DNA from: Candidatus Tepidifontimicrobium thermophilum
GTDB taxonomy: Bacteria > Sysuimicrobiota > Sysuimicrobiia > Sysuimicrobiales > Sysuimicrobiaceae
DNA length: 64,000 nt
Direction: 5' to 3'
Assembly (NCBI GenBank): GCA_031459915.1
Contig: JAVKHO010000007.1
Location: 56,389-120,388 of the forward strand
Below are positions 1-64,000 of this stretch, piece by piece. The translations under genes and the position numbers were made by a program. Positions within the stretch are counted from its first letter, which is position 1; each line of letters opens with the position of its first letter. The notes beneath the pieces were generated by a model that saw only the letters and a list, made by a program, of their open reading frames with translations, ran no database searches and was not told the origin of the DNA.

Positions 1-2
1 GC

Positions 3-290
3 AGCGAGATCGTGGCGGGCGCTCTGCAGGACACCGGGGCCGGGGTGCTGGTGGGCCAGCGGACCTTCGGGAAGGGGGTCATCACCACCGTGGTGGACCT
101 GCCCGGGGGCCGCGGAGCAACCATCACGACCGCCAAGTACCTCACCCCCAAGCGCCGGGACATCCACCGCAAGGGGATCCAGCCGGACGTGCTGGCGGGC
201 GACCGGGTGGAGGGGAAGACCGACCGCGAGGTGGAGGCCATCCGGCTGGAGCAGCTGCGCAAAGCGGTGGAAGTCCTCCGGAACCGGTGA
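3..290 (+). CDS. ctpA: S41 family C-terminal processing peptidase, 3' part (5' truncated by window)
   Basis: SEIVAGALQD...LVGQRTFGKG...TTAKYLTP...IHRKGIQPD, the canonical S41A C-terminal motifs. Confidence 0.9.
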   Translation, partial: SEIVAGALQDTGAGVLVGQRTFGKGVITTVVDLPGGRGATITTAKYLTPKRRDIHRKGIQPDVLAGDRVEGKTDREVEAIRLEQLRKAVEVLRNR

Positions 291-293
291 GCT

Positions 294-1481
294 GTGACGA
301 GAACCCGGCCGCCACGCCGTCGCAGGCGTCCTTCGGGCCCCTGGTTGTGGCTGTTGGCGGTGGCGGGTGCGGTGGCCGGGCTGGCTTTTGCGTGCACGCG
401 GCCGCCGGCGCAGCGGCCCGCCCAGCTTCCCACGCCCCCGCGCGTGCAGACCTCGACACCGCCGCCGGCACCCGCCGGGTTGGACGCGGAGCCAGAGGCC
501 GCAGCCCTGCGGGGGAAGGTTTTGGAGGCTCTGCCCGCGGGATCCCGCTGGGAGGCGCTGGGCAGCGAGGCGAGGCAGGACGGCTCCCTCGTCTGGCGGC
601 GGGCCCGTTACCGGGTCCAGCTGCCGGCCGGCGCCAACGTTAAGGCCGCCACCGGTGCCCTGGTGAAGGCCGCCGAGGACGCAGGCGGAGTCCTGCTGGC
701 CAGCCGTCCGGAAGGCCGTGGGCAAGTGCTGGAGGTGGGGCTGGAGCACCAGGGCAAGGTCTTGCCTGTGTTGCGGGTCCACCTGCGGCCTTCCGAGGAC
801 AAAAGCTCCCCGCAGGTCCGGGTCGCGGTGGTACTGGACGACGCGGGGATGCGGCTGGACGAGCTTGACCGCGCCCTGAGAGTCGGCCGGCCGTTGACCC
901 TGGCCATCCTGCCGGGGCTCCCGCACTCGGAGGAACTGGCCCGCAGGGCCCGGCAGGCCGGCCTGGAAGTCCTCCTGCACCTGCCTATGGAACCGGAAGA
1001 CCCCGAGCTGGCGTCTCAGTTGGGTGAGCTAGCCGTCCGGGTGGACATGGCGGAGGAGGACATCGTCCGCACCGTAAAGTCCGCCCTGCGGGCTGTACCC
1101 GGGGCGGTGGGGGTCAACAACCACATGGGCTCGAAGGCCACCGCCGATCCGAGGGTGATGAGGGCGGTGCTGCGGGCCCTGCGGGAAGACGGGATGTTCT
1201 TCGTGGACTCCCGCACCACGCCGAAAAGTTCCGCGGAGGTGGTGGCGAAGGAACTGGGGGTGAGGGTGGCCCGGCGTATGGTGTTCCTGGACAACGACCC
1301 TTCGCCCGAGGCGGTCCGGACCCAGATCCGGCAGCTGGTGGAACTCGCGCGACGCCACGGCAGCGCCGTGGCGATCGGGCACGCGAACCGGCCCCACACC
1401 GCGGAGGTGCTGGCGGAGATGGTGCCGGAGATGGAACGCGCGGGGGTCCGGCTCGTACCGGTGGGCGAGCTGGCGCGCTGA
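294..1481 (+). CDS. Divergent polysaccharide deacetylase family protein (YibQ-like), membrane anchored
   Basis: VAVVLDDAG, LLHLPMEP, GVNNHMGS, FFVDSRT, VFLDN, AIGH motifs; N-terminal TM; usual position after ctpA. Confidence 0.85.
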   Translation: MTRTRPPRRRRRPSGPWLWLLAVAGAVAGLAFACTRPPAQRPAQLPTPPRVQTSTPPPAPAGLDAEPEAAALRGKVLEALPAGSRWEALGSEARQDGSLVWRRARYRVQLPAGANVKAATGALVKAAEDAGGVLLASRPEGRGQVLEVGLEHQGKVLPVLRVHLRPSEDKSSPQVRVAVVLDDAGMRLDELDRALRVGRPLTLAILPGLPHSEELARRARQAGLEVLLHLPMEPEDPELASQLGELAVRVDMAEEDIVRTVKSALRAVPGAVGVNNHMGSKATADPRVMRAVLRALREDGMFFVDSRTTPKSSAEVVAKELGVRVARRMVFLDNDPSPEAVRTQIRQLVELARRHGSAVAIGHANRPHTAEVLAEMVPEMERAGVRLVPVGELAR

Positions 1482-1681
1482 TCTTCCGGGATGCGGTGGC
1501 TACCGGGCCCCGCGGCGGCGCCGGGAGGAGTGGGGCGAAGGTTAGCGAAGCCTAGGTTGCTGGGTCGGGTCTGCCAGGCTGCAAACGCACGTTCGAAAGG
1601 GGGTGAGGTCCGTAGGGCAACGGAGCCTTCGTACACTCACGTGCGCGTGCACAAAAACTGCCAGCAAGGGGGGCTGATGCG

Positions 1682-2944
1682 ATGAGGAAGGCCAGAGCGA
1701 CTTGGGCCGTCCTGGTGGCGGCGCTGGTCGCCGTCACGTCCTGGGCGGTGACCTATGCGGCTCCGGTCCGGATGGGGCCGGTGACGGACGACTGGGGCGT
1801 GGTCCGCGTGGCCCGCGGGCAGCCCATCGTGATCGCGTACTGGCTGGTGGTGGCTGGTCCCGACGCCAGCCTGGGGGTCGACAGCCGGCGCGGGATCGAA
1901 ATCGCCATCGACGACAAGAAGACGGTGGCCGGCCACCCCGTGCGGCTCATCGGAGAGGACACTGGGTGCAACGCGGAGGGCGGCACCACCGCGGCCACCA
2001 AGCTCGCCGCCAACCGCCAGATCGTGGCTGCCATCGGCAGCAGCTGCTCCAGCGAGGCGGTCCCCGGGGCACCCATCCTGTGCAAGCAGGGCATCGTGAC
2101 GGTCTCCCCGTCCAACACCGCGCCCAGGCTCACGGACCCCAAACGGGGCCCGGAGTACGCCTGCTACCTCCGCACTGCCCACAACGACCTGGTGCAGGGG
2201 CGGGCCGCCGCGCAGTTCGTCTACCACGTGTTGGGCGTGCGGCGGGCGGCCACCATCCACGACGGTAGCCCCTACGCGGAGGGGCTGGCGAACGTGTTCG
2301 CGGACGTGTTCAAGCGGCTGGGCGGCACCATCACCTCCCAGGAGGCCGTCTCGCCTACCGACACGGACATGCGTCCCGTGCTGACCCGGATCGCCGCCGG
2401 CAGGCCGCAGCTCATCTACTACCCCATCTTCATCGCCGCGGGCGGGCACATCACCCGCCAGGCGAAGGAAGTGGCGGGACTGGAGAACGTCAAGCTGATG
2501 AGCGCGGACGGCACCTTCTCCCCGGACTTCTGGAAGGCCGCGGGGGAGGCGGCCCGCGGGGTGTACAACTCCAGCCCGGACCTGTCCGTGGAGGCCCTGG
2601 GGCCGAAGTACCAGCAGTTTTTGGACAAGCACCAGAAGAAGTACGGGGAAAAGCCCTTGAGCGCCTTCCACGCCCACGCCTACGACGCGGCCATGATGAT
2701 CTTCGCGGCCATCGAGAAGGTGGCGAAGAAGGACGCGCAGGGCAACACCTACATCGGCCGCAAGGCCCTACGGGACGCGCTGTTCGCCACCCGGAACTTC
2801 CCGGGGATCACCGGTAACCTCACCTGCAACCCGTACGGCGACTGCGCGGACCCGAAGATCGCCGTCTACCAGACCATCTCCGCGGACCCCGCGAAGTGGA
2901 ACCCGGGGGTGGATCCCAAGAAGGTCTGGTCCATGAAGAGGTAG
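1682..2944 (+). CDS. livK: Branched-chain amino acid ABC transporter substrate-binding protein
   Basis: Signal peptide; SPSNTAPRLT, YGEGLA-like and HAYDAA motifs; first gene of a liv operon. Confidence 0.85.
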   Translation: MRKARATWAVLVAALVAVTSWAVTYAAPVRMGPVTDDWGVVRVARGQPIVIAYWLVVAGPDASLGVDSRRGIEIAIDDKKTVAGHPVRLIGEDTGCNAEGGTTAATKLAANRQIVAAIGSSCSSEAVPGAPILCKQGIVTVSPSNTAPRLTDPKRGPEYACYLRTAHNDLVQGRAAAQFVYHVLGVRRAATIHDGSPYAEGLANVFADVFKRLGGTITSQEAVSPTDTDMRPVLTRIAAGRPQLIYYPIFIAAGGHITRQAKEVAGLENVKLMSADGTFSPDFWKAAGEAARGVYNSSPDLSVEALGPKYQQFLDKHQKKYGEKPLSAFHAHAYDAAMMIFAAIEKVAKKDAQGNTYIGRKALRDALFATRNFPGITGNLTCNPYGDCADPKIAVYQTISADPAKWNPGVDPKKVWSMKR

Positions 2945-2959
2945 GCGGCACGGTCGAGG

Positions 2960-2988
2960 GGGCGGGGGAGTCCGCGCTTCCCCCGCCC
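2960..2988 (+). terminator. GC-rich stem-loop after livK (mRNA-stabilising hairpin or partial terminator)
   Basis: GGGCGGGGGA (2960-2969) pairs perfectly with TCCCCCGCCC (2979-2988), followed by a weak pyrimidine tract. Confidence 0.55.
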
Positions 2989-3018
2989 TCTCCTTTGCTC
3001 GGGAGGGAGGTCGGGAAC

Positions 3019-4095
3019 GTGGCGGCGGGCGCGTTGCGGCGGCCCGTAGCGAGGCGGCTGAACTTCGTGGACGCCTTCCTGTGGGCCTTCCGGCTCGCGG
3101 TCATCGTGGTCGTGGTGTGGGGGACGGTGGGGACCCTGCGCCTGGGCCGGTACACGGGGGAGCAGTGGGTGGACTTCGTGGTCTTCGGCCTCGCCCAGGG
3201 AGGGATCTACGCCCTCATCGCCCTGGGCTACACGATGGTGTACGGCATCCTGCGGATGATCAACTTCGCCCACGGAGAGGTGTTCATGAGCGGGGCCTAC
3301 ACCGCGTACTTCGTGGCTGCCCCCCTGGCGGCCTCGGGCTTCCTCGACCGGCACCCGATCCTCAGCCTCCTGCTGCTGGTGGCCGTGGCCGCGGCGGTGT
3401 CCACGGGGGTCGCGGTGCTGGTGGAGCGGGTGGCCTACCGGCCCCTGCGCCGGGCTCCGCGCTTGGTGCCCCTCATCACCGCCATCGGCGCTTCCTTCTT
3501 CCTCCAGTACGCGTTCCGGGGCCTGTACGGCTCGGGGTTCAAGGCGTACCCGGAGTTCCAGCTGTTCAAGGGCGAGTGGCAGATCCTGGGGATTGGCGTG
3601 TTGCGAACGCAGGCGGTGGTCCTGGCCAGCGCCGCGGTGCTGATGTTCGCCCTCTACCAGTTCGTGATGCGGACCAAGGTGGGCAAGGCGATGCGGGCGG
3701 TGTCCGAGGACAAGGACGCCGCGGCCCTCATGGGGATCGACGTGGACCGCATCATCGTGCTCACCTTCGCTATCGGGGGAGCCGCAGCGGGGGCAGCAGG
3801 GATCCTGTACGCGCTGGTGTTCAAGCAGGTGCACTTCTTCATGGGGTTCGTGCCAGGGATCAAGGCCTTCACCTCCGCGGTGCTGGGCGGCATCGGGAAC
3901 ATCCCGGGCGCTATGCTGGGCGGCCTCTTCCTGGGCGTGGTGGAGTCGGTGGGGCCCGCCCTGTTCCTGGACGGGTTGGGGATCGTGGCGCCCTACCAGC
4001 TGAAGGACGTGATCGCCTTCACCATGCTGGTCATGGTGCTCATCTTCCGGCCCCAGGGGATCCTGGGCGAGCGCCTCGCGGCTAAGAGGGCGTAG
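3019..4095 (+). CDS. livH: Branched-chain amino acid ABC transporter permease
   Basis: GLAQGGIYALIALGYTMVYGILRMINFAHGE, GKAMRAVSED; GTG start chosen after GGGAGG. Confidence 0.9.
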   Translation: MAAGALRRPVARRLNFVDAFLWAFRLAVIVVVVWGTVGTLRLGRYTGEQWVDFVVFGLAQGGIYALIALGYTMVYGILRMINFAHGEVFMSGAYTAYFVAAPLAASGFLDRHPILSLLLLVAVAAAVSTGVAVLVERVAYRPLRRAPRLVPLITAIGASFFLQYAFRGLYGSGFKAYPEFQLFKGEWQILGIGVLRTQAVVLASAAVLMFALYQFVMRTKVGKAMRAVSEDKDAAALMGIDVDRIIVLTFAIGGAAAGAAGILYALVFKQVHFFMGFVPGIKAFTSAVLGGIGNIPGAMLGGLFLGVVESVGPALFLDGLGIVAPYQLKDVIAFTMLVMVLIFRPQGILGERLAAKRA

Positions 4096-4097
4096 CC

Positions 4098-5759
4098 GTG
4101 TGGCGTGTGGGGCTGGTGTTCGGCGCGGTAGCGTGGTTCGTGAGCCTGGTGGGCCTGGTGGAGGCCCTGCACGGCCGGTGGGTGGTGGACGGGGTTCTGT
4201 CCGCGGGCCAGGTGCTCCTCCTGGCGGTCCTGCTGGCCAGCGGCTGGACCGCGGCCCGCCGCTTTTCGGCAAGCCTTGTAGGCCGGCTGTGGGCCGGGCT
4301 GCTGGCGGGGGCGACGGTGGGGTTCTGCGTGGGCCTGCTGGTGTGGCTGCGGTCGCTGGTGGACCTGCGGACCATGTTCGTCAACGCCTCGCCGGCCCTG
4401 TTCCAGCTACTTTCTGGGGGCCAACCGGCGCGGGTGGCCTGGGCAGCCGCCGTGGCCGTTGGCGCAGGGGTGGGCCTCGTGGGTGGTGCGGGCGCGTGCA
4501 CGCCTGCACGGGTAGTCCGGCCGATTCTGGTGGGGGCCGCGGCCGCGCTCAGCCTCGCGCTGTTCCAAGAGCTCGTGCTGCTGGTCCTGCAGCCCGAACC
4601 CCTCGCGCCGGTCCGGGACTGGCTGTTCGTGGCAGGCGGGGGACCGACCGCCCAGGGGATCGCGGCCACATTCGCGTTCTCTGCGGCCCTCGCGGCTCTG
4701 CGGCAGGCGTCTTGGGGTCGGGCGGGCAGGGTTGCCCTTCCCCCGAAGGCCCAGCGGGTGCTGTGGAGCTTCGTGGGCGTCCTGTTGCTGGCGGCCCTCC
4801 CGATCGCCGGCGGCCCGTTTGTGGCGCAGGTGCTGGTGATCGTGGGCCTGTACACCCTCATGGGACTGGGGCTTAACCTGGAGGTAGGGCTGGCGGGTCT
4901 GCTGGACCTGGGGTTCGTGGCGTTTTTCGCCATCGGTGCCTACACCGTGGGGCTTCTGACCTCGGTGGGCGATCACGGGATCGCCCACTGGTCCTTCTGG
5001 GCGGCAGTCCCCGTTGCGGTGCTGGTCTCCCTGATCGCGGGCGTGATCCTGGGGATCCCGGTACTGGGGATCCGCGGGGACTACCTGGCCATCGCTACCC
5101 TGGGGTTCGGGGAGATCGTGCGGCTGCTGGTCCTGTCCGACGCCCTGCGGCCTTGGTTCGGCGGATCCCAGGGGGTCCTGGCGATCCCGAAACCGGTGCT
5201 GGCGGGCTTCGAATTTTCCGGACCGCAGCACCTGTACTACCTGACGGTGGTGGCGTCCGCGGTGGTGGCCTACGTGGCGTGGCGGCTGCAGGACTCCCGG
5301 CTGGGCCGGGCCTGGATGGCCATCCGGGAGGACGAGGACGTGGCGGAGGCGCTGGGGATCAACCTGGTGAGCGTCAAACTCCTGGCGTACGGCCTGGGCG
5401 CGGCCTTCGCGGGCGTGGGAGGGGCCATCTTCGCGGTGATGGTCGGCTCGGTGTTCCCCCACAGCTTCCAGCTGCTGATCTCCATCCAGGTACTGGCCCT
5501 CATCATCGTGGGCGGGATGGGCAGCATCCCCGGGGTGATCGTGGGTTCCGCGGTGCTCATCGGGCTTCCGGAGTTGCTGCGGGAGTTCGGCGAGTTCCGG
5601 TTCCTGGTTTACGGAGCTGTCCTGGTGGCCATGATGCTGCTGCGGCCCGAGGGGCTGTTGCCCGCGGCGGCCCAGCGGCGGGAGCTGCACGCGGCGGAGG
5701 AGGAACCGGCGGGACTGGCCCGGACGCCCGTGGGTGCGGCCACGGAGGGGGGCGCCTAG
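4098..5759 (+). CDS. livM: Branched-chain amino acid ABC transporter permease with extended N-terminal TM region
   Basis: GLLDLGFVAFFAIGAY, RGDYLAIATLGFGEI, GRAWMAIREDE. Confidence 0.9.
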   Translation: MWRVGLVFGAVAWFVSLVGLVEALHGRWVVDGVLSAGQVLLLAVLLASGWTAARRFSASLVGRLWAGLLAGATVGFCVGLLVWLRSLVDLRTMFVNASPALFQLLSGGQPARVAWAAAVAVGAGVGLVGGAGACTPARVVRPILVGAAAALSLALFQELVLLVLQPEPLAPVRDWLFVAGGGPTAQGIAATFAFSAALAALRQASWGRAGRVALPPKAQRVLWSFVGVLLLAALPIAGGPFVAQVLVIVGLYTLMGLGLNLEVGLAGLLDLGFVAFFAIGAYTVGLLTSVGDHGIAHWSFWAAVPVAVLVSLIAGVILGIPVLGIRGDYLAIATLGFGEIVRLLVLSDALRPWFGGSQGVLAIPKPVLAGFEFSGPQHLYYLTVVASAVVAYVAWRLQDSRLGRAWMAIREDEDVAEALGINLVSVKLLAYGLGAAFAGVGGAIFAVMVGSVFPHSFQLLISIQVLALIIVGGMGSIPGVIVGSAVLIGLPELLREFGEFRFLVYGAVLVAMMLLRPEGLLPAAAQRRELHAAEEEPAGLARTPVGAATEGGA

Positions 5760-5760
5760 C

Positions 5761-6546
5761 GTGGCCATCCTGGTCACCCGGCGGATGACCAAGCGGTTCG
5801 GCGGGCTGGTGGCCATCCGGGCCCTGGACCTGGAGGTGGAGGAGCGGGCGATCCACAGCGTCATCGGCCCCAACGGGGCGGGTAAAACCACCCTGTTCAA
5901 CTGCGTCACGGGGTTCTACCGCCCCGACGAGGGCGAGATCTGGTTTGCCGGCCAACGGGTGGACGGCCTGCGGCCGGACGAGATCGCGCACCTCGGGGTC
6001 GCCCGTACCTACCAGAACATCCGCCTCTTCGCCAACATGACGGCCCTGGAGAACGTGCTGGTAGGGCTGCACATGCACCTGCGGTCCACCTGGGTGGGCG
6101 CGGTGCTGGCCAGCCCCGCGGTGCGTCGGGAGGAACGGTGGGCCCACGCGGAGGCCCGGCGGCTGTTGGAATTCGTGGGGCTCGCCGGCCGGGGGGATCT
6201 GCTGGCCCGCAACCTGCCGTACGGGGAGCAGCGAAAGCTGGAGCTGGCCCGGGCGTTAGCCACCCGGCCCAAGCTCCTGCTGCTGGACGAGCCCACCGCA
6301 GGCATGAACCCCGCGGAGACCGCGGAGATGATCCAGTTCATCCGGCGCTTGCGGGACGAGCTGGGGATCACCATTCTGCTCATCGAGCACCACATGCGGG
6401 TGGTGATGACCATCTCGGACCGGGTGACGGTGCTGGACTACGGGGAAAAGATCTCCGAGGGCACACCCGAGCAGGTGCAGAACGACCCGCGGGTCATCGA
6501 GGCGTACCTGGGCACCCGGAAGGTCAAGGCGGAAGCCCTCGGATAA
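5761..6546 (+). CDS. livG: Branched-chain amino acid ABC transporter ATPase
   Basis: GPNGAGKTT, LPYGEQRKLE, LLLLDEP, C-terminal VIEAYLG. Confidence 0.92.
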   Translation: MAILVTRRMTKRFGGLVAIRALDLEVEERAIHSVIGPNGAGKTTLFNCVTGFYRPDEGEIWFAGQRVDGLRPDEIAHLGVARTYQNIRLFANMTALENVLVGLHMHLRSTWVGAVLASPAVRREERWAHAEARRLLEFVGLAGRGDLLARNLPYGEQRKLELARALATRPKLLLLDEPTAGMNPAETAEMIQFIRRLRDELGITILLIEHHMRVVMTISDRVTVLDYGEKISEGTPEQVQNDPRVIEAYLGTRKVKAEALG

Positions 6547-6552
6547 AAGACC

Positions 6553-7263
<711 letters not shown>

Positions 7264-7365
7264 ACACCGGTCCGCGGGTTTCCCGGCGTGAAGCGGACGT
7301 TACAGGTTTCCGGTTCCATGGGTCCGCACCGTGCGGTGCACGCCAGGGAGAGGAGGACGGCGACC

Positions 7366-7782
7366 GTGGTCCGGACGATGCTGTTGGCCCTGTTGGTGAT
7401 GGGGTGGGTAACTGCGGGGGTGACCGCGGGCCCCGCACCGCGGGTGATCCGCGTTTCCCTGACCTCGTTCAAGTTCGAGCCCAGCCTGATCCAGCTCCGA
7501 CAGGGGGAGCGGGTGGTGCTGGAGCTGGTGAACGAGGACACCCAGCGCCCCCACAACATCGCCTCGGAGCTGTTCAACCACACGGAGCTGGTGGTGCGGG
7601 GTGAGTTCCGGCAGGGCACCACCGCGGACGGCCGCCGGTTCGTGTTCGTGGATGTGGGCAAGCGGGCGGAGGTGGAGTTCACCGTTCCCCGGGTGGCCGC
7701 GGGGCAGGTCGGCTTCATCTGCAGCGTGGGCCAGCACGCGGCTCAGGGCATGACCGGCGCGTTTGTGGTCCGGCCGCCGTGA
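7366..7782 (+). CDS. Secreted cupredoxin (type-1 blue copper) protein
   Basis: Signal peptide; FEPSLIQL, PHNI and C-x4-H-x4-M (CSVGQHAAQGM); start chosen after AGGAGG. Confidence 0.8.
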   Translation: MVRTMLLALLVMGWVTAGVTAGPAPRVIRVSLTSFKFEPSLIQLRQGERVVLELVNEDTQRPHNIASELFNHTELVVRGEFRQGTTADGRRFVFVDVGKRAEVEFTVPRVAAGQVGFICSVGQHAAQGMTGAFVVRPP

Positions 7783-7902
7783 GCTTCTGACGGGCGGGAC
7801 AGGCGGGGGAGTAAGGGAGGGATCGCGGCGACCGCGGTACTAAGCCCGTGACAGAGGTGTGAACCACCCCTCCAGGATGGAGCTCGAGGCGCTCGACGGG
7901 AG

Positions 7903-8347
7903 GTGCGGAGACGCAGTGGATCGCGGTCGTTGTCCTCGTGGTGGGCCTCGCGACCGCAGGACACGCTTACTACCATCAGCAGCAGCCCGCAGGAGCCGCG
8001 GACCGGCCTGGAAGGTTCAGGCGCGGACGGCGGCCACCCATGCAGGGTTTGCCGCTGGCGGGGACACCATGGGCTACGTGGAGCAACACCTCGGGCACGC
8101 CCTCAACTGTATCGAGGGCCCTCAGGGACGCAACTTCAACCGGGCCTGGGGCCACGTGTGCGACGGTCAGGGGCAAGGGATCCTCACGGACCTGCGGAAT
8201 GACCGAGAGGGCATGAGCTGGACGTTGGTGGTGGAAGCCGCGGACGAGCTCGCGGTGAAGGGGATCCGAAGCCGCGACCTCGCCCAGCGGAAGAATGCCG
8301 CAAGGGGCGTGGCGGAGCTGCTGCGCCTCGCCGCGGAAGGCCGGTAG
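7903..8347 (+). pseudogene. Probable frameshifted secreted hypothetical protein
   Basis: A signal-peptide-like segment (QWIAVVVLVVGLATAGHA) lies in one frame. The protein-like body (AWKVQARTAATHAGF...HLGHALNCIEG) lies in another. The junction is near 8001-8010. Confidence 0.45.
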
Positions 8348-8594
8348 CCCCCTTCCCGACATACAGCAGACCGGCGGCCGCACCGGCACGGCGTACCTGT
8401 GGTGGCTCGGGTGCAGCTTCACCACGGGCGCGCAGGCCCGCCCGCTGGCCCTCCCCCGGGGGAGTCGTCTGGGCACTCCCGCAGGCTCCACGGGCGCTGA
8501 GGGGCCGACTTGCCGGGGGCCCCGGCCGGAGGTCGGCGGTTTTCTGACTTAGGGACCGAAACGGGCCCGGGTGCGTTGGGGCTTCGGAGATCTT

Positions 8595-8670
<76 letters not shown>

Positions 8671-8681
8671 ACGCGTCCAGG

Positions 8682-8690
8682 ATTGTACCA
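8682..8690 (-). promoter_or_regulatory. Extended -10 promoter element (TGnTACAAT) for tRNA-Ala
   Basis: TGGTACAAT on the minus strand, 11 nt upstream of the mature tRNA 5' end. Confidence 0.55.
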
Positions 8691-8755
8691 CAAGCCGCGT
8701 CCGGTGCGGCGCGTCCAGGGCGTATCATGGAAGCCGGAAGTGGAGGTGGCTGCAG

Positions 8756-9232
8756 GTGGTGGAACCGGGCGCCCCGGCGCCGGATTTTGAGTTGCTGGAC
8801 CACCAGGGCCAGCGGGTGCGGCTGCGGGACTTTCAGGGCCGGCGGGTAGTCCTGTACTTCTACCCCAGGGATGGCACCCCAGGCTGTACCCGGGAGGCGT
8901 GCTCCTTCCGGGACGTGCACGCCAGACTCCAGCGGGCGGGGGCGGTGGTGCTGGGTGTGAGCCCAGACAGCCCGCAGTCCCACGCGCGGTTCCGCGAGCG
9001 CTACCGCCTGCCCTTCCCGTTGCTGTCGGACCCTGAGGGCAAGGTGGCCCAGGCCTATGGGGCGTGGGAGGAGAAGACCCTGTACGGCCGGAAGCGGTGG
9101 GGGGTGGCCCGCACCACGTTCCTGATCGGTCCCGACGGAAGGGTGGAGCGCGTGTGGCGGCGCGTGAAGCCGGACGGCCACGGGGACGAGGTCCTGGCTG
9201 CCCTCAGGGCGGGCGCGAGGGGGAAGCCGTGA
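8756..9232 (+). CDS. bcp: Thioredoxin-dependent peroxiredoxin (BCP/PrxQ)
   Basis: LYFYPRDGTPGCTREAC, RTTFLI. Confidence 0.93.
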   Translation: MVEPGAPAPDFELLDHQGQRVRLRDFQGRRVVLYFYPRDGTPGCTREACSFRDVHARLQRAGAVVLGVSPDSPQSHARFRERYRLPFPLLSDPEGKVAQAYGAWEEKTLYGRKRWGVARTTFLIGPDGRVERVWRRVKPDGHGDEVLAALRAGARGKP

Positions 9233-11544
9233 GGCACCGGCGGGGTCACCGGGGGTTCAGGGGGCGGTCGGCCTGGGCCGGCTGGGCGGTCCGCGGGCTT
9301 GTGGTTCTGGCCGCGCTGGCGTCCCTGGGCGCGGTGACTTTGGCAGTCCTGCTGAGCTCCCTGCGTGCCAACCTCCCGGACTTGGTGGCCCTGTACCGAC
9401 CCCCCAGCCAGGCCACCCGTATCTACGCGGCCAACGGGGAGCTCGTGGCCAGCCTGTACCGGGAGAACCGGGCGTACGTGAGGCTCGCTGAGATCCCGGC
9501 GGTGCTCCAGCAGGCGGTGATCGCCATCGAGGACGAGCGGTTCTACCAGCACCGGGGGGTGGACGTGCGCGGCATCCTCCGCGCCGCGTGGCGCAACTTC
9601 ACCCGGCAGTCCGTGGTGGAGGGCGGGAGCACCATCACGCAGCAGCTGGCCCGCAACCTCTTCCTGACGCCCCGGAGGACCTTGGACCGCAAGTTGCAGG
9701 AGATCCTCCTGGCGGTGGAGATCGAGCGCCGGCTGACCAAGGAGGAGATCCTCGAGCGCTACCTCAACCAGGTCTACTTCGGGAACGGCGCCTACGGTGT
9801 GGAGATGGCCTCCCGCCTGTTCTTCGGAAAGAGCGCGCGGGAACTCACCCTCCCGGAAGCGGCCCTTCTGGCGGGAGTCATCCAGGCTCCCTCGCGGTAT
9901 TCGCCCTTCGACAACTTCCCGGCCGCCAAGCGGCGCCAGGAGGTGGTGCTGGACCGCATGGTGGAGCTGGGGTTCCTGCGCCCGGACCAAGCGGAGGCTG
10001 CCAAGAAAGCCCGCCTGCAGGTCAGCCCGGGTCCGAGGAACCTGGGCTTGGTGGGAGTGCGGGCGCCGTACTTCGTTTCGTACTTGCTCCCGTACCTGGT
10101 GGAGCGGTACGGCGAGGACGCGGTGTACAGTGGCGGGCTGCGGGTGTACACGACCCTCGACCCGCGGCTGCAGGCCATCGCGCAGGAGGTGGTCAGCCGG
10201 GGAGTCGAGGAGGCGCGCCGGGCAGGTCTGCGGGTCACCCAGGGAGCCCTGGTGGCGGTGGAGCCCCGAACCGGTCGGATCCTGGCCATGGTCGGGGGGG
10301 TGGACTTCCAGCGATCTCAGTTCAACCGGGCGTGGCAGGCCCGGCGTCAGCCGGGATCCGCCTTCAAACCCTTCATCTACGTGGCGGCGCTGGAACACGG
10401 GGTTTCACCCGACCGGGTCGTCCTGGACGCGCCGGTGGAGTACCGCATCGCGGGGTGGGGCTACTGGCGACCCAAGAACTACGACGGCACGTACTGGGGC
10501 CCGATCCCACTACGGGTGGCCCTGGAGCACTCCCGAAACATCCCCGCGGTCCGGATGCTGGTGGAGCTAGGGCCGCAGGCGGTCATCGACACTGCGCGGC
10601 GGATGGGGATCCGCAGTCCCCTGCAGCCGAACCTGTCGCTGGCGCTGGGCACGTCCGAGGTGACGCCCCTGGAGATGGCCTCGGCCTTCGCCACCCTGGC
10701 CGCGGGGGGGGTGTACGCGGAGCCCGTGGCCATCACCCGCGTCCTGGACTCCAGAGGCCGGGTCCTGGAGGAGGTCCAGCCCCACCGGCGGATGGCTCTG
10801 CGGCCGGACGTGGCGTACTTGATGACCGACCTGCTGCGCGGGGTCATCCTGCGCGGCACCGGGCGGGCCGCGGACGTGGGAAGGCCCGCGGCGGGCAAGA
10901 CGGGTACCACCGACGACTACCGCAACGCCTGGTTCGTGGGGTACACGCCGGAGCTGGCGGTCGCGGTGTGGGTGGGCAACGACGACAACAGCCCCACCCA
11001 CCGGGTGGTGGGCGGGTCGGTGCCCGCCCGTCTGTGGGCGCGGTTCGTCAAGCGCGCCCTGGCGGGCCGGCCGCCCGCGGACTTCCCAATGCCTGAAGGG
11101 GTCGTGCGCGTGCCCGTGTGCGTGAAGTACGCGGCGGACGGAAGTTGCCAGCAGCAGGGCTGGAGGGCGGTGCTCCGGGGCAGCGAGCCCGCTCCCTCGC
11201 CCCCGCCGGAAGTGCGTCCCACGAATCCGCCGGAGGACGCGACCCTCCAGCCGCAGTCGGTGGTCCTCCTTCAGCCGCAGGACGGAGCCACGGTGACCTC
11301 TCCGTTCGTGGTGGAAGGGCGCGCGGTCCCCGGAGTTCAGGTGAGGTTGGTGGTGGTGCTGGAGGGCGGGCCGGCTCCCGTGAAGGTGGTAGACACAAAG
11401 CTCCCCGTCGCCCCGGACGGGTCCTTCGGGTATACCGTGGAGTCGGCCCTGCGGTTCTCCGGGGCGCGGTACCGCGTCACGGTAGAGGCCACGGGCCCGA
11501 GCGGGGCCGCTTCCACCGCCACCGTGACGGTGCAGGAGAGGTGA
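9229..11544 (+). CDS. Class A penicillin-binding protein (PBP1A family) with C-terminal Ig-like extension
   Basis: EDERFYQH, GGSTITQQL, RKLQE transglycosylase motifs; SAFK, SRN, KTG transpeptidase motifs. Confidence 0.93.
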   Translation: MRHRRGHRGFRGRSAWAGWAVRGLVVLAALASLGAVTLAVLLSSLRANLPDLVALYRPPSQATRIYAANGELVASLYRENRAYVRLAEIPAVLQQAVIAIEDERFYQHRGVDVRGILRAAWRNFTRQSVVEGGSTITQQLARNLFLTPRRTLDRKLQEILLAVEIERRLTKEEILERYLNQVYFGNGAYGVEMASRLFFGKSARELTLPEAALLAGVIQAPSRYSPFDNFPAAKRRQEVVLDRMVELGFLRPDQAEAAKKARLQVSPGPRNLGLVGVRAPYFVSYLLPYLVERYGEDAVYSGGLRVYTTLDPRLQAIAQEVVSRGVEEARRAGLRVTQGALVAVEPRTGRILAMVGGVDFQRSQFNRAWQARRQPGSAFKPFIYVAALEHGVSPDRVVLDAPVEYRIAGWGYWRPKNYDGTYWGPIPLRVALEHSRNIPAVRMLVELGPQAVIDTARRMGIRSPLQPNLSLALGTSEVTPLEMASAFATLAAGGVYAEPVAITRVLDSRGRVLEEVQPHRRMALRPDVAYLMTDLLRGVILRGTGRAADVGRPAAGKTGTTDDYRNAWFVGYTPELAVAVWVGNDDNSPTHRVVGGSVPARLWARFVKRALAGRPPADFPMPEGVVRVPVCVKYAADGSCQQQGWRAVLRGSEPAPSPPPEVRPTNPPEDATLQPQSVVLLQPQDGATVTSPFVVEGRAVPGVQVRLVVVLEGGPAPVKVVDTKLPVAPDGSFGYTVESALRFSGARYRVTVEATGPSGAASTATVTVQER

Positions 11545-11550
11545 GGGGCC

Positions 11551-12297
11551 ATGGCGGGACACTCTAAGTGGCACAACATCCGGATCAAGAAGGAGAAGAT
11601 GGACAAGGTCCGCGGTCGGCTGTTCAGCAAGCTGACCCGCGAGATCATCGTGGCTGCGCGGGAGGGCGGCGGGAACCCCGAGACCAACGTGCGGCTGCGC
11701 AGCGCCATCGACCGTGCGCGGGACGCGGGGATGCCCAACGAGAACATCCAGCGGGCCATCGCGCGCGGGACCGGTGCGGTGAGCGGTGAGCACTACGAGG
11801 AGGTCACCTACGAGGGCTACGGGCCGGGCGGAGTGGCCATCCTGGTCCGGGCCGCCACCGACAACCGGAACCGCACGGCCGCGGAGGTGCGGGCGGTGTT
11901 CAACCGGCACGAGGGCAGCCTAGCGGAAGCCGGGGCGGTGGCGTGGATGTTCGACCTGAAGGGCGTGATCCAGGTGGAGCGGGCCAAGGTGTCGGAGGAC
12001 GAGCTCATGCTCCAGGCCCTGGAGGCGGGCGCGGAGGACGTGCGCACCGAGGGGGACACCTACGAGGTCCTGACAGCCCCGGAAGAGCTGGTCCGGGTGC
12101 GGGACGCCCTTGTGAAGGCCGGGATCCCGGTGGCCAGCGCGGAACTGCAACAGGTACCGAAGACCACCGTGCCGCTGACGGGACCGACCGCGGAGCGGGT
12201 CCTGCGCCTGCTGGAAGCCCTGGAGGACCTCGACGACGTCCAGCAGGTGTACGCCAACTTCGACATCCCCGACGAGATCCTGCAGCGGGTCGGGTAG
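11551..12297 (+). CDS. yebC: YebC/PmpR family protein
   Basis: MAGHSKWHNI, YEGYGPGG, TDNRNRT, LEDLDDVQQVYAN. Confidence 0.96.
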   Translation: MAGHSKWHNIRIKKEKMDKVRGRLFSKLTREIIVAAREGGGNPETNVRLRSAIDRARDAGMPNENIQRAIARGTGAVSGEHYEEVTYEGYGPGGVAILVRAATDNRNRTAAEVRAVFNRHEGSLAEAGAVAWMFDLKGVIQVERAKVSEDELMLQALEAGAEDVRTEGDTYEVLTAPEELVRVRDALVKAGIPVASAELQQVPKTTVPLTGPTAERVLRLLEALEDLDDVQQVYANFDIPDEILQRVG

Positions 12298-12378
12298 GGA
12301 CGGCCCTTTCCGGTCCTGGCCCAGGTCCCCGGGGGCCAGAAGGCGTCCGCGCAGGGGTCGTAGAATCCTCGTTCGACG

Positions 12379-12876
12379 ATGGTGGTCGTCGGGCTAGACC
12401 CCGGGTTGCGCAGCACCGGCTACGCGGTGCTGGCGGGGAGCCGCACAGGGCTCGTGGTCCGGGAAGTGGGAGTCCTGCGGGCGAGCGCACCAGACCTTGC
12501 AGGTCAACTGCGCGACCTGTACCGGGAGGCCACCGCCGTGCTGCGAGAGGCCCGGCCCGGGTGGGTCGTTCTCGAGGAGGTGTTCAGCCACCCCCAGCAC
12601 CCCAGGACCGCGATCCTCATGGGGCACGTGCGGGGGGTCCTGTACCTGGCGGCCGCAGAATTTGGAGCGCCGGTACGCGCCCTGACGCCCGCGGAGGTCA
12701 AGCAGGCCGTCTGTGGCAACGGCCGCGCCACCAAGGCCCAGGTGCGGGCTGCCCTGCGGGCCTGCCTGGGGCTGCAGGGCGAGCTGGACGCGCACGCCGC
12801 GGACGCCCTCGCCCTGGCCGCTACGGTGCTGGTACGGTCAGGCTTCCCGCTGAGAGCGCCGGTGGTGGCGAGGTGA
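12379..12876 (+). CDS. ruvC: Holliday junction endonuclease RuvC
   Basis: GLDPG, LEEVF, EVKQAVCGNGRATK, DAHAADALA; yebC-ruvCAB synteny. Confidence 0.92.
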   Translation: MVVVGLDPGLRSTGYAVLAGSRTGLVVREVGVLRASAPDLAGQLRDLYREATAVLREARPGWVVLEEVFSHPQHPRTAILMGHVRGVLYLAAAEFGAPVRALTPAEVKQAVCGNGRATKAQVRAALRACLGLQGELDAHAADALALAATVLVRSGFPLRAPVVAR

Positions 12877-13508
12877 TCGCCTACCTGAAGGGCCGCGTGG
12901 TGCAGAGGGGAGAGGGCACCCTTGTGGTGGAGTGTGGTGGCGTGGGCTACGAGGTCGCCCTGCCGGCGTACCTCGCGGACCAGTGGAACCCACAGGAGGG
13001 CGACACCGTGGAACTGCACGTTTCGTACCAGGTGAGCGCCAACCACCCCAAGCCCCTGCTGGTGGGGTTCCTGCGCCGGGTCGAACAGGAGTTCTTCGAG
13101 CGGTTCATCACCGTAGACGGGATGGGGCCCACGCGGGCGGTCCGCGCCATGACCCGCCCGGTGTACGAGATCGCGGATGCCATCGAGCGCCGGGACGTGA
13201 ACTTCCTCAAACGCCTCCCGGGTCTGGGCGAACGGACCGCGCAGAAGGTGGTGGCGGCCCTCCACGGCAAAGTGGCCAAGTACGCCCTGCTGCGGGAGGG
13301 CCCGGCCCCGACGCCCGCTCCGGCGGGCGACTTCCGGGAGGAGGTCCTGGAGGTCCTGACGCGGCAGCTGGGCCACCGGCCCGCGGAGGCGCGCCGGATG
13401 GTGGAGGAGGCGCTGCGCCGCAACCCCCAGGTGGCCAGTGCGGAGGAGCTGTTCCAGGAGGTGTACCGGGCCCAGCGCCGCAGCTCGGGCGGTGAGGAGG
13501 AGCCATGA
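12873..13508 (+). CDS. ruvA: Holliday junction branch migration protein RuvA
   Basis: MIAYLKGRV...GGVGYEV, HhH motifs ([15 protein letters not shown]); GTG start overlaps the ruvC stop. Confidence 0.92.
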
Positions 13509-14533
13509 GCCGGGAGCGGTTTTCCAGCACCCAGATCCCCCCGGAGGAGGCGGGATTTTTGCGCCACCTCCGTCCCCGAACCCTGGAGGAGTGCATCGGG
13601 CAGGGCAAGGTCCGCGAGGGGCTGCGCATCGCGATCCAGGCGGCGCGGGCCCGGGGAGAGCCTTTGGACCACATCCTCCTGCACGGGCCGCCCGGACTGG
13701 GGAAGACCACCCTGGCCAACGTGGTGGCCGCGGAGATGGGCGCGAACCTGGTGCAGACCTCGGGGCCCGCCCTGGAGCGGGGGGGTGACCTCATGGGCAT
13801 CCTGACCAACCTCGAGTACGGGGACGTGCTGTTCGTGGACGAGATCCACCGCCTGCCGCGGTCCGTGGAGGAGTTCCTGTATCCGGCCATGGAGGACTTC
13901 TGCGTGCACTTCGTCCTGGACCGCGGCGTGCACGCGCGCACGCTCCGGTACACCCTCAAGCCTTTCACCCTCATCGGGGCCACCACCCGCGCGGGCCTGC
14001 TCACCTCGCCGCTGCGGGAGCGCTTCGGGATCTTCTACCACCTGGACTTCTACTCCGAGGACGAGCTCACGCAGCTGGTCCACCGGTCCGCGAGGATCCT
14101 GGGCGTGCCGATCACCGACGGCGGGGCTCGGGAGATCGCCCGGCGATCCAGGGGGACGCCCCGCGTGGCGAACCGGCTGCTGCGGCGGGTGCGGGACTAC
14201 TCCCAGGTGCGGTACGACGGACGCGTGACGGAGGAGGTGGCCCGGGAAGCGTTGGAGTTCGAAGGGGTGGACGAAGCCGGGCTGGACGCGTTCGACCGCG
14301 AGCTGCTGCGGGTCATCGCGGAGGTCTACGGCGGAGGGCCTGTGGGCGTGGAGGCGCTGGCGGCCACCCTCCACGAGGAGGTCGACACCCTCGTGGAGGT
14401 GGTGGAGCCCTACCTCCTCAAGATCGGCTTCCTCACCCGCACGCCCGCGGGCCGCAGGATCACGCCCGCAGCCTACGCGCACCTGGGTCTTCCGCTTCCC
14501 CGCGACGCGCGCTCGCAGGGTACGCTATTCTAG
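13505..14533 (+). CDS. ruvB: Holliday junction helicase RuvB
   Basis: [34 protein letters not shown]. Confidence 0.97.
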
Positions 14534-14569
14534 GCCGAGCGGCTGCACAGTCCGGAAGGGAGGGAGACC

Positions 14570-14788
14570 ATGACCGAGCTGGGTCGGCTGCTGGTCGTGT
14601 TCGGCGTGGTCCTGGTTCTGGTCGGCTTGTTTTTCCTGCTGGTCCCCCGCGTGACCCTGCCACGCCTGCCCGGGGACATCCTGATCCAGCGGGACGGGTT
14701 CACCTTCTACTTCCCGGTAGTGACCAGTATCGTGATCAGCGTGGTCCTGACCTTGCTCCTGAACGCCCTGTGGTGGGCGAGGCGGTAA
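14570..14788 (+). CDS. DUF2905 family small membrane protein
   Basis: RLPGDI...FTFYFPVVTSIVISVVLT; typical position after ruvB. Confidence 0.88.
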   Translation: MTELGRLLVVFGVVLVLVGLFFLLVPRVTLPRLPGDILIQRDGFTFYFPVVTSIVISVVLTLLLNALWWARR

Positions 14789-15915
14789 GGCTGTTCCTGG
14801 CCGGGCTAGCCGCGGCGGCGGTCCTGGGGACTCCTGCGGGGCCGGTGGCCGCCCAGCGGGTCCAGCTGGTGCGGGTGGGCCTGCTGGTGGGCCGCCCGGA
14901 GGTGGTGCTGAGCGCGGATGCGCCCCTGCGGGTCCTGGACGTCCAGAGTGACCGGCAGGACCAGCTGTCCCTGGGCGCGTGGGCGTTCCGCGCGGCGCCG
15001 GGGGGGATCGAGGTGCCCGGGGTGGCCCGTTACGGGCCTGTGGTGCGGGTCTCCGCGGAAGGCGACCGGCCCGTGCGGGTGGAGGACAAGCTGCGGGCTT
15101 ACCGGGGTGTGGTGGAGCTGCGGCGGGACGCCGTCGGGATGACGGTGGTGAACGAGCTGGACCTGGAGTCGTACCTGTACGGCGTCCTCAAGATGGAGAT
15201 CAACCCCGCGTGGCCCGCGGAGGCCGTGAAGGCGCAGGCGGTGGCGGCCAGGACCCTGGCCCTGGCGAGCCTGGGGCGGTTCGCCCGGGAGGGCTACGAC
15301 GTGCGGGACACCACCGACTCCCAGGTGTACGGAGGGGTGACCTTCGAAGACCCGCGGACCACCGCCGCGGTGGACGCCACCCGCAGCCTGGTCCTGGCGT
15401 ACGGCGGCCAGCCCATCCTGGCTGTGTATCACGCGGACTCCGGGGGCAGGACGGAATCCAGCGAGAACGTGTGGGGGAGGGCGTACCCGTACCTACGGGG
15501 CGTCGAGGACCCCTACGTCGCGGGTTCGCCGTACGAGCGCTGGACACTGTCGGTGCCGCTTTCGCGCCTGGAGGAGGTCCTGCGGATGGCGGGGCTTCCG
15601 GCCCGCGGGCTCAGCTGGGTGGAGGTGGCGGAGGTCAGCGAGTCGGGACGGGCCCTGCGCGTGCGCTTCGGGGGCGCGGAGGGGACGTGGGAGCTTGCCG
15701 GTCACCGGCTGCGGGCGCTGCTGGGGCCAGACGTCCTCCGCAGTACCCTGTTCACCGTGAGGGTCGAGGGCGGGCTAGCCACCTTCGAAGGCCGTGGGTG
15801 GGGCCACGGAGTGGGGCTGTCGCAGTGGGGCGCGCGAGGGATGGCAATGCGAGGCTGGGACTTCGCCCGCATCCTGCAGTACTACTACACGGGCGTGCAG
15901 GTTGCCGCACGGTGA
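14770..15915 (+). CDS. SpoIID/LytB domain peptidoglycan hydrolase
   Basis: YRG, LESYLYGV, AVKAQAVAART, SQVYGG, GWGHGVGLSQWGA; start uncertain. Confidence 0.9.
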   Translation: MVGEAVRLFLAGLAAAAVLGTPAGPVAAQRVQLVRVGLLVGRPEVVLSADAPLRVLDVQSDRQDQLSLGAWAFRAAPGGIEVPGVARYGPVVRVSAEGDRPVRVEDKLRAYRGVVELRRDAVGMTVVNELDLESYLYGVLKMEINPAWPAEAVKAQAVAARTLALASLGRFAREGYDVRDTTDSQVYGGVTFEDPRTTAAVDATRSLVLAYGGQPILAVYHADSGGRTESSENVWGRAYPYLRGVEDPYVAGSPYERWTLSVPLSRLEEVLRMAGLPARGLSWVEVAEVSESGRALRVRFGGAEGTWELAGHRLRALLGPDVLRSTLFTVRVEGGLATFEGRGWGHGVGLSQWGARGMAMRGWDFARILQYYYTGVQVAAR

Positions 15916-15937
15916 CCGGCTTCGGGGAAACGGGCGT

Positions 15938-16453
15938 CTAAAGTTCCACCCGGACCCAACCCCGGGTGAGCGGCTCCCACTCGTCCAGAGGCCGGCCCAT
16001 GTAGTCGCGGCCCTCCACCTTGTAGCCTGCCGCTTCCAGGCGCCGCTTGGCCTCCTGCCAGTACCGGTAGTCCACCTGCCAGGCGCCGCGCCTCAGGGGG
16101 TTGGGGTAGGCCCCCAGCCCTCCCAGGAGCTTGCGGAGGTTCGCCTCCTCTGCAGGGTCTGCCTGGATCTCCACGGCCTGGTTGACGGTCCCCACGGCCA
16201 CCAGGTTGGGGTTGGCGGGCGGGCTGATGGGGCTGCCGCCGGGGTTGTGGCTCGCCACGGGCACGGGGACACTGGGAGCCTGGGCGGCTGGCCTAGCCTC
16301 CTGCGGCCGCGCGGCCGCAGGGGCCACTGGCGCCCCGCCTTCCGCCTTCCGGGCCGCCCAACGCGCCTTGGCTTCTTCGATGAGGCGCTTGCGCTCGGCC
16401 TCCTTCTGGGGGTCGTGCGCTACTGTCCTGCGGGGCCGTTCCTCCGCCACCAC
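15938..16453 (-). CDS. Hypothetical protein (charged N-terminal helix, Pro/Ala linker, compact C-terminal domain)
   Basis: GGAGG SD before GTG, TATAAT upstream on the same strand, fills the spoIID-yajC gap, protein-like composition. Confidence 0.7.
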   Translation of the reverse strand: MVAEERPRRTVAHDPQKEAERKRLIEEAKARWAARKAEGGAPVAPAAARPQEARPAAQAPSVPVPVASHNPGGSPISPPANPNLVAVGTVNQAVEIQADPAEEANLRKLLGGLGAYPNPLRRGAWQVDYRYWQEAKRRLEAAGYKVEGRDYMGRPLDEWEPLTRGWVRVEL

Positions 16454-16483
16454 GTCCTCCCGCGTACGGTCTGTCCTGAACGC

Positions 16484-16534
16484 ATTATAGGCATGTACCA
16501 CGCGGACCGCGACCACAACGGCCCGTGCTATACT
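16484..16534. promoter_or_regulatory. Back-to-back -10 elements
   Basis: TATAAT on minus (16484-16489) and TGcTATACT on plus (16526-16534). Confidence 0.5.
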
Positions 16535-16646
16535 GCAGCCGGCCTCGGGGGTAGGGGTGGCGGCGCCCGGCAACCTTCCAGGAGAACGGCCCCGCGGGGT
16601 GGAAGAAGGAGGGCGAGAGGCCGATGACACAGGTAGGGGAGGCGCG

Positions 16647-16991
16647 ATGATCTTCCTGCAGGCGCAGGGGGCGCAGGGGCAGACCAGCCTCCTGCCCACC
16701 CTGATCGTGTGGGCATTGCTGCTGGTGATGTTCTACGTCCTGCTGATCCGGCCCCAGCAACAGCAGCAGAAGCGGCGGAAGGAGATGCTGAGCAAGCTGC
16801 GCAAGGGCGACCGGGTGGTTACCGTGGGCGGGCTGCACGCCACCATCACGGACGTGCAGGACGACGTCCTGACCCTGGAACTGGCCCCCAACGTCCGCGT
16901 GCGGGCGGACCGCGCCGCCGTGGCGTCCGTGCGGGGCCGGCGGCCGGAGGCGGAGGGCAAGGAACGCGAGGCGAAGGCGAAGTCGGGCTAG
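16647..16991 (+). CDS. yajC: Preprotein translocase subunit YajC
   Basis: FYVLLIRPQ, LRKGDRVVTVGGL; SD GGGGAGG. Confidence 0.93.
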   Translation: MIFLQAQGAQGQTSLLPTLIVWALLLVMFYVLLIRPQQQQQKRRKEMLSKLRKGDRVVTVGGLHATITDVQDDVLTLELAPNVRVRADRAAVASVRGRRPEAEGKEREAKAKSG

Positions 16992-17013
16992 GCGCTGCTG
17001 TGGGGGTGGCGGG

Positions 17014-18279
17014 ATGTCGGTGGTGCTGGAGGCGGAGCAGGAGAACCCGTTTGAGGCCGTCTGCCGGTGGATCGACCGGGCCTCGGCCATCCTGGGCTAC
17101 GACGAGTCCACCAGCAGGCCGTTGAAGCACCCGCGGCGGTGCGTCATCGTCTCCCTGCCGGTGGAGATGGACGACGGGCGAGTGGAGGTGTTCACGGGCT
17201 ACCGGGTCCAGTACGACACCGCCCGGGGGCCGTGCAAGGGCGGGCTGCGCTACCACCCCAACGTGAACCTGGACGAGATGAAGGCCTTGGCCGCGTACAT
17301 GTCCATTAAGTGCGCGGTGGTGGACATCCCCTTCGGGGGAGGCAAGGGCGGGGTCGCGTGTGACCCCACGCGGCTGTCGCACCGGGAGCTGGAGCGCATC
17401 ACGCGACGCTACACCGCGGAGATCTTCGACATCATCGGACCCGACAAGGACATCCCCGCGCCGGACGTGGGTACCAACGCCCAGGTGATGGCGTGGGTGA
17501 TGGACACCATCTCCATGAAGCGGGGCTACCTGGAGCCGGGCACCGTGACGGGCAAACCTGTCCCCCTGGGCGGCTCCCGGGGCCGGGAGGAGGCCACGGG
17601 ACGGGGGATCCTGGTGGTGGCTCGGGAGGCGTTCGCGCACCTGGGGATGCCCCTGGAAGGAGCCCGGGTGGTGGTGCAGGGGTTCGGCAACGTGGGCTGG
17701 AACACCGCCCGTCTGCTGCACGAAGCCGGGGCCCGGGTGGTGGCGGTCAGCGACGTGCACGGCGGCGTCTACCACCCCGAAGGGTTGGTCCCGCGGCTGG
17801 TGCGGGAGCACCGGGACCGGACGGGGAGCGTCGTGGGCTACCCTGGGGCGCGCACCCTCACCAATTCGGAGCTGCTGGAGCTGGAGTGCGAGTTGCTGGT
17901 GCCCGCGGCCATCGAGAACCAGATCACGCGGAGCAACGCCCACGCCATCCGCGCCCGGGTGGTGGTGGAGGGTGCGAACGCCCCTACCACGCTGCAGGCC
18001 GACGAGATCCTCCGGCGGCGGGGGGTGTTTGTGGTGCCCGACATCCTGGCCAACGCGGGCGGGGTGGTGGTCAGCTACTTCGAGTGGGTACAGGACCGGT
18101 ATGGCTACTTCTGGCGGGAGGACCAGGTGCGCACCCGGCTGGAGGACAAGATGCGGCAGGCCTTCCGGGACGTGATGGAGCTGTCGACCCAGCTGGGGGT
18201 AGACCTGCGCACGGGCGCGTACTGCCTGGGCGTCCAGCGCATCGTGGAGGCCCGCCGCCTGCGGGGGCTTTATGCCTGA
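17014..18279 (+). CDS. gdhA: Glutamate dehydrogenase (Glu/Leu/Phe/Val DH family)
   Basis: GPCKGGLRY, GGGKGG, DIPAPDV, GSRGREEATG, QGFGNVG, EGANAP. Confidence 0.92.
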   Translation: MSVVLEAEQENPFEAVCRWIDRASAILGYDESTSRPLKHPRRCVIVSLPVEMDDGRVEVFTGYRVQYDTARGPCKGGLRYHPNVNLDEMKALAAYMSIKCAVVDIPFGGGKGGVACDPTRLSHRELERITRRYTAEIFDIIGPDKDIPAPDVGTNAQVMAWVMDTISMKRGYLEPGTVTGKPVPLGGSRGREEATGRGILVVAREAFAHLGMPLEGARVVVQGFGNVGWNTARLLHEAGARVVAVSDVHGGVYHPEGLVPRLVREHRDRTGSVVGYPGARTLTNSELLELECELLVPAAIENQITRSNAHAIRARVVVEGANAPTTLQADEILRRRGVFVVPDILANAGGVVVSYFEWVQDRYGYFWREDQVRTRLEDKMRQAFRDVMELSTQLGVDLRTGAYCLGVQRIVEARRLRGLYA

Positions 18280-18964
18280 GCCGACCCCTGCCCTGGTCCC
18301 CACCCGGGTGACGGTGGAGGTGGTCCGGCACGACCCGGAGGTGGCCGCGTACGTGGAGCGGGCCAACGAGTCCCTGGGGGTTCTGGGCTACACGGAGCAC
18401 GGGGTGCGGCACGCGTCCCTCACCAGCCGCATCGCCTACAACATCCTTCGCCGCTTGGGCTACCCCGAGCGGGAGTGCGAGCTGGCAGCCATCGCCGGGT
18501 ACCTGCACGACATCGGCAACCTCGTCAGCCGGCTGAACCATGAGCACACGGGCGCCTTGCTGGCCGGGGCCATCCTGCAGCGGCTGGGGATGGACCCCAC
18601 GGAGCGGGCGGTGGTGATGAGCGCCATCGGCAACCACGAGGAGTCCCACGGGCAGCCCGTGAGCCCGGTTGGGGCCGCGGTGATCCTGGCGGACAAGTCG
18701 GACGTGCACCGCAGCCGGGTCCGCAACCCTGACCCCGCCACCTTCGACATCCACGACCGGGTGAACTACGCGGTGGAGCACTCCTTCCTGCGGGTGGACG
18801 AGCGGGCCAGGGAGATCACCCTGGAGCTGACCATCAATACGGAGAAGGCGCCGGTGATGGAGTACTTCGAGATCTTCCTGTCCCGCATGGTCATGTGCCG
18901 TCGGGCGGCGGAGCACCTGGGCTGCGCCTTCAAGCTGCAGATCAACGGGGTCCGGTTCCTGTAG
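18272..18964 (+). CDS. HD-superfamily phosphohydrolase
   Basis: TEHGVRH, YLHDIGN, GNHEE, ADKSDVH, DIHDRVNYAV. Confidence 0.85.
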   Translation: MPEPTPALVPTRVTVEVVRHDPEVAAYVERANESLGVLGYTEHGVRHASLTSRIAYNILRRLGYPERECELAAIAGYLHDIGNLVSRLNHEHTGALLAGAILQRLGMDPTERAVVMSAIGNHEESHGQPVSPVGAAVILADKSDVHRSRVRNPDPATFDIHDRVNYAVEHSFLRVDERAREITLELTINTEKAPVMEYFEIFLSRMVMCRRAAEHLGCAFKLQINGVRFL

Positions 18965-18977
18965 GCAGCCCGGCCGT

Positions 18978-19006
18978 TTGACGCCCCCCGGCCCGGGGGC
19001 TATTCT
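18978..19006 (+). promoter_or_regulatory. Sigma70-type promoter of the hem operon
   Basis: TTGACG - 17 nt - TATTCT, 16 nt upstream of the hemA ATG. Confidence 0.7.
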
Positions 19007-19022
19007 CGACCCAGAAATTGCC

Positions 19023-20321
19023 ATGAACATCCTCTGCGTCGGTACCAGTCACCGGACCGCGCCGGTGGAGGTTCGGGAGCGGGTGGCGTTCCTGGAGAGT
19101 CGTCTGGGGACGGCCTCCGCCCTCCTTCGGGCGCGGGAGGGCCTCCACGAGGCGGTCATTCTGTCCACCTGCAACCGCACGGAGGCCTACGTGGTGGCCG
19201 AGGACGCCTCCGTGGGGACCCGCGCGGTCTTGGACTTCTGGTGCGACTACCACGGGCTTGCACCCCGGGAGATGGAGCCCTACGTGTACGCCCTGTGGGG
19301 GCTCGAGGCGGTCCGGCACCTGTTCCGAGTGGCCGCGGGGTTGGACTCCATGATGGTGGGTGAGGTCCAAATCCTCGGCCAGGTGCGGGAGGCCTTCGGC
19401 GCAGCCCGCGGTGCCCGTGCCACCGGCCCGCTGCTGGACGCCCTGTTCCGCCACGCCATCGCCGCGGGCCGCCGGGTCCGGCAGCGCACCGGGATCGAGC
19501 GCGGCTCGCTGTCCGTCCCGGAGGCCGCGGTGGAGCTGGCCCGTCGGCTGTTGGGCGGGCTCGCCGGCCGGCGCGTCCTGGTCCTGGGCGCCGGGGAGAT
19601 GGCGGAGCTCACGGTCCGGCACTTGCTGGAGGCAGGCTGCGGGGCCGTAGTGGTGTGCAACCGCACCCTGGAACACGCCCGCCCGCTGGCGGAGCGGCTG
19701 GGCGGGATGGCGGTGCGGTTCGACGAGCTGGGCAGTTCCCTGGCGCGGGCGGACATCCTGGTGACCTCCACCGCGGCCCCGCACCCGGTAGTGGAGCCGG
19801 AGCTGGTGGCGCAGGCGGTGCAGGGCCGGCGGGAACCGCTGCTCATCGTGGACATCGCGGTGCCCCGGGACGTGCACCCTGCGGTAGGTCAGCTGCCGGG
19901 GGTGCGCCTGTTGAACGTGGACGACCTGCGGGCGGTCAGCGAGGCCGCGCGGCAGGCACGGCAGGCGGAGATCGCACACGCAGAGGGGATCGTGGCGGAG
20001 GAATTGGACCGGTTCGCCGCCTGGCTCCGCTCCCTGAAGGTGGTCCCCCTCATCACCGCCCTGCGCGCCCGCGCGGAGGCGGTCGCGGAGGAAGAATGGC
20101 GCAGGGCCCTGCCCCGCCTCCGCGGGCTGACGGAAGAAGAGCGGGAGGCGGTGCGAGGGCTGCTGCAGTCGGTGGTCAACCGACTGCTGCACGGTCCCAT
20201 CGTCCGTCTGAAGGAGATCGCGCGGCGCGAGGACTCGGTGTACGTGGAAGCCGCCCGCACCCTGCTGGGCTTCGAGGTGGACGGGCCTCAGGCTGCGGGA
20301 GAGTCCAAAGCCGGCCGTTGA
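19023..20321 (+). CDS. hemA: Glutamyl-tRNA reductase
   Basis: HRTAPVEVRE, LSTCNRTE, GLDSMMVGEVQILGQV, GAGEM, DIAVPRDV. Confidence 0.96.
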   Translation: MNILCVGTSHRTAPVEVRERVAFLESRLGTASALLRAREGLHEAVILSTCNRTEAYVVAEDASVGTRAVLDFWCDYHGLAPREMEPYVYALWGLEAVRHLFRVAAGLDSMMVGEVQILGQVREAFGAARGARATGPLLDALFRHAIAAGRRVRQRTGIERGSLSVPEAAVELARRLLGGLAGRRVLVLGAGEMAELTVRHLLEAGCGAVVVCNRTLEHARPLAERLGGMAVRFDELGSSLARADILVTSTAAPHPVVEPELVAQAVQGRREPLLIVDIAVPRDVHPAVGQLPGVRLLNVDDLRAVSEAARQARQAEIAHAEGIVAEELDRFAAWLRSLKVVPLITALRARAEAVAEEEWRRALPRLRGLTEEEREAVRGLLQSVVNRLLHGPIVRLKEIARREDSVYVEAARTLLGFEVDGPQAAGESKAGR

Positions 20322-21220
20322 CCCTGCGAGTCGGCACCCGGGCCAGCTCCCTCAGCCGGCGTCAGACCGACTGGGTGTTGCAGCTGCTGCGGCGCGCAGA
20401 CCCCCGACTGCAATTCCACGTGGTGCCCGTGCGTACCGCGGGCGATCGTTCTTCCCGGCCCATCGCGGAGCTGGGCGGCGTCGGCTGGTTCACCCGCGAA
20501 CTGGAGCGGGCCCTGCTGGAGGGCACCGTGGATCTGGTGGTGCACAGCCTGAAGGATCTCCCCACGGAGACCCCGGGTGGATTGGTGGTGGCCGCGACCC
20601 CACCGCGGGAGGATGCGAGGGATGCCCTGGTCGGCCGGTGGCCGACTCTGGACGCCCTGCCCCGAGGAGCTCGGGTCGGCACCAGCAGCCCGCGTCGGAG
20701 GGCGCAGCTCCTGGCGTACCGCCGGGACCTGGAGGTCGTACCCCTGCGCGGGAACGTGGACACCCGCTTGCGTAAGGTGGACGCGGGAGAAGTGGAAGCC
20801 GCGGTGCTGGCGGCGGCAGGGCTGGTGCGCGGCGGGTGGGAGGACCGGATCCGGCAGTACCTGGACCCGGAGGTGATGTTGCCGGCTCCCGCGCAGGGGG
20901 CGCTGGCCGTGCAGGTGCGGGAGTCCGACGCCCCGCTGGTGGAACTGACACGCCAGATCGACCACCCGCCCACCCGCGCCGCGGTCCGCGCCGAGCGGGC
21001 TTTCCTGAGGGCCCTGGGAGGCGGCTGCACGCTCCCCGTGGGGGCTCTGGCCACCGTGGAGGGCGACCGGCTGTGTTTGCAGGTGCGGGTGCTGTCGGAG
21101 GACGGAAGCCGCCAGGTGTCCGCGCGGCGCGAGGGGCGGCCGGACGATCCGGAGCGCCTGGGACACGAGGTCGCGGAGGAGGTACGGCCGTTTCTGTCCT
21201 TGATGGGAGGCGGGCCGTGA
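20318..21220 (+). CDS. hemC: Hydroxymethylbilane synthase
   Basis: VGTRAS, VHSLKDLP, VGTSSPRR, LRGNVDTRL, GGGCTLP; TTG start overlaps the hemA stop. Confidence 0.95.
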   Translation: MTLRVGTRASSLSRRQTDWVLQLLRRADPRLQFHVVPVRTAGDRSSRPIAELGGVGWFTRELERALLEGTVDLVVHSLKDLPTETPGGLVVAATPPREDARDALVGRWPTLDALPRGARVGTSSPRRRAQLLAYRRDLEVVPLRGNVDTRLRKVDAGEVEAAVLAAAGLVRGGWEDRIRQYLDPEVMLPAPAQGALAVQVRESDAPLVELTRQIDHPPTRAAVRAERAFLRALGGGCTLPVGALATVEGDRLCLQVRVLSEDGSRQVSARREGRPDDPERLGHEVAEEVRPFLSLMGGGP

Positions 21221-22008
21221 ATAGGGAGCCCGCCCGGCCTCTGGAGGGCCGCACGGTGCTGGTCACGCGGCCGGCGGAGCAGGCGGAAGGCCTCAGGGCC
21301 GCGTTGGAAGCCCTGGGGGCCACCGTGCACGCGGTGCCCGTCATCCGCGTGCTCCCGCCGCAGGACCCCCAGCCCCTCCGGCAGGCGGCCGCCACCCTGC
21401 ATGCCTACGACTGGGTGGTGTTCACCAGCCGCAACGGGGTGCGGGCGCTCGCGCAGTGGACAGGCCGAGGTGACGCCCGTTGGCCTGCAGGCCTGCGCGT
21501 GGCGTGCATCGGGCCGGCGACCGCACAGGCGGCACGGCAGCTGGGCTGGCCTGTGCACCTGCAGCCGGCCCGTTACGTGGCGGAGTCCCTGGTGGACTCC
21601 TTCCGCCAGCAGGGAGTCCGCGGGGCGCGGGTGCTGGTGGTGCGCGCCCAGGAGGCCCGGGACGTCCTCCCCGAAGGCCTCCGCGGCCTGGGAGCCCGGG
21701 TGGAGGTGGTGGCCGCCTACCGCACGGAGCCCGCGTACAATGAAGCCGAGCGGCTGCAACAGGTGCTCCGGCGGGGTGTGGACCTAGCCGCGTTCGCCAG
21801 CCCCTCCGCGGTCAGCGCGGCGGTACGGCTGTGCGGTGGCCTGGACCTGCTGCGGTCGGTGCCCGTGGTGTGTATCGGACCAGTGACTGCGTCCGCGGCA
21901 GGTCGGGCAGGACTGCAGGTGGTGGGGATCGCGCACACCTACACCCAGGAGGGGTTGGTGGAGGCGGTGGTCCGCGTCCTCGTGGCAGGAGGGGAGGGGT
22001 CCCAATGA
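21217..22008 (+). CDS. hemD: Uroporphyrinogen-III synthase
   Basis: VLVTRP, WVVFTSRNGV, CIGPAT, FASPSAV. Confidence 0.92.
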   Translation: MNREPARPLEGRTVLVTRPAEQAEGLRAALEALGATVHAVPVIRVLPPQDPQPLRQAAATLHAYDWVVFTSRNGVRALAQWTGRGDARWPAGLRVACIGPATAQAARQLGWPVHLQPARYVAESLVDSFRQQGVRGARVLVVRAQEARDVLPEGLRGLGARVEVVAAYRTEPAYNEAERLQQVLRRGVDLAAFASPSAVSAAVRLCGGLDLLRSVPVVCIGPVTASAAGRAGLQVVGIAHTYTQEGLVEAVVRVLVAGGEGSQ

Positions 22009-22985
22009 GCTTTCCCGCGTTCCGCAGCAGACGCCTGCGGCGCACGGAGGCGCTGCGGAGGATTTCCCAGGAGGTGGAGCTTTCGCCCCGTCACCTGATC
22101 GCGCCCCTGTTCGTGAAGGAGGGGATTCCGGAACCGCTCCCCATCCCTTCGCTCCCGGGTCAGGTGCAGCACACCCTCCCCAGCCTGGTGAAGGAGGTGG
22201 GGGAGCTGGTGGAGCTGGGCGTGGGTGCGGTGATCCTGTTCGGGATCCCCGCCCACAAGGACGCGGTGGGCAGCGGGGCGTGGGACGAGCAGGGCGTCGT
22301 TCAGCGTGCCCTGCGGACCCTCCGGTCGGAGTTCGGAGACCGGGTGGCGTTGATGGCCGACCTGTGCCTGTGTGAGTACACCGACCACGGCCACTGCGGG
22401 GTGCTGGCCGAGGGGCCGGAGACGGTGGACAACGACCGTACGCTGGAACTGTACGGCCGCATCGCCGCCAGCCAGGCGCGGGCGGGGGCGGACGTGATCG
22501 CGCCCAGCGGGGTCATGGACGGGCAGGTGGCCGCCATCCGGCGCGCCCTGGACGGGGCGGGCTTCCCGCAGGTGGCGATCCTGAGCTACGCGGCCAAGTT
22601 CGCCTCCACCTTCTACGGGCCGTTCCGGGACGCCGCGGAATCTGCCCCGCGGTTCGGCCATCGACGGGCCTACCAGCTGGCGCCGGCGAACCTGCGGGCC
22701 GCCCTGCGCCGGGTGGAGGAGGAGGTGGCGGAGGGTGCGGACGCGGTGATGGTCAAGCCCGCCCTCCCGTACCTGGACGTGGTGCGGGCGGTGCGGGAGC
22801 GCTGGGAGGTCCCCGTGGCCGCGTACTGTGTCAGCGGGGAGTACGCCATGCTGCACGCGGCGGCGCAGCGGGGCTGGCTGGACCTGGAGTCGGCCATGAT
22901 GGAGGTCCTGCTGGCCATCCGCCGCGCGGGCGCGGACTGGATCCTCACGTACTTCGCGAAGGACGCTGCACGGCTGCTGCGGTGA
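22005..22985 (+). CDS. hemB: Porphobilinogen synthase (Zn type)
   Basis: DLCLCEYTDHGHCG, FYGPFRDA, MVKPALPYLD, VSGEYAM. Confidence 0.96.
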   Translation: MSFPAFRSRRLRRTEALRRISQEVELSPRHLIAPLFVKEGIPEPLPIPSLPGQVQHTLPSLVKEVGELVELGVGAVILFGIPAHKDAVGSGAWDEQGVVQRALRTLRSEFGDRVALMADLCLCEYTDHGHCGVLAEGPETVDNDRTLELYGRIAASQARAGADVIAPSGVMDGQVAAIRRALDGAGFPQVAILSYAAKFASTFYGPFRDAAESAPRFGHRRAYQLAPANLRAALRRVEEEVAEGADAVMVKPALPYLDVVRAVRERWEVPVAAYCVSGEYAMLHAAAQRGWLDLESAMMEVLLAIRRAGADWILTYFAKDAARLLR

Positions 22986-24262
22986 CGGCTTCGGAGGAAC
23001 TGTTCCGGCGGGCCCGGCGCGTGATGCCCGGGGGGGTCAGCAGCCCGGTCCGGGCGTTCCGCGCGGTGGGGGGAAATCCGCCGTTCCTCGTGCGGGGCAA
23101 CGGCGCGTACGTGGAGGACGCAGACGGACGGCGCTACGTGGACTGCGTGAACTCCTGGGGGGCGCTGATCCTGGGCCACGCGCACCCGGCGGTGGTGCGG
23201 GCAGCGCAGCAGGCGGTGGCCGACGGGAGCAGCTTCGGCGCGCCCACACCGTGGGAGGTGGAGTTCTGCGAGCGGCTGTGCGCAGCGGTGCCGTCGGTGG
23301 AGGCGGTCCGGTTGGTGAACTCGGGCACCGAGGCGGTCATGAGCGCCCTGCGGGTGGCTCGGGCTGCCACGGGCCGCGAGGGGGTGGTGAAGTTCGATGG
23401 CGGCTACCACGGCCACGCGGACGCCCTGCTGGTGCGCGCGGGTTCGGGGGTGGCCACCTTCGACCTGCCCGACAGCGCGGGGGTGCCGCCCTCGGCGGTG
23501 CAGGCCACCGTTTCCCTTCCGTACAACGACTTGGACGCGGCGCGGGCTTTTTTCGAGCGGCGCGGGCACGAGATCGCGGCGGTGTTGGTGGAGCCCGTGG
23601 CGGGCAACATGGGCACCGTTCCCCCCGAGCCGGGCTTCCTAGAGGGGTTGCGGGAGCTCACGGCCCGTTACGGCGCGCTGCTGGTGTTCGACGAGGTCAT
23701 CACGGGCTTCCGGTTGCGGTACGGCGCGGCCCAGGAGGTGTTCGGGGTACGGGCAGACCTCACGTGCCTGGGGAAGGTCATCGGCGGCGGCTTCCCCTTG
23801 GCCGCCTACGGCGGCCGGGCCGACCTCATGCGGCTGGTGGCGCCCGAGGGCCCCGTCTACCAGGCGGGCACCCTCTCGGGAAACCCCGTCGCGGTGCGGG
23901 CGGGGCTCGCCACCTTGGGGGTGCTGGAAGATGGAGCGGTCTACGCGCGGCTGGAGCACTGGGGCCACGTGCTCGAGGAGGGGTTACAGGACGCGGCCCG
24001 GCAGGCGGGCGTGGAGGTGTGGGTGAACCGAGTGGGCTCCATGCTGACGGTGTTCTTCACGCCGCAGCGGGTGGTGGACTACGCGACGGCCCGCAACTCT
24101 GACGCGGCGCGATTCGCCCGGTTCTTCCACGGTATGCTGTCCCGAGGGGTGTACCTGCCGCCCTCGCCCTTCGAGGCCTGGTTTCTGTCCGCCGCCCACG
24201 GCGAGCAGGAGGTGGACCGGATCCTCCAGGCGGCCCGGGGGGCGTTCCAGGAGGCCGTATGA
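22982..24262 (+). CDS. hemL: Glutamate-1-semialdehyde 2,1-aminomutase
   Basis: PGGVSSPVRAF, NSGTEA, YHGH, DEVITGFR, GKVIGGG, YQAGTLSGNP. Confidence 0.96.
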   Translation: MTASEELFRRARRVMPGGVSSPVRAFRAVGGNPPFLVRGNGAYVEDADGRRYVDCVNSWGALILGHAHPAVVRAAQQAVADGSSFGAPTPWEVEFCERLCAAVPSVEAVRLVNSGTEAVMSALRVARAATGREGVVKFDGGYHGHADALLVRAGSGVATFDLPDSAGVPPSAVQATVSLPYNDLDAARAFFERRGHEIAAVLVEPVAGNMGTVPPEPGFLEGLRELTARYGALLVFDEVITGFRLRYGAAQEVFGVRADLTCLGKVIGGGFPLAAYGGRADLMRLVAPEGPVYQAGTLSGNPVAVRAGLATLGVLEDGAVYARLEHWGHVLEEGLQDAARQAGVEVWVNRVGSMLTVFFTPQRVVDYATARNSDAARFARFFHGMLSRGVYLPPSPFEAWFLSAAHGEQEVDRILQAARGAFQEAV

Positions 24263-25002
24263 GCGGGCGTGTCCTGGTGGTGATGCCCCTGTACAACGAG
24301 GAGGCGACCCTCCAGGAGGTCCTGGAGGCGGTGCTGCACTACGCGCCACCCGGGACGGACGTCTTGGTGGTGGACGACGGCTCCACGGACGGCTCCGCGG
24401 AGATCCTGGCCCGCTTCCCGGAGGTTCGGGTGATCCGCCACCCGGAGAATCGCGGCTACGGCGCCTCCCTCATCGACGGCTTCCGCTACGCCCTCGACCA
24501 CGGCTACGACGCAGTGGTCACCATGGACTGCGACGCCCAGCACGAGCCGTACCTGATCCCGGACCTGCTGAGTGCTTTGGAGGACGCGGACATCGTGTCC
24601 GGCAGCCGGTACCTCCCCGGTTCGTCTCGGGGCCAGGAGCCGCCCCCGGATCGGCTGCGGATCAACCGGGAGGTCACCGAGCGGGTGAACGCGCTCACGG
24701 GCTACCGGCTCACGGACGCCTTCTGCGGGTTCAAAGCGTATCGGGCCGACGCCCTGCGGCGGATGCAGCTGGACGAGCCCTCCTACGGCATGCCCCTGCA
24801 GGTGTGGGTGCAGGCTGCCCGGTGGGGGCTGCGGGTCCGGGAGATCCCCATCGGTCGCATCTACAAGAACCCCCACCGCCGGTTCTGGGGCGGTCTGGAC
24901 GACCCGGAGGTCCGGCTGCGTTACTACCTGCAGGTGCTGGAGCGGGAGGCGGCTCGGTGGCTGCAGCAGCCGGCCTCCAGCGGGGAGGCGGGCGCGCGGT
25001 GA
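24259..25002 (+). CDS. GT2 family glycosyltransferase (polyprenol-phosphate glycosyltransferase-like, no TM)
   Basis: MPLYNE, VVDDGSTD, NRGYG, MDCDAQH, GSRY, DAFCGFKAY. Confidence 0.9.
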   Translation: MSGRVLVVMPLYNEEATLQEVLEAVLHYAPPGTDVLVVDDGSTDGSAEILARFPEVRVIRHPENRGYGASLIDGFRYALDHGYDAVVTMDCDAQHEPYLIPDLLSALEDADIVSGSRYLPGSSRGQEPPPDRLRINREVTERVNALTGYRLTDAFCGFKAYRADALRRMQLDEPSYGMPLQVWVQAARWGLRVREIPIGRIYKNPHRRFWGGLDDPEVRLRYYLQVLEREAARWLQQPASSGEAGAR

Positions 25003-25679
25003 AGACGGTCCTGGTCCTGGCCCCTCACCCCGACGACGCGGAGATCGCCATGGGTGGTACCATGGCCGCGCTGGTGGCGCAGGGCTGGCGGGTGGTGGTG
25101 TGCGACCTCACCGATGGCGAGCCCACCCCGGTGGGCACGCCGGAGCGGCGGCGGCGGGAGGCGGAACGGGCGGCGCGGATTCTCGGCGTGGAGCGCCAGA
25201 TCCTGGACCTGCCCAACCGTTTCCTGCTGGACGGGGTGGAGGCGCGCAAGAAGGTGGCTGCGGTGATCCGGGCGGTGCGGCCCGAGTGGCTGTTCGTGCC
25301 GTACTGGGAGGACGCCCACCCCGACCACGTCCAGGCCGCCACCCTGTGTGAGGCGGCGCGGTTCTACGCCAAGCTGACCCACACGGACATCCCGGGGGAG
25401 CCCCACTACCCGCGCCGGGTCGTGCACTTCTTCTCCACCCACTACCGCATGGTGCGGCGGCCGTCCTTCGTGTTCGACGTGAGCGAGACGCTGGAGCGCA
25501 AGATGGAGAGCCTGCGCGCGTACGAGAGCCAGTTCGGAGTTGAGCGGGGCAACTCCTGGGTCCTGGAGGCGGTGCGGGATGCCGCCCGCTACTTCGGTTC
25601 CCTGGTGGGCGTCTCGTACGGGGAGCCCTTCCTCCTGCGGGAGGAGCTCGGGGTGCGGAACCTGGAGGGGTTAGTGTGA
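24999..25679 (+). CDS. PIG-L family deacetylase, BshB1-like
   Basis: APHPDDAE, DLTDGE, DAHPDH, AYESQF, YGEPF. Confidence 0.88.
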   Translation: MKTVLVLAPHPDDAEIAMGGTMAALVAQGWRVVVCDLTDGEPTPVGTPERRRREAERAARILGVERQILDLPNRFLLDGVEARKKVAAVIRAVRPEWLFVPYWEDAHPDHVQAATLCEAARFYAKLTHTDIPGEPHYPRRVVHFFSTHYRMVRRPSFVFDVSETLERKMESLRAYESQFGVERGNSWVLEAVRDAARYFGSLVGVSYGEPFLLREELGVRNLEGLV

Positions 25680-27220
25680 CCGACGTGACCGAGCTGTCCA
25701 TCCCCACGCGCCACGGCGAGGTCCTCTGCACGCCTGAGTTCAGCCGTTGGCTGGAGCTGGCGGAAGCCACCGCCCGGCGGCTGGACGCAGCAAGCGTCTT
25801 CGGCCGGCCCCTGAGCGCTCTGCGGGCGCAGGCCCGGTCCGAGCTCGTGGGACGGGCCCAGGCCCTGCTGGGCCGCTGGGGCTTCGCGCCCCCTGAGGCC
25901 TCCCACGGTCCGTGGGTCGCCACCGGCCACCAGCCCGGCCTGTATCACCCGGGGATCTGGATCAAGACGTGGGCCGTGGACATCTGCGCGGGCCAGGGGG
26001 CGACCGGGCTGCACGTGGTGGTGGACTCCGACGAGTGCCAGTCCTGGGGTGCCCGAGTCCCGAGGCGGGACGGGACGCTGCAGGGGGTGCAGCGGACCCT
26101 CGTGGAGTGCGGCGACGGTGTTCCCTTCGAGGCGGCCCCGGTACCCGAGGAGGCCCGCTGGCGGGCCTTCTGCGCACAGCTACGGGACGACCTCGGGACC
26201 CTCGGTCTCCCGGAGCTCCTGGAGCGGGTCTCCCGGGCAGAGCAGGCGGGCCTGGAAAGCCTCTCCCGCGCGCGGCACCTGGGCGATTTCGGGGCCGGCC
26301 TGCGCAGACGGTTGGAGACGAAGCACCGGCAGGTCCGCTACTGGGAGGTGACCGTATCCGAGCTGTCGGAGACGCAGGCCTTCGGCCAGTTCGCCGCCTG
26401 GATCGCCCAGGATGCGGAGCGTTTTCGCGCCTGCCACAACGCGGCCCTGGACGAGTACCGCCGGCAGCAGGGCCTGCGCTCCCCGGCGCAGCCGTTCCCC
26501 AACCTACGGCGGGAAGGCGACTGGGTGGAGTTGCCCTTCTGGCTGGTGCGGGAGGGGAAGCGGCGGCCGGTATTCGTGCGGCCCGGAGCTCCTCCCGTGG
26601 TGTTCTGCGAGGGCAGGCCCGTAGGCGAGCTCACGGACCGTGGGCTGGAGGGCCTGCGCCCCAGGGCCCTCACCCTCACCCTGTTCCTGCGGCTTCTGGT
26701 GGCGGATCTGTTCGTGCACGGCGTGGGAGGCGCGCGCTACGACCGCGTCACCGACCGGGTCCTAGAGGAGTTCTTCGGAGTCACACCGCCGCCCTTCGCG
26801 GTCCTCACGGCCACCTTCCATCTCCCGCTGGCGCGACACGCAGATCCCCGGGAGGCGTACGGGGCTGCGCAGCGTCTGTGGCTGGACCTGCAGCACAACC
26901 CGGACCGCCACCTGGCCGACCCCGCCCAGGCGCGTCCCCTGGTGGAGGAAAAGTGGCGCTGCATCCGGGCTCTGGAGGCCGCGGACCTGACCCGGTCCGC
27001 CCGCCGGGAGCTCGCCCGGCGCATCCGGGCCATCAACGAGGCTTTGCGGGCCCACGTGCAGGACCGGATCGCTGAAGTGGAGGCGGAGCTGGAGGCGTTG
27101 CGGCGGGAGGTGCAGGAACACGAGGTCGCCGCGGACCGAGGCTACCCCTTCTTCCTGTTCGACCCCGAGGAGGTCTGCGCGCCGTTGCGGGCGCAGGAGG
27201 GAGTTCGGTGCGGCCGCTAG
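25676..27220 (+). CDS. Hypothetical protein, distantly BshC-like (putative ligase) with C-terminal coiled coil
   Basis: ATGHQPGLYHPGIWIK resembles the BshC TGQQ/H-x-LF-G-P-Y-K motif; LRPRAL...FVHGVGGARYD; ~510 aa like BshC. Confidence 0.55.
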   Translation: MTDVTELSIPTRHGEVLCTPEFSRWLELAEATARRLDAASVFGRPLSALRAQARSELVGRAQALLGRWGFAPPEASHGPWVATGHQPGLYHPGIWIKTWAVDICAGQGATGLHVVVDSDECQSWGARVPRRDGTLQGVQRTLVECGDGVPFEAAPVPEEARWRAFCAQLRDDLGTLGLPELLERVSRAEQAGLESLSRARHLGDFGAGLRRRLETKHRQVRYWEVTVSELSETQAFGQFAAWIAQDAERFRACHNAALDEYRRQQGLRSPAQPFPNLRREGDWVELPFWLVREGKRRPVFVRPGAPPVVFCEGRPVGELTDRGLEGLRPRALTLTLFLRLLVADLFVHGVGGARYDRVTDRVLEEFFGVTPPPFAVLTATFHLPLARHADPREAYGAAQRLWLDLQHNPDRHLADPAQARPLVEEKWRCIRALEAADLTRSARRELARRIRAINEALRAHVQDRIAEVEAELEALRREVQEHEVAADRGYPFFLFDPEEVCAPLRAQEGVRCGR

Positions 27221-27888
27221 ACCCCGTGGTGACGGACGCCCTGGGCCGGCGGTTCGGGGCCGTGGTGGCCCTGCGGGGCGTGGGACTCCGGGTCGGGGAG
27301 GGCACGTGTCTGCTGCTGTTGGGCCCCAACGGGTCCGGCAAGACCACCCTGCTTCGGGTGCTGGCCACGGCCTTGCGCCCTACGGAGGGCCGCGCGTGGG
27401 TGTGCGGCTACGACGTGGTCTCGGAGGGTCACCGGGTGCGGGAACTGTGCGCTTTCCTGGGGACGTCCCCAGGCGTGTACGCGGGCCTCACCGGGTTCGA
27501 GAACCTGTGCCTGGCCGCGGACCTGTGTGGCCGGCCCCGGCGGCAGGTTGCGGAGCTGCTGGGGTGGGCCGGGCTGGAGCAGGTGGCCCACAGGCTGGTA
27601 CGCACTTACAGCCTCGGCATGCGGCGGCGGCTCGCCCTGGCGCGGGTCCGTTTGCAAGAGCCCCGGGTCCTGCTCTTGGACGAGCCCTTCGTGGGTCTGG
27701 ACGAGGAGGGGACCCGGCTGGTGGGCGAGCTGGTGACGGGGATCAAGAAGCAGAAAGGCGCGGTGGTCCTGGCCACCCACGACCGGCACCGCGCCCGGGC
27801 CGTGTGCGACGCGGTGGCAGAACTGGAGTCGGGCACGCTGCTGAGCTCGGGAACCGCGGGGCTCGCAGGAGCAGTGAGCCGGGGATGA
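27208..27888 (+). CDS. ccmA: Heme ABC exporter ATPase CcmA
   Basis: GPNGSGKTT, YSLGMRRRL, LLLDEPF; ccm context. Confidence 0.85.
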   Translation: MRPLDPVVTDALGRRFGAVVALRGVGLRVGEGTCLLLLGPNGSGKTTLLRVLATALRPTEGRAWVCGYDVVSEGHRVRELCAFLGTSPGVYAGLTGFENLCLAADLCGRPRRQVAELLGWAGLEQVAHRLVRTYSLGMRRRLALARVRLQEPRVLLLDEPFVGLDEEGTRLVGELVTGIKKQKGAVVLATHDRHRARAVCDAVAELESGTLLSSGTAGLAGAVSRG

Positions 27889-28538
27889 AGGCATGGCGGC
27901 GGGTGGCGGCCGTGGCCCGCAAGGACCTTCTCCTGGAGTGGCGCGGGCGCGACGCGGTGCTCCCCGCGGGCAGCTTCGGCTTCGCAGTCCTGCTGGTGCT
28001 AGGGCTGGTGTCCGGAGGTGGGGGGGAAGCCGCACCGTCGGCGCTGTGGGTGTCCGTCCTCCTGGCGGCAGTGCTGGCGGCAGGACGCGGTGCGGACCGG
28101 GAAGGAGAGGAGGGGACCCGGGAGGTGCTGCTGCTGTACCCCGGCAGCCGCGAGGACCTGTTCTGGGGAAGGTGGCTGGCTCTGTGCGTGGTGCTGCTGG
28201 TCCTGGCTGCGGGACTGTGGTGCGCGCAGGTTCTCCTGTTTGACGCTCCAACCCGCGGGGCGGGCGTGCTGATCCTGGCGGCCCTGTTGGCTACAGCGGG
28301 GCTCGGCGCGGCGGGCACGTTGCTGGCCGCGCTGGTGGCCCACGTGCGGGCAGGACCGTTGCTGATGCCCCTTCTGTTCCTGCCCGCCACGGTTCCCGTG
28401 TTGCTGGCGGGAGTGCGGCTTTCCGAGACCGCGGCCTCCGGAGCGCCTGCGGGCCCGTGGTGGGGCGTGCTGGTGGTGTTCGACCTCCTGTTTTTGCTGG
28501 TGGGCCCCGTCCTGTTCGAGCTGGTGGTGGAGGGGTAG
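27885..28538 (+). CDS. ccmB: Heme exporter permease CcmB
   Basis: RKDLLLEWR, LMPLLFLPATVPVLLAGV; multiple TMs. Confidence 0.85.
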   Translation: MKAWRRVAAVARKDLLLEWRGRDAVLPAGSFGFAVLLVLGLVSGGGGEAAPSALWVSVLLAAVLAAGRGADREGEEGTREVLLLYPGSREDLFWGRWLALCVVLLVLAAGLWCAQVLLFDAPTRGAGVLILAALLATAGLGAAGTLLAALVAHVRAGPLLMPLLFLPATVPVLLAGVRLSETAASGAPAGPWWGVLVVFDLLFLLVGPVLFELVVEG

Positions 28539-28540
28539 GC

Positions 28541-29179
28541 TTGCGGGCGTTCGCGGTGGGAGGGACTGCGGCGCTGTTGAGCGTGGGCCTGTTCCTGGCC
28601 CTGTGGGGCTCCCCCCCGGACGCCTACCAGGGCGAGTACGTACGGATCATGTACGTGCACGTCCCTGCGGCGGTAAGCGCCTACGGGGCCGCCGCGGTGG
28701 CCTTCGGGGCTGGTGCCCTGTACCTGTGGCGGCGCGACCGGCGGTGGGACTTCGTCGGGCGCGCGGGCGCGGAGCTAGCGGCCCTGTTCTCCGGGCTGAC
28801 CCTCCTCACCGGGATGCTCTGGGGAAAGCCCGTGTGGGGCGTGTGGTGGGCGTGGGACGCCCGGCTGGTCACCACCGCGGTGCTGTTCCTGCTGTACGTG
28901 GGCTGCCTGCTGGTCCGAGATCTCGCGGACGACCCCGAGCGGGGCCGGAGGCTGTCCGCGGCGGTGGCGGTGCTGGCCTTCCTGGACGTGCCGGTGGTCC
29001 ACTACTCGGTGGTGTGGTTCCGGACCCTGCACCAGGGCCCGTCCATCAGCCTGCAGGGTGTGAAGTTGGCGCCGGAGTTCCTCCTGCCGCTGGCGGTGAA
29101 CGCCGTGGCCTACCTGGCCCTGCTGAGTGTGCTGCTGGCCGAACGGGCGCGCCTCGCGAGTCTGGAGGGGGAACGTTGA
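28541..29179 (+). CDS. ccmC: Heme chaperone-loading protein CcmC
   Basis: RIMYVHVP, WGKPVWGVWWAWDARL (WWD motif), SVVWFRTLHQ. Confidence 0.93.
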   Translation: MRAFAVGGTAALLSVGLFLALWGSPPDAYQGEYVRIMYVHVPAAVSAYGAAAVAFGAGALYLWRRDRRWDFVGRAGAELAALFSGLTLLTGMLWGKPVWGVWWAWDARLVTTAVLFLLYVGCLLVRDLADDPERGRRLSAAVAVLAFLDVPVVHYSVVWFRTLHQGPSISLQGVKLAPEFLLPLAVNAVAYLALLSVLLAERARLASLEGER

Positions 29180-29304
29180 GCCCCTGGGCGTGGGTACTAA
29201 CCGCGTACGGCTGCGCCGCCCTGCTGGTGGGCGTTTACGCCTGGCGCCTGTGGCGCCGCTTGCGGCAGGTGTCCAGGGCCAGGCTGGGAGAGGGGGAGAC
29301 GTGA
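29176..29304 (+). CDS. ccmD: CcmD-like small membrane protein (42 aa)
   Basis: MSPWAWVLTAYG...LWRRLR; overlaps both the ccmC stop and the ccmE start. Confidence 0.75.
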   Translation: MSPWAWVLTAYGCAALLVGVYAWRLWRRLRQVSRARLGEGET

Positions 29305-29711
29305 AGCGCCTACGGCTTGCTGCCGCGGTGTTGCTGGTGGTGGGTTCCCTGGGCTACGTGGTGGCCGGCGGGCTCCGGGAGGCGGTGGTGTACTACGTGA
29401 CGCCCACGGAGCTGCAGTCCAGGACCCTGGACCCCCGACGGCCGGTGCGGGTCGGCGGACAGGTAGTACCCGGCTCCCTCCGGCGAGAGGGCGGTGCGCT
29501 GCGCTTCGTGCTGTCCGACGGGCAGGCCCGGCTGCCGGTGCGGTTTGCGGGCAGCGTGGAGGGGCTGCTGGTGGAAGGGCAGGGCGCGGTGGTGGAAGGC
29601 CGGCTGGGGCCGGACGGAACCCTGGAGGCCCGCAGCGTGGTGGTGAAGCACTCGGAGGAGTACACTCCACCCCGCTCTCCGTTGCCACCCGCGGAGCGGA
29701 ACGCGCCCTGA
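29301..29711 (+). CDS. ccmE: Heme chaperone CcmE (His-type)
   Basis: YYVTPTEL, RVGGQV, EGQGAVVEG, KHSEEY (H-x3-Y). Confidence 0.92.
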   Translation: MKRLRLAAAVLLVVGSLGYVVAGGLREAVVYYVTPTELQSRTLDPRRPVRVGGQVVPGSLRREGGALRFVLSDGQARLPVRFAGSVEGLLVEGQGAVVEGRLGPDGTLEARSVVVKHSEEYTPPRSPLPPAERNAP

Positions 29712-29901
29712 GCCAGCGCGGCTGGCCCGGCGTCCACGGACCGGAAGCGCTTGACGGGCTCGGATCGGGGCACGGAAAATCGTGGCCGGACCTTCACGGA
29801 GGGGGCCGAGAGGCTCCCTCTTTGCGTGTGCAGGCCGAAGAGGAGTCCGGGCATCGGAAGTCAAAAAGACACGCCAGCTCATTTTTGATTCGGGAGGCAG
29901 G

Positions 29902-30804
29902 TTGCACCGACGGCAAGCCGGACCCCTGTGCGGCCGGCGGCCCCGCGGGGGGGCCGGCGGGTTGTTGCTGCTGGTGGCGGCGATTCTCGGCCTCGCGGGC
30001 TGCCAGCCGTACGTCGGGGTGAGCACCCCCGCCAGGGAGGCCTACCAGCCCCTGGAAGGGTTCGTGGTGCGCATGAACTTCATGCCCCGCAAGCCCAGCG
30101 CGGACGAGGGCCGCAAGATCTACGAGGCGCGCTGCGCGGTGTGCCACGGGCCCGAGGGCCGTGGGGACGGCCCCATGGCGGAGCAGCTGACCGCTCCGGA
30201 GAAAAACCCGTACACGGACTTCTTGAGCCTGTTCCGCATCCACCCCAAGACCGAGCCGCTGCCGAGTCGGCCCGCCCGCTTCAACAACCTGGACCAGATG
30301 CGGTTGAACGCGCCGTTCGCCCTGTTCGAGACTATCGCCCGGGGCCGGCCCCACACTGCCATGCCCGGCTTCCAGCATCCCGCCTACGGTGCCGTGGATG
30401 GGGGTGATCCGCGCCTTACGGACGAACAGATCTGGGACGTGCTGTTCTGGGAGTGGAGCCGGACCACGAGCCGGGACCGGCTGGCACAGGGAAGGCGGAT
30501 CTACAACCAGCTGTGCGCCAGCTGCCACGGGGTGGCGGGCGACGGGAACGGTCCCGAGGCCGCCCGGATCCGCGAGCAGGTGTGGACGTGGGCGCGGGGT
30601 GTGGGGCCGGGGATCTTCACGGACCGGGACTGGATGGCCTACCGGAAGCCCACGGAGCTGTACCAGAAGATCGCGGAGGGAGTGCAGCGGCGCGGGCTGG
30701 AGCTCATGCCCGCCTACGCGGGCAAGCTCTCGGCGGACCAGATCTGGAGCGTGGTAGAGTACCTGTGGACGTTCGTGTACACGCCGCCGCAGGACCTGCG
30801 CTAG
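29902..30804 (+). CDS. Diheme c-type cytochrome, probable lipoprotein
   Basis: Lipobox LAGC; CAVCH and CASCH, each with a distal MP motif; TTG start after GGGAGG (uncertain). Confidence 0.85.
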   Translation: MHRRQAGPLCGRRPRGGAGGLLLLVAAILGLAGCQPYVGVSTPAREAYQPLEGFVVRMNFMPRKPSADEGRKIYEARCAVCHGPEGRGDGPMAEQLTAPEKNPYTDFLSLFRIHPKTEPLPSRPARFNNLDQMRLNAPFALFETIARGRPHTAMPGFQHPAYGAVDGGDPRLTDEQIWDVLFWEWSRTTSRDRLAQGRRIYNQLCASCHGVAGDGNGPEAARIREQVWTWARGVGPGIFTDRDWMAYRKPTELYQKIAEGVQRRGLELMPAYAGKLSADQIWSVVEYLWTFVYTPPQDLR

Positions 30805-30832
30805 CTGCGGGTGCGGCAACGGAGGCGGGGCT

Positions 30833-31477
30833 GTGAACCGTCGGACGTTCCTCAAGGCGCTGAGTGCGGTGCCGGTGCTGGGGGGTCTCGGCGCCTTCCT
30901 GGCGCCGGTGCTGCGCTACCTGAAGCCGAACCTGGAGCCGGGGCTGGGGGTTCCCCAGGGGAAGGTGCCCCCGGACCTCGCGGAGGGGGACCTCCCGAAG
31001 GGGGAGCCGCTCCCCATCGCCACCCTGGAGGAGCTGCGCGAGCCCTGGTCCAGCAAGTTCTTCGTGTTCACCCAGAAGTACCCGCAGTACACGCCGGAGC
31101 TGGCCAAGGCGGCCACGGTCCCCGGGGTGGCCATCAAGCTGCCGTGGAAGTTGAGCTTCCCCGGCTACAAGGCCGGGAAGGAGCCCACGGACATCGTGGT
31201 GTTCTCCCGCATCTGCCCGCACCTGGGCTGCATCTTCAACTACGTGCCGAACTGGCGGGAGGTCACGGCGGGCTACGGCGGGTACGTGCCGCCGGAGGAA
31301 CGTCGCCACGGCCTCATGGCCTGCCCCTGCCACCTGTCCATCTACGACCCCGCGGACCGGGAGGTGCCCGGCCGGGTGCTGTCGGGACCCGCGCCCCGGC
31401 CCCCCCGCTACTTCACCTACGAGATCCGCGACGGGGTCATCGTGGTGACGGGCGCCGAGCCCGGCGGGATCGCCTAG
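30833..31477 (+). CDS. Rieske [2Fe-2S] subunit of a Rieske/cytochrome b complex
   Basis: Tat signal NRRTFLK; CPHLGC and CPCHLS boxes; GPAPRP. Confidence 0.93.
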   Translation: MNRRTFLKALSAVPVLGGLGAFLAPVLRYLKPNLEPGLGVPQGKVPPDLAEGDLPKGEPLPIATLEELREPWSSKFFVFTQKYPQYTPELAKAATVPGVAIKLPWKLSFPGYKAGKEPTDIVVFSRICPHLGCIFNYVPNWREVTAGYGGYVPPEERRHGLMACPCHLSIYDPADREVPGRVLSGPAPRPPRYFTYEIRDGVIVVTGAEPGGIA

Positions 31478-31489
31478 GGAGCCGGAGCG

Positions 31490-32638
31490 ATGTGGGACCG
31501 GTTGCGGGAGTGGTTCCGGGAGCGCAAGGAGAAGCTGGACCTTTTCGACGAGACCCAGGTCGACCGCCAGGACAACCCCCTCTACCTCCTCGGTCAGATC
31601 GTGTACTTCGCGTGGATCGCGGTGGTGGTGAGCGGGATCCTGCTCATGATCTGGTACGAGCCCACCACCCACGGCGCCTACAACTCCATCCTCCGCATCC
31701 AGCACGAGGTCCCCTTGGGCTGGCTGATCCGCGGGGTGCACAAGTACGGCGCGGACATGCTGATCCTCGCCATCACCCTGCGCATCTACCGGATGTACTT
31801 CCTGGGCGAGTACAAGCGGCCCAACGAGCTGTCGTGGATGATCCTGTTCGGCTCCCTGGTGCTGGCCATGATCTCCGGCCTCACGGGGTACCTGCTGATC
31901 TGGAACCAGCGGGCCTTCTGGGCGGCGAAGGTAGTCCTCACGGTGGCGGTGTACCTGGATGAGCTGCCCCTCATCGGGCAGACGCGGTTCGGCAGCGCCA
32001 TCGCCTTCGCCTTCCTGGGTGGGCCCGCGGAAGGGCAGGGGACTCTCACGCGCTTCTACGCCATCCACTTCGGCATCTCGGCCCTGCTGCTGGTGGCGGC
32101 GGAGATCTACTTCTACTTCACCCGGCGGCGCCGGTTCGTGTTGTCCCCCACCGCTTTGGTGATCCTGGCCCTCATGCTGGTGGTCACCAGCTACGTGTTC
32201 CCCGCGGAGATGGGCCGGCGGGCCGACCCCAACCGGACGCCGCTCCCGATCCTTTCCGACTGGTACTTCCTGGCGCTGTACCAGTACGTGAAGTACACCC
32301 CGCCCCTGTGGGCCGGGCTGGGGCCGGGTCTGCTGATCGCGTACGGGATGCTGGTGCCGTTCCTCGACCGCAGTAAGGGCCGCAGGCCGTCCGAGCGCCC
32401 CTTCTTCACCGTGGTGGGAATTATGGCCCTGACCTACTTCCTGGTGTTCACCGCTCTCATCATGTTCAACATCGCCGTGATCGGGAGGGACCCGCACGTG
32501 GTCCTGCTGGTCACCGCCGCCACCCTGGGTCTGGGCCTGGTGTTGGAGTTCCGTTACCGCCGGCGGAGGAAGCTCGCAGAGGCCGCCGCGCCGGCCCCGG
32601 CGCCGCGGGCCGCGCCGGCCCGGGCGACGGTGGGGTGA
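31490..32638 (+). CDS. Cytochrome b (b6 + subunit IV-like fused), only the bL His pair retained
   Basis: GWLIRGVH, TGYLLIWNQ, LTRFYAIH, SDWYF; Arg and Tyr at the second His positions. Confidence 0.88.
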   Translation: MWDRLREWFRERKEKLDLFDETQVDRQDNPLYLLGQIVYFAWIAVVVSGILLMIWYEPTTHGAYNSILRIQHEVPLGWLIRGVHKYGADMLILAITLRIYRMYFLGEYKRPNELSWMILFGSLVLAMISGLTGYLLIWNQRAFWAAKVVLTVAVYLDELPLIGQTRFGSAIAFAFLGGPAEGQGTLTRFYAIHFGISALLLVAAEIYFYFTRRRRFVLSPTALVILALMLVVTSYVFPAEMGRRADPNRTPLPILSDWYFLALYQYVKYTPPLWAGLGPGLLIAYGMLVPFLDRSKGRRPSERPFFTVVGIMALTYFLVFTALIMFNIAVIGRDPHVVLLVTAATLGLGLVLEFRYRRRRKLAEAAAPAPAPRAAPARATVG

Positions 32639-32642
32639 GGCG

Positions 32643-32906
32643 GTGGAGGCGGTCCGGTTCGGGATGGCTTTCGGCCTGGCGGTAGCAGGCCTGCACGGCA
32701 CCTGGCAGGCGGCGCGCCTGGCGTGGGTACAGCCCCAGCCGGAGCGGTGGCTTGTGGCGGCCGGGTGGCTGGCGGTGCTGGTGGTCTCGGCCGCGTGGGC
32801 GGGCTACCTGCTGTACGCCGCGGACCGCCGGGCGGGCCGGGTGCGTCGACGGGTCGCGGTGTACGAGCGCTGGCTGGCTTTCCAGCGAGGCGGGAGGTGG
32901 GCGTGA
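32643..32906 (+). CDS. Small 2-TM hypothetical protein
   Basis: SD GAGG, two hydrophobic segments, overlaps the next gene. Confidence 0.65.
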   Translation: MEAVRFGMAFGLAVAGLHGTWQAARLAWVQPQPERWLVAAGWLAVLVVSAAWAGYLLYAADRRAGRVRRRVAVYERWLAFQRGGRWA

Positions 32907-33106
32907 GGGAGCCAGAGCGCGGCGGCTGGTACCTGGCGGTGGCGGGCTTTCTGGCGGTACTGGCCCTGGCGTGCGTCGGCCTGATGGTGTACGGGGAGTG
33001 GTTCGACCGGCGCCTGGTGGCCTCGGGAGCCGTGGGCGTGCTGCTGGTGCTGTACGCCGTCATCGTGGTGCTGTTCCGCAAGGCGCACCTCACCGCGGAG
33101 GACTAG
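32903..33106 (+). CDS. Small 2-TM hypothetical protein
   Basis: GTG after GGGAGG, GTGA overlap; WYLAVAGFLAVLALA...VLLVLYAVIVVLF. Confidence 0.7.
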   Translation: MREPERGGWYLAVAGFLAVLALACVGLMVYGEWFDRRLVASGAVGVLLVLYAVIVVLFRKAHLTAED

Positions 33107-33107
33107 G

Positions 33108-34283
33108 GTGTACCGGCGGTTGTTGCTGAGCCTGCAGAGTGCCACCCTGCGGTTGGACACCTGGATCAACCGCGTCCTGCCGCAGGACTTCAACCCCCTG
33201 TACTACACCGGGGGGCTGTCGAACCTGTTCCTCACCATCCTGGTGGTGTCGGGGATCCTCATCTTCCTGTACTACGAGCCGAGCCTGGAGGGCGCCTACG
33301 CCTCGGTGGAGTTCCTCACCCGCGACGTGCCCTACGGGGTCGTGTTCCGCGGGATCCACCGCTACGCCGCGGACGCGTACCTGGTGGCCATCCTCCTGCA
33401 CCTGTTCCGGAACTGGTTCACGGACCGCTACCGGGAGGCCCGGGACAGCCAGTGGCTGTCGGGGATGTTCCTGCTGGTGGTGTCGGGCTTCGCGGGCTTC
33501 ACCGGCTACCTGTTGGTGTGGGACGAGCGGTCGCAGCTGCTGACGAGCCTCACGGTACAGGCCCTGAGGTCCGTCCCCCTGGTGGGAGACCGGCTCGCCC
33601 GGGTATTCCTGGGGGGCCCCGGGGTGAGCGACACCACCCTGCCGCGGTTCCTGTTCCTCCACGTGGGGCCCGCCATGACCCTGTACGTACTCCTGTGGTG
33701 GCACTACGTGCGCCTCCGCCACCCCAAGATCTGGCCCCCCTCCGTGTGGGTGCTGTTCAGCCTGGGCCTGCTGTTCATCCTCGCTTCCGCCTTGCCCGCC
33801 ACGAGCGGACGGCCGGCGCAGCCGGGCGCCTCGCCGGAGGGGTTCGCGGTGGACTGGTTCTTCCTGTGGCCGTACGTGCTGGCCCGCTGGCTGGCGCCCG
33901 GTTGGGCCCTGGCCCTGGTGGTGGCCCTGGTGGCATACGGCATGGTGGTCCCCTACACCCTGCGGGAGACTCCGGAGCAGCGGGGCGTCCGGGCCTTGGG
34001 CCAGGCGGTGGTGGTGGAGGAGAACTGCACGGGCTGCGAGCTGTGCTACTACGACTGCCCGTACAACGCCATCTACATGGTGCCGAGCCCGTACCCGGGG
34101 AAGAGCCGGGCTGCGGCCAACCGGAAGCTGCTGGCAGTGGTGGTGGACTCCCGGTGCGTGGAGTGCGGGATCTGTATCGGCGCCTGCCCCTTCGAGGCCC
34201 TGGAGTTGCCGAGGATGCTGGACAAGGACGTACAGCAGCGCATCCAGCGGGGCGCACGCGCCGCGGCCCCGGTGGGTTCCTGA
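33108..34283 (+). CDS. Cytochrome b fused to C-terminal 2[4Fe-4S] ferredoxin
   Basis: RGIHRY..LLHLFR and FLHV..WWHY (all four His); CTGCELCYYDCP and CVECGICIGACP. Confidence 0.9.
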   Translation: MYRRLLLSLQSATLRLDTWINRVLPQDFNPLYYTGGLSNLFLTILVVSGILIFLYYEPSLEGAYASVEFLTRDVPYGVVFRGIHRYAADAYLVAILLHLFRNWFTDRYREARDSQWLSGMFLLVVSGFAGFTGYLLVWDERSQLLTSLTVQALRSVPLVGDRLARVFLGGPGVSDTTLPRFLFLHVGPAMTLYVLLWWHYVRLRHPKIWPPSVWVLFSLGLLFILASALPATSGRPAQPGASPEGFAVDWFFLWPYVLARWLAPGWALALVVALVAYGMVVPYTLRETPEQRGVRALGQAVVVEENCTGCELCYYDCPYNAIYMVPSPYPGKSRAAANRKLLAVVVDSRCVECGICIGACPFEALELPRMLDKDVQQRIQRGARAAAPVGS

Positions 34284-34293
34284 GGCGAGAGCC

Positions 34294-34725
34294 ATGGCGA
34301 CGGTACCGGATCGGACCCCGCAGGCGGAGGAGGCAGCCCCCCGGGTCGTGGGGTTCCTGTGCGACTGGGCGGTACGCAGCGAGGGGCTCCTGAGCGCCGA
34401 CGACACCCTGGTAGGCATGCCGCATGTCACGGTGATCCGGGTCCCCTGCTCAGGGTTCGTCAAGCCCGGGTGGTTGGAGCTGGCGCTGCGCAGCGGCGCC
34501 GCGGGCGCCTTCGTGTGCGGTTGCCCCATGGGGGACTGCCTCAACCGGGAAGGCAACTGGATCATGGAGGATCGCATCGACCAGCTGCGGAAGCGTTTGA
34601 GCCGGCAGAAGGTGGACCCTGAGCGGGTCGCGTTCTTCGCCTTCGGCCTGCACGAGCGGGAGGACTTCCTGCGCGCGGTGGCGGAGTTCGTGGACCGGGT
34701 GCGCGGATCCGGAGGGAAGCGGTGA
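34294..34725 (+). CDS. MvhD/FlpD-family [2Fe-2S] protein
   Basis: VVGFLCDW, IRVPCSG, GCPMGDC..REGN, VDPERV. Confidence 0.85.
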   Translation: MATVPDRTPQAEEAAPRVVGFLCDWAVRSEGLLSADDTLVGMPHVTVIRVPCSGFVKPGWLELALRSGAAGAFVCGCPMGDCLNREGNWIMEDRIDQLRKRLSRQKVDPERVAFFAFGLHEREDFLRAVAEFVDRVRGSGGKR

Positions 34726-34838
34726 CGCGGTTTGGCCCGAAACGGTGGAAGACGTACCTGTGGTACGCCCTGTTCTACCTGGTGTTCTTTGCCCTGTTGC
34801 TGTTCGTGGCGGCCTTCGGTCTGGTGGCGGAGGCGTAG
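34722..34838 (+). CDS. 38-aa single-TM peptide (not in the ORF track)
   Basis: MTRFGPKRWKTYLWYALFYLVFFALLLFVAAFGLVAEA; GGAGGG SD, GTGA overlap with the mvhD-like stop. Confidence 0.7.
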   Translation: MTRFGPKRWKTYLWYALFYLVFFALLLFVAAFGLVAEA

Positions 34839-34853
34839 CGGAAGGGACACGGG

Positions 34854-36248
34854 ATGCTGGCGTGGATGTTCACCGACGAGCGATGGAGCTCCGTCCGGCG
34901 GTTCCTGTACGCGGGCGCGCTGTGGGGGATCCTGGCGCTGGCCTACGAGGCGCTGGCCGCCGCGCAGCGGGCCTGGCCGCAGGTCCTCGCGGACGTCCCC
35001 TGGGTGTCCCACGGGCGGGTGGTGGCCACCGGACAGGACCTGTGGGTGTTCGGTTTCCTGTCCCACCTCCTGGTGGGCGCGGCGCTGCGGGTGGTGGGAC
35101 AGGGCGACCGGGAGGGGCTGTGGAGCGAGCCCCTCGCGAACCTGAGCCTGTGGCTGTGGACTGTGGCGCAGGTGCTCAGCTGGTGGTGGATCTCCACGGG
35201 CTGGACCCGAGGCCGACCGCTCGGTGAGGCTCCCTGGCCGGTGGACCTGCTCCGGCTAGCGGGCGCGCTGCTTCTGTTGTGGGTGGTTCGCAACACGCTC
35301 GTCCGATCTCCCCGTAGGGACCCCGCGCTGGCCCTGGTGTTCGCGGGCTTCACCGGGCTGCCTCTGGTCCTAGTACTGGGGAAGGGCTTGTTCTGGCCCT
35401 TCGACAACCCCTACCACGGGATCCTGGACGCTCTGAGCCAGGCGTTCCTGCGGGCAGGCCTGGTCTGGCTATGGGGGGTCCCGCTGGCCGGTGGGGTCTG
35501 CCTGTACGTCCTGTCGGCCCTGACCGGCCGGCGCGGGCTTTCGGAGGGAGTGGGCTTCGCCGCCCTGTTCGGCCTGGTCAGTTTCGGGGCTCTCGCTGGG
35601 CCCGCGGAGTTCGTGTGGGGTCCGGTGCCGTTCTGGGTGCAGACCGTGGGCGCTGTGGCGCAGGGGCTGCTGGTGTTGCCGGTGGCGACGCTGCTCGTGG
35701 GTGCCGCGCGGTCGCTGGAAGGGCACTGGCAGTCCCTCGGGGACCACCCCGGTGTGGTCTTCGTGCTGGCGGGCTGGCTGGCGCTGACCTCCGGCGTGTC
35801 TTTGAGCGCGCTGGCGTCCCTCGTGGGTCCCAGCCGCGTGGTGCACCTCTCCCTGTGGGGAGAGGGGGTGCGGGTTCTGGTGCTGGGCGGCTGTGCCGCG
35901 GTGGCCGTGGGGTGTGCGTACCTGCTGACGCCACACGTGCTGGGACGCTCGCTAGCGAGCCGGGCCCTGGCCTGGCGGCATCTGTGGCTGGTGGTGGTGG
36001 CGTGGGCGCTCTCTGCGCCCGCGCTGCTGCTGGCGGGTCTGAGCCAGGGTGCGGCTTGGGCCACGGGCACGGTGCCCTTCGCTCACGCGGTACAGGCCAG
36101 CCGGCCCCTGCTGGCCGTGGCCTGGGCCGCGGCTCTGCTGGTGTGGGTCGGCCAGGCGGTGTTCGCGTGGAACCTGTTCTTGACCTCAGACTCCGGGGAA
36201 CCGGTTCCCGCAGCGGAGCAGGAGCTCCTGCCGGTGGCGGGGTCTTAG
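34854..36248 (+). CDS. cbb3-type oxidase subunit I (CcoN)-like protein lacking metal ligands
   Basis: ~12 TM; GR, GWTRGRPLGEAPWPVD, GPVPFWVQT and GLSQG..W align with CcoN; followed by a CcoO-like gene. Confidence 0.75.
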   Translation: MLAWMFTDERWSSVRRFLYAGALWGILALAYEALAAAQRAWPQVLADVPWVSHGRVVATGQDLWVFGFLSHLLVGAALRVVGQGDREGLWSEPLANLSLWLWTVAQVLSWWWISTGWTRGRPLGEAPWPVDLLRLAGALLLLWVVRNTLVRSPRRDPALALVFAGFTGLPLVLVLGKGLFWPFDNPYHGILDALSQAFLRAGLVWLWGVPLAGGVCLYVLSALTGRRGLSEGVGFAALFGLVSFGALAGPAEFVWGPVPFWVQTVGAVAQGLLVLPVATLLVGAARSLEGHWQSLGDHPGVVFVLAGWLALTSGVSLSALASLVGPSRVVHLSLWGEGVRVLVLGGCAAVAVGCAYLLTPHVLGRSLASRALAWRHLWLVVVAWALSAPALLLAGLSQGAAWATGTVPFAHAVQASRPLLAVAWAAALLVWVGQAVFAWNLFLTSDSGEPVPAAEQELLPVAGS

Positions 36249-36283
36249 GAGTGCGCCAGGCGGTGGGTCCTGGAGGTGGTGCG

Positions 36284-36742
36284 GTGAGGGATGCCGTGGG
36301 AGCTGTAGGGCGGCTGGTGGTGGCCGCGGTGGTGTGCGGGTTTGTGGTGACCGCCCTCCTGCCCGCCCTAGATCCTGCGGTCCGGACCGCGCGGGCGGCG
36401 CCCCTGTCAGCCCAGGCGGCGCGGGGGCGGTGGGTGTACGTGAGGGAGGGGTGTGTGGTCTGCCACACCCAGCAGGTGCGAGGGGTGGAGGCCCGGTTCG
36501 GCGTGGTGCGCGCGCCGGGTGACGTGGGGCAGGCTTCAACTGCGGAGCAGTACTCCGGTCAGGACCCCGTGCTGCTGGGTCGGCTGCGCCTAGGGCCGGA
36601 CCTGTCAAGGGTAGGGGCGCGTACCTCGGGACAGGAATTGCGGACGGCGCTGCTGTCGGGCACGGGGGGCATGCCCTCGTACCGGTACCTCTCGGACGCG
36701 GAGCTGGCTGACCTGGTGGCGTACCTGCTGGCGCTGCGGTAG
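36284..36742 (+). CDS. cbb3-type subunit II (CcoO/FixO)-like monoheme cytochrome c
   Basis: GRWVYVREGCVVCHTQQVR, GPDLSRVGAR, MPSY. Confidence 0.85.
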   Translation: MRDAVGAVGRLVVAAVVCGFVVTALLPALDPAVRTARAAPLSAQAARGRWVYVREGCVVCHTQQVRGVEARFGVVRAPGDVGQASTAEQYSGQDPVLLGRLRLGPDLSRVGARTSGQELRTALLSGTGGMPSYRYLSDAELADLVAYLLALR

Positions 36743-36750
36743 GAGGCGAC

Positions 36751-37296
36751 ATGGGAAACGAAACGACCACCGCGAGGCCTTCCCGCTGGCTGCTGGCGCT
36801 GTACGTGCTGCTGCCTTTGTGGGCCCTGGCGTACCTGTTCGTGGCGGGTGGGCTGGTGCAGCCGGAAATCAGGCCGGTGGCGCGGAACGTGGAGGGTGTT
36901 TCTGCAGGCACCGCCGCGGCGCCGGACGGCTCCGAGCACGTGATGGGCATCCTGGCGGTGGTCCCGGAGGACGCCAGGGACGACCAGCCCCCGCGTCCGG
37001 TGACGGACGCCATGCTGGCCCAGGCGAAGGCCCAGTACGACACCCTGTGCGCGGTGTGCCACGGACCCGAGGGACGCGGGGACGGCCCCGCGGGCGCGGC
37101 CCTGAACCCGAAACCCCTCAACTTCCACTTCCGGGCCTTTCAGGAACGGATGCCGGTGGGCGCTACCCACTGGGTGATCAAGAACGGCCTGGGCAACACT
37201 CCCCGCCGCAGCGGGATGCCGGCCTTCGGCCAGCTACCGGACGACCAGATCTGGGCCCTGGTGGAGTACGTCCGGCGGCTGGGCCGCCAGCCATGA
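36751..37296 (+). CDS. Membrane-anchored monoheme cytochrome c
   Basis: N-terminal TM, CAVCH, SGMPAF, QIWALVEY. Confidence 0.88.
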   Translation: MGNETTTARPSRWLLALYVLLPLWALAYLFVAGGLVQPEIRPVARNVEGVSAGTAAAPDGSEHVMGILAVVPEDARDDQPPRPVTDAMLAQAKAQYDTLCAVCHGPEGRGDGPAGAALNPKPLNFHFRAFQERMPVGATHWVIKNGLGNTPRRSGMPAFGQLPDDQIWALVEYVRRLGRQP

Positions 37297-38270
37297 CGCA
37301 GGCCGCGGCAGACGCCCTGGCCTCCGCCTACGCCCCGGTTCGCGAGGACCTGGAGCGGCTGCAGGACCTGCTGCGCCAGGAACTGGCGGCCCACGACCCC
37401 TTCCTCATGGAGCTGGTGTCGCATGTGCTGCATACCCGCGGCAAGATGGTGCGGCCGGCCCTGGCGTTCCTGTGCGCGCGCCTGGCAGGAGGGGGAGGGG
37501 CGCACCGTGACCTGGTGGCTGCGGCGGTGGAGCTCATCCACGTGGCCAGCCTCATCCACGACGACGTGATCGACGAGGCCGACCGCCGGCGCGGTCAGGC
37601 GACGCCCAACGCCCGGTGGGGCAACCACGTGGCGGTGTTGCTGGGTGACTACCTGTTCAGCAAGGCCTTCCACCTGCTCTCCCGAGTCGGGCGGGACGAC
37701 GTGGCGAGCCGGGTGGCCTTCGCCACCGTGCGCATGAGCCAGGCGGAGCTGCTCCAGGTCAAGTACGGCAACACCCCGCACACGGACGAGTCGGTGTACT
37801 TTGCCATCGTGGAAGGCAAGACCGCCCAGCTGGTGTCCTCCGCGTGCGCGGGAGGGGCGCTGGTGGGGGGAGGGGACGGGGATCTGGCGGAGCGGCTGGG
37901 CACCTTCGGGCTGCACTGGGGCGTGGCCTTCCAGATCACCGACGACACCCTGGATCTCACCAGCGACCCGGAAGTCCTAGGCAAGCCGATTGGCAGCGAC
38001 GTCCGGGGAGGGAAGGTCACCCTGCCCTTGATCCACGCGCTCCGCCACGCGGACGAGCAGGGGCGCCGGCGGCTGGAGAAGTGGATCCGGGCAGGCGAGC
38101 TGGCCCCGCTCCGGCACGCCCTGGAGACATCCGGGTCCTTCGCCTACGCCCTGGAGGTGGCCCGGCAGCACGCCCAGCGGGCGCTCCGCATCCTGGAGAC
38201 ACTTCCGGGAGGGCCGGAGCGTGACAGCTTGGCGGCCCTCACGGAGTTCGTGGTCTCCCGCCGCCACTAG
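37293..38270 (+). CDS. Long-chain polyprenyl diphosphate synthase (HepT/IspB-like)
   Basis: GKMVRP, LIHDDVID..RRG, GKTA, FQITDDTLD, GKVTLP. Confidence 0.92.
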   Translation: MTQAAADALASAYAPVREDLERLQDLLRQELAAHDPFLMELVSHVLHTRGKMVRPALAFLCARLAGGGGAHRDLVAAAVELIHVASLIHDDVIDEADRRRGQATPNARWGNHVAVLLGDYLFSKAFHLLSRVGRDDVASRVAFATVRMSQAELLQVKYGNTPHTDESVYFAIVEGKTAQLVSSACAGGALVGGGDGDLAERLGTFGLHWGVAFQITDDTLDLTSDPEVLGKPIGSDVRGGKVTLPLIHALRHADEQGRRRLEKWIRAGELAPLRHALETSGSFAYALEVARQHAQRALRILETLPGGPERDSLAALTEFVVSRRH

Positions 38271-38406
38271 GCCCCATTGGAGGCGTGACCCACCCGGGCG
38301 GTCGCCTGGTGGCGGCCGCGCAGCTCGGGTACACTGCCTCTCGGTGGAGGCGGTGCGGCACTGGCTGGACAGCCTGCGGACGCCCCTGGGGAGGGTGCGG
38401 GAGGCC

Positions 38407-39546
38407 ATGGTGTCGTTCGCCGTGGCCACCACCTCGCGTCACCTGGAGGCGTACCGGGAGGTGGTGGTCAGGCGGTGGCGGGCCTCCCTGCAGCGCCGCG
38501 TGGCCCGGTACGCCGAACACCCGGATCTGTCTGACCGCTGGGGGAAGCAGACGGTGGACTTGCTGGTCCAGGTGATGCGGGCCCGGGGCGAGGTGGAGCG
38601 GCTGGAGGCCCGCGACCGGGTCTTCGAGCACGCGCACCGGGTGGCCTCCGAGCAGCTGGAACTGGGGTTCAGCCTGGAGGAGATCCTGCAGGCTCTGAGC
38701 CTGCTGCGCAGCAGCCTGTCCGCCCAAGTGCAGGTGATGCTGAGCCGGCGGCTGTGGGTGGCATTCCCCCCTGACGTGATGCTGGCCACGGAGCGGGTCC
38801 ACGAGGCCATCGACCTGCAGATGCTGGCCATCGGCCAGGCCTACCTGGAGGCCCGGGACCGGGTGATCCGGGAGAAGCAGCGGGACCTGGAGGAGAGCAA
38901 CGAGAAGCTGCGGACCCTGCTGCGGGAGATGCACCACCGGATCAAGAACAACCTGCAGACCCTCGCCGACCTCCTGTACCTGGAAGCCCTCGAAGCAGGG
39001 GGAGCTGCCCGCAAGAGCCTCCTGGACAGCATCGGCCGGGTGAAGAGCATCGCCGCGGTGCACCAGATGCTGTCCGCGGACCGCATCGAGGCGGTGGAGG
39101 TACGCCGGCTGGCGGAGCGCATCGGGGAGATCATCGGGCGGGACCTGGTCCGAGCGGGCCGTGCGGTGCGCGTGGAGATCCAGGGTCCGGAGGTGTGGCT
39201 GCCGAGCAAACAGGCCACAGCCCTGGCCCTGGTGCTAAGCGAGCTGATCCACAACGCGCTGGAGCACGCCTTCCCGGACGGGCGCGGGCGGGTGGTAGTG
39301 CACCTCGGGCAGGTGGGCCAGGAGGTGTGGGTGAGGGTCCGGGACGACGGGGTGGGCCTGCCGCCGGATTTCTCCGTGGAGCGGCACGGACACCTGGGCC
39401 TGCGTATCGTCCGGGACCTGGTGAGCCGTGACCTGCGGGGCACCTTCTCCCTTCGCTCGGAGGGCGGGGCGGTGGCGGAGGTGCATTTCCAGGTGCCCGA
39501 GGCCGGGGAGGAAGTGGGGCCGGCGGTCGGGGAGGTGACGGCGTGA
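38407..39546 (+). CDS. Soluble sensor histidine kinase (HisKA_2, PdtaS/EutW-like) with RsbR-N/globin-like N-terminal domain
   Basis: EMHHRIKNNLQ, ELIHNALEHAF, DDGVG, HLGLRIV; helical N-terminus with LGFSLEEI; no TM. Confidence 0.85.
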   Translation: MVSFAVATTSRHLEAYREVVVRRWRASLQRRVARYAEHPDLSDRWGKQTVDLLVQVMRARGEVERLEARDRVFEHAHRVASEQLELGFSLEEILQALSLLRSSLSAQVQVMLSRRLWVAFPPDVMLATERVHEAIDLQMLAIGQAYLEARDRVIREKQRDLEESNEKLRTLLREMHHRIKNNLQTLADLLYLEALEAGGAARKSLLDSIGRVKSIAAVHQMLSADRIEAVEVRRLAERIGEIIGRDLVRAGRAVRVEIQGPEVWLPSKQATALALVLSELIHNALEHAFPDGRGRVVVHLGQVGQEVWVRVRDDGVGLPPDFSVERHGHLGLRIVRDLVSRDLRGTFSLRSEGGAVAEVHFQVPEAGEEVGPAVGEVTA

Positions 39547-40124
39547 AGGACCGTCTGCGCATCCTCATCGCGGACGACGAGGCCATCCGGGTCATGACCC
39601 TGAGGACCCAGCTGCGGGCGTTGGGCTTCGAAGTGGTGGCGGAGGCCACCAACGGCCGCGAGGCGGTGGAGCTGGCCGAGCGCCACCACCCCGACCTGGC
39701 CATCCTCGACATCAAGATGCCGGAGCTGGACGGGATCGCCGCGGCGCGGGAGATCACCGCCCGCGGGCCCATCCCCGTGATCCTGCTCACCGCGTACAGC
39801 GAGCCGGAGCTGGTGGAGCGGGCCACGGAGGCCGGGGTGTTCGCCTACCTGGTCAAGCCCGTGAGCGAGGAGGACCTGCTCCCCACCATCCTCCTGGCGC
39901 GGGCGCGGTTCGAGGAGTTCCGGCTCCTGCAGAAGGAGGTGGCGGACCTGCGGGAGGCCCTCGAGGCGCGGAAGGTCATCGAGCGGGCCAAGGGGATCCT
40001 CATGAAGCGGCTGGGGATCAGCGAAGCCGAGGCCTTCCGCCGCATGCAGGTGCAGAGCCAGAAGGAGAACAAGAAACTGGTGGAGATCGCCCGGGCCATC
40101 GTGACGGCCCACGGGGTGCTGTAG
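39543..40124 (+). CDS. Response regulator with ANTAR RNA-binding domain (PdtaR/EutV-like)
   Basis: IADDE, LDIKMP, YLVKP; LEARKVIERAKGILM..ISEAEAF. Confidence 0.93.
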   Translation: MKDRLRILIADDEAIRVMTLRTQLRALGFEVVAEATNGREAVELAERHHPDLAILDIKMPELDGIAAAREITARGPIPVILLTAYSEPELVERATEAGVFAYLVKPVSEEDLLPTILLARARFEEFRLLQKEVADLREALEARKVIERAKGILMKRLGISEAEAFRRMQVQSQKENKKLVEIARAIVTAHGVL

Positions 40125-40534
40125 TGGAGCCCGCCACCCGGGACGGCTGGGAAGCCCTGGCGGAGGACCTGGCCCGGCTGGTCCGGGCCCACGTGGAGCT
40201 CCTGCAGCTGGAGGGCAGGGAGGCCTTCCAGGACTTGGTCCGGGGCGGCGTGGGTCTGCTGGCGGGAGCTGCCGCCGCCGCGGGTGCCCTCCTTTTCCTG
40301 CCGACCGTGCTGGCACTGGTGCTGGCGCAGTGGGTGGCGCCCTGGGTGGCGGGGCTGGTGAGCTGGTGCGTGGTGGCGGGGCTGGGCGCGGGGTTGGCCG
40401 CGTGGGGCTGGCGGAGGCTCCGCAGACCGAAGCTACCCAGGGTGAGGGAGGCGCTCCAGGAGGACGCCCGGTGGATCCGCGAGCTGACCGCGTCCATGCG
40501 GAGCTCCGGGCGGCCCGGCTCAGGGTCGCCCTGA
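40124..40534 (+). CDS. YqjE/DUF1469 (holin-like family) membrane protein
   Basis: LARLVRAHVELLQLE, two TMs, REALQEDARW. Confidence 0.75.
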   Translation: MEPATRDGWEALAEDLARLVRAHVELLQLEGREAFQDLVRGGVGLLAGAAAAAGALLFLPTVLALVLAQWVAPWVAGLVSWCVVAGLGAGLAAWGWRRLRRPKLPRVREALQEDARWIRELTASMRSSGRPGSGSP

Positions 40535-40764
40535 GGCTTGGACACCTAGTGCAGCAGCACCACACGCAAGGCGGCCGGCCGCTGCGTTCGGGCCCGGCCC
40601 TGCTGGCTGCGGCGGTGCTGCTGGGGGTGGCGCTGCTTTACGCCCTCTGGGAACGCCGGGCGGACAGCCGGCCGCCGGGTTGGTACAATGCCACCGGAGG
40701 TGGCGGATGCCCTTCGGGATCGGAACCACCGAGCTCGTCATCATCCTCGTCATCGCGCTCCTGA
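40471..40764 (+). CDS. Possible DUF3618/YqjK-like partner protein
   Basis: AGGAGG SD before GTG; ELRAARLRVA helix plus C-terminal TM; overlaps both neighbours. Confidence 0.4.
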   Translation: MDPRADRVHAELRAARLRVALRLGHLVQQHHTQGGRPLRSGPALLAAAVLLGVALLYALWERRADSRPPGWYNATGGGGCPSGSEPPSSSSSSSSRS

Positions 40765-40874
40765 TCTTCGGACCGTCCCGCCTGGCCGGCATCGGGAGTT
40801 CCCTCGGGAAGGCGATCCGGGACTTCCGGAAGTCGGTCAAGGAAGAGGACTCGGACGAGGCAGCGAAGACGTAG
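40707..40874 (+). CDS. tatA: Twin-arginine translocase TatA/E
   Basis: GIGTTELVIILVIALLIFGPSRL..LGKAIRDFRK; TGGTACAAT extended -10 at 40681. Confidence 0.93.
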   Translation: MPFGIGTTELVIILVIALLIFGPSRLAGIGSSLGKAIRDFRKSVKEEDSDEAAKT

Positions 40875-40928
40875 CGCGCGCCGGCGGGTGAAGGCGTCGA
40901 GCTTCCTGGCCAGCGGGGAGGACCCCGG

Positions 40929-41189
40929 GTGACCCGGCGGACCCGCCGCTCCTGGGTGCCGCTGGTGTTTGTGGTGCTGGCGGGCGGCGTCCTGGGGCAG
41001 GTGCTGGCGGAGGCCGTCTCCGCCTTCCCGCAGCTTTCTTTCCTCGCCCGGTCCGTGGAGCCGGGACTGGACCCCGCCCTGCACCTGGACCTGGGTCTTG
41101 TGACCTTCACCCTGGGCTTCACCGTACGGCTCAACCTGGCGGTGCTCCTGGGGGTGGTGTTCGCCCTGTGGCTGTGGCGGTGGGTGTAA
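40929..41189 (+). CDS. DUF4321-like small membrane protein
   Basis: LDLGLVTFTLGFTVRLNLAVLLG; typical position upstream of radC. Confidence 0.7.
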   Translation: MTRRTRRSWVPLVFVVLAGGVLGQVLAEAVSAFPQLSFLARSVEPGLDPALHLDLGLVTFTLGFTVRLNLAVLLGVVFALWLWRWV

Positions 41190-41220
41190 AACTCACGAGC
41201 CGGCGCGTTCACTCCATGGG

Positions 41221-41913
41221 ATGTACGCCACCGGCCCCACCATCCGGGAGCTGCCGCCCGAGGCGCGGCCTCGGGAGCGCTTGGCGGCCGCCGGTCCGGA
41301 CGACCTTCAGGATCGGGAGCTGCTGGCGATCCTCCTGCGCGCGGGGACCCGGTCCCGGTCGGCCCTCCACCTGGCCGACGACCTGCTGCGGCGGTTCGGC
41401 GGCCTACGGGCCCTCAGCCGGGCCCGGGTGGAGGAACTGAGCGCCCTGCCGGGGGTGGGTGAGGCGAAGGCGGCCACCTTGGTGGCCGCCTTCGAGCTGG
41501 GCCGGCGGGTCCAGGGTCCCGACCCCGCCAGCCGGCCGGTGGTGCGCAGCGCCCAGGATGCCGCAGCCCTTGTAGCTCCCCGCCTGGCCCACCGGGAGCA
41601 GGAGCACTTCTGCGTGCTGCTGTTGAACGCCCGGCACGAGGTCATAGGCTTGGTGGAGACGTCCCGGGGAGGCCTGAACGCCGCCTCCGTGGAGTCCCGG
41701 GAGGTGTTCCGGGAAGCCATCCGCCGCGGTGCCCACGCGGTGATCCTGGCCCACAACCACCCCTCCGGGAATCCGGAGCCCAGCCCGGACGACGCGCGGC
41801 TCACCTCCCTGCTGCGCCAGGCGGGGGCGCTGCTGGGGGTGGCCGTCCTGGACCACGTGGTGGTGGGGGACGGACGGTTTGTCAGCCTGCGGGAGCGGGG
41901 GTTAGGATTCTAG
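41221..41913 (+). CDS. radC: RadC (JAB domain) protein
   Basis: [38 protein letters not shown]. Confidence 0.93.
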
Positions 41914-41954
41914 GGGCCGTTCGAGGGCAAAGCCTACAAGCTTCGGAGGACGGG

Positions 41955-42989
41955 ATGATCCGCAACGGGTTCCTCAGCCGCTTCTCGCGGGACATGGGGA
42001 TCGACCTCGGTACCGCCAACACCCTGGTGTACGTCCGCCACGAGGGCATCGTGCTTCGGGAGCCCTCCGTGGTGGCCAAGCGCAGCGACGGCGCGATCCT
42101 GGCGGTGGGCGACGAGGCCAAGCGCATGATCGGGCGCACGCCCTCCGACATTCACGCCATGCGGCCCCTTCGGGACGGGGTCATCGCGGACTTCGACACC
42201 ACTGCGGCCATGCTCAGTTACTTCATCCGCAAGGGGATGCGGGGGAGGTCCCTGCTCAGGCCGCGGGTGATCGTCGGAATCCCCTCCGGGGTCACGGAGG
42301 TGGAGAAGCGGGCGGTGATCGACGCCACCCTGCAGGCGGGGGCCCGCGAGGCGTACCTGATCGAGGAGCCCATGGCCGCAGCCATCGGTGCTGGCCTGCC
42401 GGTCTCCGAGCCGGTGGGCAGCATGGTGGTGGACATCGGTGGCGGAACCACGGAGGTCGCCGTAATCTCCTTGGGCGGGATCGTCACCAGCAAGTCCATC
42501 CGGATCGGCGGGGACGAGATGGACGAGGCGATCATCCAGTACGCCCGCAAGGCGTACAACCTGCTCATCGGGGAGCGCACCGCGGAGGAGATCAAGATCG
42601 CCATCGGGTCCGCCTACCCGCTGCGGGAGGAACAGGCGGTGGACGTGCGGGGCCGGGATCTGGTGTCCGGGCTGCCCCGCACGGTGCGGATGACCAGCGC
42701 GGAGATCCGAGAGGCGTTGCGGGAACCGGTGGCCGCCATCGTGGACGCGGTGAAGCAGACCCTGGAGCGTACCCCCCCGGAGCTGTCCGCGGACATCGTG
42801 GAGCGCGGCATCGTGCTGGCGGGTGGAGGCTCCCTCCTTCGCGGCCTGGACCGGCTGCTGGCGGAGGAGACGGGAATGCCGGTGACCCTCACGGACGACC
42901 CGCTTTCCGCGGTGGTGCTGGGCACAGGGAGAGCCCTGGAGGAGATCGACACCCTGAAAAAGGTGCTGCTGACCGCCAAGCGGACGTAG
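41955..42989 (+). CDS. mreB: Rod shape-determining protein MreB
   Basis: [28 protein letters not shown]. Confidence 0.97.
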
Positions 42990-43002
42990 CGGCGCGTGCG
43001 GG

Positions 43003-43833
43003 ATGATCCTGGCGGGATCGCGACGGCGGGCGAGTCTGTTCGTGGCCCTGGTGGTGCTGGCCGGGGCGCTGGTCACCCTGCAGGTGAGGTCTCCCGAACG
43101 GCGAGCCGTGGGCCCGGTGGGTCGGGCGGTGCTGTCCGTGCTGCTGCCGGCCCAGGTCTCCCTGGGACGGGCCGCGGACGCGGTGATCCGGTCGTGGCGG
43201 GCCCTGAACGAGATCGGGCAGCTGCGTATGGAGAACGCCCGGCTGCGGGCGGAGGTCGAGGCCCTCCGCCGGGAGGTGGCCCGGCTGCAGGAGGCTTCCG
43301 CGGAGGCGGAGCGCCTGCGGCGGCTGGTAGGCTTCCGGGCCCCTGACCCGTACGCTACGGTGGCAGCCCGGGTGGTGGCGCGCGACCCGAGCCGGTGGTA
43401 CACCACCCTCATCGTGGACCGGGGTAGCCGGGACGGGATCTCCCGCAACGACCCTGTGGTGACGGCAGATGGCTTGGTGGGCCGGGTGTTCGAGGTCTAC
43501 CCGAGTGCCGCCCGGGTGCTTCTGGTCACCGACCGGCGCAGCGCGGTGGGGGTCCTGGTGCAGAGTTCCCGGGACGCAGGGGTGGTGGAGGGGACGGCCA
43601 CGGAGAGGCTCCGGCTGCGCTACCTTTCACGGTCCTCCCCCCTGCGGGAGGGAGATGTACTGGTCACCTCGGGGCTGGGCGGGGTGTTCCCCCGAGGGAT
43701 CCGGGTCGGTGTGGTGCGCGCGGTGGTTCGCAGCGTAGGGGCTCTGTTCCAGGAGGCGGAGGTGGAACCCGCCACCGACCTGTCCCGCCTGGAGGAAGTG
43801 CTGGTGATGGTGAGGCCCACGGCTGCGAGATAG
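43003..43833 (+). CDS. mreC: Rod shape-determining protein MreC
   Basis: TM plus coiled coil, DRGSRDG, GLVGRV, TSGLGGVFPRGI. Confidence 0.93.
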   Translation: MILAGSRRRASLFVALVVLAGALVTLQVRSPERRAVGPVGRAVLSVLLPAQVSLGRAADAVIRSWRALNEIGQLRMENARLRAEVEALRREVARLQEASAEAERLRRLVGFRAPDPYATVAARVVARDPSRWYTTLIVDRGSRDGISRNDPVVTADGLVGRVFEVYPSAARVLLVTDRRSAVGVLVQSSRDAGVVEGTATERLRLRYLSRSSPLREGDVLVTSGLGGVFPRGIRVGVVRAVVRSVGALFQEAEVEPATDLSRLEEVLVMVRPTAAR

Positions 43834-43843
43834 GTGGGCTGCG

Positions 43844-44386
43844 GTGCAGCGTCCGTGGCGTCTGGCAGCAAGGGGGGCCGGCTGCGGCGCGCTCCTGCTG
43901 GGAGCGGTGGTGGTGGAGGGCGCCTGGGGGTGGAGGCTGGGCTGGATGGGAGGCGCTCCGGAGCCGGTGCTGGTGGTCCTGCTGGCCCTGGGCCTGCGCA
44001 TGCAGCCGGAGGGAGCAGCCTTGCTGGGCTTCCTCGCGGGTCTGCTGCAGGACCTGGCGGGTGGGGGTGCGCTCGGCGTGTTCGCGATGTCCAAGCTGTG
44101 GGTGGGTTTCGGCGCTGGGTCCTTGGCCCGCACGGTGGTGCTGGACAGCGCCTGGGCGCCTTCCGCCTTCGCCGTGGCGGGTACCGCGGCCGCCCGGCTG
44201 CTGGAGGTGGGGCTGTCGGCACTGGCGGGCGATCCTCCGCCCTCCCTGCTGGCCTGGGCCCGGGGAACCGCGGTGGCCGCGTGCTACAATGGGTTGATCG
44301 CGCCCCTGGTGTTCGCGGGACTCCGAAAGGTGGAGCGGTGGCGCGGACGCCTGCGGCTGGCGACGTCCCCCGAGCTGCGTCCGTAG
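43844..44386 (+). CDS. mreD: Rod shape-determining protein MreD
   Basis: GFLAGLLQDL, hydrophobic; synteny. Confidence 0.85.
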   Translation: MQRPWRLAARGAGCGALLLGAVVVEGAWGWRLGWMGGAPEPVLVVLLALGLRMQPEGAALLGFLAGLLQDLAGGGALGVFAMSKLWVGFGAGSLARTVVLDSAWAPSAFAVAGTAAARLLEVGLSALAGDPPPSLLAWARGTAVAACYNGLIAPLVFAGLRKVERWRGRLRLATSPELRP

Positions 44387-44411
44387 GTCCCGAGGCCGTG
44401 GTCGAGGGCCC

Positions 44412-46196
44412 ATGCAACCGGAAAAACCTGTCCACCTGTCCACGCGACTGACTTCCTTCGCCGTGGCGCTGACCATGGCGCTGGCCGCCCTGGGGTTGCG
44501 CCTGTGGCAGCTGCAGGTCCTCCAGGGCGACTACTATGCGCAGCTGGCCGATACCAACCGGTTGCGGATTCACCACGTGGCGGCCCCGAGGGGGTTGGTC
44601 CTCGACCGCCGCGGCACCCCTCTCGTGCTCAACCGGCCCGCTTTCTCCGTGTCCATCCTCCCCATGGAGCTCAGGGAGCCCACCCGAGTGCTCCCGGACC
44701 TGGCGCGGGTGCTGGGGATCTCCCAGGAGGAGTTGTGGTCCCGCTGGGAGCGCGCGCGGAGCCGTCCCTTCGAGCCGGTGCGGGTACGGCGCGACGTGAG
44801 CATGCGCGTGGTCACCCTGCTGGAGGAGCGGCGGGAGGAGCTCCGCGGGGTACAGGTGGAGGCGGAGCCGGTGCGGGTCTACCCGTTTGGGGCCGCGGCG
44901 GCCCACGTCCTGGGTTACCTGGGCGAAGTGAGTGCGGATGAGCTGGAGGCGTTGCGACCCCGCGGCTACCGGGCGGGCGACCTGATCGGCAAGGCGGGGG
45001 TGGAGCGGTCCTACGACACGGTACTCCGGGGCGACGACGGCGAGCAGGTGGTGGAGGTGGACGTCGCGGGCCGGCCGTTGCGCGTGCTGCGGGAACAGCC
45101 GGGGCGTCCCGGCAACACCCTGGTGCTGTCGCTGGACTGGGAGCTGCAGGAGGAGGCGGAGCGCCAGCTGCGCGGCTGGTCGGGCGCGGTGGTGGCCATG
45201 GACCCGCGCACTGGAGAGGTGCTGGTCATGGCCAGCAGCCCGTCCTTCGACCCCAACGCGTTCTCAGTGGGCATCTCCGAGCGGCAGTGGAGACAGTTGG
45301 TGCAGGACCGGCGCAACCCCCTCCTGAACCGTGCCACCGCCGCGGCGGTGGAGCCCGGCTCCGTGTTCAAGGTGGTCACGGGACTCGCGGCCCTGCAGGA
45401 GGGCCGCGCCGGTCCGGCTTCGCGGTTCGTGTGCACCGGCTCCCTGCGGCTGGACCGGTGGGTGTTCCGCGACCTGCAGGCCCACGGCGTGGTGGACTTC
45501 ACCACCGGGGTGGCGCAGTCGTGCAACGTGATGTTCTGGATGCTGGGTCGCAGCCTCGGGCCGGAGCGGCTGGCCACCTACGCGCGGCGGCTAGGCTTCG
45601 GGCAGCCCACCGGCGTGGACCTGCCCCTGGAAGCCACCGGCGTGATCCCTGACGCGGACTACAAGCAGAGGACCTGGCGCGAACCCTGGTACCCGGGAGA
45701 TACGCTCAACATGGCCATCGGACAGGGCTTTGTCCTGGTCACGCCGATCCAGGTCGCCAGGGCCCTGAGCGCGGTGGCCAACGGCGGCCTGCTGGTCCAG
45801 CCCCGGTTGGCGCGGGCGGTGCTGTCGCCGGAAGGGCAGGTGGTGCGGACCTTCTCGCCGACCGTGCAGGGACGCGTGGAGTTCTCGCCGTCGGCCCTGA
45901 AGGCCCTTCGCAGGGGCCTGGAGGCGGTGGTGGAGCGCGGGACCGGCCAGGCGGCCCGCGTGGAAGGGCTTCGGGTGGCGGGGAAGACCGGCAGCGCGGA
46001 AACACCGCGGGGCCGGCCGCACGCGTGGTTCGCGGGCTACGCTCCCGCGGAGGACCCGCGGATCGTGGTGGTGGTGCTGGTGGAACACGGCTACCGTGGC
46101 GGCCTCAACGCCGCCCCCATCGCCCGGGCCGTCTTGTCCCGGTGGTGGGAGGGGCAGCGCGCGGGCCGGAGGGAGGCCGGGTGGGCAGCGCGCTGA
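44412..46196 (+). CDS. mrdA: Penicillin-binding protein 2
   Basis: APRGLVLDRRG, GSVFK, SCN, KTG. Confidence 0.93.
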   Translation: MQPEKPVHLSTRLTSFAVALTMALAALGLRLWQLQVLQGDYYAQLADTNRLRIHHVAAPRGLVLDRRGTPLVLNRPAFSVSILPMELREPTRVLPDLARVLGISQEELWSRWERARSRPFEPVRVRRDVSMRVVTLLEERREELRGVQVEAEPVRVYPFGAAAAHVLGYLGEVSADELEALRPRGYRAGDLIGKAGVERSYDTVLRGDDGEQVVEVDVAGRPLRVLREQPGRPGNTLVLSLDWELQEEAERQLRGWSGAVVAMDPRTGEVLVMASSPSFDPNAFSVGISERQWRQLVQDRRNPLLNRATAAAVEPGSVFKVVTGLAALQEGRAGPASRFVCTGSLRLDRWVFRDLQAHGVVDFTTGVAQSCNVMFWMLGRSLGPERLATYARRLGFGQPTGVDLPLEATGVIPDADYKQRTWREPWYPGDTLNMAIGQGFVLVTPIQVARALSAVANGGLLVQPRLARAVLSPEGQVVRTFSPTVQGRVEFSPSALKALRRGLEAVVERGTGQAARVEGLRVAGKTGSAETPRGRPHAWFAGYAPAEDPRIVVVVLVEHGYRGGLNAAPIARAVLSRWWEGQRAGRREAGWAAR

Positions 46197-47305
46197 CCGC
46201 GGACCTGCGCGCCGCGCGGCGGCGGCTCCGCCACGTGGACTGGGTTCTGGTGGCGTGCACCCTGGCCCTGGTGGCGGTCGGTACCGCGGCGATTGCGAGC
46301 GCCACGGCCACGCCCGAACAGCCGCTGGGGCTGTTGCGACCCCGGCTGGCCCACGTGGCGGTGGGCCTTGCCGTGCTGGCGGGCCTGGCCGCCGTCCCGT
46401 ACCGGAGCTTGGGTGAGGCGTGGAGGGTGCTGTACGGCCTGAGCTTGGCGCTGCTGGCGCTGACGGACCTGGTCGGCCGGACCGCCCTGGGCGCCCAACG
46501 GTGGCTTGCCCTGGGTCCAGTGAGCCTCCAGCCCTCGGAGCTAGCCAAGCTCGGGCTGGTCGTGACCCTGGCGTGGTTTCTCAGCCGGCGGAAGGAGCCC
46601 CCCACCAGGCTCCCGGACCTCCTTCCTTGCCTGATGCTCGCTGGGCCTCCCGTGCTGTTGGTCTTCCTACAGCCCGACCTGGGGAGCGCTCTGGCCTTCG
46701 TAGCCGTGCTGCTGGCGATGCTGTGGGCCGCGGGCGTGCCCCGCGGACAGCTGGCCGGCCTCGTGGCGGGGGGACTGCTGGTGTCCCCGCTGGTTTGGCC
46801 CCTACTGAAGCCGTACCAGCGGACGCGCCTCCTGGTGTTCCTGGACCCGGGCCTGGATCCCCTGGGAGCCGGGTACAACCTCATCCAGTCCAAGATCGCC
46901 ATCGGCTCGGGGGGGCTGTGGGGCAAGGGCCTGTTCGCCGGGACCCAGAACACCCTGCAGTTCCTGCCCATGCAGCATACGGACTTCGTTTTCTCCGTGA
47001 TCGGCGAGGAGCTGGGGTTCGTGGGGGCCGTGGGGGTGCTGTTGCTGTTCTGGGTGTTCCTCCTGCGGGTGCTCCAGGTGGCCTCCTCCGCCCGGGACGC
47101 CTTCGGGAGCTACCTGTGCGTGGGCGTGGCCGGCCTGGTGGCGTTCCACGTGCTGGTGAACGTGGGCATGACCGTGGGCCTGGCGCCGGCCACGGGCATT
47201 CCCCTGCCGTTTCTGTCCTACGGGGGGACGGCGTTGGTGACCCACCTGGCGGGGGTAGGGCTCGTGCTGAGCGTGGCGGTCCGGAGGCCCAAGATCCTGT
47301 TCTGA
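46181..47305 (+). CDS. rodA: Rod shape-determining protein RodA (SEDS)
   Basis: GAQRW, QPSELAK, QPDLG, HTDFVF, PFLSYGG. Confidence 0.93.
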   Translation: MGSALTADLRAARRRLRHVDWVLVACTLALVAVGTAAIASATATPEQPLGLLRPRLAHVAVGLAVLAGLAAVPYRSLGEAWRVLYGLSLALLALTDLVGRTALGAQRWLALGPVSLQPSELAKLGLVVTLAWFLSRRKEPPTRLPDLLPCLMLAGPPVLLVFLQPDLGSALAFVAVLLAMLWAAGVPRGQLAGLVAGGLLVSPLVWPLLKPYQRTRLLVFLDPGLDPLGAGYNLIQSKIAIGSGGLWGKGLFAGTQNTLQFLPMQHTDFVFSVIGEELGFVGAVGVLLLFWVFLLRVLQVASSARDAFGSYLCVGVAGLVAFHVLVNVGMTVGLAPATGIPLPFLSYGGTALVTHLAGVGLVLSVAVRRPKILF

Positions 47306-47318
47306 AAGTGGAGGTCGC

Positions 47319-48974
47319 ATGCGGCGGCAGATCGTGGCGAATGTGGAGCCGTTTGAGACCCGGGTGGCGGTGTTCGAGGACGGACAGGTGGTCAACCTGT
47401 TCATCGAGCGCGGGGAGCCGCTGGCGGGCAACGTGTACAAGGCCCGGGTGGCCAACGTTTTGCGGGGCATGGACGCTGCCTTCGTGGACATCGGTCTGGA
47501 GCGCAACGCCTTCCTACAGGTGGGCGATGTGCGGAGCCAGCGGATCGGGGGCGAGGACCTGGAGGACGCGATCGGGCACGGGGGGATCCAACAGCGGCTG
47601 CGGGTCGGTCAGGAGATCCTGGTACAGGTCACCAAGGAACCCATGGGCACCAAGGGGGCGCGGGTGACCACCTACATCGCTCTCCCCGCCCACTACCTGG
47701 TCCTCATGCCCACCGTGCAGTACGTGGGGGTCTCCCGAAAGATCGAAAGCGAAACCGAGCGCCGTCGGCTCCGGGAGATCGCGCAGCGCTTGCGGCCTCA
47801 GGGCATGGGCCTCATCGTGCGCACCGCCGCGGAGGGGGCTACGGAAAAAGACCTGCAGGACGACCTCCGCTACCTGCTGAGCGTGTGGAACCGGGTCCTG
47901 GAGCGGGCGCGGACCAGCCGGGCCCCTGCCCTCCTCTACCAGGACCTACGCCTGCTGCGCCGGGTGGCCCGGGACCTGTTCACCGGAGAGGTGGAGCGGT
48001 TCGTGGTGGACTCCCCTCGGGAGTACGAACGGTTGGTAGACCTGGTGGGTTCGTACGCCCCCCACCTGCGGGACCGCCTGGAGCTGTACCGGGGCCGGGA
48101 GCCCGTCTTCGAGCACTACGGGGTGGAGCGGGAGATCGAGACGGCGCTGCAGCGCAAGGTGTGGCTGCCGTCGGGGGGCACCCTGGTGGTGGACCGCACG
48201 GAGGCCTTCACCGTGATCGACGTGAACACGGGCCGGTACGTGGGAGACCGGGACCTCGCCACCACCATCCTCCACACGAACCTGGAGGCGGCCCGGGAGG
48301 TGGTCCGCCAGATCCGGCTCCGGGACATCGGCGGGATCATCCTGGTCGACTTCATCGACATGGACAACGAGAAGCACCGCCAGCAGGTGCTCCGCGCCCT
48401 GCAGGAGGCAGTCCGCGGCGACCGGTCCAAGACCCACGTGATCGATCTGACCCAGCTGGGACTGGTGGAGATCACCCGCAAGCGGGTGCACCAGGACCTG
48501 GAGGCGGTGTTGCGGATGCCGTGTCCGTACTGCAACGGGAGAGGCCGCGTGCTGTCCCCGGAGACGGTGGCCAACCGTATCCGGCGGGAGCTGCGGCGGT
48601 GGTGCTCCAGCCGCGCGGAGCCGGTGGTGGTGGTCCGGGTGCACCCCCTGGTGCACGCGGAGCTGGTCCGGGACGGGGCCTGGCTGCGCCGGCTGGAAGA
48701 GCAGACGGGAAAAACCGTGCGGGTGGTCCCCAAGGAAGGGCTGCACGTGGAGCAGTTCGAAACCGCGGGTGCCGCACGCCCTGAGGAGGCGGAGGGAGTC
48801 CCCGCAGTTCCGGTCCCCTCCTACCGTTGGGGCCCGGAGGAGGTCCTGGACGTGGGCGCCGAGCCCGACCGGGAGTTGGAGCGGGCGGAGGCGGCGCAGG
48901 GGCAGGAGGGCTGGTGGGATCGCCTGCGCCGGTGGCTGGGCCGCGTGTCGAGCCCGACTGGGCCACGGATATAA
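47319..48974 (+). CDS. rng: Ribonuclease G/E family
   Basis: AAFVDIG, QVTKEPMGTKGAR, IDVNTG, DFIDM, CPYCNGRG. Confidence 0.92.
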   Translation: MRRQIVANVEPFETRVAVFEDGQVVNLFIERGEPLAGNVYKARVANVLRGMDAAFVDIGLERNAFLQVGDVRSQRIGGEDLEDAIGHGGIQQRLRVGQEILVQVTKEPMGTKGARVTTYIALPAHYLVLMPTVQYVGVSRKIESETERRRLREIAQRLRPQGMGLIVRTAAEGATEKDLQDDLRYLLSVWNRVLERARTSRAPALLYQDLRLLRRVARDLFTGEVERFVVDSPREYERLVDLVGSYAPHLRDRLELYRGREPVFEHYGVEREIETALQRKVWLPSGGTLVVDRTEAFTVIDVNTGRYVGDRDLATTILHTNLEAAREVVRQIRLRDIGGIILVDFIDMDNEKHRQQVLRALQEAVRGDRSKTHVIDLTQLGLVEITRKRVHQDLEAVLRMPCPYCNGRGRVLSPETVANRIRRELRRWCSSRAEPVVVVRVHPLVHAELVRDGAWLRRLEEQTGKTVRVVPKEGLHVEQFETAGAARPEEAEGVPAVPVPSYRWGPEEVLDVGAEPDRELERAEAAQGQEGWWDRLRRWLGRVSSPTGPRI

Positions 48975-49041
48975 TCGTCTCGGCCACGGCCGCGGAAACC
49001 GGGGGTGCGTCCACGCGGCGGTGCGCCAGGGAGGTCGGAAC

Positions 49042-51719
<2,678 letters not shown>

Positions 51720-51723
<4 letters not shown>

Positions 51724-52142
51724 GGGGTCGGGTCCTCGCGGTAGACTACGGGAGCCGCCGGATTGGCCTCGCGCTGAGTGACCCTACGGGGACCGCCACG
51801 GAGCCGCTGCCCACCGTGGAGCGCCGCGGGGACGACCAGGCTGCCCGGGAGGTGGCGGAGCTGGCGCGGCGACGCGGGGCCAGGACCGTCGTGGTGGGCC
51901 TGCCCCTGCGTCTGGACGGGACCGAGGGGCCGCAGGCCCAGGCCGTCCGCCGCTTCGCCCGTCGCCTGGAGCAGTACACCGGGGTTCCCGTCCGGCTGTG
52001 GGACGAGCGCCTGACCTCCGTGCAGGCGGAACGTCTGCTGGTGGACGGAGGTATCCGCAGGGCCCGGCGAAGGCTGCTGCGGGACCAGCTGTCCGCGGCC
52101 CTCCTCCTGAGGAGCTTCCTCGAAGCCCACCCGGACCCGTAG
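51720..52142 (+). CDS. ruvX: YqgF/RuvX nuclease (pre-16S rRNA processing)
   Basis: LAVDYGSRRIGLALSD, VVGLP, WDERLTS. Confidence 0.93.
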
Positions 52143-52276
52143 CGAGCCGGGACAAGACGGACCGCCGGCCGGGGAGGTACCATAGCGGTGAGCAACGGTC
52201 CGGGGTGCCGCGCGCCGTGCGCTGCGGCCGCGACGGGTGGGCCTCCGCTGTTGCCAAACCCTGTGGAGGTGCGGAC

Positions 52277-52561
52277 GTGGGCCGGGCGGACGGCACGGAA
52301 CTGGACGTGATCACGGTCAGCGACGAGGAGGGCCACCAGCACGAGTTCACGGTGCTGGAGTACGTAGAGGTGGACGACCAGCGGTACGTGGTGGTGGTCC
52401 CCACCGACGCTCCCGAAGACGAGGCTGCGGTGATCCTGCGGGTGGAGGGCGACACCCTGGTCAGTGTGGACGACGAGGCGGAGTTTGACCGGGTGGTGGC
52501 CGCCCTGGAGAGCGAGCGCGAGGACCTCGAGGTCGAGGTCGAGGAGGAGGATTCCCGGTAG
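52277..52561 (+). CDS. DUF1292 family acidic protein
   Basis: ITVSDEEG...FTVLEYVEVDDQRYVVV...DEAEFDRV; alaS-ruvX-DUF1292-mltG synteny. Confidence 0.85.
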   Translation: MGRADGTELDVITVSDEEGHQHEFTVLEYVEVDDQRYVVVVPTDAPEDEAAVILRVEGDTLVSVDDEAEFDRVVAALESEREDLEVEVEEEDSR

Positions 52562-52593
52562 GCCGTCCCATCCGGTGGAAGGCGGCTCTAGCG

Positions 52594-53550
52594 GTGGCCG
52601 TAGCGGCCGCCGGGGCCGCAGGGCTGACCGCCACGTCCGGGGCACCGCCAGGCGGGAGCCAGTCGGTGGTGGTGGTCATCCCGGCGGGGGCCGACGCAGG
52701 CCGAGTGGCGGATCTGCTGCACCGGCACGGGTTGGTGCGAAGTCCCCTGCTCTTCCGCCTGTGGGCCCGGTGGCGAGGGCTAGAAGGACGCATCCAGGCG
52801 GGTGAGTACCGGTTTTCGCCTGCCGAGGGACTCCACGGGATCCTGAGGCGCCTCGCCGCGGGCGACGTGGTCCGCTACCGCCTGGTATTCCCCGAGGGGC
52901 TGACGGCGGAGGACGTGGCGCGACGCCTGGAGGAGCATGGGGTGGTGAGCGCGGAGGCCTTCCTGGCGGAAGTAGGCCGGGCGGACCGGTACTGGATCCC
53001 ACAGATGCAGGGCAACACCACCGGCCGCCTGGAGGGCTACCTGTTCCCAGACACGTACGAGTTCCCTCGGGGACTTCCCGCGGACCGCGTGGTGGCAGCC
53101 ATGGTGGCGCGCTTTCAAGAGGCCACGGCGGGGCTGTGGTCGTCCCCGAGGCCCCTCGGGCTGTCGCCGTACCAGGTGGTGACGGTAGCCTCCCTGGTGG
53201 AGCGGGAGGCGCGCCGGGACGCGGAGCGGCCGCGGATCGCCGGGGTGCTGTACAACCGGCTGCGCCGGGGGATGCCGTTGCAGGTGGACGCTACGGTGCT
53301 ATACGCCCTCGGCGAGCACAAGGAGCGGGTCCTGTACCGGGACCTGGAGGTGGACTCCCCGTACAACACCTACCGTAGGACGGGACTCCCCCCGGGACCC
53401 ATCGCTAACCCGGGCCTGGAAAGCCTGCGGGCCGCCATGCAGCCGGAGACCCACGAGTACCTGTACTACGTGGCCCGTCCGGATGGGACGCACGTGTTCA
53501 GCCGCACCCTGGCCGAGCACGAGCGCGCCCGGCGGGCGGTGCAGCGCTAG
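52594..53550 (+). CDS. mltG: Endolytic transglycosylase MltG (start uncertain)
   Basis: LEGYLFPDTY, ASLVEREA, LQVDATV, SPYNTY..GLPPGPIANPG. Confidence 0.94.
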   Translation: MAVAAAGAAGLTATSGAPPGGSQSVVVVIPAGADAGRVADLLHRHGLVRSPLLFRLWARWRGLEGRIQAGEYRFSPAEGLHGILRRLAAGDVVRYRLVFPEGLTAEDVARRLEEHGVVSAEAFLAEVGRADRYWIPQMQGNTTGRLEGYLFPDTYEFPRGLPADRVVAAMVARFQEATAGLWSSPRPLGLSPYQVVTVASLVEREARRDAERPRIAGVLYNRLRRGMPLQVDATVLYALGEHKERVLYRDLEVDSPYNTYRRTGLPPGPIANPGLESLRAAMQPETHEYLYYVARPDGTHVFSRTLAEHERARRAVQR

Positions 53551-53551
53551 G

Positions 53552-54100
53552 GTGTCCACCTGGGGCGTGCGACCGGGCCGCGGCTGGGCTCCACGGTTGG
53601 CGGTACGTCGCGTCAGTGACATCCCTTTGGATCTCCTCGTGGGGGCCGGGGTCCGGGCGGTCCTGTTCGACCTAGACAACACCCTGGTGCCCTACGGCTC
53701 CCAGGAGATCCCAGGGGACCTGTGCGGGTGGCTGGAGTCCTTCCGGGCCCGTGGCCTGCGGGCTGCGGTGGTGTCCAACGCGTGGCCGTGGAGGGCACGT
53801 CGCGTGGCGGAGCGCCTGGGCTGGCCCGCGGTAGCCGGCTGGCCGAAGCCCAGCTTGAGCAGGCTCCGGAAGGCCATGGCGCTGCTGGGCTCCACGCCCG
53901 CCACCACGGCCCTGGTGGGGGACCAGCTGTTCACCGACATCTGGCCCGCCAACCGGCTGGGACTGTTCACCGTGCTGGTGGAACCCCTGGTGCCGAGGGA
54001 GTTCGTGACGACACGTCTGGCCCGCTGGCTGGAACGGCTGGCCGGGCGGCGGGCGCTGGAGGAGCGGGCGTCGAGCAGGAGTCCGGGCCACCGTGGTTGA
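53552..54100 (+). CDS. yqeG: YqeG family HAD IIIA phosphatase
   Basis: FDLDNTL, VVSN, KP, VGDQLFTD. Confidence 0.88.
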   Translation: MSTWGVRPGRGWAPRLAVRRVSDIPLDLLVGAGVRAVLFDLDNTLVPYGSQEIPGDLCGWLESFRARGLRAAVVSNAWPWRARRVAERLGWPAVAGWPKPSLSRLRKAMALLGSTPATTALVGDQLFTDIWPANRLGLFTVLVEPLVPREFVTTRLARWLERLAGRRALEERASSRSPGHRG

Positions 54101-54141
54101 AGCAACCCCCGAGGGTTCGCGGTGAGCGCGCGGGAGGGTGG

Positions 54142-54513
54142 ATGTCGCTGCGGGACGTGCTCAAGGAGATCCTGTCCAGCGTGGAGGGCGCGCTCGGGGT
54201 AGCGGTGGTGCGCCTGGACGGCGAGGTGGTGGATTCCCACACCCTGGACGGAGGCCTTCGCATTGAAAAGGTGGCACCGGACCTGGGAATCCTCGCGAAG
54301 GTGTCCGCGTACGCGGCACGCAAGCTGAGCGCGGGGCCCGTGGACTACTCGGTGGTGTCCGCGGAGAAGTACGTGCTGCTCCTGTCCGCGGTGGAGGTGG
54401 ACTACGCTCTGGTGATCGCCCTCCGGCAGGGGGGGAACCTGGGCAAGGCCCGCCTCCAGATGAAGAAGAACCTGGAGCGGGTGGCCGCCCAACTGCGCAG
54501 CCTGGTCCCGTGA
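54142..54513 (+). CDS. Roadblock/LC7 (MglB-like) protein
   Basis: VEGALGVAVVRLDG...NLGKARLQM. Confidence 0.82.
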   Translation: MSLRDVLKEILSSVEGALGVAVVRLDGEVVDSHTLDGGLRIEKVAPDLGILAKVSAYAARKLSAGPVDYSVVSAEKYVLLLSAVEVDYALVIALRQGGNLGKARLQMKKNLERVAAQLRSLVP

Positions 54514-55427
54514 GGTCTGCCCCCGTCCGCCTCCGCCGCGGGGCGGTGGTTGTGATCGTGTACGCCAGCCTGCTGGCCGTGTCCTCCCCAAGTTCTGCCG
54601 CGGAGGGGCCGGCGGCCCGGGGTCAGGCTCTGTACCAAGAGGGGCGCTACCGCGAGGCCGCCGCGGTCCTTCGGGCCGCACTCCAGGCTCGACCCGGGGA
54701 CCGGACGGTCTGGCTGTGGTACGGGGCCGCCTTGTTGCTGTCGGGCGAGCCCGGCCCAGCCCTGGAAGCCCTTCGCCGCGCCACAGGCCCCCCTGTGACG
54801 GGGTACGCGTGGCTGTGGACGGGGGCGGCCTACGAGCAGCTGGGGATGACCTCGCAGGCCCGTGACGCGTATCGGCTCGCGCTCGAGCGGGGCGGGGAGG
54901 CGGGGTACTGGGCGGCCCGGCGGCTTCGGGCCCTGCAGGCGGAGCGGGAAACCCAGGGACGGCTGAACGCTCTGGACCCGGCCACCTACGCCCGGCTGGC
55001 CCTGCGCCATAACCCGCGTCTTGCACCTTCTGAAGCCTGGCGCATCGGGCGGGCGCTTCTGGACTTCGGGCGGCGGTTCGACGTGGACCCCCGGTTGGTG
55101 AGCGCCGTGGTGGTGGTGGAGTCGGGGTTCAACCCCCGAGCCATCTCGCCCGCGGGCGCCCTGGGACTCGGGCAGCTCATGCCTGAGGTGGCGCGTGCGG
55201 TGGGCGTACGGCAGCCTTTCTCCATCGAGGAGAACCTGTACGGGACCGTCCGTGTGCTGCGCGGCCACCTGGACCGGTTCGGTTACCACCGGGTGGACCT
55301 GGCCCTGGCCGCTTACAACGCGGGCTCCGGCGCTGTGCGACGCCACGGCGGGGTCCCGCCCTTCGCAGAGACCCGCTGGTACGTGTTCCGCGTCAGCAAC
55401 CTGTACCTCCGTTACCTGGGCCAGTAG
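54510..55427 (+). CDS. Secreted TPR + SLT lytic transglycosylase
   Basis: Signal peptide, TPR repeats; ESGFNPRAISPAGALGLGQLMP, ALAAYNAG, PPFAET. Confidence 0.9.
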   Translation: MRSAPVRLRRGAVVVIVYASLLAVSSPSSAAEGPAARGQALYQEGRYREAAAVLRAALQARPGDRTVWLWYGAALLLSGEPGPALEALRRATGPPVTGYAWLWTGAAYEQLGMTSQARDAYRLALERGGEAGYWAARRLRALQAERETQGRLNALDPATYARLALRHNPRLAPSEAWRIGRALLDFGRRFDVDPRLVSAVVVVESGFNPRAISPAGALGLGQLMPEVARAVGVRQPFSIEENLYGTVRVLRGHLDRFGYHRVDLALAAYNAGSGAVRRHGGVPPFAETRWYVFRVSNLYLRYLGQ

Positions 55428-55552
55428 ACGGCGTCTGGCGGCAACTTCTGGCCACGACCGCTCGGGAGAGCAGGCGGCCTCACGGGAACCGCTGGCCTGG
55501 AAGTTGCTCCGCCTGACCACGCACGACGGCAGAACCGAAGGGGGGTCCGAGG

Positions 55553-56680
55553 ATGGCGCGACGCGCGGTGCGGTGCACGGTCGTGGTGCTGGCAGTGGCC
55601 GCCCTGGCCGCATGCTCCCAGGGAGGCTCCTCTCCTGTCACGGTGCGGATCGGGGTGGTGCTGCCCCTGTCCAGCGGGGTGGCGGCTGCGGCCAGCAGTG
55701 CCCTCCGGGGTGCGCAGATGGCCGCGGACGAGGTGAACGCGGAGCGGGCGGTACGGTTGGTGCTGGTGAGCCACGACGACGGCGGCTCGCCCCAGAGGGC
55801 GATCCAGCTGTTCCAGCAGTTGAGCGCCGACCCCGGTGTAGCGGCGGTGGTGGGAGGGCTCACGGACATGGTGGCGGTGCAACTGTCCAGCCTAGCCTCC
55901 GCCACGAGGACTCCTCTGCTGAGCCCGGGCGCCACGGGCCCCATCCCCTTCGCAGGGCAGTACTTCTTCCGCACCTCCCTGCCCTCGTCCGTCCAGGGGA
56001 AGGCGCTGGCGGAGTACGCCCTGGGCAGGGGGATGCAGCAGGCCTCCGTGGTACAGGACAGCAACGAGTACGGGACCGCGGTGGCCGAGGGGTTCTCCGA
56101 GGCCATGCGCGCGGGCGGCGGCAGCGTCCTGAGCCAGCACCTCTTCACGGACGGGACCCGGGACTTCTCGGCTGTGGTCCGGGCCCTTCAGAGGGAGCGG
56201 CCCCAGGTGGTGCTGTTCGCGGGCTACCCGGACGAGGGGGAGGTTTTCGTCAAGCAGCTGGGCCAGGCCGGCCTGAATCCACCGCTGTTGGTCCCCGACT
56301 CCTTCGCCCAGGAGGAGGTGGCGGCGGTGTTGGCCGGAAGAAATGCGGTCGTGGCGTCGGTGTTCTTCGCGGAGAGTCCCTTCCCGCGGGTGCGGGCCTT
56401 CGTGCGGGAGTTCCGAAGCCGCTACGGCCGGCCGCCGGACCCCTTCGCGGCCCAGGCGTACGACGCCGTGCGGGTCGTGGCCGTGGCCCTCAAGCGGCTC
56501 GGGGCCGGTGCGTACCGCGGGCAGGACCAAGTGGACCGGGGGAAGGTCCGGGACGCTTTGGCCAGCATCCAGGACTACCCGGGGGTGACCGGCACCATCA
56601 CCTTCGACCGCCTCGGCAACCCCGCCCGGGACGTGCAGCTCCTGCGGGTGGACGGCGGCAAGCTGGTGGTCCTGCCGTGA
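55553..56680 (+). CDS. LivK-like ABC substrate-binding lipoprotein (orphan)
   Basis: Lipobox LAAC; RIGVVLPLS, FFRT, AQAYDA, GVTGTITFD. Confidence 0.85.
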   Translation: MARRAVRCTVVVLAVAALAACSQGGSSPVTVRIGVVLPLSSGVAAAASSALRGAQMAADEVNAERAVRLVLVSHDDGGSPQRAIQLFQQLSADPGVAAVVGGLTDMVAVQLSSLASATRTPLLSPGATGPIPFAGQYFFRTSLPSSVQGKALAEYALGRGMQQASVVQDSNEYGTAVAEGFSEAMRAGGGSVLSQHLFTDGTRDFSAVVRALQRERPQVVLFAGYPDEGEVFVKQLGQAGLNPPLLVPDSFAQEEVAAVLAGRNAVVASVFFAESPFPRVRAFVREFRSRYGRPPDPFAAQAYDAVRVVAVALKRLGAGAYRGQDQVDRGKVRDALASIQDYPGVTGTITFDRLGNPARDVQLLRVDGGKLVVLP

Positions 56681-56888
56681 CAGGCCGGCGGTTCCGGGGT
56701 TCGTCGGGAGAAAGGGGGAAAGTGGCCTGAAAGTTGCTCGGAGTGCCTGTGGAAGATCCCTGTATGTTGACCTGAGGTCCTGCCGGCCCCTGGCCCTTCC
56801 GGGGAAGGAACCGGACGGCGGCAGGAGGAAGGGTACCCTACCGCCGGACCGAAGCGGACGGCGGAATCCGCGTGCGGGGGGGATCCAC

Positions 56889-57875
56889 GTGAGGAGCTGG
56901 ACTCGCTGGCTGGCCGGACTGGTAGCGGTGGTGCTGTTGGCCTCGGGCGTTGCCACCGCCCAGCCCCGTCGGTTCGTGAACGTGGCCACGGGCGGCACCG
57001 CGGGCGTGTACTTCCCGCTGGGCAGTGCCCTGGCCCGGCTGTGGACGGAGCGGATCCCCGGGGTGCAGGCCACGGCCCAGGCCACGGGGGCGTCGGTGGC
57101 CAACGTGCGGCTGCTGCAGAGGGGCGAGGTAGAGGTGGCCCTGGCTCAGAACGACATCGTGTACTACGCCTATAACGGCGTGGAGATGTTCAGCCGCGAC
57201 CCCCAGACGCGCCTGCGGGGGATGGCCATGCTTTACCCGGAGACCATCCAGATCGTCACCCTGCGCCAGAAGAACATCAACTCCGTGGCGGACCTGGCAG
57301 GAAAGCGGGTCGCGGTGGGCGCGCCGGGCAGCGGCACCGAGGTGAACGCGCGGCAGATCCTGCGGCTGTACGACATCGGGTACGCGCAGACGCGGCAGAC
57401 CCACGGGCTGCCGCGCACGGTGCAGGCAGACTTCCTCAGCTTCGCGGAGGCCGCGGACCAGTTGAAGGACGGGATCATCGACGCAGCGTTCCTCACCGCG
57501 GGCGTCCCCACCGCCGCGGTCCAGGACATCGCGGCCACCCGGGATCTCAAGATCATCCCCATCCCGGAGGCGGTGGCCTCCCGCCTGCGGGAGCGCTACC
57601 CGTACTACACGCCCGTGGTGATCCCGCCCAACAGCTACCGAGGACAGGCGGAACCGGTGCCCACGGTCGCTGTGATGGCCATGCTGGTCACCCGATCCGA
57701 CCTGCCCGAGGACCTGGTGTACGAACTCACCAAGACCCTGTGGGAGAACCTGTCCGTCCTCCACCAGGCCCACGCCCGAGGCCGGGACATCCGGCTCGAG
57801 ACCGCCCGCGCGGGGATGCCCATCCCCCTCCACGCGGGCGCCTTGCGGTACTACCGGGAGCGGGGGGCGCGCTGA
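56889..57875 (+). CDS. TAXI family TRAP solute receptor (orphan)
   Basis: ATGGTAGVYFPLG, GASVAN, LYPETIQ, GSGTE, PLHAGALRYY. Confidence 0.92.
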   Translation: MRSWTRWLAGLVAVVLLASGVATAQPRRFVNVATGGTAGVYFPLGSALARLWTERIPGVQATAQATGASVANVRLLQRGEVEVALAQNDIVYYAYNGVEMFSRDPQTRLRGMAMLYPETIQIVTLRQKNINSVADLAGKRVAVGAPGSGTEVNARQILRLYDIGYAQTRQTHGLPRTVQADFLSFAEAADQLKDGIIDAAFLTAGVPTAAVQDIAATRDLKIIPIPEAVASRLRERYPYYTPVVIPPNSYRGQAEPVPTVAVMAMLVTRSDLPEDLVYELTKTLWENLSVLHQAHARGRDIRLETARAGMPIPLHAGALRYYRERGAR

Positions 57876-57896
57876 GGACGGAAGCGAGGCGGTGGA

Positions 57897-58193
57897 GTGG
57901 TGAGGCGGAGGACGAACCGGCCGTCCCGAGCTGGTCGGGTGGATCGCGTCACCCCGATCTACCCGATCCGGACGGTGGCCCAGATGACGGACCTGTCGCC
58001 GCAGCGGATCCGCGCGTGGGAGACGGACTACGGGCTGATCCGTCCCCACCGGACGGGAGGGGGGCACCGCCTGTTCAGCCAGGAGGACGTGGAGCGCCTG
58101 TTGTGGATCAAGCGGATGGTGCAGGAGCGTGGCCTGAGCCTCCAGGGGGTTAAGCGTCTGCTGGAGGACACCGCGGGCCGACGAGGGCGGTGA
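57897..58193 (+). CDS. Short MerR-family regulator (GlnR/HspR-like)
   Basis: YPIRTVAQMTDLSPQRIRAWE..LIRPHRTGGGHRLFS..DVERL. Confidence 0.88.
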   Translation: MVRRRTNRPSRAGRVDRVTPIYPIRTVAQMTDLSPQRIRAWETDYGLIRPHRTGGGHRLFSQEDVERLLWIKRMVQERGLSLQGVKRLLEDTAGRRGR

Positions 58194-59077
58194 GGGCGGT
58201 GCCGGAAGCAGCAGGCGGGACGTGGGAGGCGGAGGCCCTGGTGGCCGAGGCTCTTGAGGCACCGGCGGTGTACCGGGCCCTCTCCACGGAGTACGCCGAC
58301 GTGGGACGCCTGGTGGAGTACCTGGGCGAGCGACTGTTCTCCGGGGTCGTGCGGGTGAACCTGCCTGGCCGAGAGGCGTACGTGGTGCTGTTCCGGGGTC
58401 GGGTCCAGGCAGCCCGCTACCGCGTGGAGGACAGCACCCTGGAGGCCGGGGAGGCCGTCCGGAGCGTGCTGGCGGACAGCCGGTGGATGGAAGGGGAGGT
58501 GTGGGTCCACCAGCTTCCAGAGGAGCTGTTCCCGGAGGAGTGGGAGGAGCGCGAGCCCGTCCCGTGGGAAGCTGCGGAGGCGCAACACCCGCATCCCGAG
58601 CCGCCGGAAGCGGTGAGGGCGGATAGGACTCCGGCGGAGGCGACCGAAGGGGCCGCGGCCCCGCCCCCGGCAACGGGCAGCTTGCCGGAAACGGCGGAGC
58701 CTCCAGCCGAGCCAGGGCTTGGGGAGCCGGAGCCCGCGCGGGCGGCGCCGGCCGGAGAAGCATTGGACGTAGTCTCGTGGGTCCGTCTCCTGGAGAGCTT
58801 CGTGGCGCGGTTCAAGCGGTACAGGGGTCCTAGTGCGGCGAGCCGTCTGGAGGCGGAGGTGAACGCAGCACTGGAGGGCAGCGGCCTGCGGCTGGGCCGG
58901 GGCAGGGTGGAGGGCGAGGCTACGGATCCCGAAGCCCTTAGGCTGGCCGCGGTCCGGGCGGTGGGGTTCGTGAAGGGGATGGCCGGGCAGGCGTTCGCGG
59001 AGCAGAGCTTGGCGGTGGCGATGCGGGACGCAGGGATCAGGGACGGGGCGAAGGTCAAGGCGCTGTTGGAAACGTAG
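58190..59077 (+). CDS. Hypothetical protein with PATAN/DUF2226-like N-terminal domain
   Basis: LVEYLGERLFSGVVRV..EAYVVLFRGRVQAA pattern; acidic Pro linker; helical C-terminal domain. Confidence 0.55.
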   Translation: MRAVPEAAGGTWEAEALVAEALEAPAVYRALSTEYADVGRLVEYLGERLFSGVVRVNLPGREAYVVLFRGRVQAARYRVEDSTLEAGEAVRSVLADSRWMEGEVWVHQLPEELFPEEWEEREPVPWEAAEAQHPHPEPPEAVRADRTPAEATEGAAAPPPATGSLPETAEPPAEPGLGEPEPARAAPAGEALDVVSWVRLLESFVARFKRYRGPSAASRLEAEVNAALEGSGLRLGRGRVEGEATDPEALRLAAVRAVGFVKGMAGQAFAEQSLAVAMRDAGIRDGAKVKALLET

Positions 59078-59104
59078 CGACGTCGGCGGACGGGAGGTCG
59101 GCAG

Positions 59105-59878
59105 GTGCGCACGGTGGCATGGGTCGCTCTGGCGGTGGGGGTCCTGGTCCTGGTGGCCGCGGCCGTGGTGGTGCAACGACCGGTGCGCGCGGCGGAGGTC
59201 CGGCGGCAGCACAGCGTGGTGAGTGCGGCGCTGGTGCTGTTCCCGCTGGTGGCCGCGGGGACCAGTTTCGCGGCCGCGGCCAGCTACAGGCCTGCAGACC
59301 GGGGGCGGACCGTGTGGACCAGCCTCGGGGCTGCCTGCGCCCTTTGGGGCCTAGGCCGCGCGGTATTCTGGTACGCACAGGTGCTCGGAGAGCCCCCCAG
59401 GTTCCCCTCCGTGGCCGAGTTGCTGACCGCTGGCTTCTTCGTGCTGGGCCTGTGGGGCGTGTACCAGGAGTACCGGGCGGTCCGGGAGCTGGTGGGTCCG
59501 GCCCAGCGGGTCGCGATGGCCGCCGTGGTCCTGGCCACCCTGGTGGCCGGCTACCTGTTGTTCCTCCAGCCGGTGGTGGCGGGTGGCCTGCGCGGGCCCG
59601 CGGAGTCGGTGAGCCTGGCTTTCTCCCTCGCGGGGCTCGCCCTGATCCCCCTGGCCACGGCACCCGCGGTGGCGTTCTTCGGAGGCCTCGAGGGGTACGT
59701 GTGGCTGGTCATCTCCGCCTCCCTGGTGTGCATCTCGGTGGCGGTCATGTGGTTCAGCAACGCCGTGTTCTTCGACGTGTGGTTCGTAGGGCACCGCAGT
59801 AACGTGCTGCAGATGGTGGGGTTCGCCCTTCTGGCGGTGGGCGCGTTCTGGCACCGGGCGCTGATGCGGGAGGGTTAG
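59105..59878 (+). CDS. Multi-pass membrane protein resembling a standalone membrane sensor domain
   Basis: ~7-8 TMs; W..LG....LWGLG and FPSVAELL motifs resemble N-terminal sensor regions of signalling proteins. Confidence 0.6.
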   Translation: MRTVAWVALAVGVLVLVAAAVVVQRPVRAAEVRRQHSVVSAALVLFPLVAAGTSFAAAASYRPADRGRTVWTSLGAACALWGLGRAVFWYAQVLGEPPRFPSVAELLTAGFFVLGLWGVYQEYRAVRELVGPAQRVAMAAVVLATLVAGYLLFLQPVVAGGLRGPAESVSLAFSLAGLALIPLATAPAVAFFGGLEGYVWLVISASLVCISVAVMWFSNAVFFDVWFVGHRSNVLQMVGFALLAVGAFWHRALMREG

Positions 59879-59881
59879 GGC

Positions 59882-60877
59882 GTGATCCACCGGTTGCCCA
59901 CGGGCGACGTCAAAGAGGAGTGGAGTGGGATCTCCCCCGGTGAGCTGCGCGACCTGACCGAAGGGCTGCGCCGGAGCGACTTCTGCGGGTATGTGGAGCT
60001 GCGCTGGCCGGACTGTGAGGGGGCTCTAATCCTGTCCGGCGAGGGCAAAGTGTTCGCGGTGTTCCAGGCGGACGCGGTAGACCTGAGGGGCCCGGAGGCC
60101 CTCCGGCACATCGTGGGCCGCGCGGGCCGCGTTCACCCCCGGGCACGGGTGGTGGCCCTGCCCCACACCCTCGGCCCGCTGCTCGGATCCCTCAGCGAGC
60201 TACAGCCCCTGCACATGGGGCTGCACACCCGCTTCGTGGACCTGGAGAGGCTGGCAGCGCGCTTGGTGCGCGAGGGGTTTTCCGGGATGGTGGTCCTGGA
60301 GGGCGAGGGGTGGTGGGCTTTTCTGCCCTTCGGGGAGGACGGCAACGGGGCGGTGTACTACGACGGCACCACCGTGATGGGTAGGGATCCCCGGGAGCTC
60401 ATCGAGAGCTTGGTGGGGGTCGGGGCGGAGATCGAGGTGTGGGTGAGTCCGCAGCCGGCACCGCGGCCCGTGGAGTTCGAGGCAGCGGCTGCGGCCCGGG
60501 AGGAAGGCGGGGCGCTGGAGGCAGACTCCCGAGCTGCGCCCCGGCCGGAGGAAGCCCACGAAGCCGCTCCCACCGCACCTGAGCCTCCCTCTGGGGAGCA
60601 GAGTCCCGGGTGGCAGGCGTACAAAGGTTCGGATACCTTCGTGGTCGTGCCCGCGCTCGCTGCTGAGGCCGGGGAGAGTGGGCCGCTTTTGGAGCTGAGG
60701 GATCGCTTCGGGGAGCTGGCGGTGGATCTGGCCCGTCGGCTGGACGGGACCCGCACGCTGGAGGAGGTCCGGGTGGAACTCGGCCGGTCGTGCGCCGAGC
60801 TGGAACCGATCTTGCTCTACCTCCAGCAGCGGAAGTGGATGGCCCGTTACTTCCGCCGACGGGGGCCGCAGCGGTGA
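59882..60877 (+). CDS. Hypothetical protein with tandem PATAN/DUF2226-like repeats and C-terminal winged helix
   Basis: LRRSDFCGYVEL and LVREGFSGMVVL repeats; RLDGTRTLEEV..L..LQQRKW. Confidence 0.55.
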   Translation: MIHRLPTGDVKEEWSGISPGELRDLTEGLRRSDFCGYVELRWPDCEGALILSGEGKVFAVFQADAVDLRGPEALRHIVGRAGRVHPRARVVALPHTLGPLLGSLSELQPLHMGLHTRFVDLERLAARLVREGFSGMVVLEGEGWWAFLPFGEDGNGAVYYDGTTVMGRDPRELIESLVGVGAEIEVWVSPQPAPRPVEFEAAAAAREEGGALEADSRAAPRPEEAHEAAPTAPEPPSGEQSPGWQAYKGSDTFVVVPALAAEAGESGPLLELRDRFGELAVDLARRLDGTRTLEEVRVELGRSCAELEPILLYLQQRKWMARYFRRRGPQR

Positions 60878-61635
60878 GGGAGCGTGCAGCCAGAGACCTG
60901 CTGGACGATGCGGAAGCGGTGGCGCTGTTCCGGGAGTACCGCGCCACCGGGAACCCCGTGCTGCACGCCCGGATCTGTGCCACCTACGCCCCGCTGGTGG
61001 AGCGTATCGCGCGCATGTACCGGTCCAGCGGCGAGCCCCTCGAGGACCTGGTGCAGGTGGGGTACGTGGGACTCCTCCTGGCGGTGAACCGCTTTGATCC
61101 GGACCGCGGGGTGAAGTTCCAGACGTACGCGTCGCACCTCATCGCGGGTGAGATCCGCCACTACCTGCGGGACCAGGTGGGTGTGGTGCGGCGGCCCCGG
61201 TGGCTCGCCAGGCTCAGCCGGGAGCTGGACCGCACCGTGGAGCGGCTGCAGCGGGAAAACGGAGCGCTGCCCACGGTGGAGGAGATCGCCCAGGCCATGA
61301 ACATCACGCCGGAGGGCGTACGGGAGATCTTCCAGGCGCGGGCCGCCGCCTCACCCCTGTCCCTGGACGGCCCGGGCGAGGAACGGATCCGGCGGATCCG
61401 CCACCTGCGGTACGAGAGCTTCCAGCTGCCGGTAGAAGACCGCATCACGGTCCTGCAGGCCATGGAGCGGTTGACGGAGTTGCAGCGGAAAGTCCTGTAC
61501 CTGCTCTTCTACCAGGACCTGACGGAGACCGAGGCCGCCCGGCGGCTTCGGATCTCCCAGCGGCACGTGTCCCGGGTGATGCACAAGGCGTTGCGGCAGA
61601 TGGCACAGCTGCTGCGGGGCACTGTGCGTCCGTAG
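60874..61635 (+). CDS. SigB/SigF/SigG family RNA polymerase sigma factor
   Basis: EDLVQVGYVGLLLAVNRFDPDRG..F.TYA..I.GEIRHYLRD; PTVEEIA; ISQRHVSR. Confidence 0.92.
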   Translation: MRERAARDLLDDAEAVALFREYRATGNPVLHARICATYAPLVERIARMYRSSGEPLEDLVQVGYVGLLLAVNRFDPDRGVKFQTYASHLIAGEIRHYLRDQVGVVRRPRWLARLSRELDRTVERLQRENGALPTVEEIAQAMNITPEGVREIFQARAAASPLSLDGPGEERIRRIRHLRYESFQLPVEDRITVLQAMERLTELQRKVLYLLFYQDLTETEAARRLRISQRHVSRVMHKALRQMAQLLRGTVRP

Positions 61636-61668
61636 CCGCACGGAAGACCAAGGGGGAGGAGGGTCGAC

Positions 61669-62022
61669 ATGTCGGACCTTCGCAGGATCCTGGGAGAGTT
61701 CACCCAGCTGGACGGGGTGAGCGCCGCCCTGGTGGTGGGCCGGGACGGCTTCGTCATCGAGGGCGCGGCCACTGAGGACATCGACCTGGAAGCCCTCGGG
61801 GCGGTCACCGCCAGCAGCCTGGCCGCGTCTGACGCCCTGTCCACGGACCTGGGCCGCGGCCGGCTGTTCGGTCTCATGCTGGAGTACGAGGGCGGCCCCC
61901 TCGTGGTGTCGCCCGTGGGCTCCGAGGCGATGCTGGTCATCGTCGGCAACGGGACCGCGAACCTGGGCCGCATCCGGCTGGAGCTGAAGAAGCGGCAGCA
62001 GGCCGTAGCCGACGCCCTGTAA
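61669..62022 (+). CDS. Roadblock/LC7 (MglB-like) protein
   Basis: GVSAALVVGRDGFVIE, LEALGA, MLEYEGG, ANLGRIRLEL. Confidence 0.9.
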   Translation: MSDLRRILGEFTQLDGVSAALVVGRDGFVIEGAATEDIDLEALGAVTASSLAASDALSTDLGRGRLFGLMLEYEGGPLVVSPVGSEAMLVIVGNGTANLGRIRLELKKRQQAVADAL

Positions 62023-62097
62023 CGCGTGGAATCCCACCCACCCGTCCGCCCCGCCGGGCGCCACCGGCGGTCAGCCGCCGGTACAATGGAGGTCGGG

Positions 62098-62652
62098 ATG
62101 CGCGGGAAGCTGCGGGCCAGCGCCGCGGACCTGTGGCGGATGGGAGAGGGAGACGTCCGCCGCGAGCTGGTGGATGGCGAGGTCGTGGTGATGGCTCCCG
62201 TGGGGGGGACCCACGGGGAGGTGACCGGCCGGCTGTACCGTCGGCTGGCGGAACACGTGGAGCGCCACGGCGGGGGCAGGGTGCTGGCGGGAGACGTGGG
62301 CTTCGTCCTCCACCTCCCGTACGACCCCGAGCGAGTGCGAGCGCCTGACGTGGCCTACGTTTCGGAGGCCAGACTTCCCGGCGGCGCGCTGCCGGAGGGC
62401 TTTTTGCAAGGCGCCCCGGACCTGGCGGTGGAAGTGTTGTCGCCTTCCGACGACCCCGTGGACGTCCAGCAGAAGGTGCGGGACTGGCTGGAAGGAGGTT
62501 CCAGGCTGGTCTGGATCGTGGCGCCCCGTGCGAGGACCGCAACGGTTTACCGGCCCGACGGGTCGGCTCGGTGGCTGCGCGAGGACGACGTCCTGGAGGG
62601 AGAGGGCGTGCTGCCCGGCCTGCGAATTCCCCTGGCCGACCTGCTGCCGTGA
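62098..62652 (+). CDS. Uma2 family (PD-(D/E)xK) endonuclease-like protein
   Basis: ELVDGE, H, APDVAYV, PDLAVEVLSPSD, LPGL. Confidence 0.9.
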   Translation: MRGKLRASAADLWRMGEGDVRRELVDGEVVVMAPVGGTHGEVTGRLYRRLAEHVERHGGGRVLAGDVGFVLHLPYDPERVRAPDVAYVSEARLPGGALPEGFLQGAPDLAVEVLSPSDDPVDVQQKVRDWLEGGSRLVWIVAPRARTATVYRPDGSARWLREDDVLEGEGVLPGLRIPLADLLP

Positions 62653-63359
62653 GCTTCCGTGTGGTCTGGCGCGTGGACCTCCCCGGCCTCGCGGACTACA
62701 AGGCCACATGGGAGCTCCAGCGCCACCTGGTAGTGCTGCGCCAACGGGGAGCGGTGCCGGACGTGCTCCTGCTGCTGGAGCACCCGCCCGTGATCACGTG
62801 CGGCCGCGCCACCCGGCCCGAGCACCTGCCGGTCCCCCGGGAGACCCTGCAGCGCATGGGGTTCGCGGTGTTCGACATCGAGCGGGGCGGAAGCGTCACC
62901 TACCACGGCCCCGGGCAGCTGGTGGGGTATCCCGTTATGGACCTGCGGGCCTACGGCGAGAACGTAGTGGGCTACGTGCGGATGCTGGAGGAGTCCCTGA
63001 TCCGCACCCTGCGGCCGTACGGGATCGATGCCGCTCGACACCCGGGCTTCCCTGGGGTGTGGGTCGGGAAAGAGAAGATCGCAGCGGTAGGCGTGGCCGT
63101 CAAGCGCCGGGTGACCCTGCACGGCTTCGCGCTGAACGTGAACACGGACCTCGACGGCTTCCGGGTCATCAACCCGTGCGGCATCGGCTACGTCCCGACC
63201 TCCATGCAGAAGCTCCTGGGGCGGCGGGTGCCCGTGGAGGAGGTACGGGACGCCTACGCCTGTGCCTTCGAGGAAGTCTTCGGGGTCCGGCTGGAACGCG
63301 TACCGCCGCACGAACTGGTCCCCGGACCCGCGCCTGCAGAACCCCTCCGTACCTCCTGA
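62649..63359 (+). CDS. lipB: Lipoyl(octanoyl) transferase
   Basis: LLEHPPVIT.GR, RGGSVTYHGPGQLVGYP, KIAAVG, HGFALNV, INPCG. Confidence 0.95.
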   Translation: MSFRVVWRVDLPGLADYKATWELQRHLVVLRQRGAVPDVLLLLEHPPVITCGRATRPEHLPVPRETLQRMGFAVFDIERGGSVTYHGPGQLVGYPVMDLRAYGENVVGYVRMLEESLIRTLRPYGIDAARHPGFPGVWVGKEKIAAVGVAVKRRVTLHGFALNVNTDLDGFRVINPCGIGYVPTSMQKLLGRRVPVEEVRDAYACAFEEVFGVRLERVPPHELVPGPAPAEPLRTS

Positions 63360-63382
63360 GAGCTCCCTGTACCAGCCCAGCC

Positions 63383-63841
63383 TCACCCCAGGGGAGGCCC
63401 GACGATCTCGATGCCGTAGCGCAGGGCGGTCTCCGCCAGCACGGCCGCGGCCTCTGGTGTAGGAGGACCGCCAGGAGGCGGCAGCTCCGGACGGAGCGCG
63501 GGCCGCGCCATGGCGCGCACGAACTCCTCGAAGTCCCGCCCCGTGGTGACCGTGAGCCAGCGGGCCTCGCCTGCCGAGACGACCCGGTAGGTGTGCGGCA
63601 CGCCCTTCGGGGCCAGAAGGGCCTCGCCTTGGCCGAGGGTGTGGTCCTGGTGGCCCACCCGCAGCCGCAGGGTCCCCTCCAGCACGTGAAAGACTTCGTC
63701 TTCCGTGTGGTGCACGTGCAGGGGGGGAGAGTCGCCCTCGGGCGCTCGGTGCTCCAGAACCGAAATCCGGTCCGCGCTGTCCCGGTGGGAGACGCGGATC
63801 TGGACCAGGGTGTCCAGAAACCACAGGGCTTCAGGTGTCAT
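63383..63841 (-). CDS. Cupin domain protein (quercetinase-like)
   Basis: PPLHVHHTEDEVFHVLEG, PKGVPHTY, YGIEIVGPP; SD GAGG before ATG. Confidence 0.88.
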   Translation of the reverse strand: MTPEALWFLDTLVQIRVSHRDSADRISVLEHRAPEGDSPPLHVHHTEDEVFHVLEGTLRLRVGHQDHTLGQGEALLAPKGVPHTYRVVSAGEARWLTVTTGRDFEEFVRAMARPALRPELPPPGGPPTPEAAAVLAETALRYGIEIVGPPLG

Positions 63842-63855
63842 AGATTCCTCCCTCC

Positions 63856-63999
63856 TCACCGCACCACCACGGTGCCCTTCATCCCCACCAGGGCGTGGAC
63901 GGGACACCAGTAGGTGTAGGTCCCGCTCCGGGTGAACCGGAGGCTGTAGGTGCGGGGCCCCGGAGCGCCCAGGGGCACCAGGATCCCGGAGTTCACGTA
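63856..63999 (-). CDS. Plastocyanin/azurin-like cupredoxin, C-terminal part (truncated by window)
   Basis: Reverse translation YVNSGIL...FTRSGTYTYWCPVHALVGMKGTVVVR*. Confidence 0.82.
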   Translation of the reverse strand, partial: YVNSGILVPLGAPGPRTYSLRFTRSGTYTYWCPVHALVGMKGTVVVR

Positions 64000-64000
64000 G

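Follow-up and report, generated by a model that had tools for sequence, protein, structure and literature searches.

A conserved glycosyltransferase–deacetylase–BshC-fold cassette of Sysuimicrobiota as a candidate route to a bacillithiol analogue

The best-described relatives of the genes reported here belong to the pathways for bacillithiol and mycothiol. Bacillithiol is made by BshA (a GT4 glycosyltransferase), the deacetylase BshB1 and the ligase BshC (4WBD), the reaction of the last of these not having been reconstituted as of the account in PMC5790435. Mycothiol synthesis involves MshA, MshA2, MshB, the CysRS paralogue MshC and the GNAT MshD. For the Planctomycetes, no documented or predicted low-molecular-weight thiol is given in PMC6282198. 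Here we describe a three-gene set that is retained across almost the whole phylum Sysuimicrobiota and in groups without a known small protective thiol, and whose product is for this reason likely to be an undescribed soluble amino-acid–sugar compound.

The genes lie on the forward strand of a 64,000-nucleotide stretch of DNA (the window) from Candidatus Tepidifontimicrobium thermophilum. A GT2 glycosyltransferase (24259-25002; 247 aa; PF00535, 116.9 bits), predicted to catalyse the first step, is followed by a BshB1-family (LmbE/PIG-L) zinc N-deacetylase (24999-25679; 226 aa, GTG start; TIGR04001), the predicted second step, and by an unannotated BshC-fold protein, here called X (25676-27220; 514 aa), a predicted amide ligase. 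Two further genes on the same strand provide context: hemL upstream (22982-24262; TIGR00713, 594 bits), which is outside the conserved cassette, and a phylum-specific neighbour downstream, encoding a ccmA-like ABC ATPase (27208-27888). The preliminary description had three reading frames coupled by 4-nt overlaps between hemL and ccmA; coordinates and overlaps were both confirmed, with the ccmA-like gene scoring just below the TIGR01189 cut-off (130.5 against 131.6). The overlaps are ATGA at the hemL/GT2 junction and GTGA at both the GT2/deacetylase and deacetylase/X junctions, and third-position GC in the trio (0.89–0.93) is similar to that of the flanking genes. Further downstream are genes that, by their motifs, are putative ccmB-E, giving a ccmA-B-C-D-E-like run.

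The trio is kept across the host phylum, and its order, GT2–deacetylase–X, is preserved in 76 of 80 genome loci, so that the arrangement is not due to chance. An SDR gene is inserted between GT2 and deacetylase in two genomes, which we judge incidental. Among 94 Sysuimicrobiota/CSP1-3 genomes, the GT2 is encoded in 93, the BshB1-like deacetylase in 90 (above the TIGR04001 cut-off in 86) and X in 90. Canonical bshC was found in none of the 94, and bshA exceeded its cut-off in one of them and in none of five other carrier genomes; within the phylum, the cassette and bshA/bshC are distributed in complementary fashion. Elsewhere, the full trio recurs in Coriobacteriia-type loci and the GT2–X pair in Planctomycete-type metagenome loci. 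In the latter loci the cassette deacetylase is adjacent in 0 of 80, with one distant PIG-L gene, and the GT2 is missing from 5 of the 68 with room upstream. The nearest Atlas clusters of the cassette deacetylase are mostly Planctomycetota, which hints that it may be encoded elsewhere in such genomes. X is present in Schlesneria paludicola. The X family as a whole comprises 3,331 clusters at 50% identity (E up to 1e-10), but is patchy in Actinomycetota, since only one of 201 sampled genomes, the seed itself, encodes it (the sample includes G099 and G146, flagged as unpublished, as negative rows only). X was absent from the plasmids and viral contigs searched, and a bshC motif scan of the viral contigs gave no match.

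A search of the host genome, which is 96% complete, was made for the genes of known thiol pathways. No true bshA was found over cut-off (the best BshA GT4 match, TIGR03999, reached 128 bits against 273.7), and bshC was likewise not found. The sole MshC match (TIGR03447, 298.9 against 485.1) is presumably CysRS, and neither a gshB-type protein nor a YpdA-type disulfide reductase (best E 2.7e-14) was detected over cut-off. The genome does encode five DinB_2 proteins over cut-off, from a family that includes thiol S-transferases, and a separate class I LysRS (LysRS-I; G000:C18).

Turning to the individual enzymes, the best curated matches of the GT2 in an NCBIfam profile search are of DPM-synthase/PpgS type, all under cut-off, and its best PDB match is PfDPMS (E 1.9e-16). 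The motif DCD-x-QHEP is present and R117, R132, N136, C156, R219 and Y223 are invariant. We compared residues and hydrophobicity in 131 cassette GT2s with those in 17 control GT2s, the latter being DPM-like by sequence only. Both arginines of the DPMS acceptor-phosphate triad R117/R131/S135 are present in 131/131 cassette GT2s, whereas the serine, found in 16/17 controls, is Asn in all 131, and the A-loop lysine (16/17 controls) is replaced by Leu. In PfDPMS, the interface helices IFH1 and IFH2 contact lipid and membrane, as described in PMC5526996. At the level of sequence, amphipathic membrane-interface helices of this type were not seen in the cassette GT2s: mean KD values are −0.95 for IFH1 and −0.96 for IFH2, against +0.25 and +0.28 in the controls, with slightly overlapping ranges, and hydrophobic residues are retained at positions 135, 139 and 143. 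Neither the GT2 nor the deacetylase has a transmembrane stretch. A GT2 structure predicted without an alignment was too poor to use (pLDDT 57). The cassette GT2 is predicted to represent a distinct soluble subfamily of the DPM-synthase-like fold. Given its polar interface helices and kept anion-binding arginines, an acceptor that is soluble and anionic is more likely than a lipid; as the arginines occupy DPM-synthase phosphate-binding positions, a small phosphate monoester is our best guess.

These properties bear on a lipid-linked aminoacyl-glucosamine, one of the products put forward earlier. In such a scheme, polyprenyl-P-GlcNAc would be made, deacetylated, aminoacylated and flipped for modification of a surface polymer, following ArnC/ArnD-like logic. 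The nearest solved and curated GT2 relatives do use polyprenyl phosphate, R117 and R132 are universal in the cassette enzymes, and the other strand downstream of the cassette carries plsY in 19/20 Actinomycetota-type loci and a DAGK-like gene in 18/20. We nevertheless consider the scheme improbable: it is weakened by the polar helices and the Ser-to-Asn and Lys-to-Leu replacements, by the lack of transmembrane stretches, by a deacetylase of BshB1 type and by the absence of any flippase, GtrA or GT-C from the annotated recurring neighbour families.

The deacetylase scores above the BshB1 equivalog TIGR04001 (203.7 against a cut-off of 182.5) and keeps the metal ligands H10, D13 and H110. Of the BshB substrate arginine pair R53 and R109, only the first has an equivalent (R51). 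R109 matters for substrate binding in BshB, according to PMC4101496. In PDB alignments to 6p2t, 2ixd and 1uan its place is taken by A106, and across 72 cassette deacetylases the position is Ala in 69, Ser in three and Arg in none, compared with Arg in 14/14 canonical controls and in the three PDB BshB1-type chains. The motif is accordingly DA/DS-HPDH in 72/72 cassette enzymes and DR-HPDH in 14/14 canonical ones, and the nearby loop reads EPTP rather than ELS/EMG. The loss of R109 argues against malate and points independently to a different aglycone. It also makes it doubtful that the GT2 has simply displaced BshA, forming GlcNAc-malate and ultimately bacillithiol or its beta anomer. Passing the BshB1 equivalog fits such a displacement, and a dicarboxylate might be accommodated by the three arginines that are invariant in the GT2, but the altered loop and the far divergence of X from BshC tell against it, as does the missing arginine, and we hold it to be a poor candidate. 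Since DPM-type GT2s invert, an alpha linkage is unlikely.

X has no NCBIfam match, and none in Pfam that reaches cut-off; both BshC profiles (PF10079 and TIGR03998) miss it. The Pfam BshC family had no match in 66 X relatives, against a score of 405.9 for a canonical BshC control on the BshC family profile, and PDB sequence searches with X, single and profile, failed to reach BshC. A CarD match (E 0.01) was discounted, since it covers a short stretch and has no support from the fold search. The AF2 model of X is confident (pLDDT 95), with a class I aminoacyl-tRNA-synthetase-like Rossmann core and long C-terminal helices. Foldseek places this model with BshC 4wbd (E 3.3e-12, TM 0.57) and in the VIA comparison BshC is top of 48,161 chains (Z 26.0, 442 residues aligned, rmsd 6.2), ahead of the LysRS-I catalytic domain (Z 20.2) and a next match at about 10.3. 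The distant likeness to BshC suggested earlier therefore holds up as a shared fold, at 11% identity. The X motifs TGHQP..HPG.W.K, D.D and HG.GG..YD have counterparts there: hhalign against canonical BshC (E 0.004) pairs GHQP..HPG.W.K with GQQP...GP....K, D.D with DD and HG.GG..YD with GPGE..Y, and the X profile ranks 13/13 real BshC controls over their shuffles, each weakly. With eight LysRS-I sequences, hhalign gave no significant match to X (E 0.12).

By analogy with BshC, X would join an amino acid to the freed amine. The choice of Cys as most likely amino acid rests on this likeness, and X is also near LysRS-I; were X to add something other than Cys, the same soluble pathway would yield a non-thiol aminoacyl-glucosaminide acting as solute, cofactor or carrier. 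The superposition on the LysRS-I catalytic domain (rmsd about 3.1 A) suits this idea, as do the HPG sequence (HxG of the HIGH-type motif) kept in 111/139 X sequences and lacking from canonical BshC controls and the want of a YpdA-type reductase over cut-off. So does an Eis-like acetyltransferase (GNAT) gene, which comes next after X in 19 of the 52 Planctomycete-type metagenome loci that have room for it. However, the full-length match of X is BshC rather than LysRS. The invariant Glu of the LysRS-I HxGNxRE motif binds the Lys side chain; by motif alignment this position is Lys in 127/139 X sequences, as in BshC. Redox-related neighbours (OsmC/YhfA-like upstream in 19/20 Actinomycetota-type loci, a Bcp-type peroxiredoxin in 6/60 phylum-type loci) also favour a redox role, and we regard a non-Cys product as unlikely.

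A synthetase fold, together with near-universal single-copy retention in the phylum and tgt, NIF3 or TrmA-like genes recurring nearby, might suggest that the cassette places an aminoacylated amino sugar on a macromolecule, either tRNA or a phosphorylated protein. This is very unlikely: X has no anticodon-domain match, KMSKS occurs in 0/139 sequences, BshB1 enzymes act on small glycosides and those neighbours vary by lineage, in keeping with local synteny.

It had also been proposed that the product may serve the thiol redox chemistry of cytochrome c, on the grounds that ccmG/H are absent from the locus. That absence stands for the reading frames examined at 14000-38000 but not genome-wide: other parts of the genome encode ccmF, a CcmH domain and three ResA/DsbE-like (ResA/CcmG-like) proteins. 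Among 60 phylum-type loci, hemL immediately precedes the GT2 in 11. Of the same 60, 47 have ccm genes within 6 kb and 40 have ccmA immediately after X, as might be expected of a product that specifically serves the maturation of heme or cytochrome c in place of CcmG/H. By contrast, the 20 Actinomycetota-type loci have no hem or ccm genes near the cassette (hemL and ccmA each adjacent in 0/20), and no hem, ccmB, ccmC or ccmE match was found in 80 metagenome loci. Apocytochrome reduction, moreover, takes place outside the cytoplasm, whereas the cassette enzymes look cytoplasmic. We consequently give this role very little credence, and we read the hem and ccm genes on either side of the cassette as neighbours particular to this lineage that do not tell its function. 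An HD-domain gene, adjacent in 18/60 phylum-type loci, was rejected as a phosphatase step, not being beside the cassette in other lineages.

Sugar transfer, deacetylation and amide ligation on a different acceptor, the logic first proposed for the trio, thus fits the predicted enzymes. The GT2 would move GlcNAc from a nucleotide sugar onto a soluble anion gripped by R117, R132, N136 and R219, probably with inversion to a beta linkage; the BshB1-type zinc enzyme, whose family is clear, would strip the N-acetyl group from this putative substrate; and X, given its fold, would couple the free amine with an amino acid, for which Cys is the likeliest candidate. Donor, acceptor, amino acid identity and the redox role of the pathway are what we infer from these assignments. 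A bacillithiol analogue on another aglycone is probable if non-thiol products are counted too, and the narrower proposal, a cytoplasmic route to an undescribed analogue with cysteinyl-glucosamine on a small anionic non-malate aglycone, has in our view an even chance of being correct. A bolder version, somewhat less than evenly likely, is that a further class of sugar thiol, beta-linked Cys-GlcN on a phosphorylated aglycone, serves Planctomycetes, Sysuimicrobiota and anaerobic Coriobacteriia as the redox buffer that they have seemed to lack, with the GT2 a DPM-synthase descendant gone from the membrane and X a ligase between class I LysRS and BshC, its HxG kept, that could reveal the unsolved BshC reaction.

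The cassette provides candidate genes for the thiol question in Planctomycetes posed by the account in PMC6282198. X represents a large unannotated enzyme family in which the active-site motif of the synthetases is better preserved than in BshC, and a 'bshB1' annotation in carrier phyla does not imply bacillithiol. We found no published description of the cassette, or of a BshC–LysRS-I link, in the open-access literature.

How, then, does the cassette compare with known systems? With the bacillithiol pathway it shares the three-step logic, a BshB1-equivalog deacetylase and a BshC-fold ligase with matching motif positions; the canonical bshC-bshB1-bshA order is present in one control locus (L181). 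It differs in having a GT2 (GT-A, DPM-like) and not the GT4 BshA, a deacetylase without R109, an X that fails the BshC HMMs and carries HxG, and no YpdA over cut-off. Mycothiol synthesis likewise proceeds by glycosylation, deacetylation and class I synthetase-like amino acid addition, and its GNAT recalls the one behind X in Planctomycete-type loci, but that GNAT is Eis-like, no MshC exceeds cut-off, the glycosyltransferase is GT2 rather than GT4 and X is structurally far nearer to BshC (Z 26) and LysRS-I (Z 20) than to MshC (Z 10). The polyprenyl-phosphate GT2s (PfDPMS, ArnC, PpgS and GtrB) have in common with the cassette enzyme a GT-A core, DxD-x-QH and the acceptor arginines R117 and R131-equivalent, whereas the cassette GT2 has polar interface helices, Asn for Ser at the phosphate site, no R..G.SK acceptor loop, invariant C91/C156/R219/Y223 and no membrane partner in sight. 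Finally, X resembles class I LysRS (1IRX) in its catalytic domain (rmsd 3.1–3.2 A over about 275 residues) and in the TG...HxG and D..D motifs, and departs from it in lacking KMSKS, an anticodon-domain match and a significant profile–profile score.

Three forward-strand ORFs of the window, each joined by a 4-nt overlap, form the cassette: a GT2 glycosyltransferase (24259–25002, overlapping each neighbour in this way), a BshB1-family deacetylase (24999–25679) and a 514-residue protein, X (25676–27220). hemL lies ahead and a ccmA-like ATPase gene behind, just as the preliminary description had it. The GT2 belongs to PF00535 and its best curated or solved relatives are polyprenyl-phosphate enzymes, every score falling below cut-off. 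The deacetylase scores above the BshB1 equivalog cut-off and its nearest Atlas clusters are mostly from Planctomycetota. X itself matches no family, and 66 of its relatives returned only two weak chance rows against Pfam. The X family is large (3,803 clusters with E no higher than 0.001; 3,331 with E no higher than 1e-10): in the Atlas X is grouped with unnamed, mostly Planctomycetota clusters, with a lead-level link (0.79–0.85) to archaeal clusters, part of which carry PF10079. Close relatives of X stem from entries with the label Sysuimicrobiota/CSP1-3 or Armatimonadota, which suggests Sysuimicrobiota as the host phylum.

A distant resemblance of X to BshC had been proposed, and the structural model (pLDDT 95, from an alignment of 59 sequences) agrees with this at the level of fold. 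The top Foldseek hit was Bacillus subtilis BshC (E 3.3e-12), followed by class I lysyl-tRNA synthetase (LysRS-I). With VIA-align against 48,161 chains, X scored Z 26.0 with BshC (442 aligned, rmsd 6.2) and Z 20.2 with LysRS-I (275 aligned, rmsd 3.2), compared with Z of about 10.3 for other synthetases, among them MshC at 10.1. The sequence match is weak. Hhalign of X against canonical BshC controls (13 aligned, all from one Actinomycetota lineage, one verified at 405.9 bits on TIGR03998) gave E 0.004 and a probability of 8.7%, spanning 400 columns with the core motifs in register, and all 13 controls score above their own shuffles on the X profile. The HPG of X (111/139) takes the position of LysRS-I HxGN, which is TGP in the BshC controls. 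X lacks KMSKS and the host genome encodes a separate LysRS-I, ruling out X as the housekeeping enzyme. Because the X model fits both BshC and the LysRS-I catalytic domain far better than it does other synthetases, the comparison (4WBD with 1IRX, via the model) suggests that the BshC superfamily arose from LysRS-I, a link not found in the open-access literature searched.

The lineage supplying these controls is a low-GC one (15 of 301 sampled genomes; L169–L183) with canonical bshC–bshB1, bshA standing next in at least L181. Actinomycetota are known for mycothiol.

Among 94 genomes of the host phylum, X is found in 90, the GT2 orthologue in 93 and a BshB1-like protein in 90 (86 above cut-off), with PF10079 in none and BshA above cut-off in one, although these genomes are kin and the counts are not independent. 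Conservation of the trio, which the preliminary description had left to be checked, is high: of 308 genome loci, the 80 best keep the order in 57/60 phylum-type and 19/20 Actinomycetota-type cases, three of the four exceptions being truncated by contig ends and one lacking the deacetylase. A profile with named relatives in Planctomycetota gave 565 metagenome loci. Among the 80 best of these, X immediately follows the GT2 in 63, fewer than 600 nt precede X in 12, and five have room for the GT2 but lack it; in none is the cassette deacetylase adjacent. GT2–X is thus the most conserved pair. In two genomes an inserted gene, which we take from its motif to be short-chain dehydrogenase-like, separates GT2 and deacetylase (L233:3001–3708, L234:3063–3782), and in ten metagenome loci a DUF34/NIF3 gene precedes the GT2 or X (for example L145:4360–5217).

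What the GT2 glycosylates can be approached through dolichylphosphate mannose synthase (PfDPMS), in which, according to PMC5526996, the acceptor phosphate is held by R117, R131 and S135, no catalytic base is needed and the lipid lies between amphipathic helices IFH1 and IFH2. Of 140 cassette GT2 hits, 131 are full-length. All 131 retain the two arginines and have Asn at the S135 equivalent, and the acceptor-loop Lys is replaced by Leu; R219, Y223, F209 and C156 are also invariant. Mean hydropathy is −0.95 (sd 0.36) for IFH1 and −0.96 for IFH2, against +0.25 (sd 0.39) and +0.28 in 17 DPM-like controls (from 20 loci; three from the host genome), the ranges overlapping slightly and positions 135, 139 and 143 still being hydrophobic. 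The retained arginine pair and polar helices point to an acceptor that would be anionic but soluble, probably glycosylated with inversion. The different acceptor envisaged earlier would on this reading be a soluble anion; its lipid-linked version is improbable given the polar interface. C91, within the DxD motif, is present in 129/131 and C156 in 131/131 (in controls position 91 is mostly Ala and position 156 mostly Ala, Cys or Ser); the two might form a redox switch or bind a metal.

The cassette deacetylases retain the zinc ligands and the BshB R53 equivalent. R109 of BshB was tied to GlcNAc-malate binding by docking and an R109K mutant (PMC4101496); it is Arg in 14/14 controls and in 6p2t, 2ixd and 1uan. 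In all 72 full-length cassette enzymes it is absent (Ala in 69, Ser in three), from which we infer an aglycone other than malate. A malate conjugate, or bacillithiol itself, is accordingly unlikely, the BshB1 equivalog score notwithstanding.

Is the product a cysteine thiol? We put the chances at about even. In favour are the BshC fold modelled for X, a Lys that X shares with BshC in the motif alignment, opposite the Glu of LysRS-I, five DinB_2 proteins in the host genome, an OsmC/YhfA-like neighbour in 19/20 Actinomycetota-type loci and Bcp in 6/60 phylum-type loci. In addition, 19 of the 52 metagenome loci that leave enough space have a co-directional gene for an Eis-like GNAT (~430–480 aa) right after X (for example L150:4750–6048); it recalls MshD of the mycothiol pathway and could catalyse an N-acetylation in some of the Planctomycete-type carriers. 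These OsmC, Bcp and GNAT neighbours may reflect synteny alone, and the lack of a YpdA-type match above cut-off in the host genome counts against a cysteine thiol. That X attaches another amino acid is possible, if rather unlikely. It speaks for a thiol, on the other hand, that the host genome (96.25% complete) has no gshB-type, MshC, BshA or BshC match above cut-off; the true bshA that might have accounted for ordinary bacillithiol is thus not seen there. One phylum genome (59% complete) does carry a true bshA (521.8 bits; G023:C314:1808–2920) in addition to the cassette, with no bshC match.

A service to cytochrome c maturation, as once suggested, is not borne out. hemL is directly upstream in 11/60 and ccmA directly downstream in 40/60 phylum-type loci; both are missing from the 20 Actinomycetota-type loci, and the metagenome loci have no hem, ccmB, ccmC or ccmE match and only seven weak generic ABC-ATPase matches. 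Elsewhere in the host genome, contig C32 carries genes for a CcmF-family protein and for a CcmH domain, and contigs C14 and C12 carry genes for ResA/DsbE-like thioredoxins, all family-level matches below equivalog cut-offs. The assumption that CcmG/H has to be replaced by a thiol thus falls, and a ccm-specific product is extremely unlikely. Two ResA/DsbE-like thioredoxins flank a membrane protein that is presumably CcdA-like, going by a motif.

An HD-domain gene (18272–18964, with hem genes between it and the cassette) stands directly upstream of the GT2 in 18/60 phylum-type loci. Downstream of the ccm genes, 29782–37296 holds an unusual respiratory cluster with a Pfam-checked cytochrome c and what we take to be a Rieske-like protein, cbb3-like subunits and a pair of cytochrome b-like proteins, of which one has ferredoxin-type Cys motifs.

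Taken together, the cassette is real and conserved, and bacillithiol-like with a product that is only predicted. Most likely the GT2 would transfer GlcNAc from NDP-GlcNAc to a small soluble anion, giving a beta-GlcNAc conjugate that the deacetylase is predicted to deacetylate and X to aminoacylate; modification of a macromolecule instead seems very unlikely. No description of the cassette was found in the open-access literature searched, which included passages of PMC6282198, PMC5790435, PMC7278568, PMC2922099 and PMC12719100. Since BshA, the BshB R109 equivalent and the BshC sequence family were each looked for and are absent from it, the cassette is no member of the bacillithiol pathway, which it would nevertheless resemble in the way it works.

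Follow-up and report, generated by a model that had tools for sequence, protein, structure and literature searches.

A candidate heterodimeric Rieske/cytochrome b complex with a cytoplasmic iron-sulfur arm, encoded in Sysuimicrobiota and Vampirovibrionia

A 'fused complex III/IV' operon of Melainabacteria was reportedly described by Soo et al. in 2017. Its proteins are annotated as b6f subunits in PMC6349859, the available sections of which mention neither lost heme ligands nor MvhD nor a heterodimer. A further related group is the PDWF-FeS clade of cytochromes b, in which cytochrome b is fused to a 4Fe-4S domain and MvhD, e.g., in Turneriella parva (Kao and Hunte 2014, PMC4122944). In the MvhADG-HdrABC complex, MvhD lies on the path from the electron donor to an HdrA cluster, as stated in the part of PMC5861303 considered here. 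The bc1 complex of Rhodobacter has been engineered in a way that bears directly on the present locus: G158W abolishes the Qo site, H212N removes heme bH, and the cross-mutated H212N/G158W dimer sustains full turnover through bL-bL transfer (PMC4330944, portion considered).

Here, we analyse a gene cluster in a window of 64,000 nucleotides from Candidatus Tepidifontimicrobium thermophilum (GCA_031459915.1, JAVKHO010000007.1:56389-120388). The tightly packed eleven-gene run described in the initial annotation was recovered in full, with 11 of 11 open reading frames on the + strand at the coordinates below and intergenic gaps of -4 to 35 nt. Its two peptides of two transmembrane helices each were confirmed for s2, whereas a hydropathy scan gave one helix only for s1.

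29751..29780, + strand: sigma-70-like promoter candidate, the sole site found (0.2 expected in shuffles)
29902..30804, + strand: diheme class I cytochrome c, predicted lipoprotein, by family match; precedes the Rieske gene in related loci
30833..31477, + strand: Tat-exported Rieske protein with a CICPHLGC-type box 1 and box 2 CPCHLSIY
31490..32638, + strand: cytochrome b1 with bL ligands H84/H193, lost bH ligands and Qo site WNQRAFWA, ILSDWYF
32643..32906, + strand: small membrane protein s1, positioned between b1 and b2 (dN/dS 0.16-0.64)
32903..33106, + strand: small two-helix membrane protein s2, positioned between b1 and b2 (dN/dS 0.10-0.52)
33108..34283, + strand: cytochrome b2 with four His, a decayed Qo and a cytoplasmic 2[4Fe-4S] domain following six helices
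34294..34725, + strand: MvhD-like [2Fe-2S] protein (C23, C52, C77, C82)
34722..34838, + strand: single-helix peptide s3 with a conserved C-terminal FGLxAE motif
34854..36248, + strand: CcoN homologue under purifying selection that has lost all six His ligands of heme and Cu
36284..36742, + strand: monoheme cytochrome c of CcoO type that retains CxxCH and the distal Met
36751..37296, + strand: membrane-anchored monoheme cytochrome c, CcoP-like (weak ccoP match, E 3e-5)
37293..38270, + strand: polyprenyl (heptaprenyl-type) diphosphate synthase, overlapping the preceding stop codon and covered by the same stranded RNA reads

Stranded RNA reads start in bin 29536-29919, which contains the promoter candidate, and the transcribed block extends past the cluster into the polyprenyl synthase gene; runs X4 and X5 comprise 5 and 2 reads, respectively, while X1 consists of contigs and is uninformative on transcription. 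The synthase, which likely serves quinone side-chain synthesis, is encoded 3' of the cluster in 96 loci. Directly upstream of the cluster, the window carries ccm genes.

The core cluster is present in 70 of 80 Sysuimicrobiota and 87 of 151 Vampirovibrionia genomes, with the cultured Vampirovibrio chlorellavorus among its carriers (locus L078). The b2 gene lies at most 2.5 kb downstream of b1 in 116 of the 117 loci with enough flank (in the single exception it is on another contig), the Rieske gene adjoins b1 in 142/143 loci, and MvhD is present in 109/110. Both cytochromes b and MvhD, whose joint occurrence the initial annotation had put forward as a check, are thus found together across lineages, and the repetition of gene order and residue pattern across several phyla argues that the arrangement is not due to chance. 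Beyond b1 and b2, no further cytochrome b of this family was found in the genome, nor was a second MvhD. In a quick tree that includes further cytochromes b, b1 and b2 each form one group with support 100, but their join reaches only 88, so that in-operon duplication is not established.

The two cytochromes b are complementary in what they conserve. Cytochrome b1 has one His pair, as initially annotated; H84/H193 align with the bL ligands of cytochrome b6, and the bH positions are occupied by R98 in helix B and Y207 in helix D. Its relatives retain both bL His, R/K98 and E205 (each 79/79), together with an invariant Qo site (SDWYF and WNQRxFWA, 79/79 each); the Qo motif and the cd1 helix occur on b1 only. 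The SDWY motif has 0 occurrences in the main text and searched supplement of PMC4122944. In b2, all four His ligands (H84/H98/H185/H199) are kept in 67/67 relatives, the Qo motif is decayed to xDxF, and position 145 (L145 here), which aligns gap-free to G158 of Rhodobacter cytochrome b, is a bulky L, I or V in 66/67. Qo segments reach a conservation of 0.90-0.91 in b1 and 0.55-0.57 in b2; in five other segments the two proteins are alike (0.68-0.80). Neither protein therefore corresponds to a canonical cytochrome b with bL, bH and Qo in one chain. Both are long forms that do not show the b6/subunit IV split; their best sequence matches are cytochromes b6, and Foldseek returned the cytochrome b fold with matches to bc1 cytochrome b.

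The ferredoxin domain of b2 follows six helices, and its initial placement on the cytoplasmic side is supported; its eight cysteines are all kept in 67/67 relatives. Around bH2 the sequence is conserved yet non-canonical, with a short loop after helix D and R, S or T instead of His five residues past the bH ligand. In comparison with what we take to be the Qi residues of bc1, no equivalent of the Qi Asp is seen in the b2 sequence. Likewise, b1 and the membrane part of b2 are free of Cys and lack the heme ci CxGG motif.

The MvhD-like protein matches the FlpD/MvhD family (E 1.6e-25), and its C23, C52, C77 and C82 align with the four [2Fe-2S] ligands of 5odc_D. The tail of b2 and MvhD together match the C-terminal module of HdrA2, and the fusion of both domains in relatives upholds the proposed link of MvhD to the b2 ferredoxin; the Turneriella protein is a direct match (P0315, E 6e-87). 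A heme-copper oxidase gene is adjacent to these fused relatives in 10/10 fetched loci, with no Rieske match nearby, so there would be no bifurcation to drive an electron output there. At least two hydrophobic open reading frames separate b1 and b2 in 66/67 loci, and a matching short hydrophobic frame follows MvhD, at the s3 position, in 54/57. Position is the one feature that identifies s3 with the helix after MvhD of the fused relatives; a phmmer search for s1, s2 and s3 as split pieces of these proteins returned nothing below E 0.1. The cluster contains no HdrA, hydrogenase or Flx genes and hence does not represent an Hdr-Mvh system. The genome does encode an sHdr-LbpA sulfur-oxidation cluster, with a short sHdrA (357 aa), and a group 3b-like hydrogenase, both on other contigs. 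A role of MvhD as the missing partner of this sHdr is not supported, given the different contigs and the constant gene set of the cluster across lineages.

Probably, b1 and b2 pair into one lopsided complex III. The model of a cytochrome b dimer, a check suggested in the initial annotation, scored 0.68 as compared to 0.00 for the best of 3 controls, which included neither b1-b1 nor b2-b2. The mark set for such models is reached by 116/157 solved complexes and 2/215 mismatched pairs. Model runs agreed in at least 92% of contacts, with a partner pLDDT of at least 76, and b1 and b2 are predicted to meet via the usual helix A/helix D dimer face; the score may derive from likeness to solved bc1/b6f homodimers. 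Complementary conservation, the dimer model and the engineered precedent jointly favour the heterodimer as originally proposed, in which b1 has the Qo site and electrons take a bL1-bL2-bH2 route.

CcoG is a two-cluster cupric reductase. Simply co-transcribed with b1, the b2-ferredoxin-MvhD unit could instead be a reductase of its own that carries electrons from inside to outside for the assembly of oxidase or cytochrome c (CcoG-like copper reduction, or thiol or heme reduction), or else a ferredoxin overflow wire. Such a role would fit the ccm genes upstream, the neighbourhood of stand-alone fused relatives, where oxidase genes occur along with those for SCO proteins and copper-type P-ATPases, and the CxxCH motif in 4/10 of these relatives. 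However, it would leave the bL electron of b1 without an exit despite invariant bL ligands and Qo, the b1-b2 model passes its controls, and the Sysuimicrobiota cluster persists without any oxidase gene inside. We regard a separate reductase as distinctly improbable.

The diheme class I cytochrome c carries two CxxCH motifs and a lipobox-like LAGC motif and is the likely electron acceptor from the Rieske protein. The latter has a Tat signal, both cluster-binding boxes and the disulfide cysteines. Its signature is S-Y in 66/77 and S-F in 11/77 sequences, and S-Y predicts a high potential according to the signature rule of PMC4122944, which is approximate and meets an atypical CHLS motif here. 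The CcoO-like protein belongs to the FixO family and has both CxxCH and the distal Met, which is absent in one (L008) of ten loci with a ligand-less CcoN.

The alignment of the CcoN homologue (COX1/CcoN-like match, E 7e-22) to CcoN of P. stutzeri spans residues 11-451 (3mk7, E 3e-22), yet the protein has lost its cofactor ligands: His occupies 0/6 ligand positions in the window protein and 26 close homologues, as compared to 6/6 in 16 distant operon copies. It thus lacks the six His of a cbb3-type (C-family) oxygen reductase. The 'catalytically dead cbb3 scaffold' of the initial annotation is correct as to ligand loss and overstated as a general role, and the gene is no constant member of the cluster, as the ligand-less form occurs in only 12 of 80 Sysuimicrobiota genomes and CcoN is intact in Vampirovibrionia; on the same grounds we rejected it as a core member. 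A pseudogene was likewise rejected, given open frames in 12/12 genomes, dN/dS of 0.09-0.30 and stranded RNA coverage. Of 96 loci, 17 have the dead CcoN in the slot after s3, 43 have a cupredoxin there and 36 have neither, with 0 loci carrying both. This speaks for a relay role, but the exclusivity follows family lines and so counts as about one evolutionary event, not 96. No ligand-less CcoN from outside its own family was among the 27 matches of a word-limited search. The protein is likely a membrane scaffold holding electron-carrier cytochromes. Database sources name it a cbb3 oxidase, and it would be miscounted as a high-affinity oxidase.

What the complex does with its electrons can be proposed from these features. 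We see roughly even chances that it is a heterodimeric menaquinol:cytochrome c oxidoreductase with a cross-wired Q-cycle and an iron-sulfur arm dominated by electron input. Briefly, quinol would be oxidised at b1, the first electron passing via the Rieske protein and the diheme cytochrome c to a terminal oxidase and the second via bL1, bL2 and bH2 to a single inner site on b2. Near bH2, menaquinone would be re-reduced, taking its second electron either from the following turnover or, by way of MvhD and the 2[4Fe-4S] domain, from reduced ferredoxin. The main task of the ferredoxin-MvhD arm would be to supply this inner site with electrons from the cytoplasm, akin to Mitchell's original donor 'd' or to ferredoxin entry at heme cn in b6f. 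Input is favoured by the donor-side place of MvhD in MvhADG-HdrABC, by the HdrA2 match of the b2 tail with MvhD, and by the fused relatives next to oxidase genes. In the window's family, the cofactor-less CcoN would hold CcoO and the CcoP-like cytochrome, through which electrons would be relayed to CuA oxidases encoded elsewhere. The genome encodes menD and three heme-copper oxidases outside the cluster. Genes for 2-oxoacid:ferredoxin oxidoreductases are present in 80/80 Sysuimicrobiota and 151/151 Vampirovibrionia genomes; these counts do not discriminate, as cluster-free genomes have the genes too.

The arm might alternatively be an electron buffer, standing in for heme cn, or a redox sensor, with little net flux, in a Q-cycle that is ordinary apart from its cross-wiring. 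The cross-inactivated dimer made by engineering functions without an extra arm (PMC4330944, portion considered), and since a heme-ci cysteine is missing, a further place to hold the first electron would be of use (PMC5600118, in part). Yet all eight ferredoxin Cys are kept in 67/67 and MvhD in 109/110 loci, a three-cluster chain to the cytoplasm exceeds what a buffer needs, and MvhD is a docking and relay subunit in solved complexes; we consider a mere buffer or sensor improbable.

Electron flow in the opposite direction was the main idea of the initial annotation, in which one electron passes to a partner in the cytoplasm and no normal Q-cycle is completed. This is not established; the engineered equivalent completes a Q-cycle. 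With b2 devoid of a working Qi site, bifurcation at b1 would drive an electron via bH2 and the iron-sulfur arm to NAD(P)+ (through a flavoprotein), a disulfide or ferredoxin, which we judge unlikely. Doubtful to the same degree is the corresponding obligately asymmetric complex III without a Q-cycle, a quinone-based bifurcating reductase that would send one electron per pair into a cytoplasmic iron-sulfur wire. The loss of bH from b1 is exactly what would block a short circuit to quinone; it is required for such an output and merely permitted under input through the arm. The b2 sequence shows no clear canonical Qi residues, and the non-canonical bH2 surroundings, the short loop and the missing heme-ci Cys count against the quinone site on b2 that input presupposes. 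A predicted high-potential Rieske protein together with menaquinone has a parallel in anammox complexes, for which NAD(P)H formation has been proposed, and by this analogy the S-Y signature and the menaquinone pool suggest spare driving force, against input (PMC12954380, available part). Reverse electron flow could also be useful beside the sHdr-LbpA cluster and the group 3b-like hydrogenase. However, no other such complex was found in this aerobe, and half of all its respiratory electrons would then be forced into the cytoplasm; nor does the cluster have a conserved flavoprotein partner. With presumed values of ~+300 mV for the Rieske protein, ~-75 mV for menaquinone and a membrane potential of ~150 mV, NAD(P)+ would be marginal and ferredoxin out of reach, and the signature rule behind the predicted high potential is approximate.

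Whether transfer between bL hemes is of importance in vivo has been argued from engineered mutants, and the question becomes testable here in a natural enzyme. The iron-sulfur arm would constitute a built-in cytoplasmic port on complex III, either for Mitchell's original second donor or as a bifurcating output, and the complex would link respiration to cytoplasmic electron carriers. Since aerobic Vampirovibrionia have this operon as their complex III, its mechanism bears on the rise of respiration beside Cyanobacteria. If bifurcation without a Q-cycle were true, it would be how the principal respiratory complex works in a phylum widespread in soils and hot springs, and in the nearest aerobic relatives of Cyanobacteria.

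Whether the architecture already matches a characterised complex, a possibility raised initially, has a divided answer: the operon (PMC6349859, in part) and the b-ferredoxin-MvhD module (PMC4122944) are each in print, separately, and no description of this complex as a heterodimer was found in the literature searched, nor was this architecture met in the available parts of PMC5317091, PMC11214002, PMC4451040, PMC4040986 and PMC11604079. The Melainabacteria operon is the same operon, as Vampirovibrionia loci carry orthologues of b1, b2, MvhD, s3, Rieske, CcoN and CcoO, but its CcoN has six His and lies upstream. With the PDWF-FeS clade, b2 and MvhD share domain order, four His, WDER, the short post-helix-D loop and xDWF; members of that clade are single fused chains with no Rieske gene in the cluster (PMC4122944), whereas the present cluster encodes the module in two genes and adds to it a Rieske protein and a cytochrome b restricted to bL. 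Anammox Rieske/cytochrome b complexes likewise combine a cytoplasmic iron-sulfur chain, menaquinone, a high-potential Rieske protein and proposed bifurcation to a low-potential acceptor, but have been modelled as homodimers in the membrane that contain heme cN and end in a flavoprotein; MvhD and a split of roles between two cytochromes b are not described for them in the part of PMC12954380 considered. The CcoN homologue resembles cbb3-type CcoNOP (3mk7) in full-length CcoN homology and the CcoO heme motif, yet is devoid of heme and copper ligands, and MvhD shares four Cys with that of HdrABC-MvhAGD (5odc) but is not located beside a hydrogenase or HdrA. Complexes of the bc1, b6f and Firmicute type have in common with the present one a Tat Rieske protein, the cytochrome b fold, a c-type acceptor, a Qo motif of which b1 has a variant, and the predicted helix A/D face; here, however, two unlike cytochromes b, neither complete alone, are combined with SDWY, no heme ci Cys and a cytoplasmic iron-sulfur arm. 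The engineered cross-inactivated bc1 (PMC4330944, portion considered) also pairs one half with Qo and no bH with another that has bH and a bulky residue at the G158 position, but in the present complex this pattern is natural and appears to have been fixed by selection, and the bH half bears a ferredoxin domain.

The families first proposed for eleven tightly packed open reading frames on the + strand at 29902-37296 were borne out by family assignments. The operon is real, conserved and transcribed, and encodes a Rieske/cytochrome b complex. The features of the region are as follows.

21831-29711, directly upstream of the cluster: hemB and a hemL-like gene (heme synthesis), a glycosyltransferase, a PIG-L deacetylase, a 514-aa protein without Pfam match, then ccmA, ccmB, ccmC and ccmE
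29751-29780: promoter-like site
29902-37296, +: diheme cytochrome c, Rieske protein, b1, small proteins s1 and s2, b2, MvhD-like protein, small protein s3, and CcoN-like, CcoO-like and CcoP-like proteins, in this order
31490-32638, +: cytochrome b (b1)
33108-34283, +: cytochrome b with a ferredoxin tail (b2)
37293-38270: polyprenyl synthase
38221-40124: HisKA_2 histidine kinase and ANTAR response regulator

In about 5% of one hot-spring metatranscriptome (X6), 151 reads of a single orientation lay across 29.5-39.5 kb at a depth of 0.2-5.5, covering also the ligand-less ccoN, and zero reads fell on 28384-29535. Two further raw RNA runs contributed 5 and 2 reads on the region. Reads run on into the HisKA_2 kinase gene. 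Elsewhere in the genome, a frameshifted orphan Rieske gene copy (G000:C14:32872-33433, fetched as L080:8871-9776, - strand; DNA identity 88%) has its Tat signal in another frame and is likely a decaying duplicate.

Among 232 confirmed relatives, the best 79 genome loci belong to records labelled Sysuimicrobiota/CSP1-3, Melainabacteria (Vampirovibrionia), Fimbriimonadaceae and Anaerolineae. Neighbourhoods were counted over 159 genome and metagenome loci, which partly overlap and are non-independent, with loci having enough flank as denominators: the Rieske gene adjoins in 142/143, b2 lies no more than 2.5 kb downstream in 116/117 (the sole exception has b2 on another contig) and MvhD is present in 109/110. 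Orthologue-level matches to b1 occur in 70/80 genomes of the phylum (68/78 once G014 and G019, both unpublished, are set aside) and, in the class that includes Vampirovibrio, in 87/151 genomes sampled. When 1.84 billion representatives were searched with a profile, 15 clusters scored above 400 bits, followed by a gap, and the full-length top clusters all carry an H-R-H plus Glu pattern. Three more distant bL-only cytochromes b (P0164, P0166, P0168) share the Arg/Glu pattern and have a PDWY motif; P0168 also carries an acidic insertion of about 300 residues. Several b1 proteins of Vampirovibrionia (loci L191 and L193 from genomes G128 and G161; also L063, L078 and L192) have C-terminal extensions of ~70-270 residues, which have no match to the window's proteins.

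The two cytochromes b show complementary losses. As initially noted, b1, which aligns best with cytochrome b6, has a single His pair, the bL ligands H84 and H193, with R98 and Y207 at the bH positions. An alignment of 79 rows, made up of the window and 78 loci after one fragment was left out, shows both bL His, E205, SDWYF and WNQRxFWA without exception; position 98 carries R in 78 rows and K in the remaining one, and just two rows have His at position 207. b2 has four His and two CxxCxxCxxxC motifs, and all 67 rows keep these His and the eight ferredoxin Cys. The two Qo-forming segments differ in conservation, at 0.90-0.91 for b1 and 0.55-0.57 for b2; in five other segments the two proteins are similar (0.68-0.80). 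Position 145 of b2, which is L, I or V in 66/67 rows, corresponds to G158 of R. sphaeroides cytochrome b (2fyn), and H185 to H198, in an ungapped alignment (query 9-67 to 142-200). The Rhodobacter substitution G158W abolishes Qo activity and H212N that of the bH branch; a dimer of one half of each kind retains full turnover through bL-bL transfer (PMC4330944). A His beside the heme-ci position (YYHGA) was seen in 17/67 b2 rows, from Vampirovibrionia, and protein match P0340 joins a b2-type cytochrome b to a subunit I domain of heme-copper oxidase.

Folding of b1 with b2 scored 0.68, whereas the three controls reached 0.00 at best; the mark is reached by 116/157 solved complexes and 2/215 mismatched pairs. 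Runs share at least 92% of contacts, with partner pLDDT of at least 76, and the predicted interface lies, in both chains, on helix D and on the end of helix A. This modelling favours the proposed association of the two cytochromes b, although the pass may reflect likeness, because homodimeric relatives have already been solved. In the AlphaFold2 model of b2 (mean pLDDT 81.8), helices A-F are followed by the ferredoxin domain where helix G would be; cytochrome b topology would place this domain in the cytoplasm. In the HdrA2 model, the b2 tail and MvhD correspond to parts that follow one another, and MvhD, the sole one detected in this 96% complete genome, has the same four Cys as 5odc_D. Single chains that combine cytochrome b, ferredoxin and MvhD occur in 33 longer relatives, Turneriella parva included, which supports physical contact between b2 and MvhD. 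They form what Kao and Hunte call the PDWF-FeS clade, in which a Rieske gene is reported to be missing (PMC4122944, in part). Most plausibly, the complex operates as a naturally cross-wired heterodimer with an FeS port on the cytoplasmic side.

Fused-type matches occur in 17/151 Anaerolineae genomes, at 19 places. All ten places examined (L196-L205) lie at most five ORFs from heme-copper oxidase subunit I, with no blastp match to the window's Rieske in these loci. The genes also adjoin SCO and copper-ATPase genes, and their products may act as a ferredoxin wire or in oxidase assembly.

The complementary losses would fit the heterodimer of the initial annotation, but its electron exit to the cytoplasm ranks below entry from reduced ferredoxin through the FeS arm with a cross-wired Q-cycle, to which we give an even chance. 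Rieske-less fused relatives cannot bifurcate, which argues for input, as does the position of MvhD in methanogens, on the path from donor to HdrA (PMC5861303, in part). The complex is the only bc complex detected in this aerobe, so that half of the electrons could not easily be sent to the cytoplasm. Precedents for input are Mitchell's donor 'd' and ferredoxin entry at heme cn (PMC5600118, section 10). Ferredoxin-reducing 2-oxoacid oxidoreductases occur in every genome searched in both lineages and do not discriminate. Output, in which quinol bifurcation at b1 drives an electron out via the FeS arm, is unlikely: NAD(P)+ is marginal and ferredoxin unreachable by our energy estimate, although the design needs exactly such a bH loss in b1. 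Also in favour of output, b2 shows no evident canonical Qi residues. The Rieske proteins carry the signature S-Y in 66/77 and S-F in 11/77, which the rule in PMC4122944 translates into a potential above or near 260 mV, and the genome has menD and no match to futalosine MqnA/D; this combination, too, speaks for output and echoes an anammox proposal (PMC12954380, in part). An FeS arm acting as buffer or sensor is improbable, and a separate reductase slightly more so. A full sHdr-LbpA sulfur-oxidation cluster (TusA, DsrE, GcvH-like, HdrC/B/A, ETF, lipoate ligase) lies at G000:C10:38900-58490 (L087), and a molybdopterin oxidoreductase comes next.

The CcoN homologue aligns lengthwise with P. stutzeri CcoN and has His at 0/6 ligand positions, confirming the ligand-less protein proposed initially; none of the six occurs in 27/27 close sequences. 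The dead scaffold is family-limited, however: ligand-less CcoN was found in 12/80 genomes of the phylum (that of the window, 10/10 within its family and one in another family) and, with this query, in 0/68 genomes of four other families, so that the anticipated co-occurrence holds for b2 and MvhD but not for this gene. Sixteen distant operon copies (Vampirovibrionia, Fimbriimonadaceae, one unnamed record) have all six His intact and the gene upstream. Among 96 loci complete from MvhD to prenyl synthase, the slot holds ccoN in 17, cupredoxin in 43, neither in 36 and both in 0. The dN/dS of ligand-less CcoN, 0.09-0.30 versus 0.05-0.08 for b1, indicates that it is relaxed yet maintained. Two A-family oxidases, neither with a CxxCH motif in subunit II, are encoded in the genome, along with a third oxidase-like gene. 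Dead CcoN probably anchors CcoO and the CcoP-like cytochrome, which would serve as a relay towards these oxidases, a proposal based on one family-level event.

Soo et al. 2017 reportedly mention two cytochrome bc proteins. The Melainabacteria operon was noted as a complex III/IV fusion with proteins annotated as b6f subunits (PMC6349859, in part). PMC5600118 places clade G' in large, functionally uncharacterised operons and describes a subfamily K without one His ligand; its section 8, part 1 of its section 10 and four supplements gave no match for SDWY, Melainabacteria or MvhD in a term search. The word 'cytochrome' is absent from the main text of the Sysuimicrobiota paper (PMC11604079). Full-text searches, mostly of open papers, found no description of a complementary cytochrome b pair, though figures and one supplement of PMC4122944 may be relevant here. 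Within the literature searched, the b1-b2 pair appears undescribed, though the operon and PDWF-FeS parts are known. By the membership test for canonical Rieske/cytochrome b complexes, the window's complex falls outside that group; the natural b1-b2 pair instead reproduces the pattern of the engineered cross-inactivated bc1 of Rhodobacter (PMC4330944).

Follow-up and report, generated by a model that had tools for sequence, protein, structure and literature searches.

A conserved cytochrome b lacking both canonical heme bH ligands, and its four-histidine paralogue, in an operon of Sysuimicrobiota

Cytochrome bc1 and b6f complexes are homodimers in which each monomer carries a Qo site, hemes bL and bH, and a Qi site (PMC7908018), and cytochrome b is treated as having four invariant heme histidines. 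The two bL hemes of the known dimers lie within transfer distance of each other, a bridge that cross-inactivated enzymes proved (PMC7908018); engineered bc1 dimers of Rhodobacter capsulatus of this kind force the transfer from bL to bL (PMC7908018). A 2021 review considered the physiological meaning of inter-monomer transfer unclear, since each half of the dimer is complete (PMC7908018).

Cytochromes b that depart from this plan have been described. The PDWF-FeS clade of Kao and Hunte (2014) has 4Fe-4S and MvhD domains together with an xDWF motif (PMC4122944). In Pyrobaculum cytochrome b, only the fourth histidine is lost and the protein is otherwise intact (PMC4122944), and the short proteins of cyanobacterial subfamily K have one helix 2 histidine replaced by Glu or Gln (PMC5600118); the portions of these two sources available to us describe no complementary partner for either. 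Dibrova et al. (2017) placed their clade G′ in large operons of unknown function (PMC5600118), and a combination of complexes III and IV has been reported from Melainabacteria, where it was annotated as b6f (PMC6349859). In the anammox bacterium Kuenenia stuttgartiensis, the complexes use menaquinone, their Rieske protein is of high potential, and a cytoplasmic Fe-S chain has been proposed to receive the low-potential electron; the published models are homodimers that contain hemes bP, bN and cN and include an NAD(P) oxidoreductase subunit (PMC12954380).

Here we analyze a 64,000-nucleotide stretch of DNA from Candidatus Tepidifontimicrobium thermophilum (the window), which encodes two cytochromes b, b1 and b2. 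With the bc1 and b6f complexes (PDB 6rqf, 1q90 and 8smr), b1 shares the fold, the Rieske and cytochrome c partners, the bL ligands and the cd1 and ef segments. Unlike those complexes, b1 has no bH ligands, which breaks the four-histidine rule, b2 has no conserved Qo site, and neither has heme ci or the Lys-Asp segment of the Qi site. The Rhodobacter capsulatus construct reportedly pairs a monomer without a working low-potential exit with another without Qo, both being fusions of one gene; b1 and b2, if they form a heterodimer, would be a natural two-gene version of it with an added Fe-S exit. The features of the operon are as follows.

29782..30804, plus strand: membrane-anchored diheme cytochrome c; two CxxCH motifs; Pfam Cytochrom_C / Cytochrome_CBB3 matches in two stretches
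30833..31477, plus strand: Rieske [2Fe-2S] protein with a Tat signal; motifs CPHLGC and CPCHLSIY
31490..32638, plus strand: cytochrome b1, 382 aa; intact ORF, helices A-H, bL ligands and conserved Qo segments
31781..31783, plus strand: codon (CGC) of b1 Arg98, at the helix B bH-ligand position
32102..32110, plus strand: b1 Glu205 to Tyr207; Tyr207 (TAC, 32108) is at the helix D bH-ligand position
32255..32266, plus strand: Qo motif SDWY of b1, residues 256-259
32643..32906, plus strand: small membrane ORF s1 of 87 aa, without an assigned family; many relatives show weak matches in the corresponding position
32903..33106, plus strand: small membrane ORF s2 of 67 aa with two hydrophobic segments, without an assigned family
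33108..34283, plus strand: cytochrome b2; four His, VDWF motif; helix F is followed by a terminal 2[4Fe-4S] domain
34294..34725, plus strand: MvhD/FlpD-like [2Fe-2S] protein; match to the HdrA2 model; four-Cys pattern
34722..34838, plus strand: single-helix ORF, 38 aa, CcoQ/CcoH-like by position
34854..36248, plus strand: homologue of CcoN (cbb3 oxidase subunit I) that has lost the heme and copper His ligands
36284..36742, plus strand: CcoO-like monoheme cytochrome c
36751..37296, plus strand: monoheme cytochrome c

The Rieske and c-type cytochrome genes of a canonical complex are thus both present. Of the best 80 of 222 genome loci, 77 have a Rieske gene before b1 (two of the three without one are truncated), and the diheme cytochrome c gene, whose true start is probably downstream of 29782, is conserved upstream of the Rieske gene in relatives. 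Genes for heme and cytochrome c maturation, named from their translations, precede the operon. The ccmA-E-like genes among them (27208-29711) come without ccmF, which is on another contig, and loci L044, L046 and L067 have a ccmF-sized ORF between ccmE and the cytochrome c gene. Also among the heme and ccm genes is a 514-aa ORF (25676-27220, plus strand) with no Pfam match over the cut-off; a glycosyltransferase gene and a deacetylase-like ORF precede it. RNA data gave seven raw reads, and contigs from the RNA library cover the flanks equally. At the downstream end, none of the six CcoN His ligands to the hemes and CuB is present in the window gene or in nine close loci; the ligands are intact in Melainabacteria and other loci, and Symbiobacterium locus L096 has a partly degenerate set. 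The ligand-less CcoN is likely a scaffold for the CcoO-like cytochrome.

The residues of b1 had been called correctly in an earlier sequence-only reading. In the intact ORF, the bL ligands are His84 (CAC, 31739) and His193 (CAC, 32066), and the two canonical bH histidines are absent, Arg98 and Tyr207 each standing 14 codons past a retained bL histidine; the Qo motif is SDWY, and there is no heme ci Cys. The translation has no His between residues 194 and 335 and no Cys anywhere in the protein. The best solved match of b1 is cytochrome b6 (E 4.5e-34), and in an alignment that is gapless through helix B, Arg98 pairs with b6 His100 and Leu33 with the heme ci Cys35. Pfam scores are 102.9 bits for PF00033 and 32.1 bits for PF00032, over cut-offs of 27.2 and 20.7, and every Foldseek match of the AlphaFold2 model is a cytochrome b (mean pLDDT 60 and pTM 0.53, adequate for the fold family alone). 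The cd1 helix of a Q-cycling cytochrome b, WNQRA(F/Y)W, is present together with the Qo motif. The marks of the b6f type are missing, with Leu33 in b1, Tyr33 in b2 and no CxGG Cys, and both proteins are fused long forms. Sequencing error is ruled out by agreeing contigs of two other public runs (X6 record 28568-34441 and X10 record 31354-33481), which span codons 98 and 207; the listed differences lie elsewhere.

We followed the conservation of b1 in a protein alignment (the query with the best 120 of 922 homologues, at 65-95% identity) and in the best 80 of 222 genome loci, which were retrieved with patterns from the b1 cd1 segment. His84, Arg98 and His193 occur in 121/121 aligned proteins (query plus best 120 of 922), and His occupies position 207 in none of them. 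Among the best 80 of 222 loci, His84 and His193 are kept in all 80, and 79 have Arg at position 98, the remaining one Lys. At position 207, the same loci have Phe (40), Tyr (24), Leu (9), His (4), Met (1) or Trp (1), with one truncated; Glu205 is found in all 79 that reach its position, as is SDWY in all 79 that reach the motif. An index-free HMMER search added 15 distant, full-length, b1-like proteins (P0243-P0251, P0253-P0257 and P0259), all with Arg98 and Glu205, five of which retain the helix D bH histidine. Because position 98 is almost constant and position 207 varies, the fixed event is the change from His to Arg in helix B, and the helix D histidine at 207 is a relic, by now mostly lost. 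The sequence-only reading had raised the question whether both ligand changes are conserved under purifying selection among orthologues. For selection and for Arg98 the answer is yes; Tyr207, by contrast, is variable and incidental, and His persists there in 4 of the 79 loci (best 80 of 222).

The dN/dS of b1 against eight close relatives is 0.046-0.151, not above that of the neighboring cytochrome b, and relatives use all six Arg codons at position 98. Together with the loss of a helix C glycine described below, this upholds the earlier view of selected specialization over decay, and strain-specific decay is ruled out by the dN/dS values and the conserved Arg98. A conserved swap of His to Tyr, or ligation by Tyr, is likewise ruled out, because position 207 varies. 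A salt bridge between Arg98 and Glu205 that would fill the pocket was also considered; helical arithmetic places Glu205 about 200 degrees from position 207. Glu205 (32102-32104) stands two residues before the lost histidine, where b2 has a near-invariant Trp, and is possibly at the dimer cavity. Judged from its sequence, b1 is a real, conserved and functionally meaningful cytochrome b homologue that has neither the full set of four histidines nor the Qi segment.

The b1 family spans Sysuimicrobiota (the closest members, at 90-95% identity), Symbiobacterium, Fimbriimonadaceae, Anaerolineae and Melainabacteria; within the window's phylum, 52 of the 60 genomes sampled carry b1. Six of the eight genomes without it belong to one genus (G015, G020, G032, G053, G054 and G055, with no b1 found), and three of those six carry a different cytochrome b, with four histidines where its residues were read.

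The sequence-only reading had taken b1 for a monomer, overlooking the second cytochrome b gene 470 bases downstream. In the best 80 of 222 loci, b2 follows b1 in 70; nine of the 10 misses end at most 213 bases past b1, so b2 is found in 70 of the 71 loci with enough downstream DNA. The four histidines of b2 (33357, 33399, 33660 and 33702) and the eight Cys of its 2[4Fe-4S] tail (34026-34056 and 34155-34185) occur in 121/121 b2 proteins (query plus best 120 of 406), and His98 and His199 are kept in 68/68 loci (best 80 of 222). Its Qo region is degenerate, with VDWF as the motif and without the cd1 aromatic-Trp pair, and Tyr33 stands in place of the heme ci Cys. On the n side, the conserved residues are Arg204, His205, Pro206 and Trp197/198. 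MvhD follows b2 in 66/66 loci with DNA beyond b2 and has the four-Cys pattern in 62 of these 66, three of the misses being truncated or masked (best 80 of 222 loci). On the HdrA2 model, the b2 tail matches positions 571-639 and MvhD positions 642-769, a contiguous C-terminal stretch. The small ORFs s1 and s2 (32643-33106) lie between b1 and b2, and b2 has no helices G and H; as a speculation, s1 and s2 might replace them. One locus, L066, has an orphan b1 (5980-7203, plus strand; 66% identity, Arg98); no Rieske gene precedes it, and the 921 bases that follow it contain no b2.

The losses of b1 and b2 mirror each other. In 20 loci of less than 80% identity, we counted alignment columns that were at least 95% conserved. 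The end of helix C with cd1 has 17/25 such columns in b1 versus 6/25 in b2, and the ef loop 12/28 versus 0/28, whereas the end of helix D has 2/20 in b1 versus 6/20 in b2. Mean pairwise identity is 0.78 (b1) and 0.40 (b2) in the Qo segments and 0.50 and 0.59, respectively, in the n-side segments. The cd1 conservation of b1 is partly circular, because the loci were retrieved by b1 cd1 patterns; the ef-loop contrast and the variability of b2 are unaffected by this. An aromatic/Leu-Trp pair in cd1 occurs in 13/13 b1, 0/11 b2 and 17/24 outgroup proteins. Conversely, the helix C glycine that packs heme bH (Gly119) occurs in 7/80 b1 and 68/68 b2 (best 80 of 222 loci) and in 23/24 outgroups. With its highly conserved cd1 and ef segments, b1 has sequence-level support as the Qo-only, single-heme protein that had been proposed.

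The two proteins are 33% identical, aligning without gaps through helices A-C and D-E. Their helix D histidine positions are 14 residues apart, versus 15 in the nearest outgroups, and the third His is separated from the Qo Trp by 65-76 residues in b1 and 65-68 in b2, versus 82-145 in 23/24 outgroups. The D-E linker is about 20 residues shorter in both. The deleted piece holds (F/Y)P-x4-KD, which aligns with HPYYTVKD of solved bc1, so the Qi Lys-Asp segment is gone from b1 and b2 alike; no acidic residue is found in that region in 62/69 b2 (best 80 of 222 loci). We take the KD of this segment to be the position of bovine Asp228. Asp228 is named as a Qi-site residue (PMC7908018). Trees of 48 proteins and 273 columns separate b1 and b2 from the 24 outgroups with SH-aLRT support of 96 (LG+G4) or 93 (mixture model, quick search); an N-domain-only FastTree, from which three fragmentary rows were dropped, gave 0.41. 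On these alignments and trees, b1 and b2 are sister paralogues that share two deletions. The simplest reading, for a tree whose root position is not fixed, would be a duplication followed by a division of labor.

The two genes are the only PF00033 matches in the 96%-complete genome, and the MvhD family has a single match. The Rieske/cytochrome b complex encoded by the operon is the only one of the genome, and it is also the complex III of aerobic Melainabacteria. menB scores over its cut-off, and the futalosine marker PF02621 was not found in the genome. The high-potential signature of the Rieske protein is kept, as Ser in 77/77 and Tyr in 68/77 (best 80 of 222 loci). For the anammox complexes, it has been argued that menaquinone paired with a high-potential Rieske protein lets bL reach a potential low enough for NAD(P) reduction (PMC12954380), and from the motifs we infer that the b1/b2/Rieske set would combine a high-potential Rieske center with a bL of very low potential. 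The genome also has three further strong, intact-scoring COX1-family (heme-copper oxidase) matches, five 2-oxoacid:ferredoxin oxidoreductase matches and three NrfD matches that are candidates for alternative complex III; no CxxCH motif occurs at the NrfD loci in the plus-strand frames examined. A Pfam search for Rieske proteins found five other matches and gives no count, because it missed the window's own Rieske gene.

From these features we propose an electron path. It would start from sister paralogues whose mirror-image losses are seen in their sequences. Menaquinol would be oxidized at a single Qo site, in b1, releasing two protons outside, and one electron would pass through the Rieske protein and the diheme cytochrome c to a terminal oxidase. 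Because b1 has no bH, the second electron, on bL, would have no way across the membrane within b1; by the bL-bL bridge of known dimers, it would move from bL of b1 to bL and then bH of b2. We consider it probable that b1 and b2 form a heterodimer that works in this way. In the last and weakest step, the electron would leave bH of b2 through the 2[4Fe-4S] tail and MvhD to a cytoplasmic acceptor encoded elsewhere, with no completion of a Q-cycle. We propose this exit because neither paralogue has heme ci or the segment of a canonical Qi site. The standard topology of cytochrome b puts the end after helix F on the cytoplasmic side, so the Fe-S tail of b2 would be cytoplasmic. No partner dehydrogenase or reductase, nor any other cytoplasmic acceptor, lies beside MvhD in the 13 loci inspected downstream. 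For the whole path, heterodimer and Fe-S exit together, our estimate is about 0.45; menaquinone with the Ser and Tyr of the Rieske protein, the bL bridge and the Fe-S tail favor it over four alternatives. Somewhat more tentatively, and at less than even odds, the complex would be an asymmetric complex III with obligatory transfer from bL to bL, in which quinone-based bifurcation replaces the Q-cycle and makes a low-potential cytoplasmic reductant. Oxygen respiration would then drive one electron of menaquinol uphill through b1, b2 and the HdrA-like arm.

Complex prediction for b1 and b2 with three hemes scored 0.60, versus 0.00 for the best of three controls, with at least 94% of contacts agreeing between runs and a partner pLDDT of at least 74. 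Of the solved complexes, 116 of 157 attained the mark used, as did 2 of 215 mismatches; at scores of 0.60 or below, only 18 solved complexes attained it, together with both mismatches. Likeness to the solved bc1 and b6f dimers could explain the score, which does not set the heterodimer apart from homodimers, because only b1 with b2 was modeled and neither b1-b1 nor b2-b2. The predicted complex thus weakly supports a heterodimer.

The same heterodimer might instead run a Q-cycle, with Qo in b1 and a remodeled Qi site in b2, the 2[4Fe-4S]/MvhD arm storing an electron or bringing a second one from a cytoplasmic donor, much as heme ci and ferredoxin have been proposed to do in b6f. The conserved n-side residues of b2 could form such a site: Arg202, Arg204, His205 and Pro206 occur in 119-121 of 121 close homologues (query plus best 120 of 406), and an Arg five residues past the last histidine is found in 12/20 diverse loci, at the offset of b6 Arg207, which contacts a Qn-site inhibitor (PMC7908018). 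A Q-cycle would also pay in an aerobe that has three heme-copper oxidase matches and these as its sole cytochromes b. Yet the Qi Lys-Asp segment is deleted, b2 has no heme ci Cys, and 17/68 loci (best 80 of 222) have Arg or Ala in place of His205, so that we regard a Q-cycle as unlikely, if deserving of serious weight. If the pair is a heterodimer, its low-potential branch might also run outward, from a donor through MvhD, 2[4Fe-4S], bH and bL of b2 to bL of b1, either to reduce quinone at Qo or to feed the cytochrome c chain. The counterpart of this arm, the C-terminal module of HdrA2, delivers hydrogenase electrons to HdrA, and the five 2-oxoacid:ferredoxin oxidoreductase matches in the genome fit such a flow. 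By our reasoning, however, it would spend membrane potential rather than build it, and the Rieske protein and the Qo segments resemble a standard bifurcating site; there is little chance that the branch runs this way.

Hardly better placed is a b1 that works without b2, as a monomer or homodimer, in a quinol:cytochrome c oxidoreductase without Q-cycling whose bL holds its electron briefly, b2 and MvhD being a separate transmembrane conduit in the same operon. It would fit the orphan b1 of L066, which, having neither Rieske nor b2 beside it, speaks against our preferred path; it would also fit the prediction score of 0.60, which is weak, and the Fe-S-fused cytochromes b described in other complexes (PMC4122944). 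Linkage in 70/71 loci (best 80 of 222), shared origin and mirror-image losses argue against it, as does the lack of an exit for the bL electron inside a b1 without bH. Moreover, b2 keeps its bL ligands despite a decayed Qo region, which implies that its bL needs another electron partner. We find an independent b1 improbable. Least probable is a second heme in b1 held by non-His ligands (Tyr207 or Glu205), or a decaying or mis-sequenced gene. Glu205 is indeed in 79/79 loci and His stands at 207 in four (best 80 of 222), but 207 is mostly Phe or Leu, 98 is always Arg or Lys and the packing glycine is lost in the same set of loci, and b1 has bulky Tyr/Trp39 and Trp42; against decay or error stand the dN/dS of 0.046-0.151 and the agreement of independent contigs.

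Returning to the path with the Fe-S exit, its parts can be set beside the systems described. By description, rather than by tree placement with the Magnetospirillum and Turneriella sequences, b2 resembles the PDWF-FeS clade, in which MvhD is fused, whereas here it is the next gene. No bH-less partner is mentioned for that clade in the portion of the source available (PMC4122944), a point against the preferred path. The same survey dropped sequences missing any of the four histidines (PMC4122944), which placed b1 outside it, and its main text contains no SDWY motif. Compared with the Kuenenia stuttgartiensis complexes, a b1/b2 dimer would be asymmetric, and its operon has no acceptor enzyme. 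The Melainabacteria operon for complexes III and IV is orthologous, with cbb3 oxidase, cytochrome c, Rieske, b1, b2 and MvhD genes at L100, L103, L105-L109 and L111; its CcoN is intact, whereas that of the window is ligand-less and downstream. Soo et al. (2017) are said to have noted two cytochrome bc-related proteins in it. The b1/b2 operon may correspond to the clade G′ that Dibrova et al. (2017) described. The four text supplements of PMC5600118 do not mention Symbiobacterium, Melainabacteria, Armatimon, Obscuribacter or STH, and the accessible parts of PMC6349859 and PMC5600118 mention neither heme loss nor a heterodimer for the Melainabacteria operon or clade G′. Two papers on the window's phylum do not discuss the complex in the parts available (PMC11604079 and PMC11962464). 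Our literature search found no description of a bH-less subunit or of b1/b2 pairing, though other key papers and figure supplements may mention histidine loss. The Melainabacteria operon and Fe-S-fused cytochrome b are thus already published, while the heme loss and the pairing are apparently undescribed.

If the heterodimer is real, neither half of the pair is complete by itself. Inter-monomer transfer would then be indispensable and open to direct test, and the pair would illustrate how a gene duplication can assign the Qo reaction to one protein and the transmembrane wire to the other. Should electrons leave by the Fe-S arm, an unrecognized route from quinol to cytoplasmic reductant would exist among aerobes of several phyla. 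The annotation of complex III in Sysuimicrobiota and Melainabacteria changes, being neither b6f nor ordinary bc1, and this bears on arguments over respiration in the relatives of cyanobacteria. A few other cytochromes b (P0357, P0360, P0341 and P0268) carry Arg or Gln where helix B would supply the bH ligand; P0268 forms, with P0259, deep b1-like branches, and P0357 is placed with the outgroups and no longer has the Qo acid, which suggests an independent loss.

Follow-up and report, generated by a model that had tools for sequence, protein, structure and literature searches.

The locus analysed here encodes two cytochromes b with mirror-image losses, b1 lacking the ligands of heme bH and b2 lacking an intact Qo motif, and their sequences make it quite probable that the two form one heterodimer, as three of the four readings weighed below suppose. 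The reading that we favour, with a probability of about 0.45, makes the pair a heterodimeric complex III in which the low-potential electron would exit to a cytoplasmic acceptor through an Fe-S/MvhD arm carried by b2. The complementary b1/b2 arrangement with its arm is real and conserved, and it is the new element here, since both the fusion of cytochrome b with Fe-S domains and an operon with two cytochrome b genes are already in print. A literature search, in which coverage of subscription journals was thin, found no paper on a complementary heterodimer with an Fe-S/MvhD arm.

Organization, transcription and distribution of the cluster

The window, that is, the whole stretch of 64,000 nucleotides analysed (C31:56389-120388), belongs to a 2.6-Mb, 96% complete assembly whose closest relatives among the fetched genomes are Sysuimicrobiota (CSP1-3). 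Positions given below are those of the window, and all features of the cluster lie on its plus strand, tightly packed with intergenic gaps of -4 to 28 bases. The genes encode, in this order, a diheme cytochrome c, a Rieske protein, cytochrome b1, two small membrane proteins, the b2-ferredoxin fusion, an MvhD-like protein, a 38-aa ORF, a CcoN-like and a CcoO-like protein, a monoheme cytochrome c and a polyprenyl synthase. The comparisons of loci across genomes draw on the best 80 of 170. Genes for heme synthesis and ccm genes are found upstream of the cluster.

A candidate promoter (TTGACG-18-GAAAAT, 29751..29780) is located at the start of the cluster and constitutes the sole consensus match between 29000 and 38500 (shuffle mean, 0.3). 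Stranded reads from run X6, a hot-spring RNA sample of which about 5% was read (126 reads), cover the cluster in a single orientation throughout; they begin in the bin from 29736, with none in 28400-29735, an onset that is weak at this low depth. The X6 reads suggest that the cluster is transcribed in a close relative, which does not imply a single transcript. Runs X1 and X2 consist of contigs containing the stretch and are uninformative on transcription, and X4 yielded 5 reads.

The first gene (29782..30804), whose true start probably lies downstream of 29782, encodes a c-type cytochrome with two CxxCH motifs and a Pfam Cytochrom_C match, a probable lipoprotein. It holds a conserved position upstream of the Rieske gene in the fetched loci, and its product is the likely acceptor of the Rieske protein. 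Between b1 and b2 lie two genes assigned to no family, one for a small membrane protein conserved in Sysuimicrobiota loci (32643..32906) and one for a small two-helix membrane protein (32903..33106). The 38-aa hydrophobic ORF (34722..34838) overlaps the stop codon of the MvhD-like gene. Profile matches and heme motifs identify a CcoO-like monoheme cytochrome c (36245..36742) and a membrane-anchored monoheme cytochrome c (36751..37296). The last gene (37293..38270), identified by profile matches and present in 48 of the 80 loci (best 80 of 170), encodes a polyprenyl diphosphate synthase with a probable role in supplying the quinone side chain.

The CcoN-like subunit (34854..36248) was recognised by profile matches, and its alignment lacks all six canonical His ligands; it is therefore ruled out as a working oxidase and is probably a cofactor-free scaffold. 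The six His are kept in all 14 Obscuribacterales homologs, where ccoN-ccoO precede the same cassette genes (ccoN-ccoO-cytochrome c-Rieske-b1-b2-MvhD in the fetched loci), and other Sysuimicrobiota carry a cupredoxin-like gene after MvhD instead of CcoN (23 loci). The host genome encodes two A-family oxidase subunits I outside the window.

A full-length b2 orthologue (E < 1e-130) occurs in 53/60 genomes of the phylum with a completeness of at least 90%, or 51/58 when the unpublished genomes G061 and G066 are left aside. Six of the seven genomes without b2 come from one genus and have no heme-copper oxidase (0/6); the seventh has an oxidase match. Together, these observations make complex III of an oxidase-linked respiratory chain the best reading of the cassette. 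As the sole complex III-type system of its genome and a near-universal one in the phylum, it would define how these uncultured bacteria respire.

Complementary losses in cytochromes b1 and b2

Cytochrome b1 (31490..32638) keeps the bL ligands H84 and H193, an intact Qo site (cd1 helix and SDWY) and an invariant E205, and it has lost the bH ligands, replaced by R98 and Y207. The cd1 helix and the SDWY motif are invariant in 67/67 homologs, and position 98, the bH ligand of helix B, is R or K in the same number (5 of 72 dropped; best 80 of 170 loci). The corresponding position of helix D is F, Y or L in all homologs except that of locus L080, whose b1 has Lys98/His207 and may keep a second heme. 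The invariance of the Qo residues, together with the RNA reads covering the gene, rules out b1 as a pseudogene. An ESM Atlas look-up of b1 returned generic cytochrome b clusters only.

The 391-aa b2 protein (33108..34283) combines a cytochrome b (Pfam Cytochrome_B, residues 22-204, E 8e-31) with a 2x[4Fe-4S] domain (Fer4, 301-364). The main features that the preliminary description had assigned to this ORF were recovered: four heme ligands (His84, His98, His185 and His199), a PEWY-equivalent degenerated to VDWF at 248-251, and two CxxCxxCxxxCP motifs beyond the last transmembrane segment. The four His are kept in 79/79 near-full-length homologs (best 80 of 170, one dropped for coverage). The earlier suggestion that b2 probably has no Qo site is now supported by more than the VDWF motif, as the equivalent of Gly158 is L, V or I in 77/79 homologs and the cd1 helix is variable. 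Furthermore, the Trp of the Qo motif is replaced by Val in 38 of 61 homologs from outside the Obscuribacterales.

The defects of b2 had been described as complementing those of b1, and the comparison bears this out: mirror losses occur in 65 of the 66 loci in which both genes are near full length (Sysuimicrobiota and Obscuribacterales), loci that are related and stem from two lineages and so do not count as 66 independent events. L080 is the exception. In none of the other 65 loci does one cytochrome b combine all four heme His with an intact Qo site; the two features are split over b1 and b2. The two proteins are about 35% identical and are the only PF00033 matches in the genome, with no third; hence, b1 has no other partner than b2.

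A laboratory precedent exists for such a division of labour. In the available text of PMC4152375, engineered Rhodobacter capsulatus dimers that pair a G158W half with an H212N half support growth through a bL-bL bridge, symmetric knock-out dimers fail, and bc1 without bH in both halves is non-functional. By analogy, the b1/b2 pair can be regarded as the natural form of this cross-inactivated dimer. Engineered mutants have so far supplied the arguments on whether electron transfer between the two halves of a bc dimer plays a part in nature; in the present case, the cross-inactivated state appears to have become fixed in evolution, which would make the bL-bL bridge obligatory.

The ferredoxin-MvhD arm, its relatives and its redox partner

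The ferredoxin tail of b2 carries the motifs CTGCELCYYDCP (C307/310/313/317) and CVECGICIGACP (C350/353/356/360), a pair seen in none of 200,000 shuffled versions of the protein. Seven of the eight Cys are kept in 79/79 homologs and the other one in 78/79 (best 80 of 170). The AlphaFold model of b2 places six TM helices ahead of this tail, over much of which pLDDT falls below 50, and a Foldseek search with the model returned cytochromes b only among the matches listed. With six TM helices in the model and the canonical membrane topology of cytochromes b, the ferredoxin domain is predicted to lie on the cytoplasmic side, as had been proposed, within the limits of that topology and of a low-confidence tail.

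The next gene (34294..34725) encodes a 143-aa MvhD/FlpD-like protein with a predicted [2Fe-2S] cluster (profile E 1.6e-25), the sole FlpD match in the genome. The four MvhD-type Cys noted earlier in this protein, C23, C52, C77 and C82, align with Cys residues of chain 5odc_D (E 8e-17) and are invariant in 77/77 aligned homologs (best 80 of 170); a fifth, C75, is variable. The b2 ferredoxin domain matches the C-terminal ferredoxin domain of HdrA (HdrA2 profile 571-639; chain 5odc_A 575-647), and the MvhD-like protein aligns to the HdrA2 profile directly after it (642-769). Since the two match consecutive stretches of one profile and the chains A and D of one structure, they look like a single module taken from HdrA-MvhD. 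Moreover, 11 of 12 longer homologs are single chains in which cytochrome b is joined to ferredoxin and MvhD domains (order checked in six), which supports a contact between the b2 fusion and the MvhD-like protein. Fusions of the MvhD-type domain to other domains gave three matches, none with a flavin domain, which is weak evidence.

These single-chain forms were collected by a metagenome scan with an alignment of the fused proteins, from which 80 of at least 457 confirmed loci were kept. Rieske and b1 genes are absent from 79 of these 80 loci, many of which are short contigs, and in 70/80 there is at least one gene from an operon comprising oxidase subunits II and I, heme O synthase, SCO and a COX1-like protein. 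The subunit I has H-x3-Q at the position of the cross-link Tyr in 42 of 45 rows from the same 80 loci, and we take Gln at this position to mark eNOR. The gene order matches that of the eNOR operon of a preprint whose available text proposes a quinol:NAD+ oxidoreductase for the cytochrome b-FeS-FAD-NADH gene (10.64898/2026.01.22.701106). In 3 of the 80 loci kept from at least 457, ferredoxin and MvhD are replaced by a [2Fe-2S]-FAD-NAD module. A quick tree, unrooted and with no outgroup, nests these FAD/NAD forms among the single-chain forms and puts b1 on a long branch; a branch with SH-aLRT 100 sets the single-chain forms apart from cassette b2, the named members of Kao & Hunte being left out. 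The interchange of the arm with a pyridine-nucleotide module in relatives points to NAD(P)-level chemistry for the cytoplasmic arm and gives no direction. In one metagenome locus, a NuoF gene stands between two single-chain genes.

Given that single-chain forms occur without b1, mostly in eNOR-like operons, b2-type proteins can work alone, and the cassette might accordingly house two separate machines, with b2-ferredoxin-MvhD as a stand-alone wire and b1 plus Rieske oxidising quinol without a Q-cycle and sending both electrons to the periplasm. We judge this improbable: b1 is adjacent to b2 in two distant phyla and shows the mirror-image losses, cassette b2 falls outside the single-chain clade in the quick tree, and the bc1 lacking bH in both halves mentioned above did not function.

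As the preliminary description had stated, the window contains no hdrABC, hydrogenase or formate dehydrogenase gene: tblastn (E<=1e-3) with the genome's own HdrA, HdrB, HdrC, hydrogenase, FdhA, NuoF and PorA gave no match in it. Such genes lie elsewhere in the genome, with an Hdr-like cluster on contig C10, a NiFe hydrogenase on C2 and a formate dehydrogenase on C23. The truncated HdrA on C10 aligns with positions 134-562 of the HdrA2 profile, ending shortly before the stretches to which the b2 ferredoxin and MvhD align. A search for co-occurring HdrA-like or NAD(P)H-type flavoproteins, the partners suggested at first, went against both as general partners: of 50 genomes with the cassette, only 6 have HdrA, which is found in 0/14 Obscuribacterales, a complete genome included; NuoF is found in 0/5 Obscuribacterales. 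In the host genome itself, HdrA stays a candidate. Among the 80 loci (best 80 of 170), no flavoprotein or FAD/NAD(P) subunit gene recurs as a neighbour. An SDR-family gene is found in 17 of these 80 loci (best 80 of 170), none of them in Obscuribacterales, and the genome encodes a small 2x[4Fe-4S]-type ferredoxin.

That no catalytic partner travels with the cassette would suit an ordinary Q-cycle with one Qo (b1) and one Qi (b2), for which a single Qo/Qi pair is enough in the engineered dimers (available text of PMC4152375), and in which the Fe-S/MvhD arm would do no more than sense redox state, buffer electrons or provide a docking module. The Cys residues of ferredoxin and MvhD are, however, kept across two phyla, and in relatives an NAD(P)-FAD module can take the place of the arm, so that we give this explanation only a slim chance.

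Direction of electron flow and comparison with known systems

The Rieske protein (30833..31477) adjoins cytochrome b1 and was identified by profile matches, both cluster boxes and a Tat signal; it carries Ser169 and Tyr171. Its gene is found in 64 of the 80 loci (best 80 of 170), the remaining ones being mostly truncated, and the Ser/Tyr signature in 61/62 aligned homologs. In the accessible text of PMC4122944, the S-Y signature denotes a high potential, above 260 mV, and high-potential Rieske proteins are never found with PDWY-type cytochromes b. By this rough signature rule, the Rieske protein of the cluster is predicted to be a high-potential one (> +260 mV). In some menaquinone users, Ser-containing Rieske proteins have far lower redox potentials.

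The host genome has menF, menD, menB and menA above cut-offs. MenB exceeds its cut-off in 6/15 genomes, MqnC-like matches, mostly below cut-off, occur in 7/15 including 4/4 Obscuribacterales, and the quinone pathway was established for 13 of the 15. Arithmetic from assumed potentials, about -75 mV for menaquinol and about +280 mV for the Rieske protein, puts the second electron at about -430 mV. As this electron climbs a membrane potential of about 150 mV, NAD+ reduction would be marginal and that of a -420 mV ferredoxin unlikely. In anammox bacteria, Rieske proteins were measured at +303/+335 mV, values argued in the available text of PMC12954380 to permit NAD(P)+ reduction from menaquinol.

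In the exit reading that we favour, b1 would oxidise menaquinol at Qo and dimerise with b2 through the bL-bL bridge. The first electron would pass from the Rieske protein to the diheme cytochrome c, then to the CcoO-like protein or the monoheme cytochrome c and on to a heme-copper oxidase encoded elsewhere; the second would run from bL of b1 to bL and bH of b2, through the 2x[4Fe-4S] domain to the [2Fe-2S] cluster of MvhD. Menaquinol together with a high-potential Rieske protein is predicted to leave this second electron able to reduce a mid-potential soluble carrier or, with a flavoprotein in between, NAD(P)+. The complex would thus bifurcate the electrons of quinol, one charge being moved for each quinol oxidised, and would deliver reductant to the cytoplasm instead of to Qi.

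The cytoplasmic face of b2 bears on this choice. Canonical Qi residues of bc1 are His, Asp and Lys. Here, b2 has Y33 at the position of the heme cn Cys and thus no cn Cys, no conserved His five residues past the bH ligand (R or T/A/Q instead), and in the model a D-E helix linker of only about 10 residues. Near bH, this face is nonetheless highly conserved (N29, P30, Y32, Y33, W197, Y200, R202 and P206), a pattern compatible both with Fe-S docking and with a non-canonical Qi kept in b2.

The same heterodimer could hence work with the arm as an entry point, b2 retaining a non-canonical Qi at which the arm would inject electrons from reduced ferredoxin or NAD(P)H and each Qo turnover would complete a two-electron reduction of quinone, much as heme cn of b6f is discussed as a stromal electron entry point (available text of PMC7908018). 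Such a flow would be downhill in any heterotroph, would agree with the conserved inner face, and would provide the ferredoxin sink that Obscuribacterales, having no NuoF, need. 2-Oxoacid:ferredoxin oxidoreductases occur in 33/33 genomes tested, a count that carries little weight because 10/14 controls also match. The missing cn Cys and conserved His and the short D-E linker speak against entry, which would also leave the high-potential Rieske signature in menaquinone users unexplained; we regard it as the main rival, though rather unlikely.

An exit arm is preferred on account of the high-potential Rieske signature combined with menaquinone, the anammox parallel, and the lack in b2 of a cn Cys or recognisable Qi residues. 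The absence of an acceptor encoded in the cassette, the path of the electron against the membrane potential, the roughness of the signature rule and the conserved inner face of b2 count against it. The fuller proposition, an obligate natural heterodimeric complex III, core to two lineages, in which an HdrA-derived ferredoxin/MvhD arm replaces Qi and the wide menaquinol-Rieske gap yields NAD(P)H or a reduced carrier in the cytoplasm during aerobic respiration, is put forward as a tentative one; in this way energy yield would rise, or quinone-level donors, sulfide among them, would supply reductant with no need for complex I to run in reverse. Were the arm an exit, quinol-driven reduction of NAD(P)+ or of a carrier, a process hitherto proposed for anammox only, would have a second and independent example among aerobes common in soil and hot springs.

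Parts of this assembly have been described before. The words "complex III" and "cytochrome" are absent from the main text of the Sysuimicrobiota genome paper (PMC11604079), and undefined "large cytochrome b" subfamilies are mentioned in the available text of PMC5600118. The PDWF-FeS clade, in the accessible text of Kao & Hunte 2014 (PMC4122944), is a cytochrome b-4Fe-4S-MvhD fusion with no Rieske gene in the cluster; it shares the three components with our cassette and corresponds to the single-chain forms, whereas here MvhD is separate and a Rieske protein, c-type cytochromes and a bH-less second cytochrome b adjoin. The cytochrome b-FeS genes of eNOR operons likewise share the cytochrome b-[Fe-S](-FAD-NADH) plan, their function also being only proposed, and have neither a Rieske protein nor a bH-less partner in the available text of 10.64898/2026.01.22.701106. 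The Melainabacteria complex III-IV operon (Soo et al. 2017 via 10.1101/531145; PMC6349859) has two cytochrome b genes alongside those of a C-family oxidase, and this pairing with ccoN/ccoO is shared; its oxidase is intact, whereas the CcoN of the window lacks the six His, and heme loss, Fe-S fusion and MvhD go unmentioned in the accessible passages of the citing texts.

With Hdr-Mvh/Fdh (PDB 5odc), the cassette shares the four Cys of MvhD and the HdrA-type ferredoxin, but no flavin-binding HdrA core, HdrBC or hydrogenase is linked to it, and the arm sits on a membrane heme wire. Canonical bc1/b6f complexes have in common with it a Rieske protein with cluster boxes and a Tat signal beside cytochrome b. 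According to the available text of PMC12954380, the anammox complexes resemble it in a cytoplasmic Fe-S chain and a doubtful Qi and, if the S-Y prediction for the cassette holds, in a high-potential Rieske protein combined with a low-potential quinone; they are homodimeric, with heme cn and an FAD/NAD(P) subunit in the operon, in contrast to the missing cn Cys and flavoprotein gene here. The engineered G158W/H212N bc1 (available text of PMC4152375) shares the Qo site in one half, bH in the other only and, on the proposed reading, the bL-bL bridge; it was made in the laboratory and leads to a normal Qi, whereas the b1/b2 system is natural, encoded by two genes and ends in an Fe-S arm.

Variation in cytochrome b1 and in the genes around the cassette

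A deeper-branching variant of the cassette, present at two loci (L080:1555-3186 and L110:3764-5500), carries Lys in helix B and His in helix D of cytochrome b1. Cytochrome b1 of this variant possibly binds a second heme with His/Lys ligation or represents an intermediate stage of heme loss. The Obscuribacterales cytochrome b1 proteins (loci L060-L079) have a C-terminal extension of about 240 residues, which is hydrophobic at its start and contained no CxxCH motif in the four sequences checked.

Beside the cassette, the window encodes a CcoN-like protein (34854-36248) in which none of the six metal-binding His residues is left. The pairing of the His-less CcoN-like protein with CcoO is retained in 10 non-Obscuribacterales loci, and the window protein is probably an oxidase scaffold without cofactors. 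Between the heme and ccm genes (window 24259-27220) lie genes for a glycosyltransferase, a PIG-L deacetylase and a protein of 514 aa that cannot be clearly assigned to any family.

An orphan second Rieske gene (locus L166; G000:C14:32870-33436, minus strand, on another contig of the same genome, G000) encodes a protein with 85% identity to the cassette Rieske, apparently lacking a Tat signal, and is distant from any cytochrome b.

Single-chain relatives and eNOR-like operons

At locus L084 (G000:C4:85120-88621), genes for oxidase subunits II and I, with an H-x3-Q active site, occur together with a COX1-like gene; they probably encode an eNOR-type NO reductase. No cytochrome b-FeS gene adjoins them on that contig. 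One eNOR-like operon (L092:4649-9587) harbors a NuoF-type NADH-binding gene between two single-chain cytochrome b-ferredoxin-MvhD genes. The 762-aa single chain P0132 fuses a COX1-like domain to cytochrome b. A membrane-anchored beta-rich domain is fused to or adjoins single-chain forms (proteins P0121-P0131; L087:9567-10070). This domain, which has no Pfam match, displays a C...HMR...C pattern, resembles the CcoG layout and might have a role in copper handling.

Other redox clusters of the genome

The genome also contains a tandem pair of molybdopterin oxidoreductase genes, TtrA-like and PhsA-like (L083; G000:C11:4360-12901), accompanied by Fe-S and NrfD-like subunits and adjoined by pyruvate:ferredoxin oxidoreductase. 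An Hdr-like cluster (L081; G000:C10:38900-52700) comprises HdrC, HdrB and a truncated HdrA, together with genes for Etf-like, membrane CCG, lipoate-binding and TusA/DsrE-like proteins. Clusters of this type are patchily present in relatives, and the gene make-up of L081 is similar to that of the sulfur-oxidising sHdr system.
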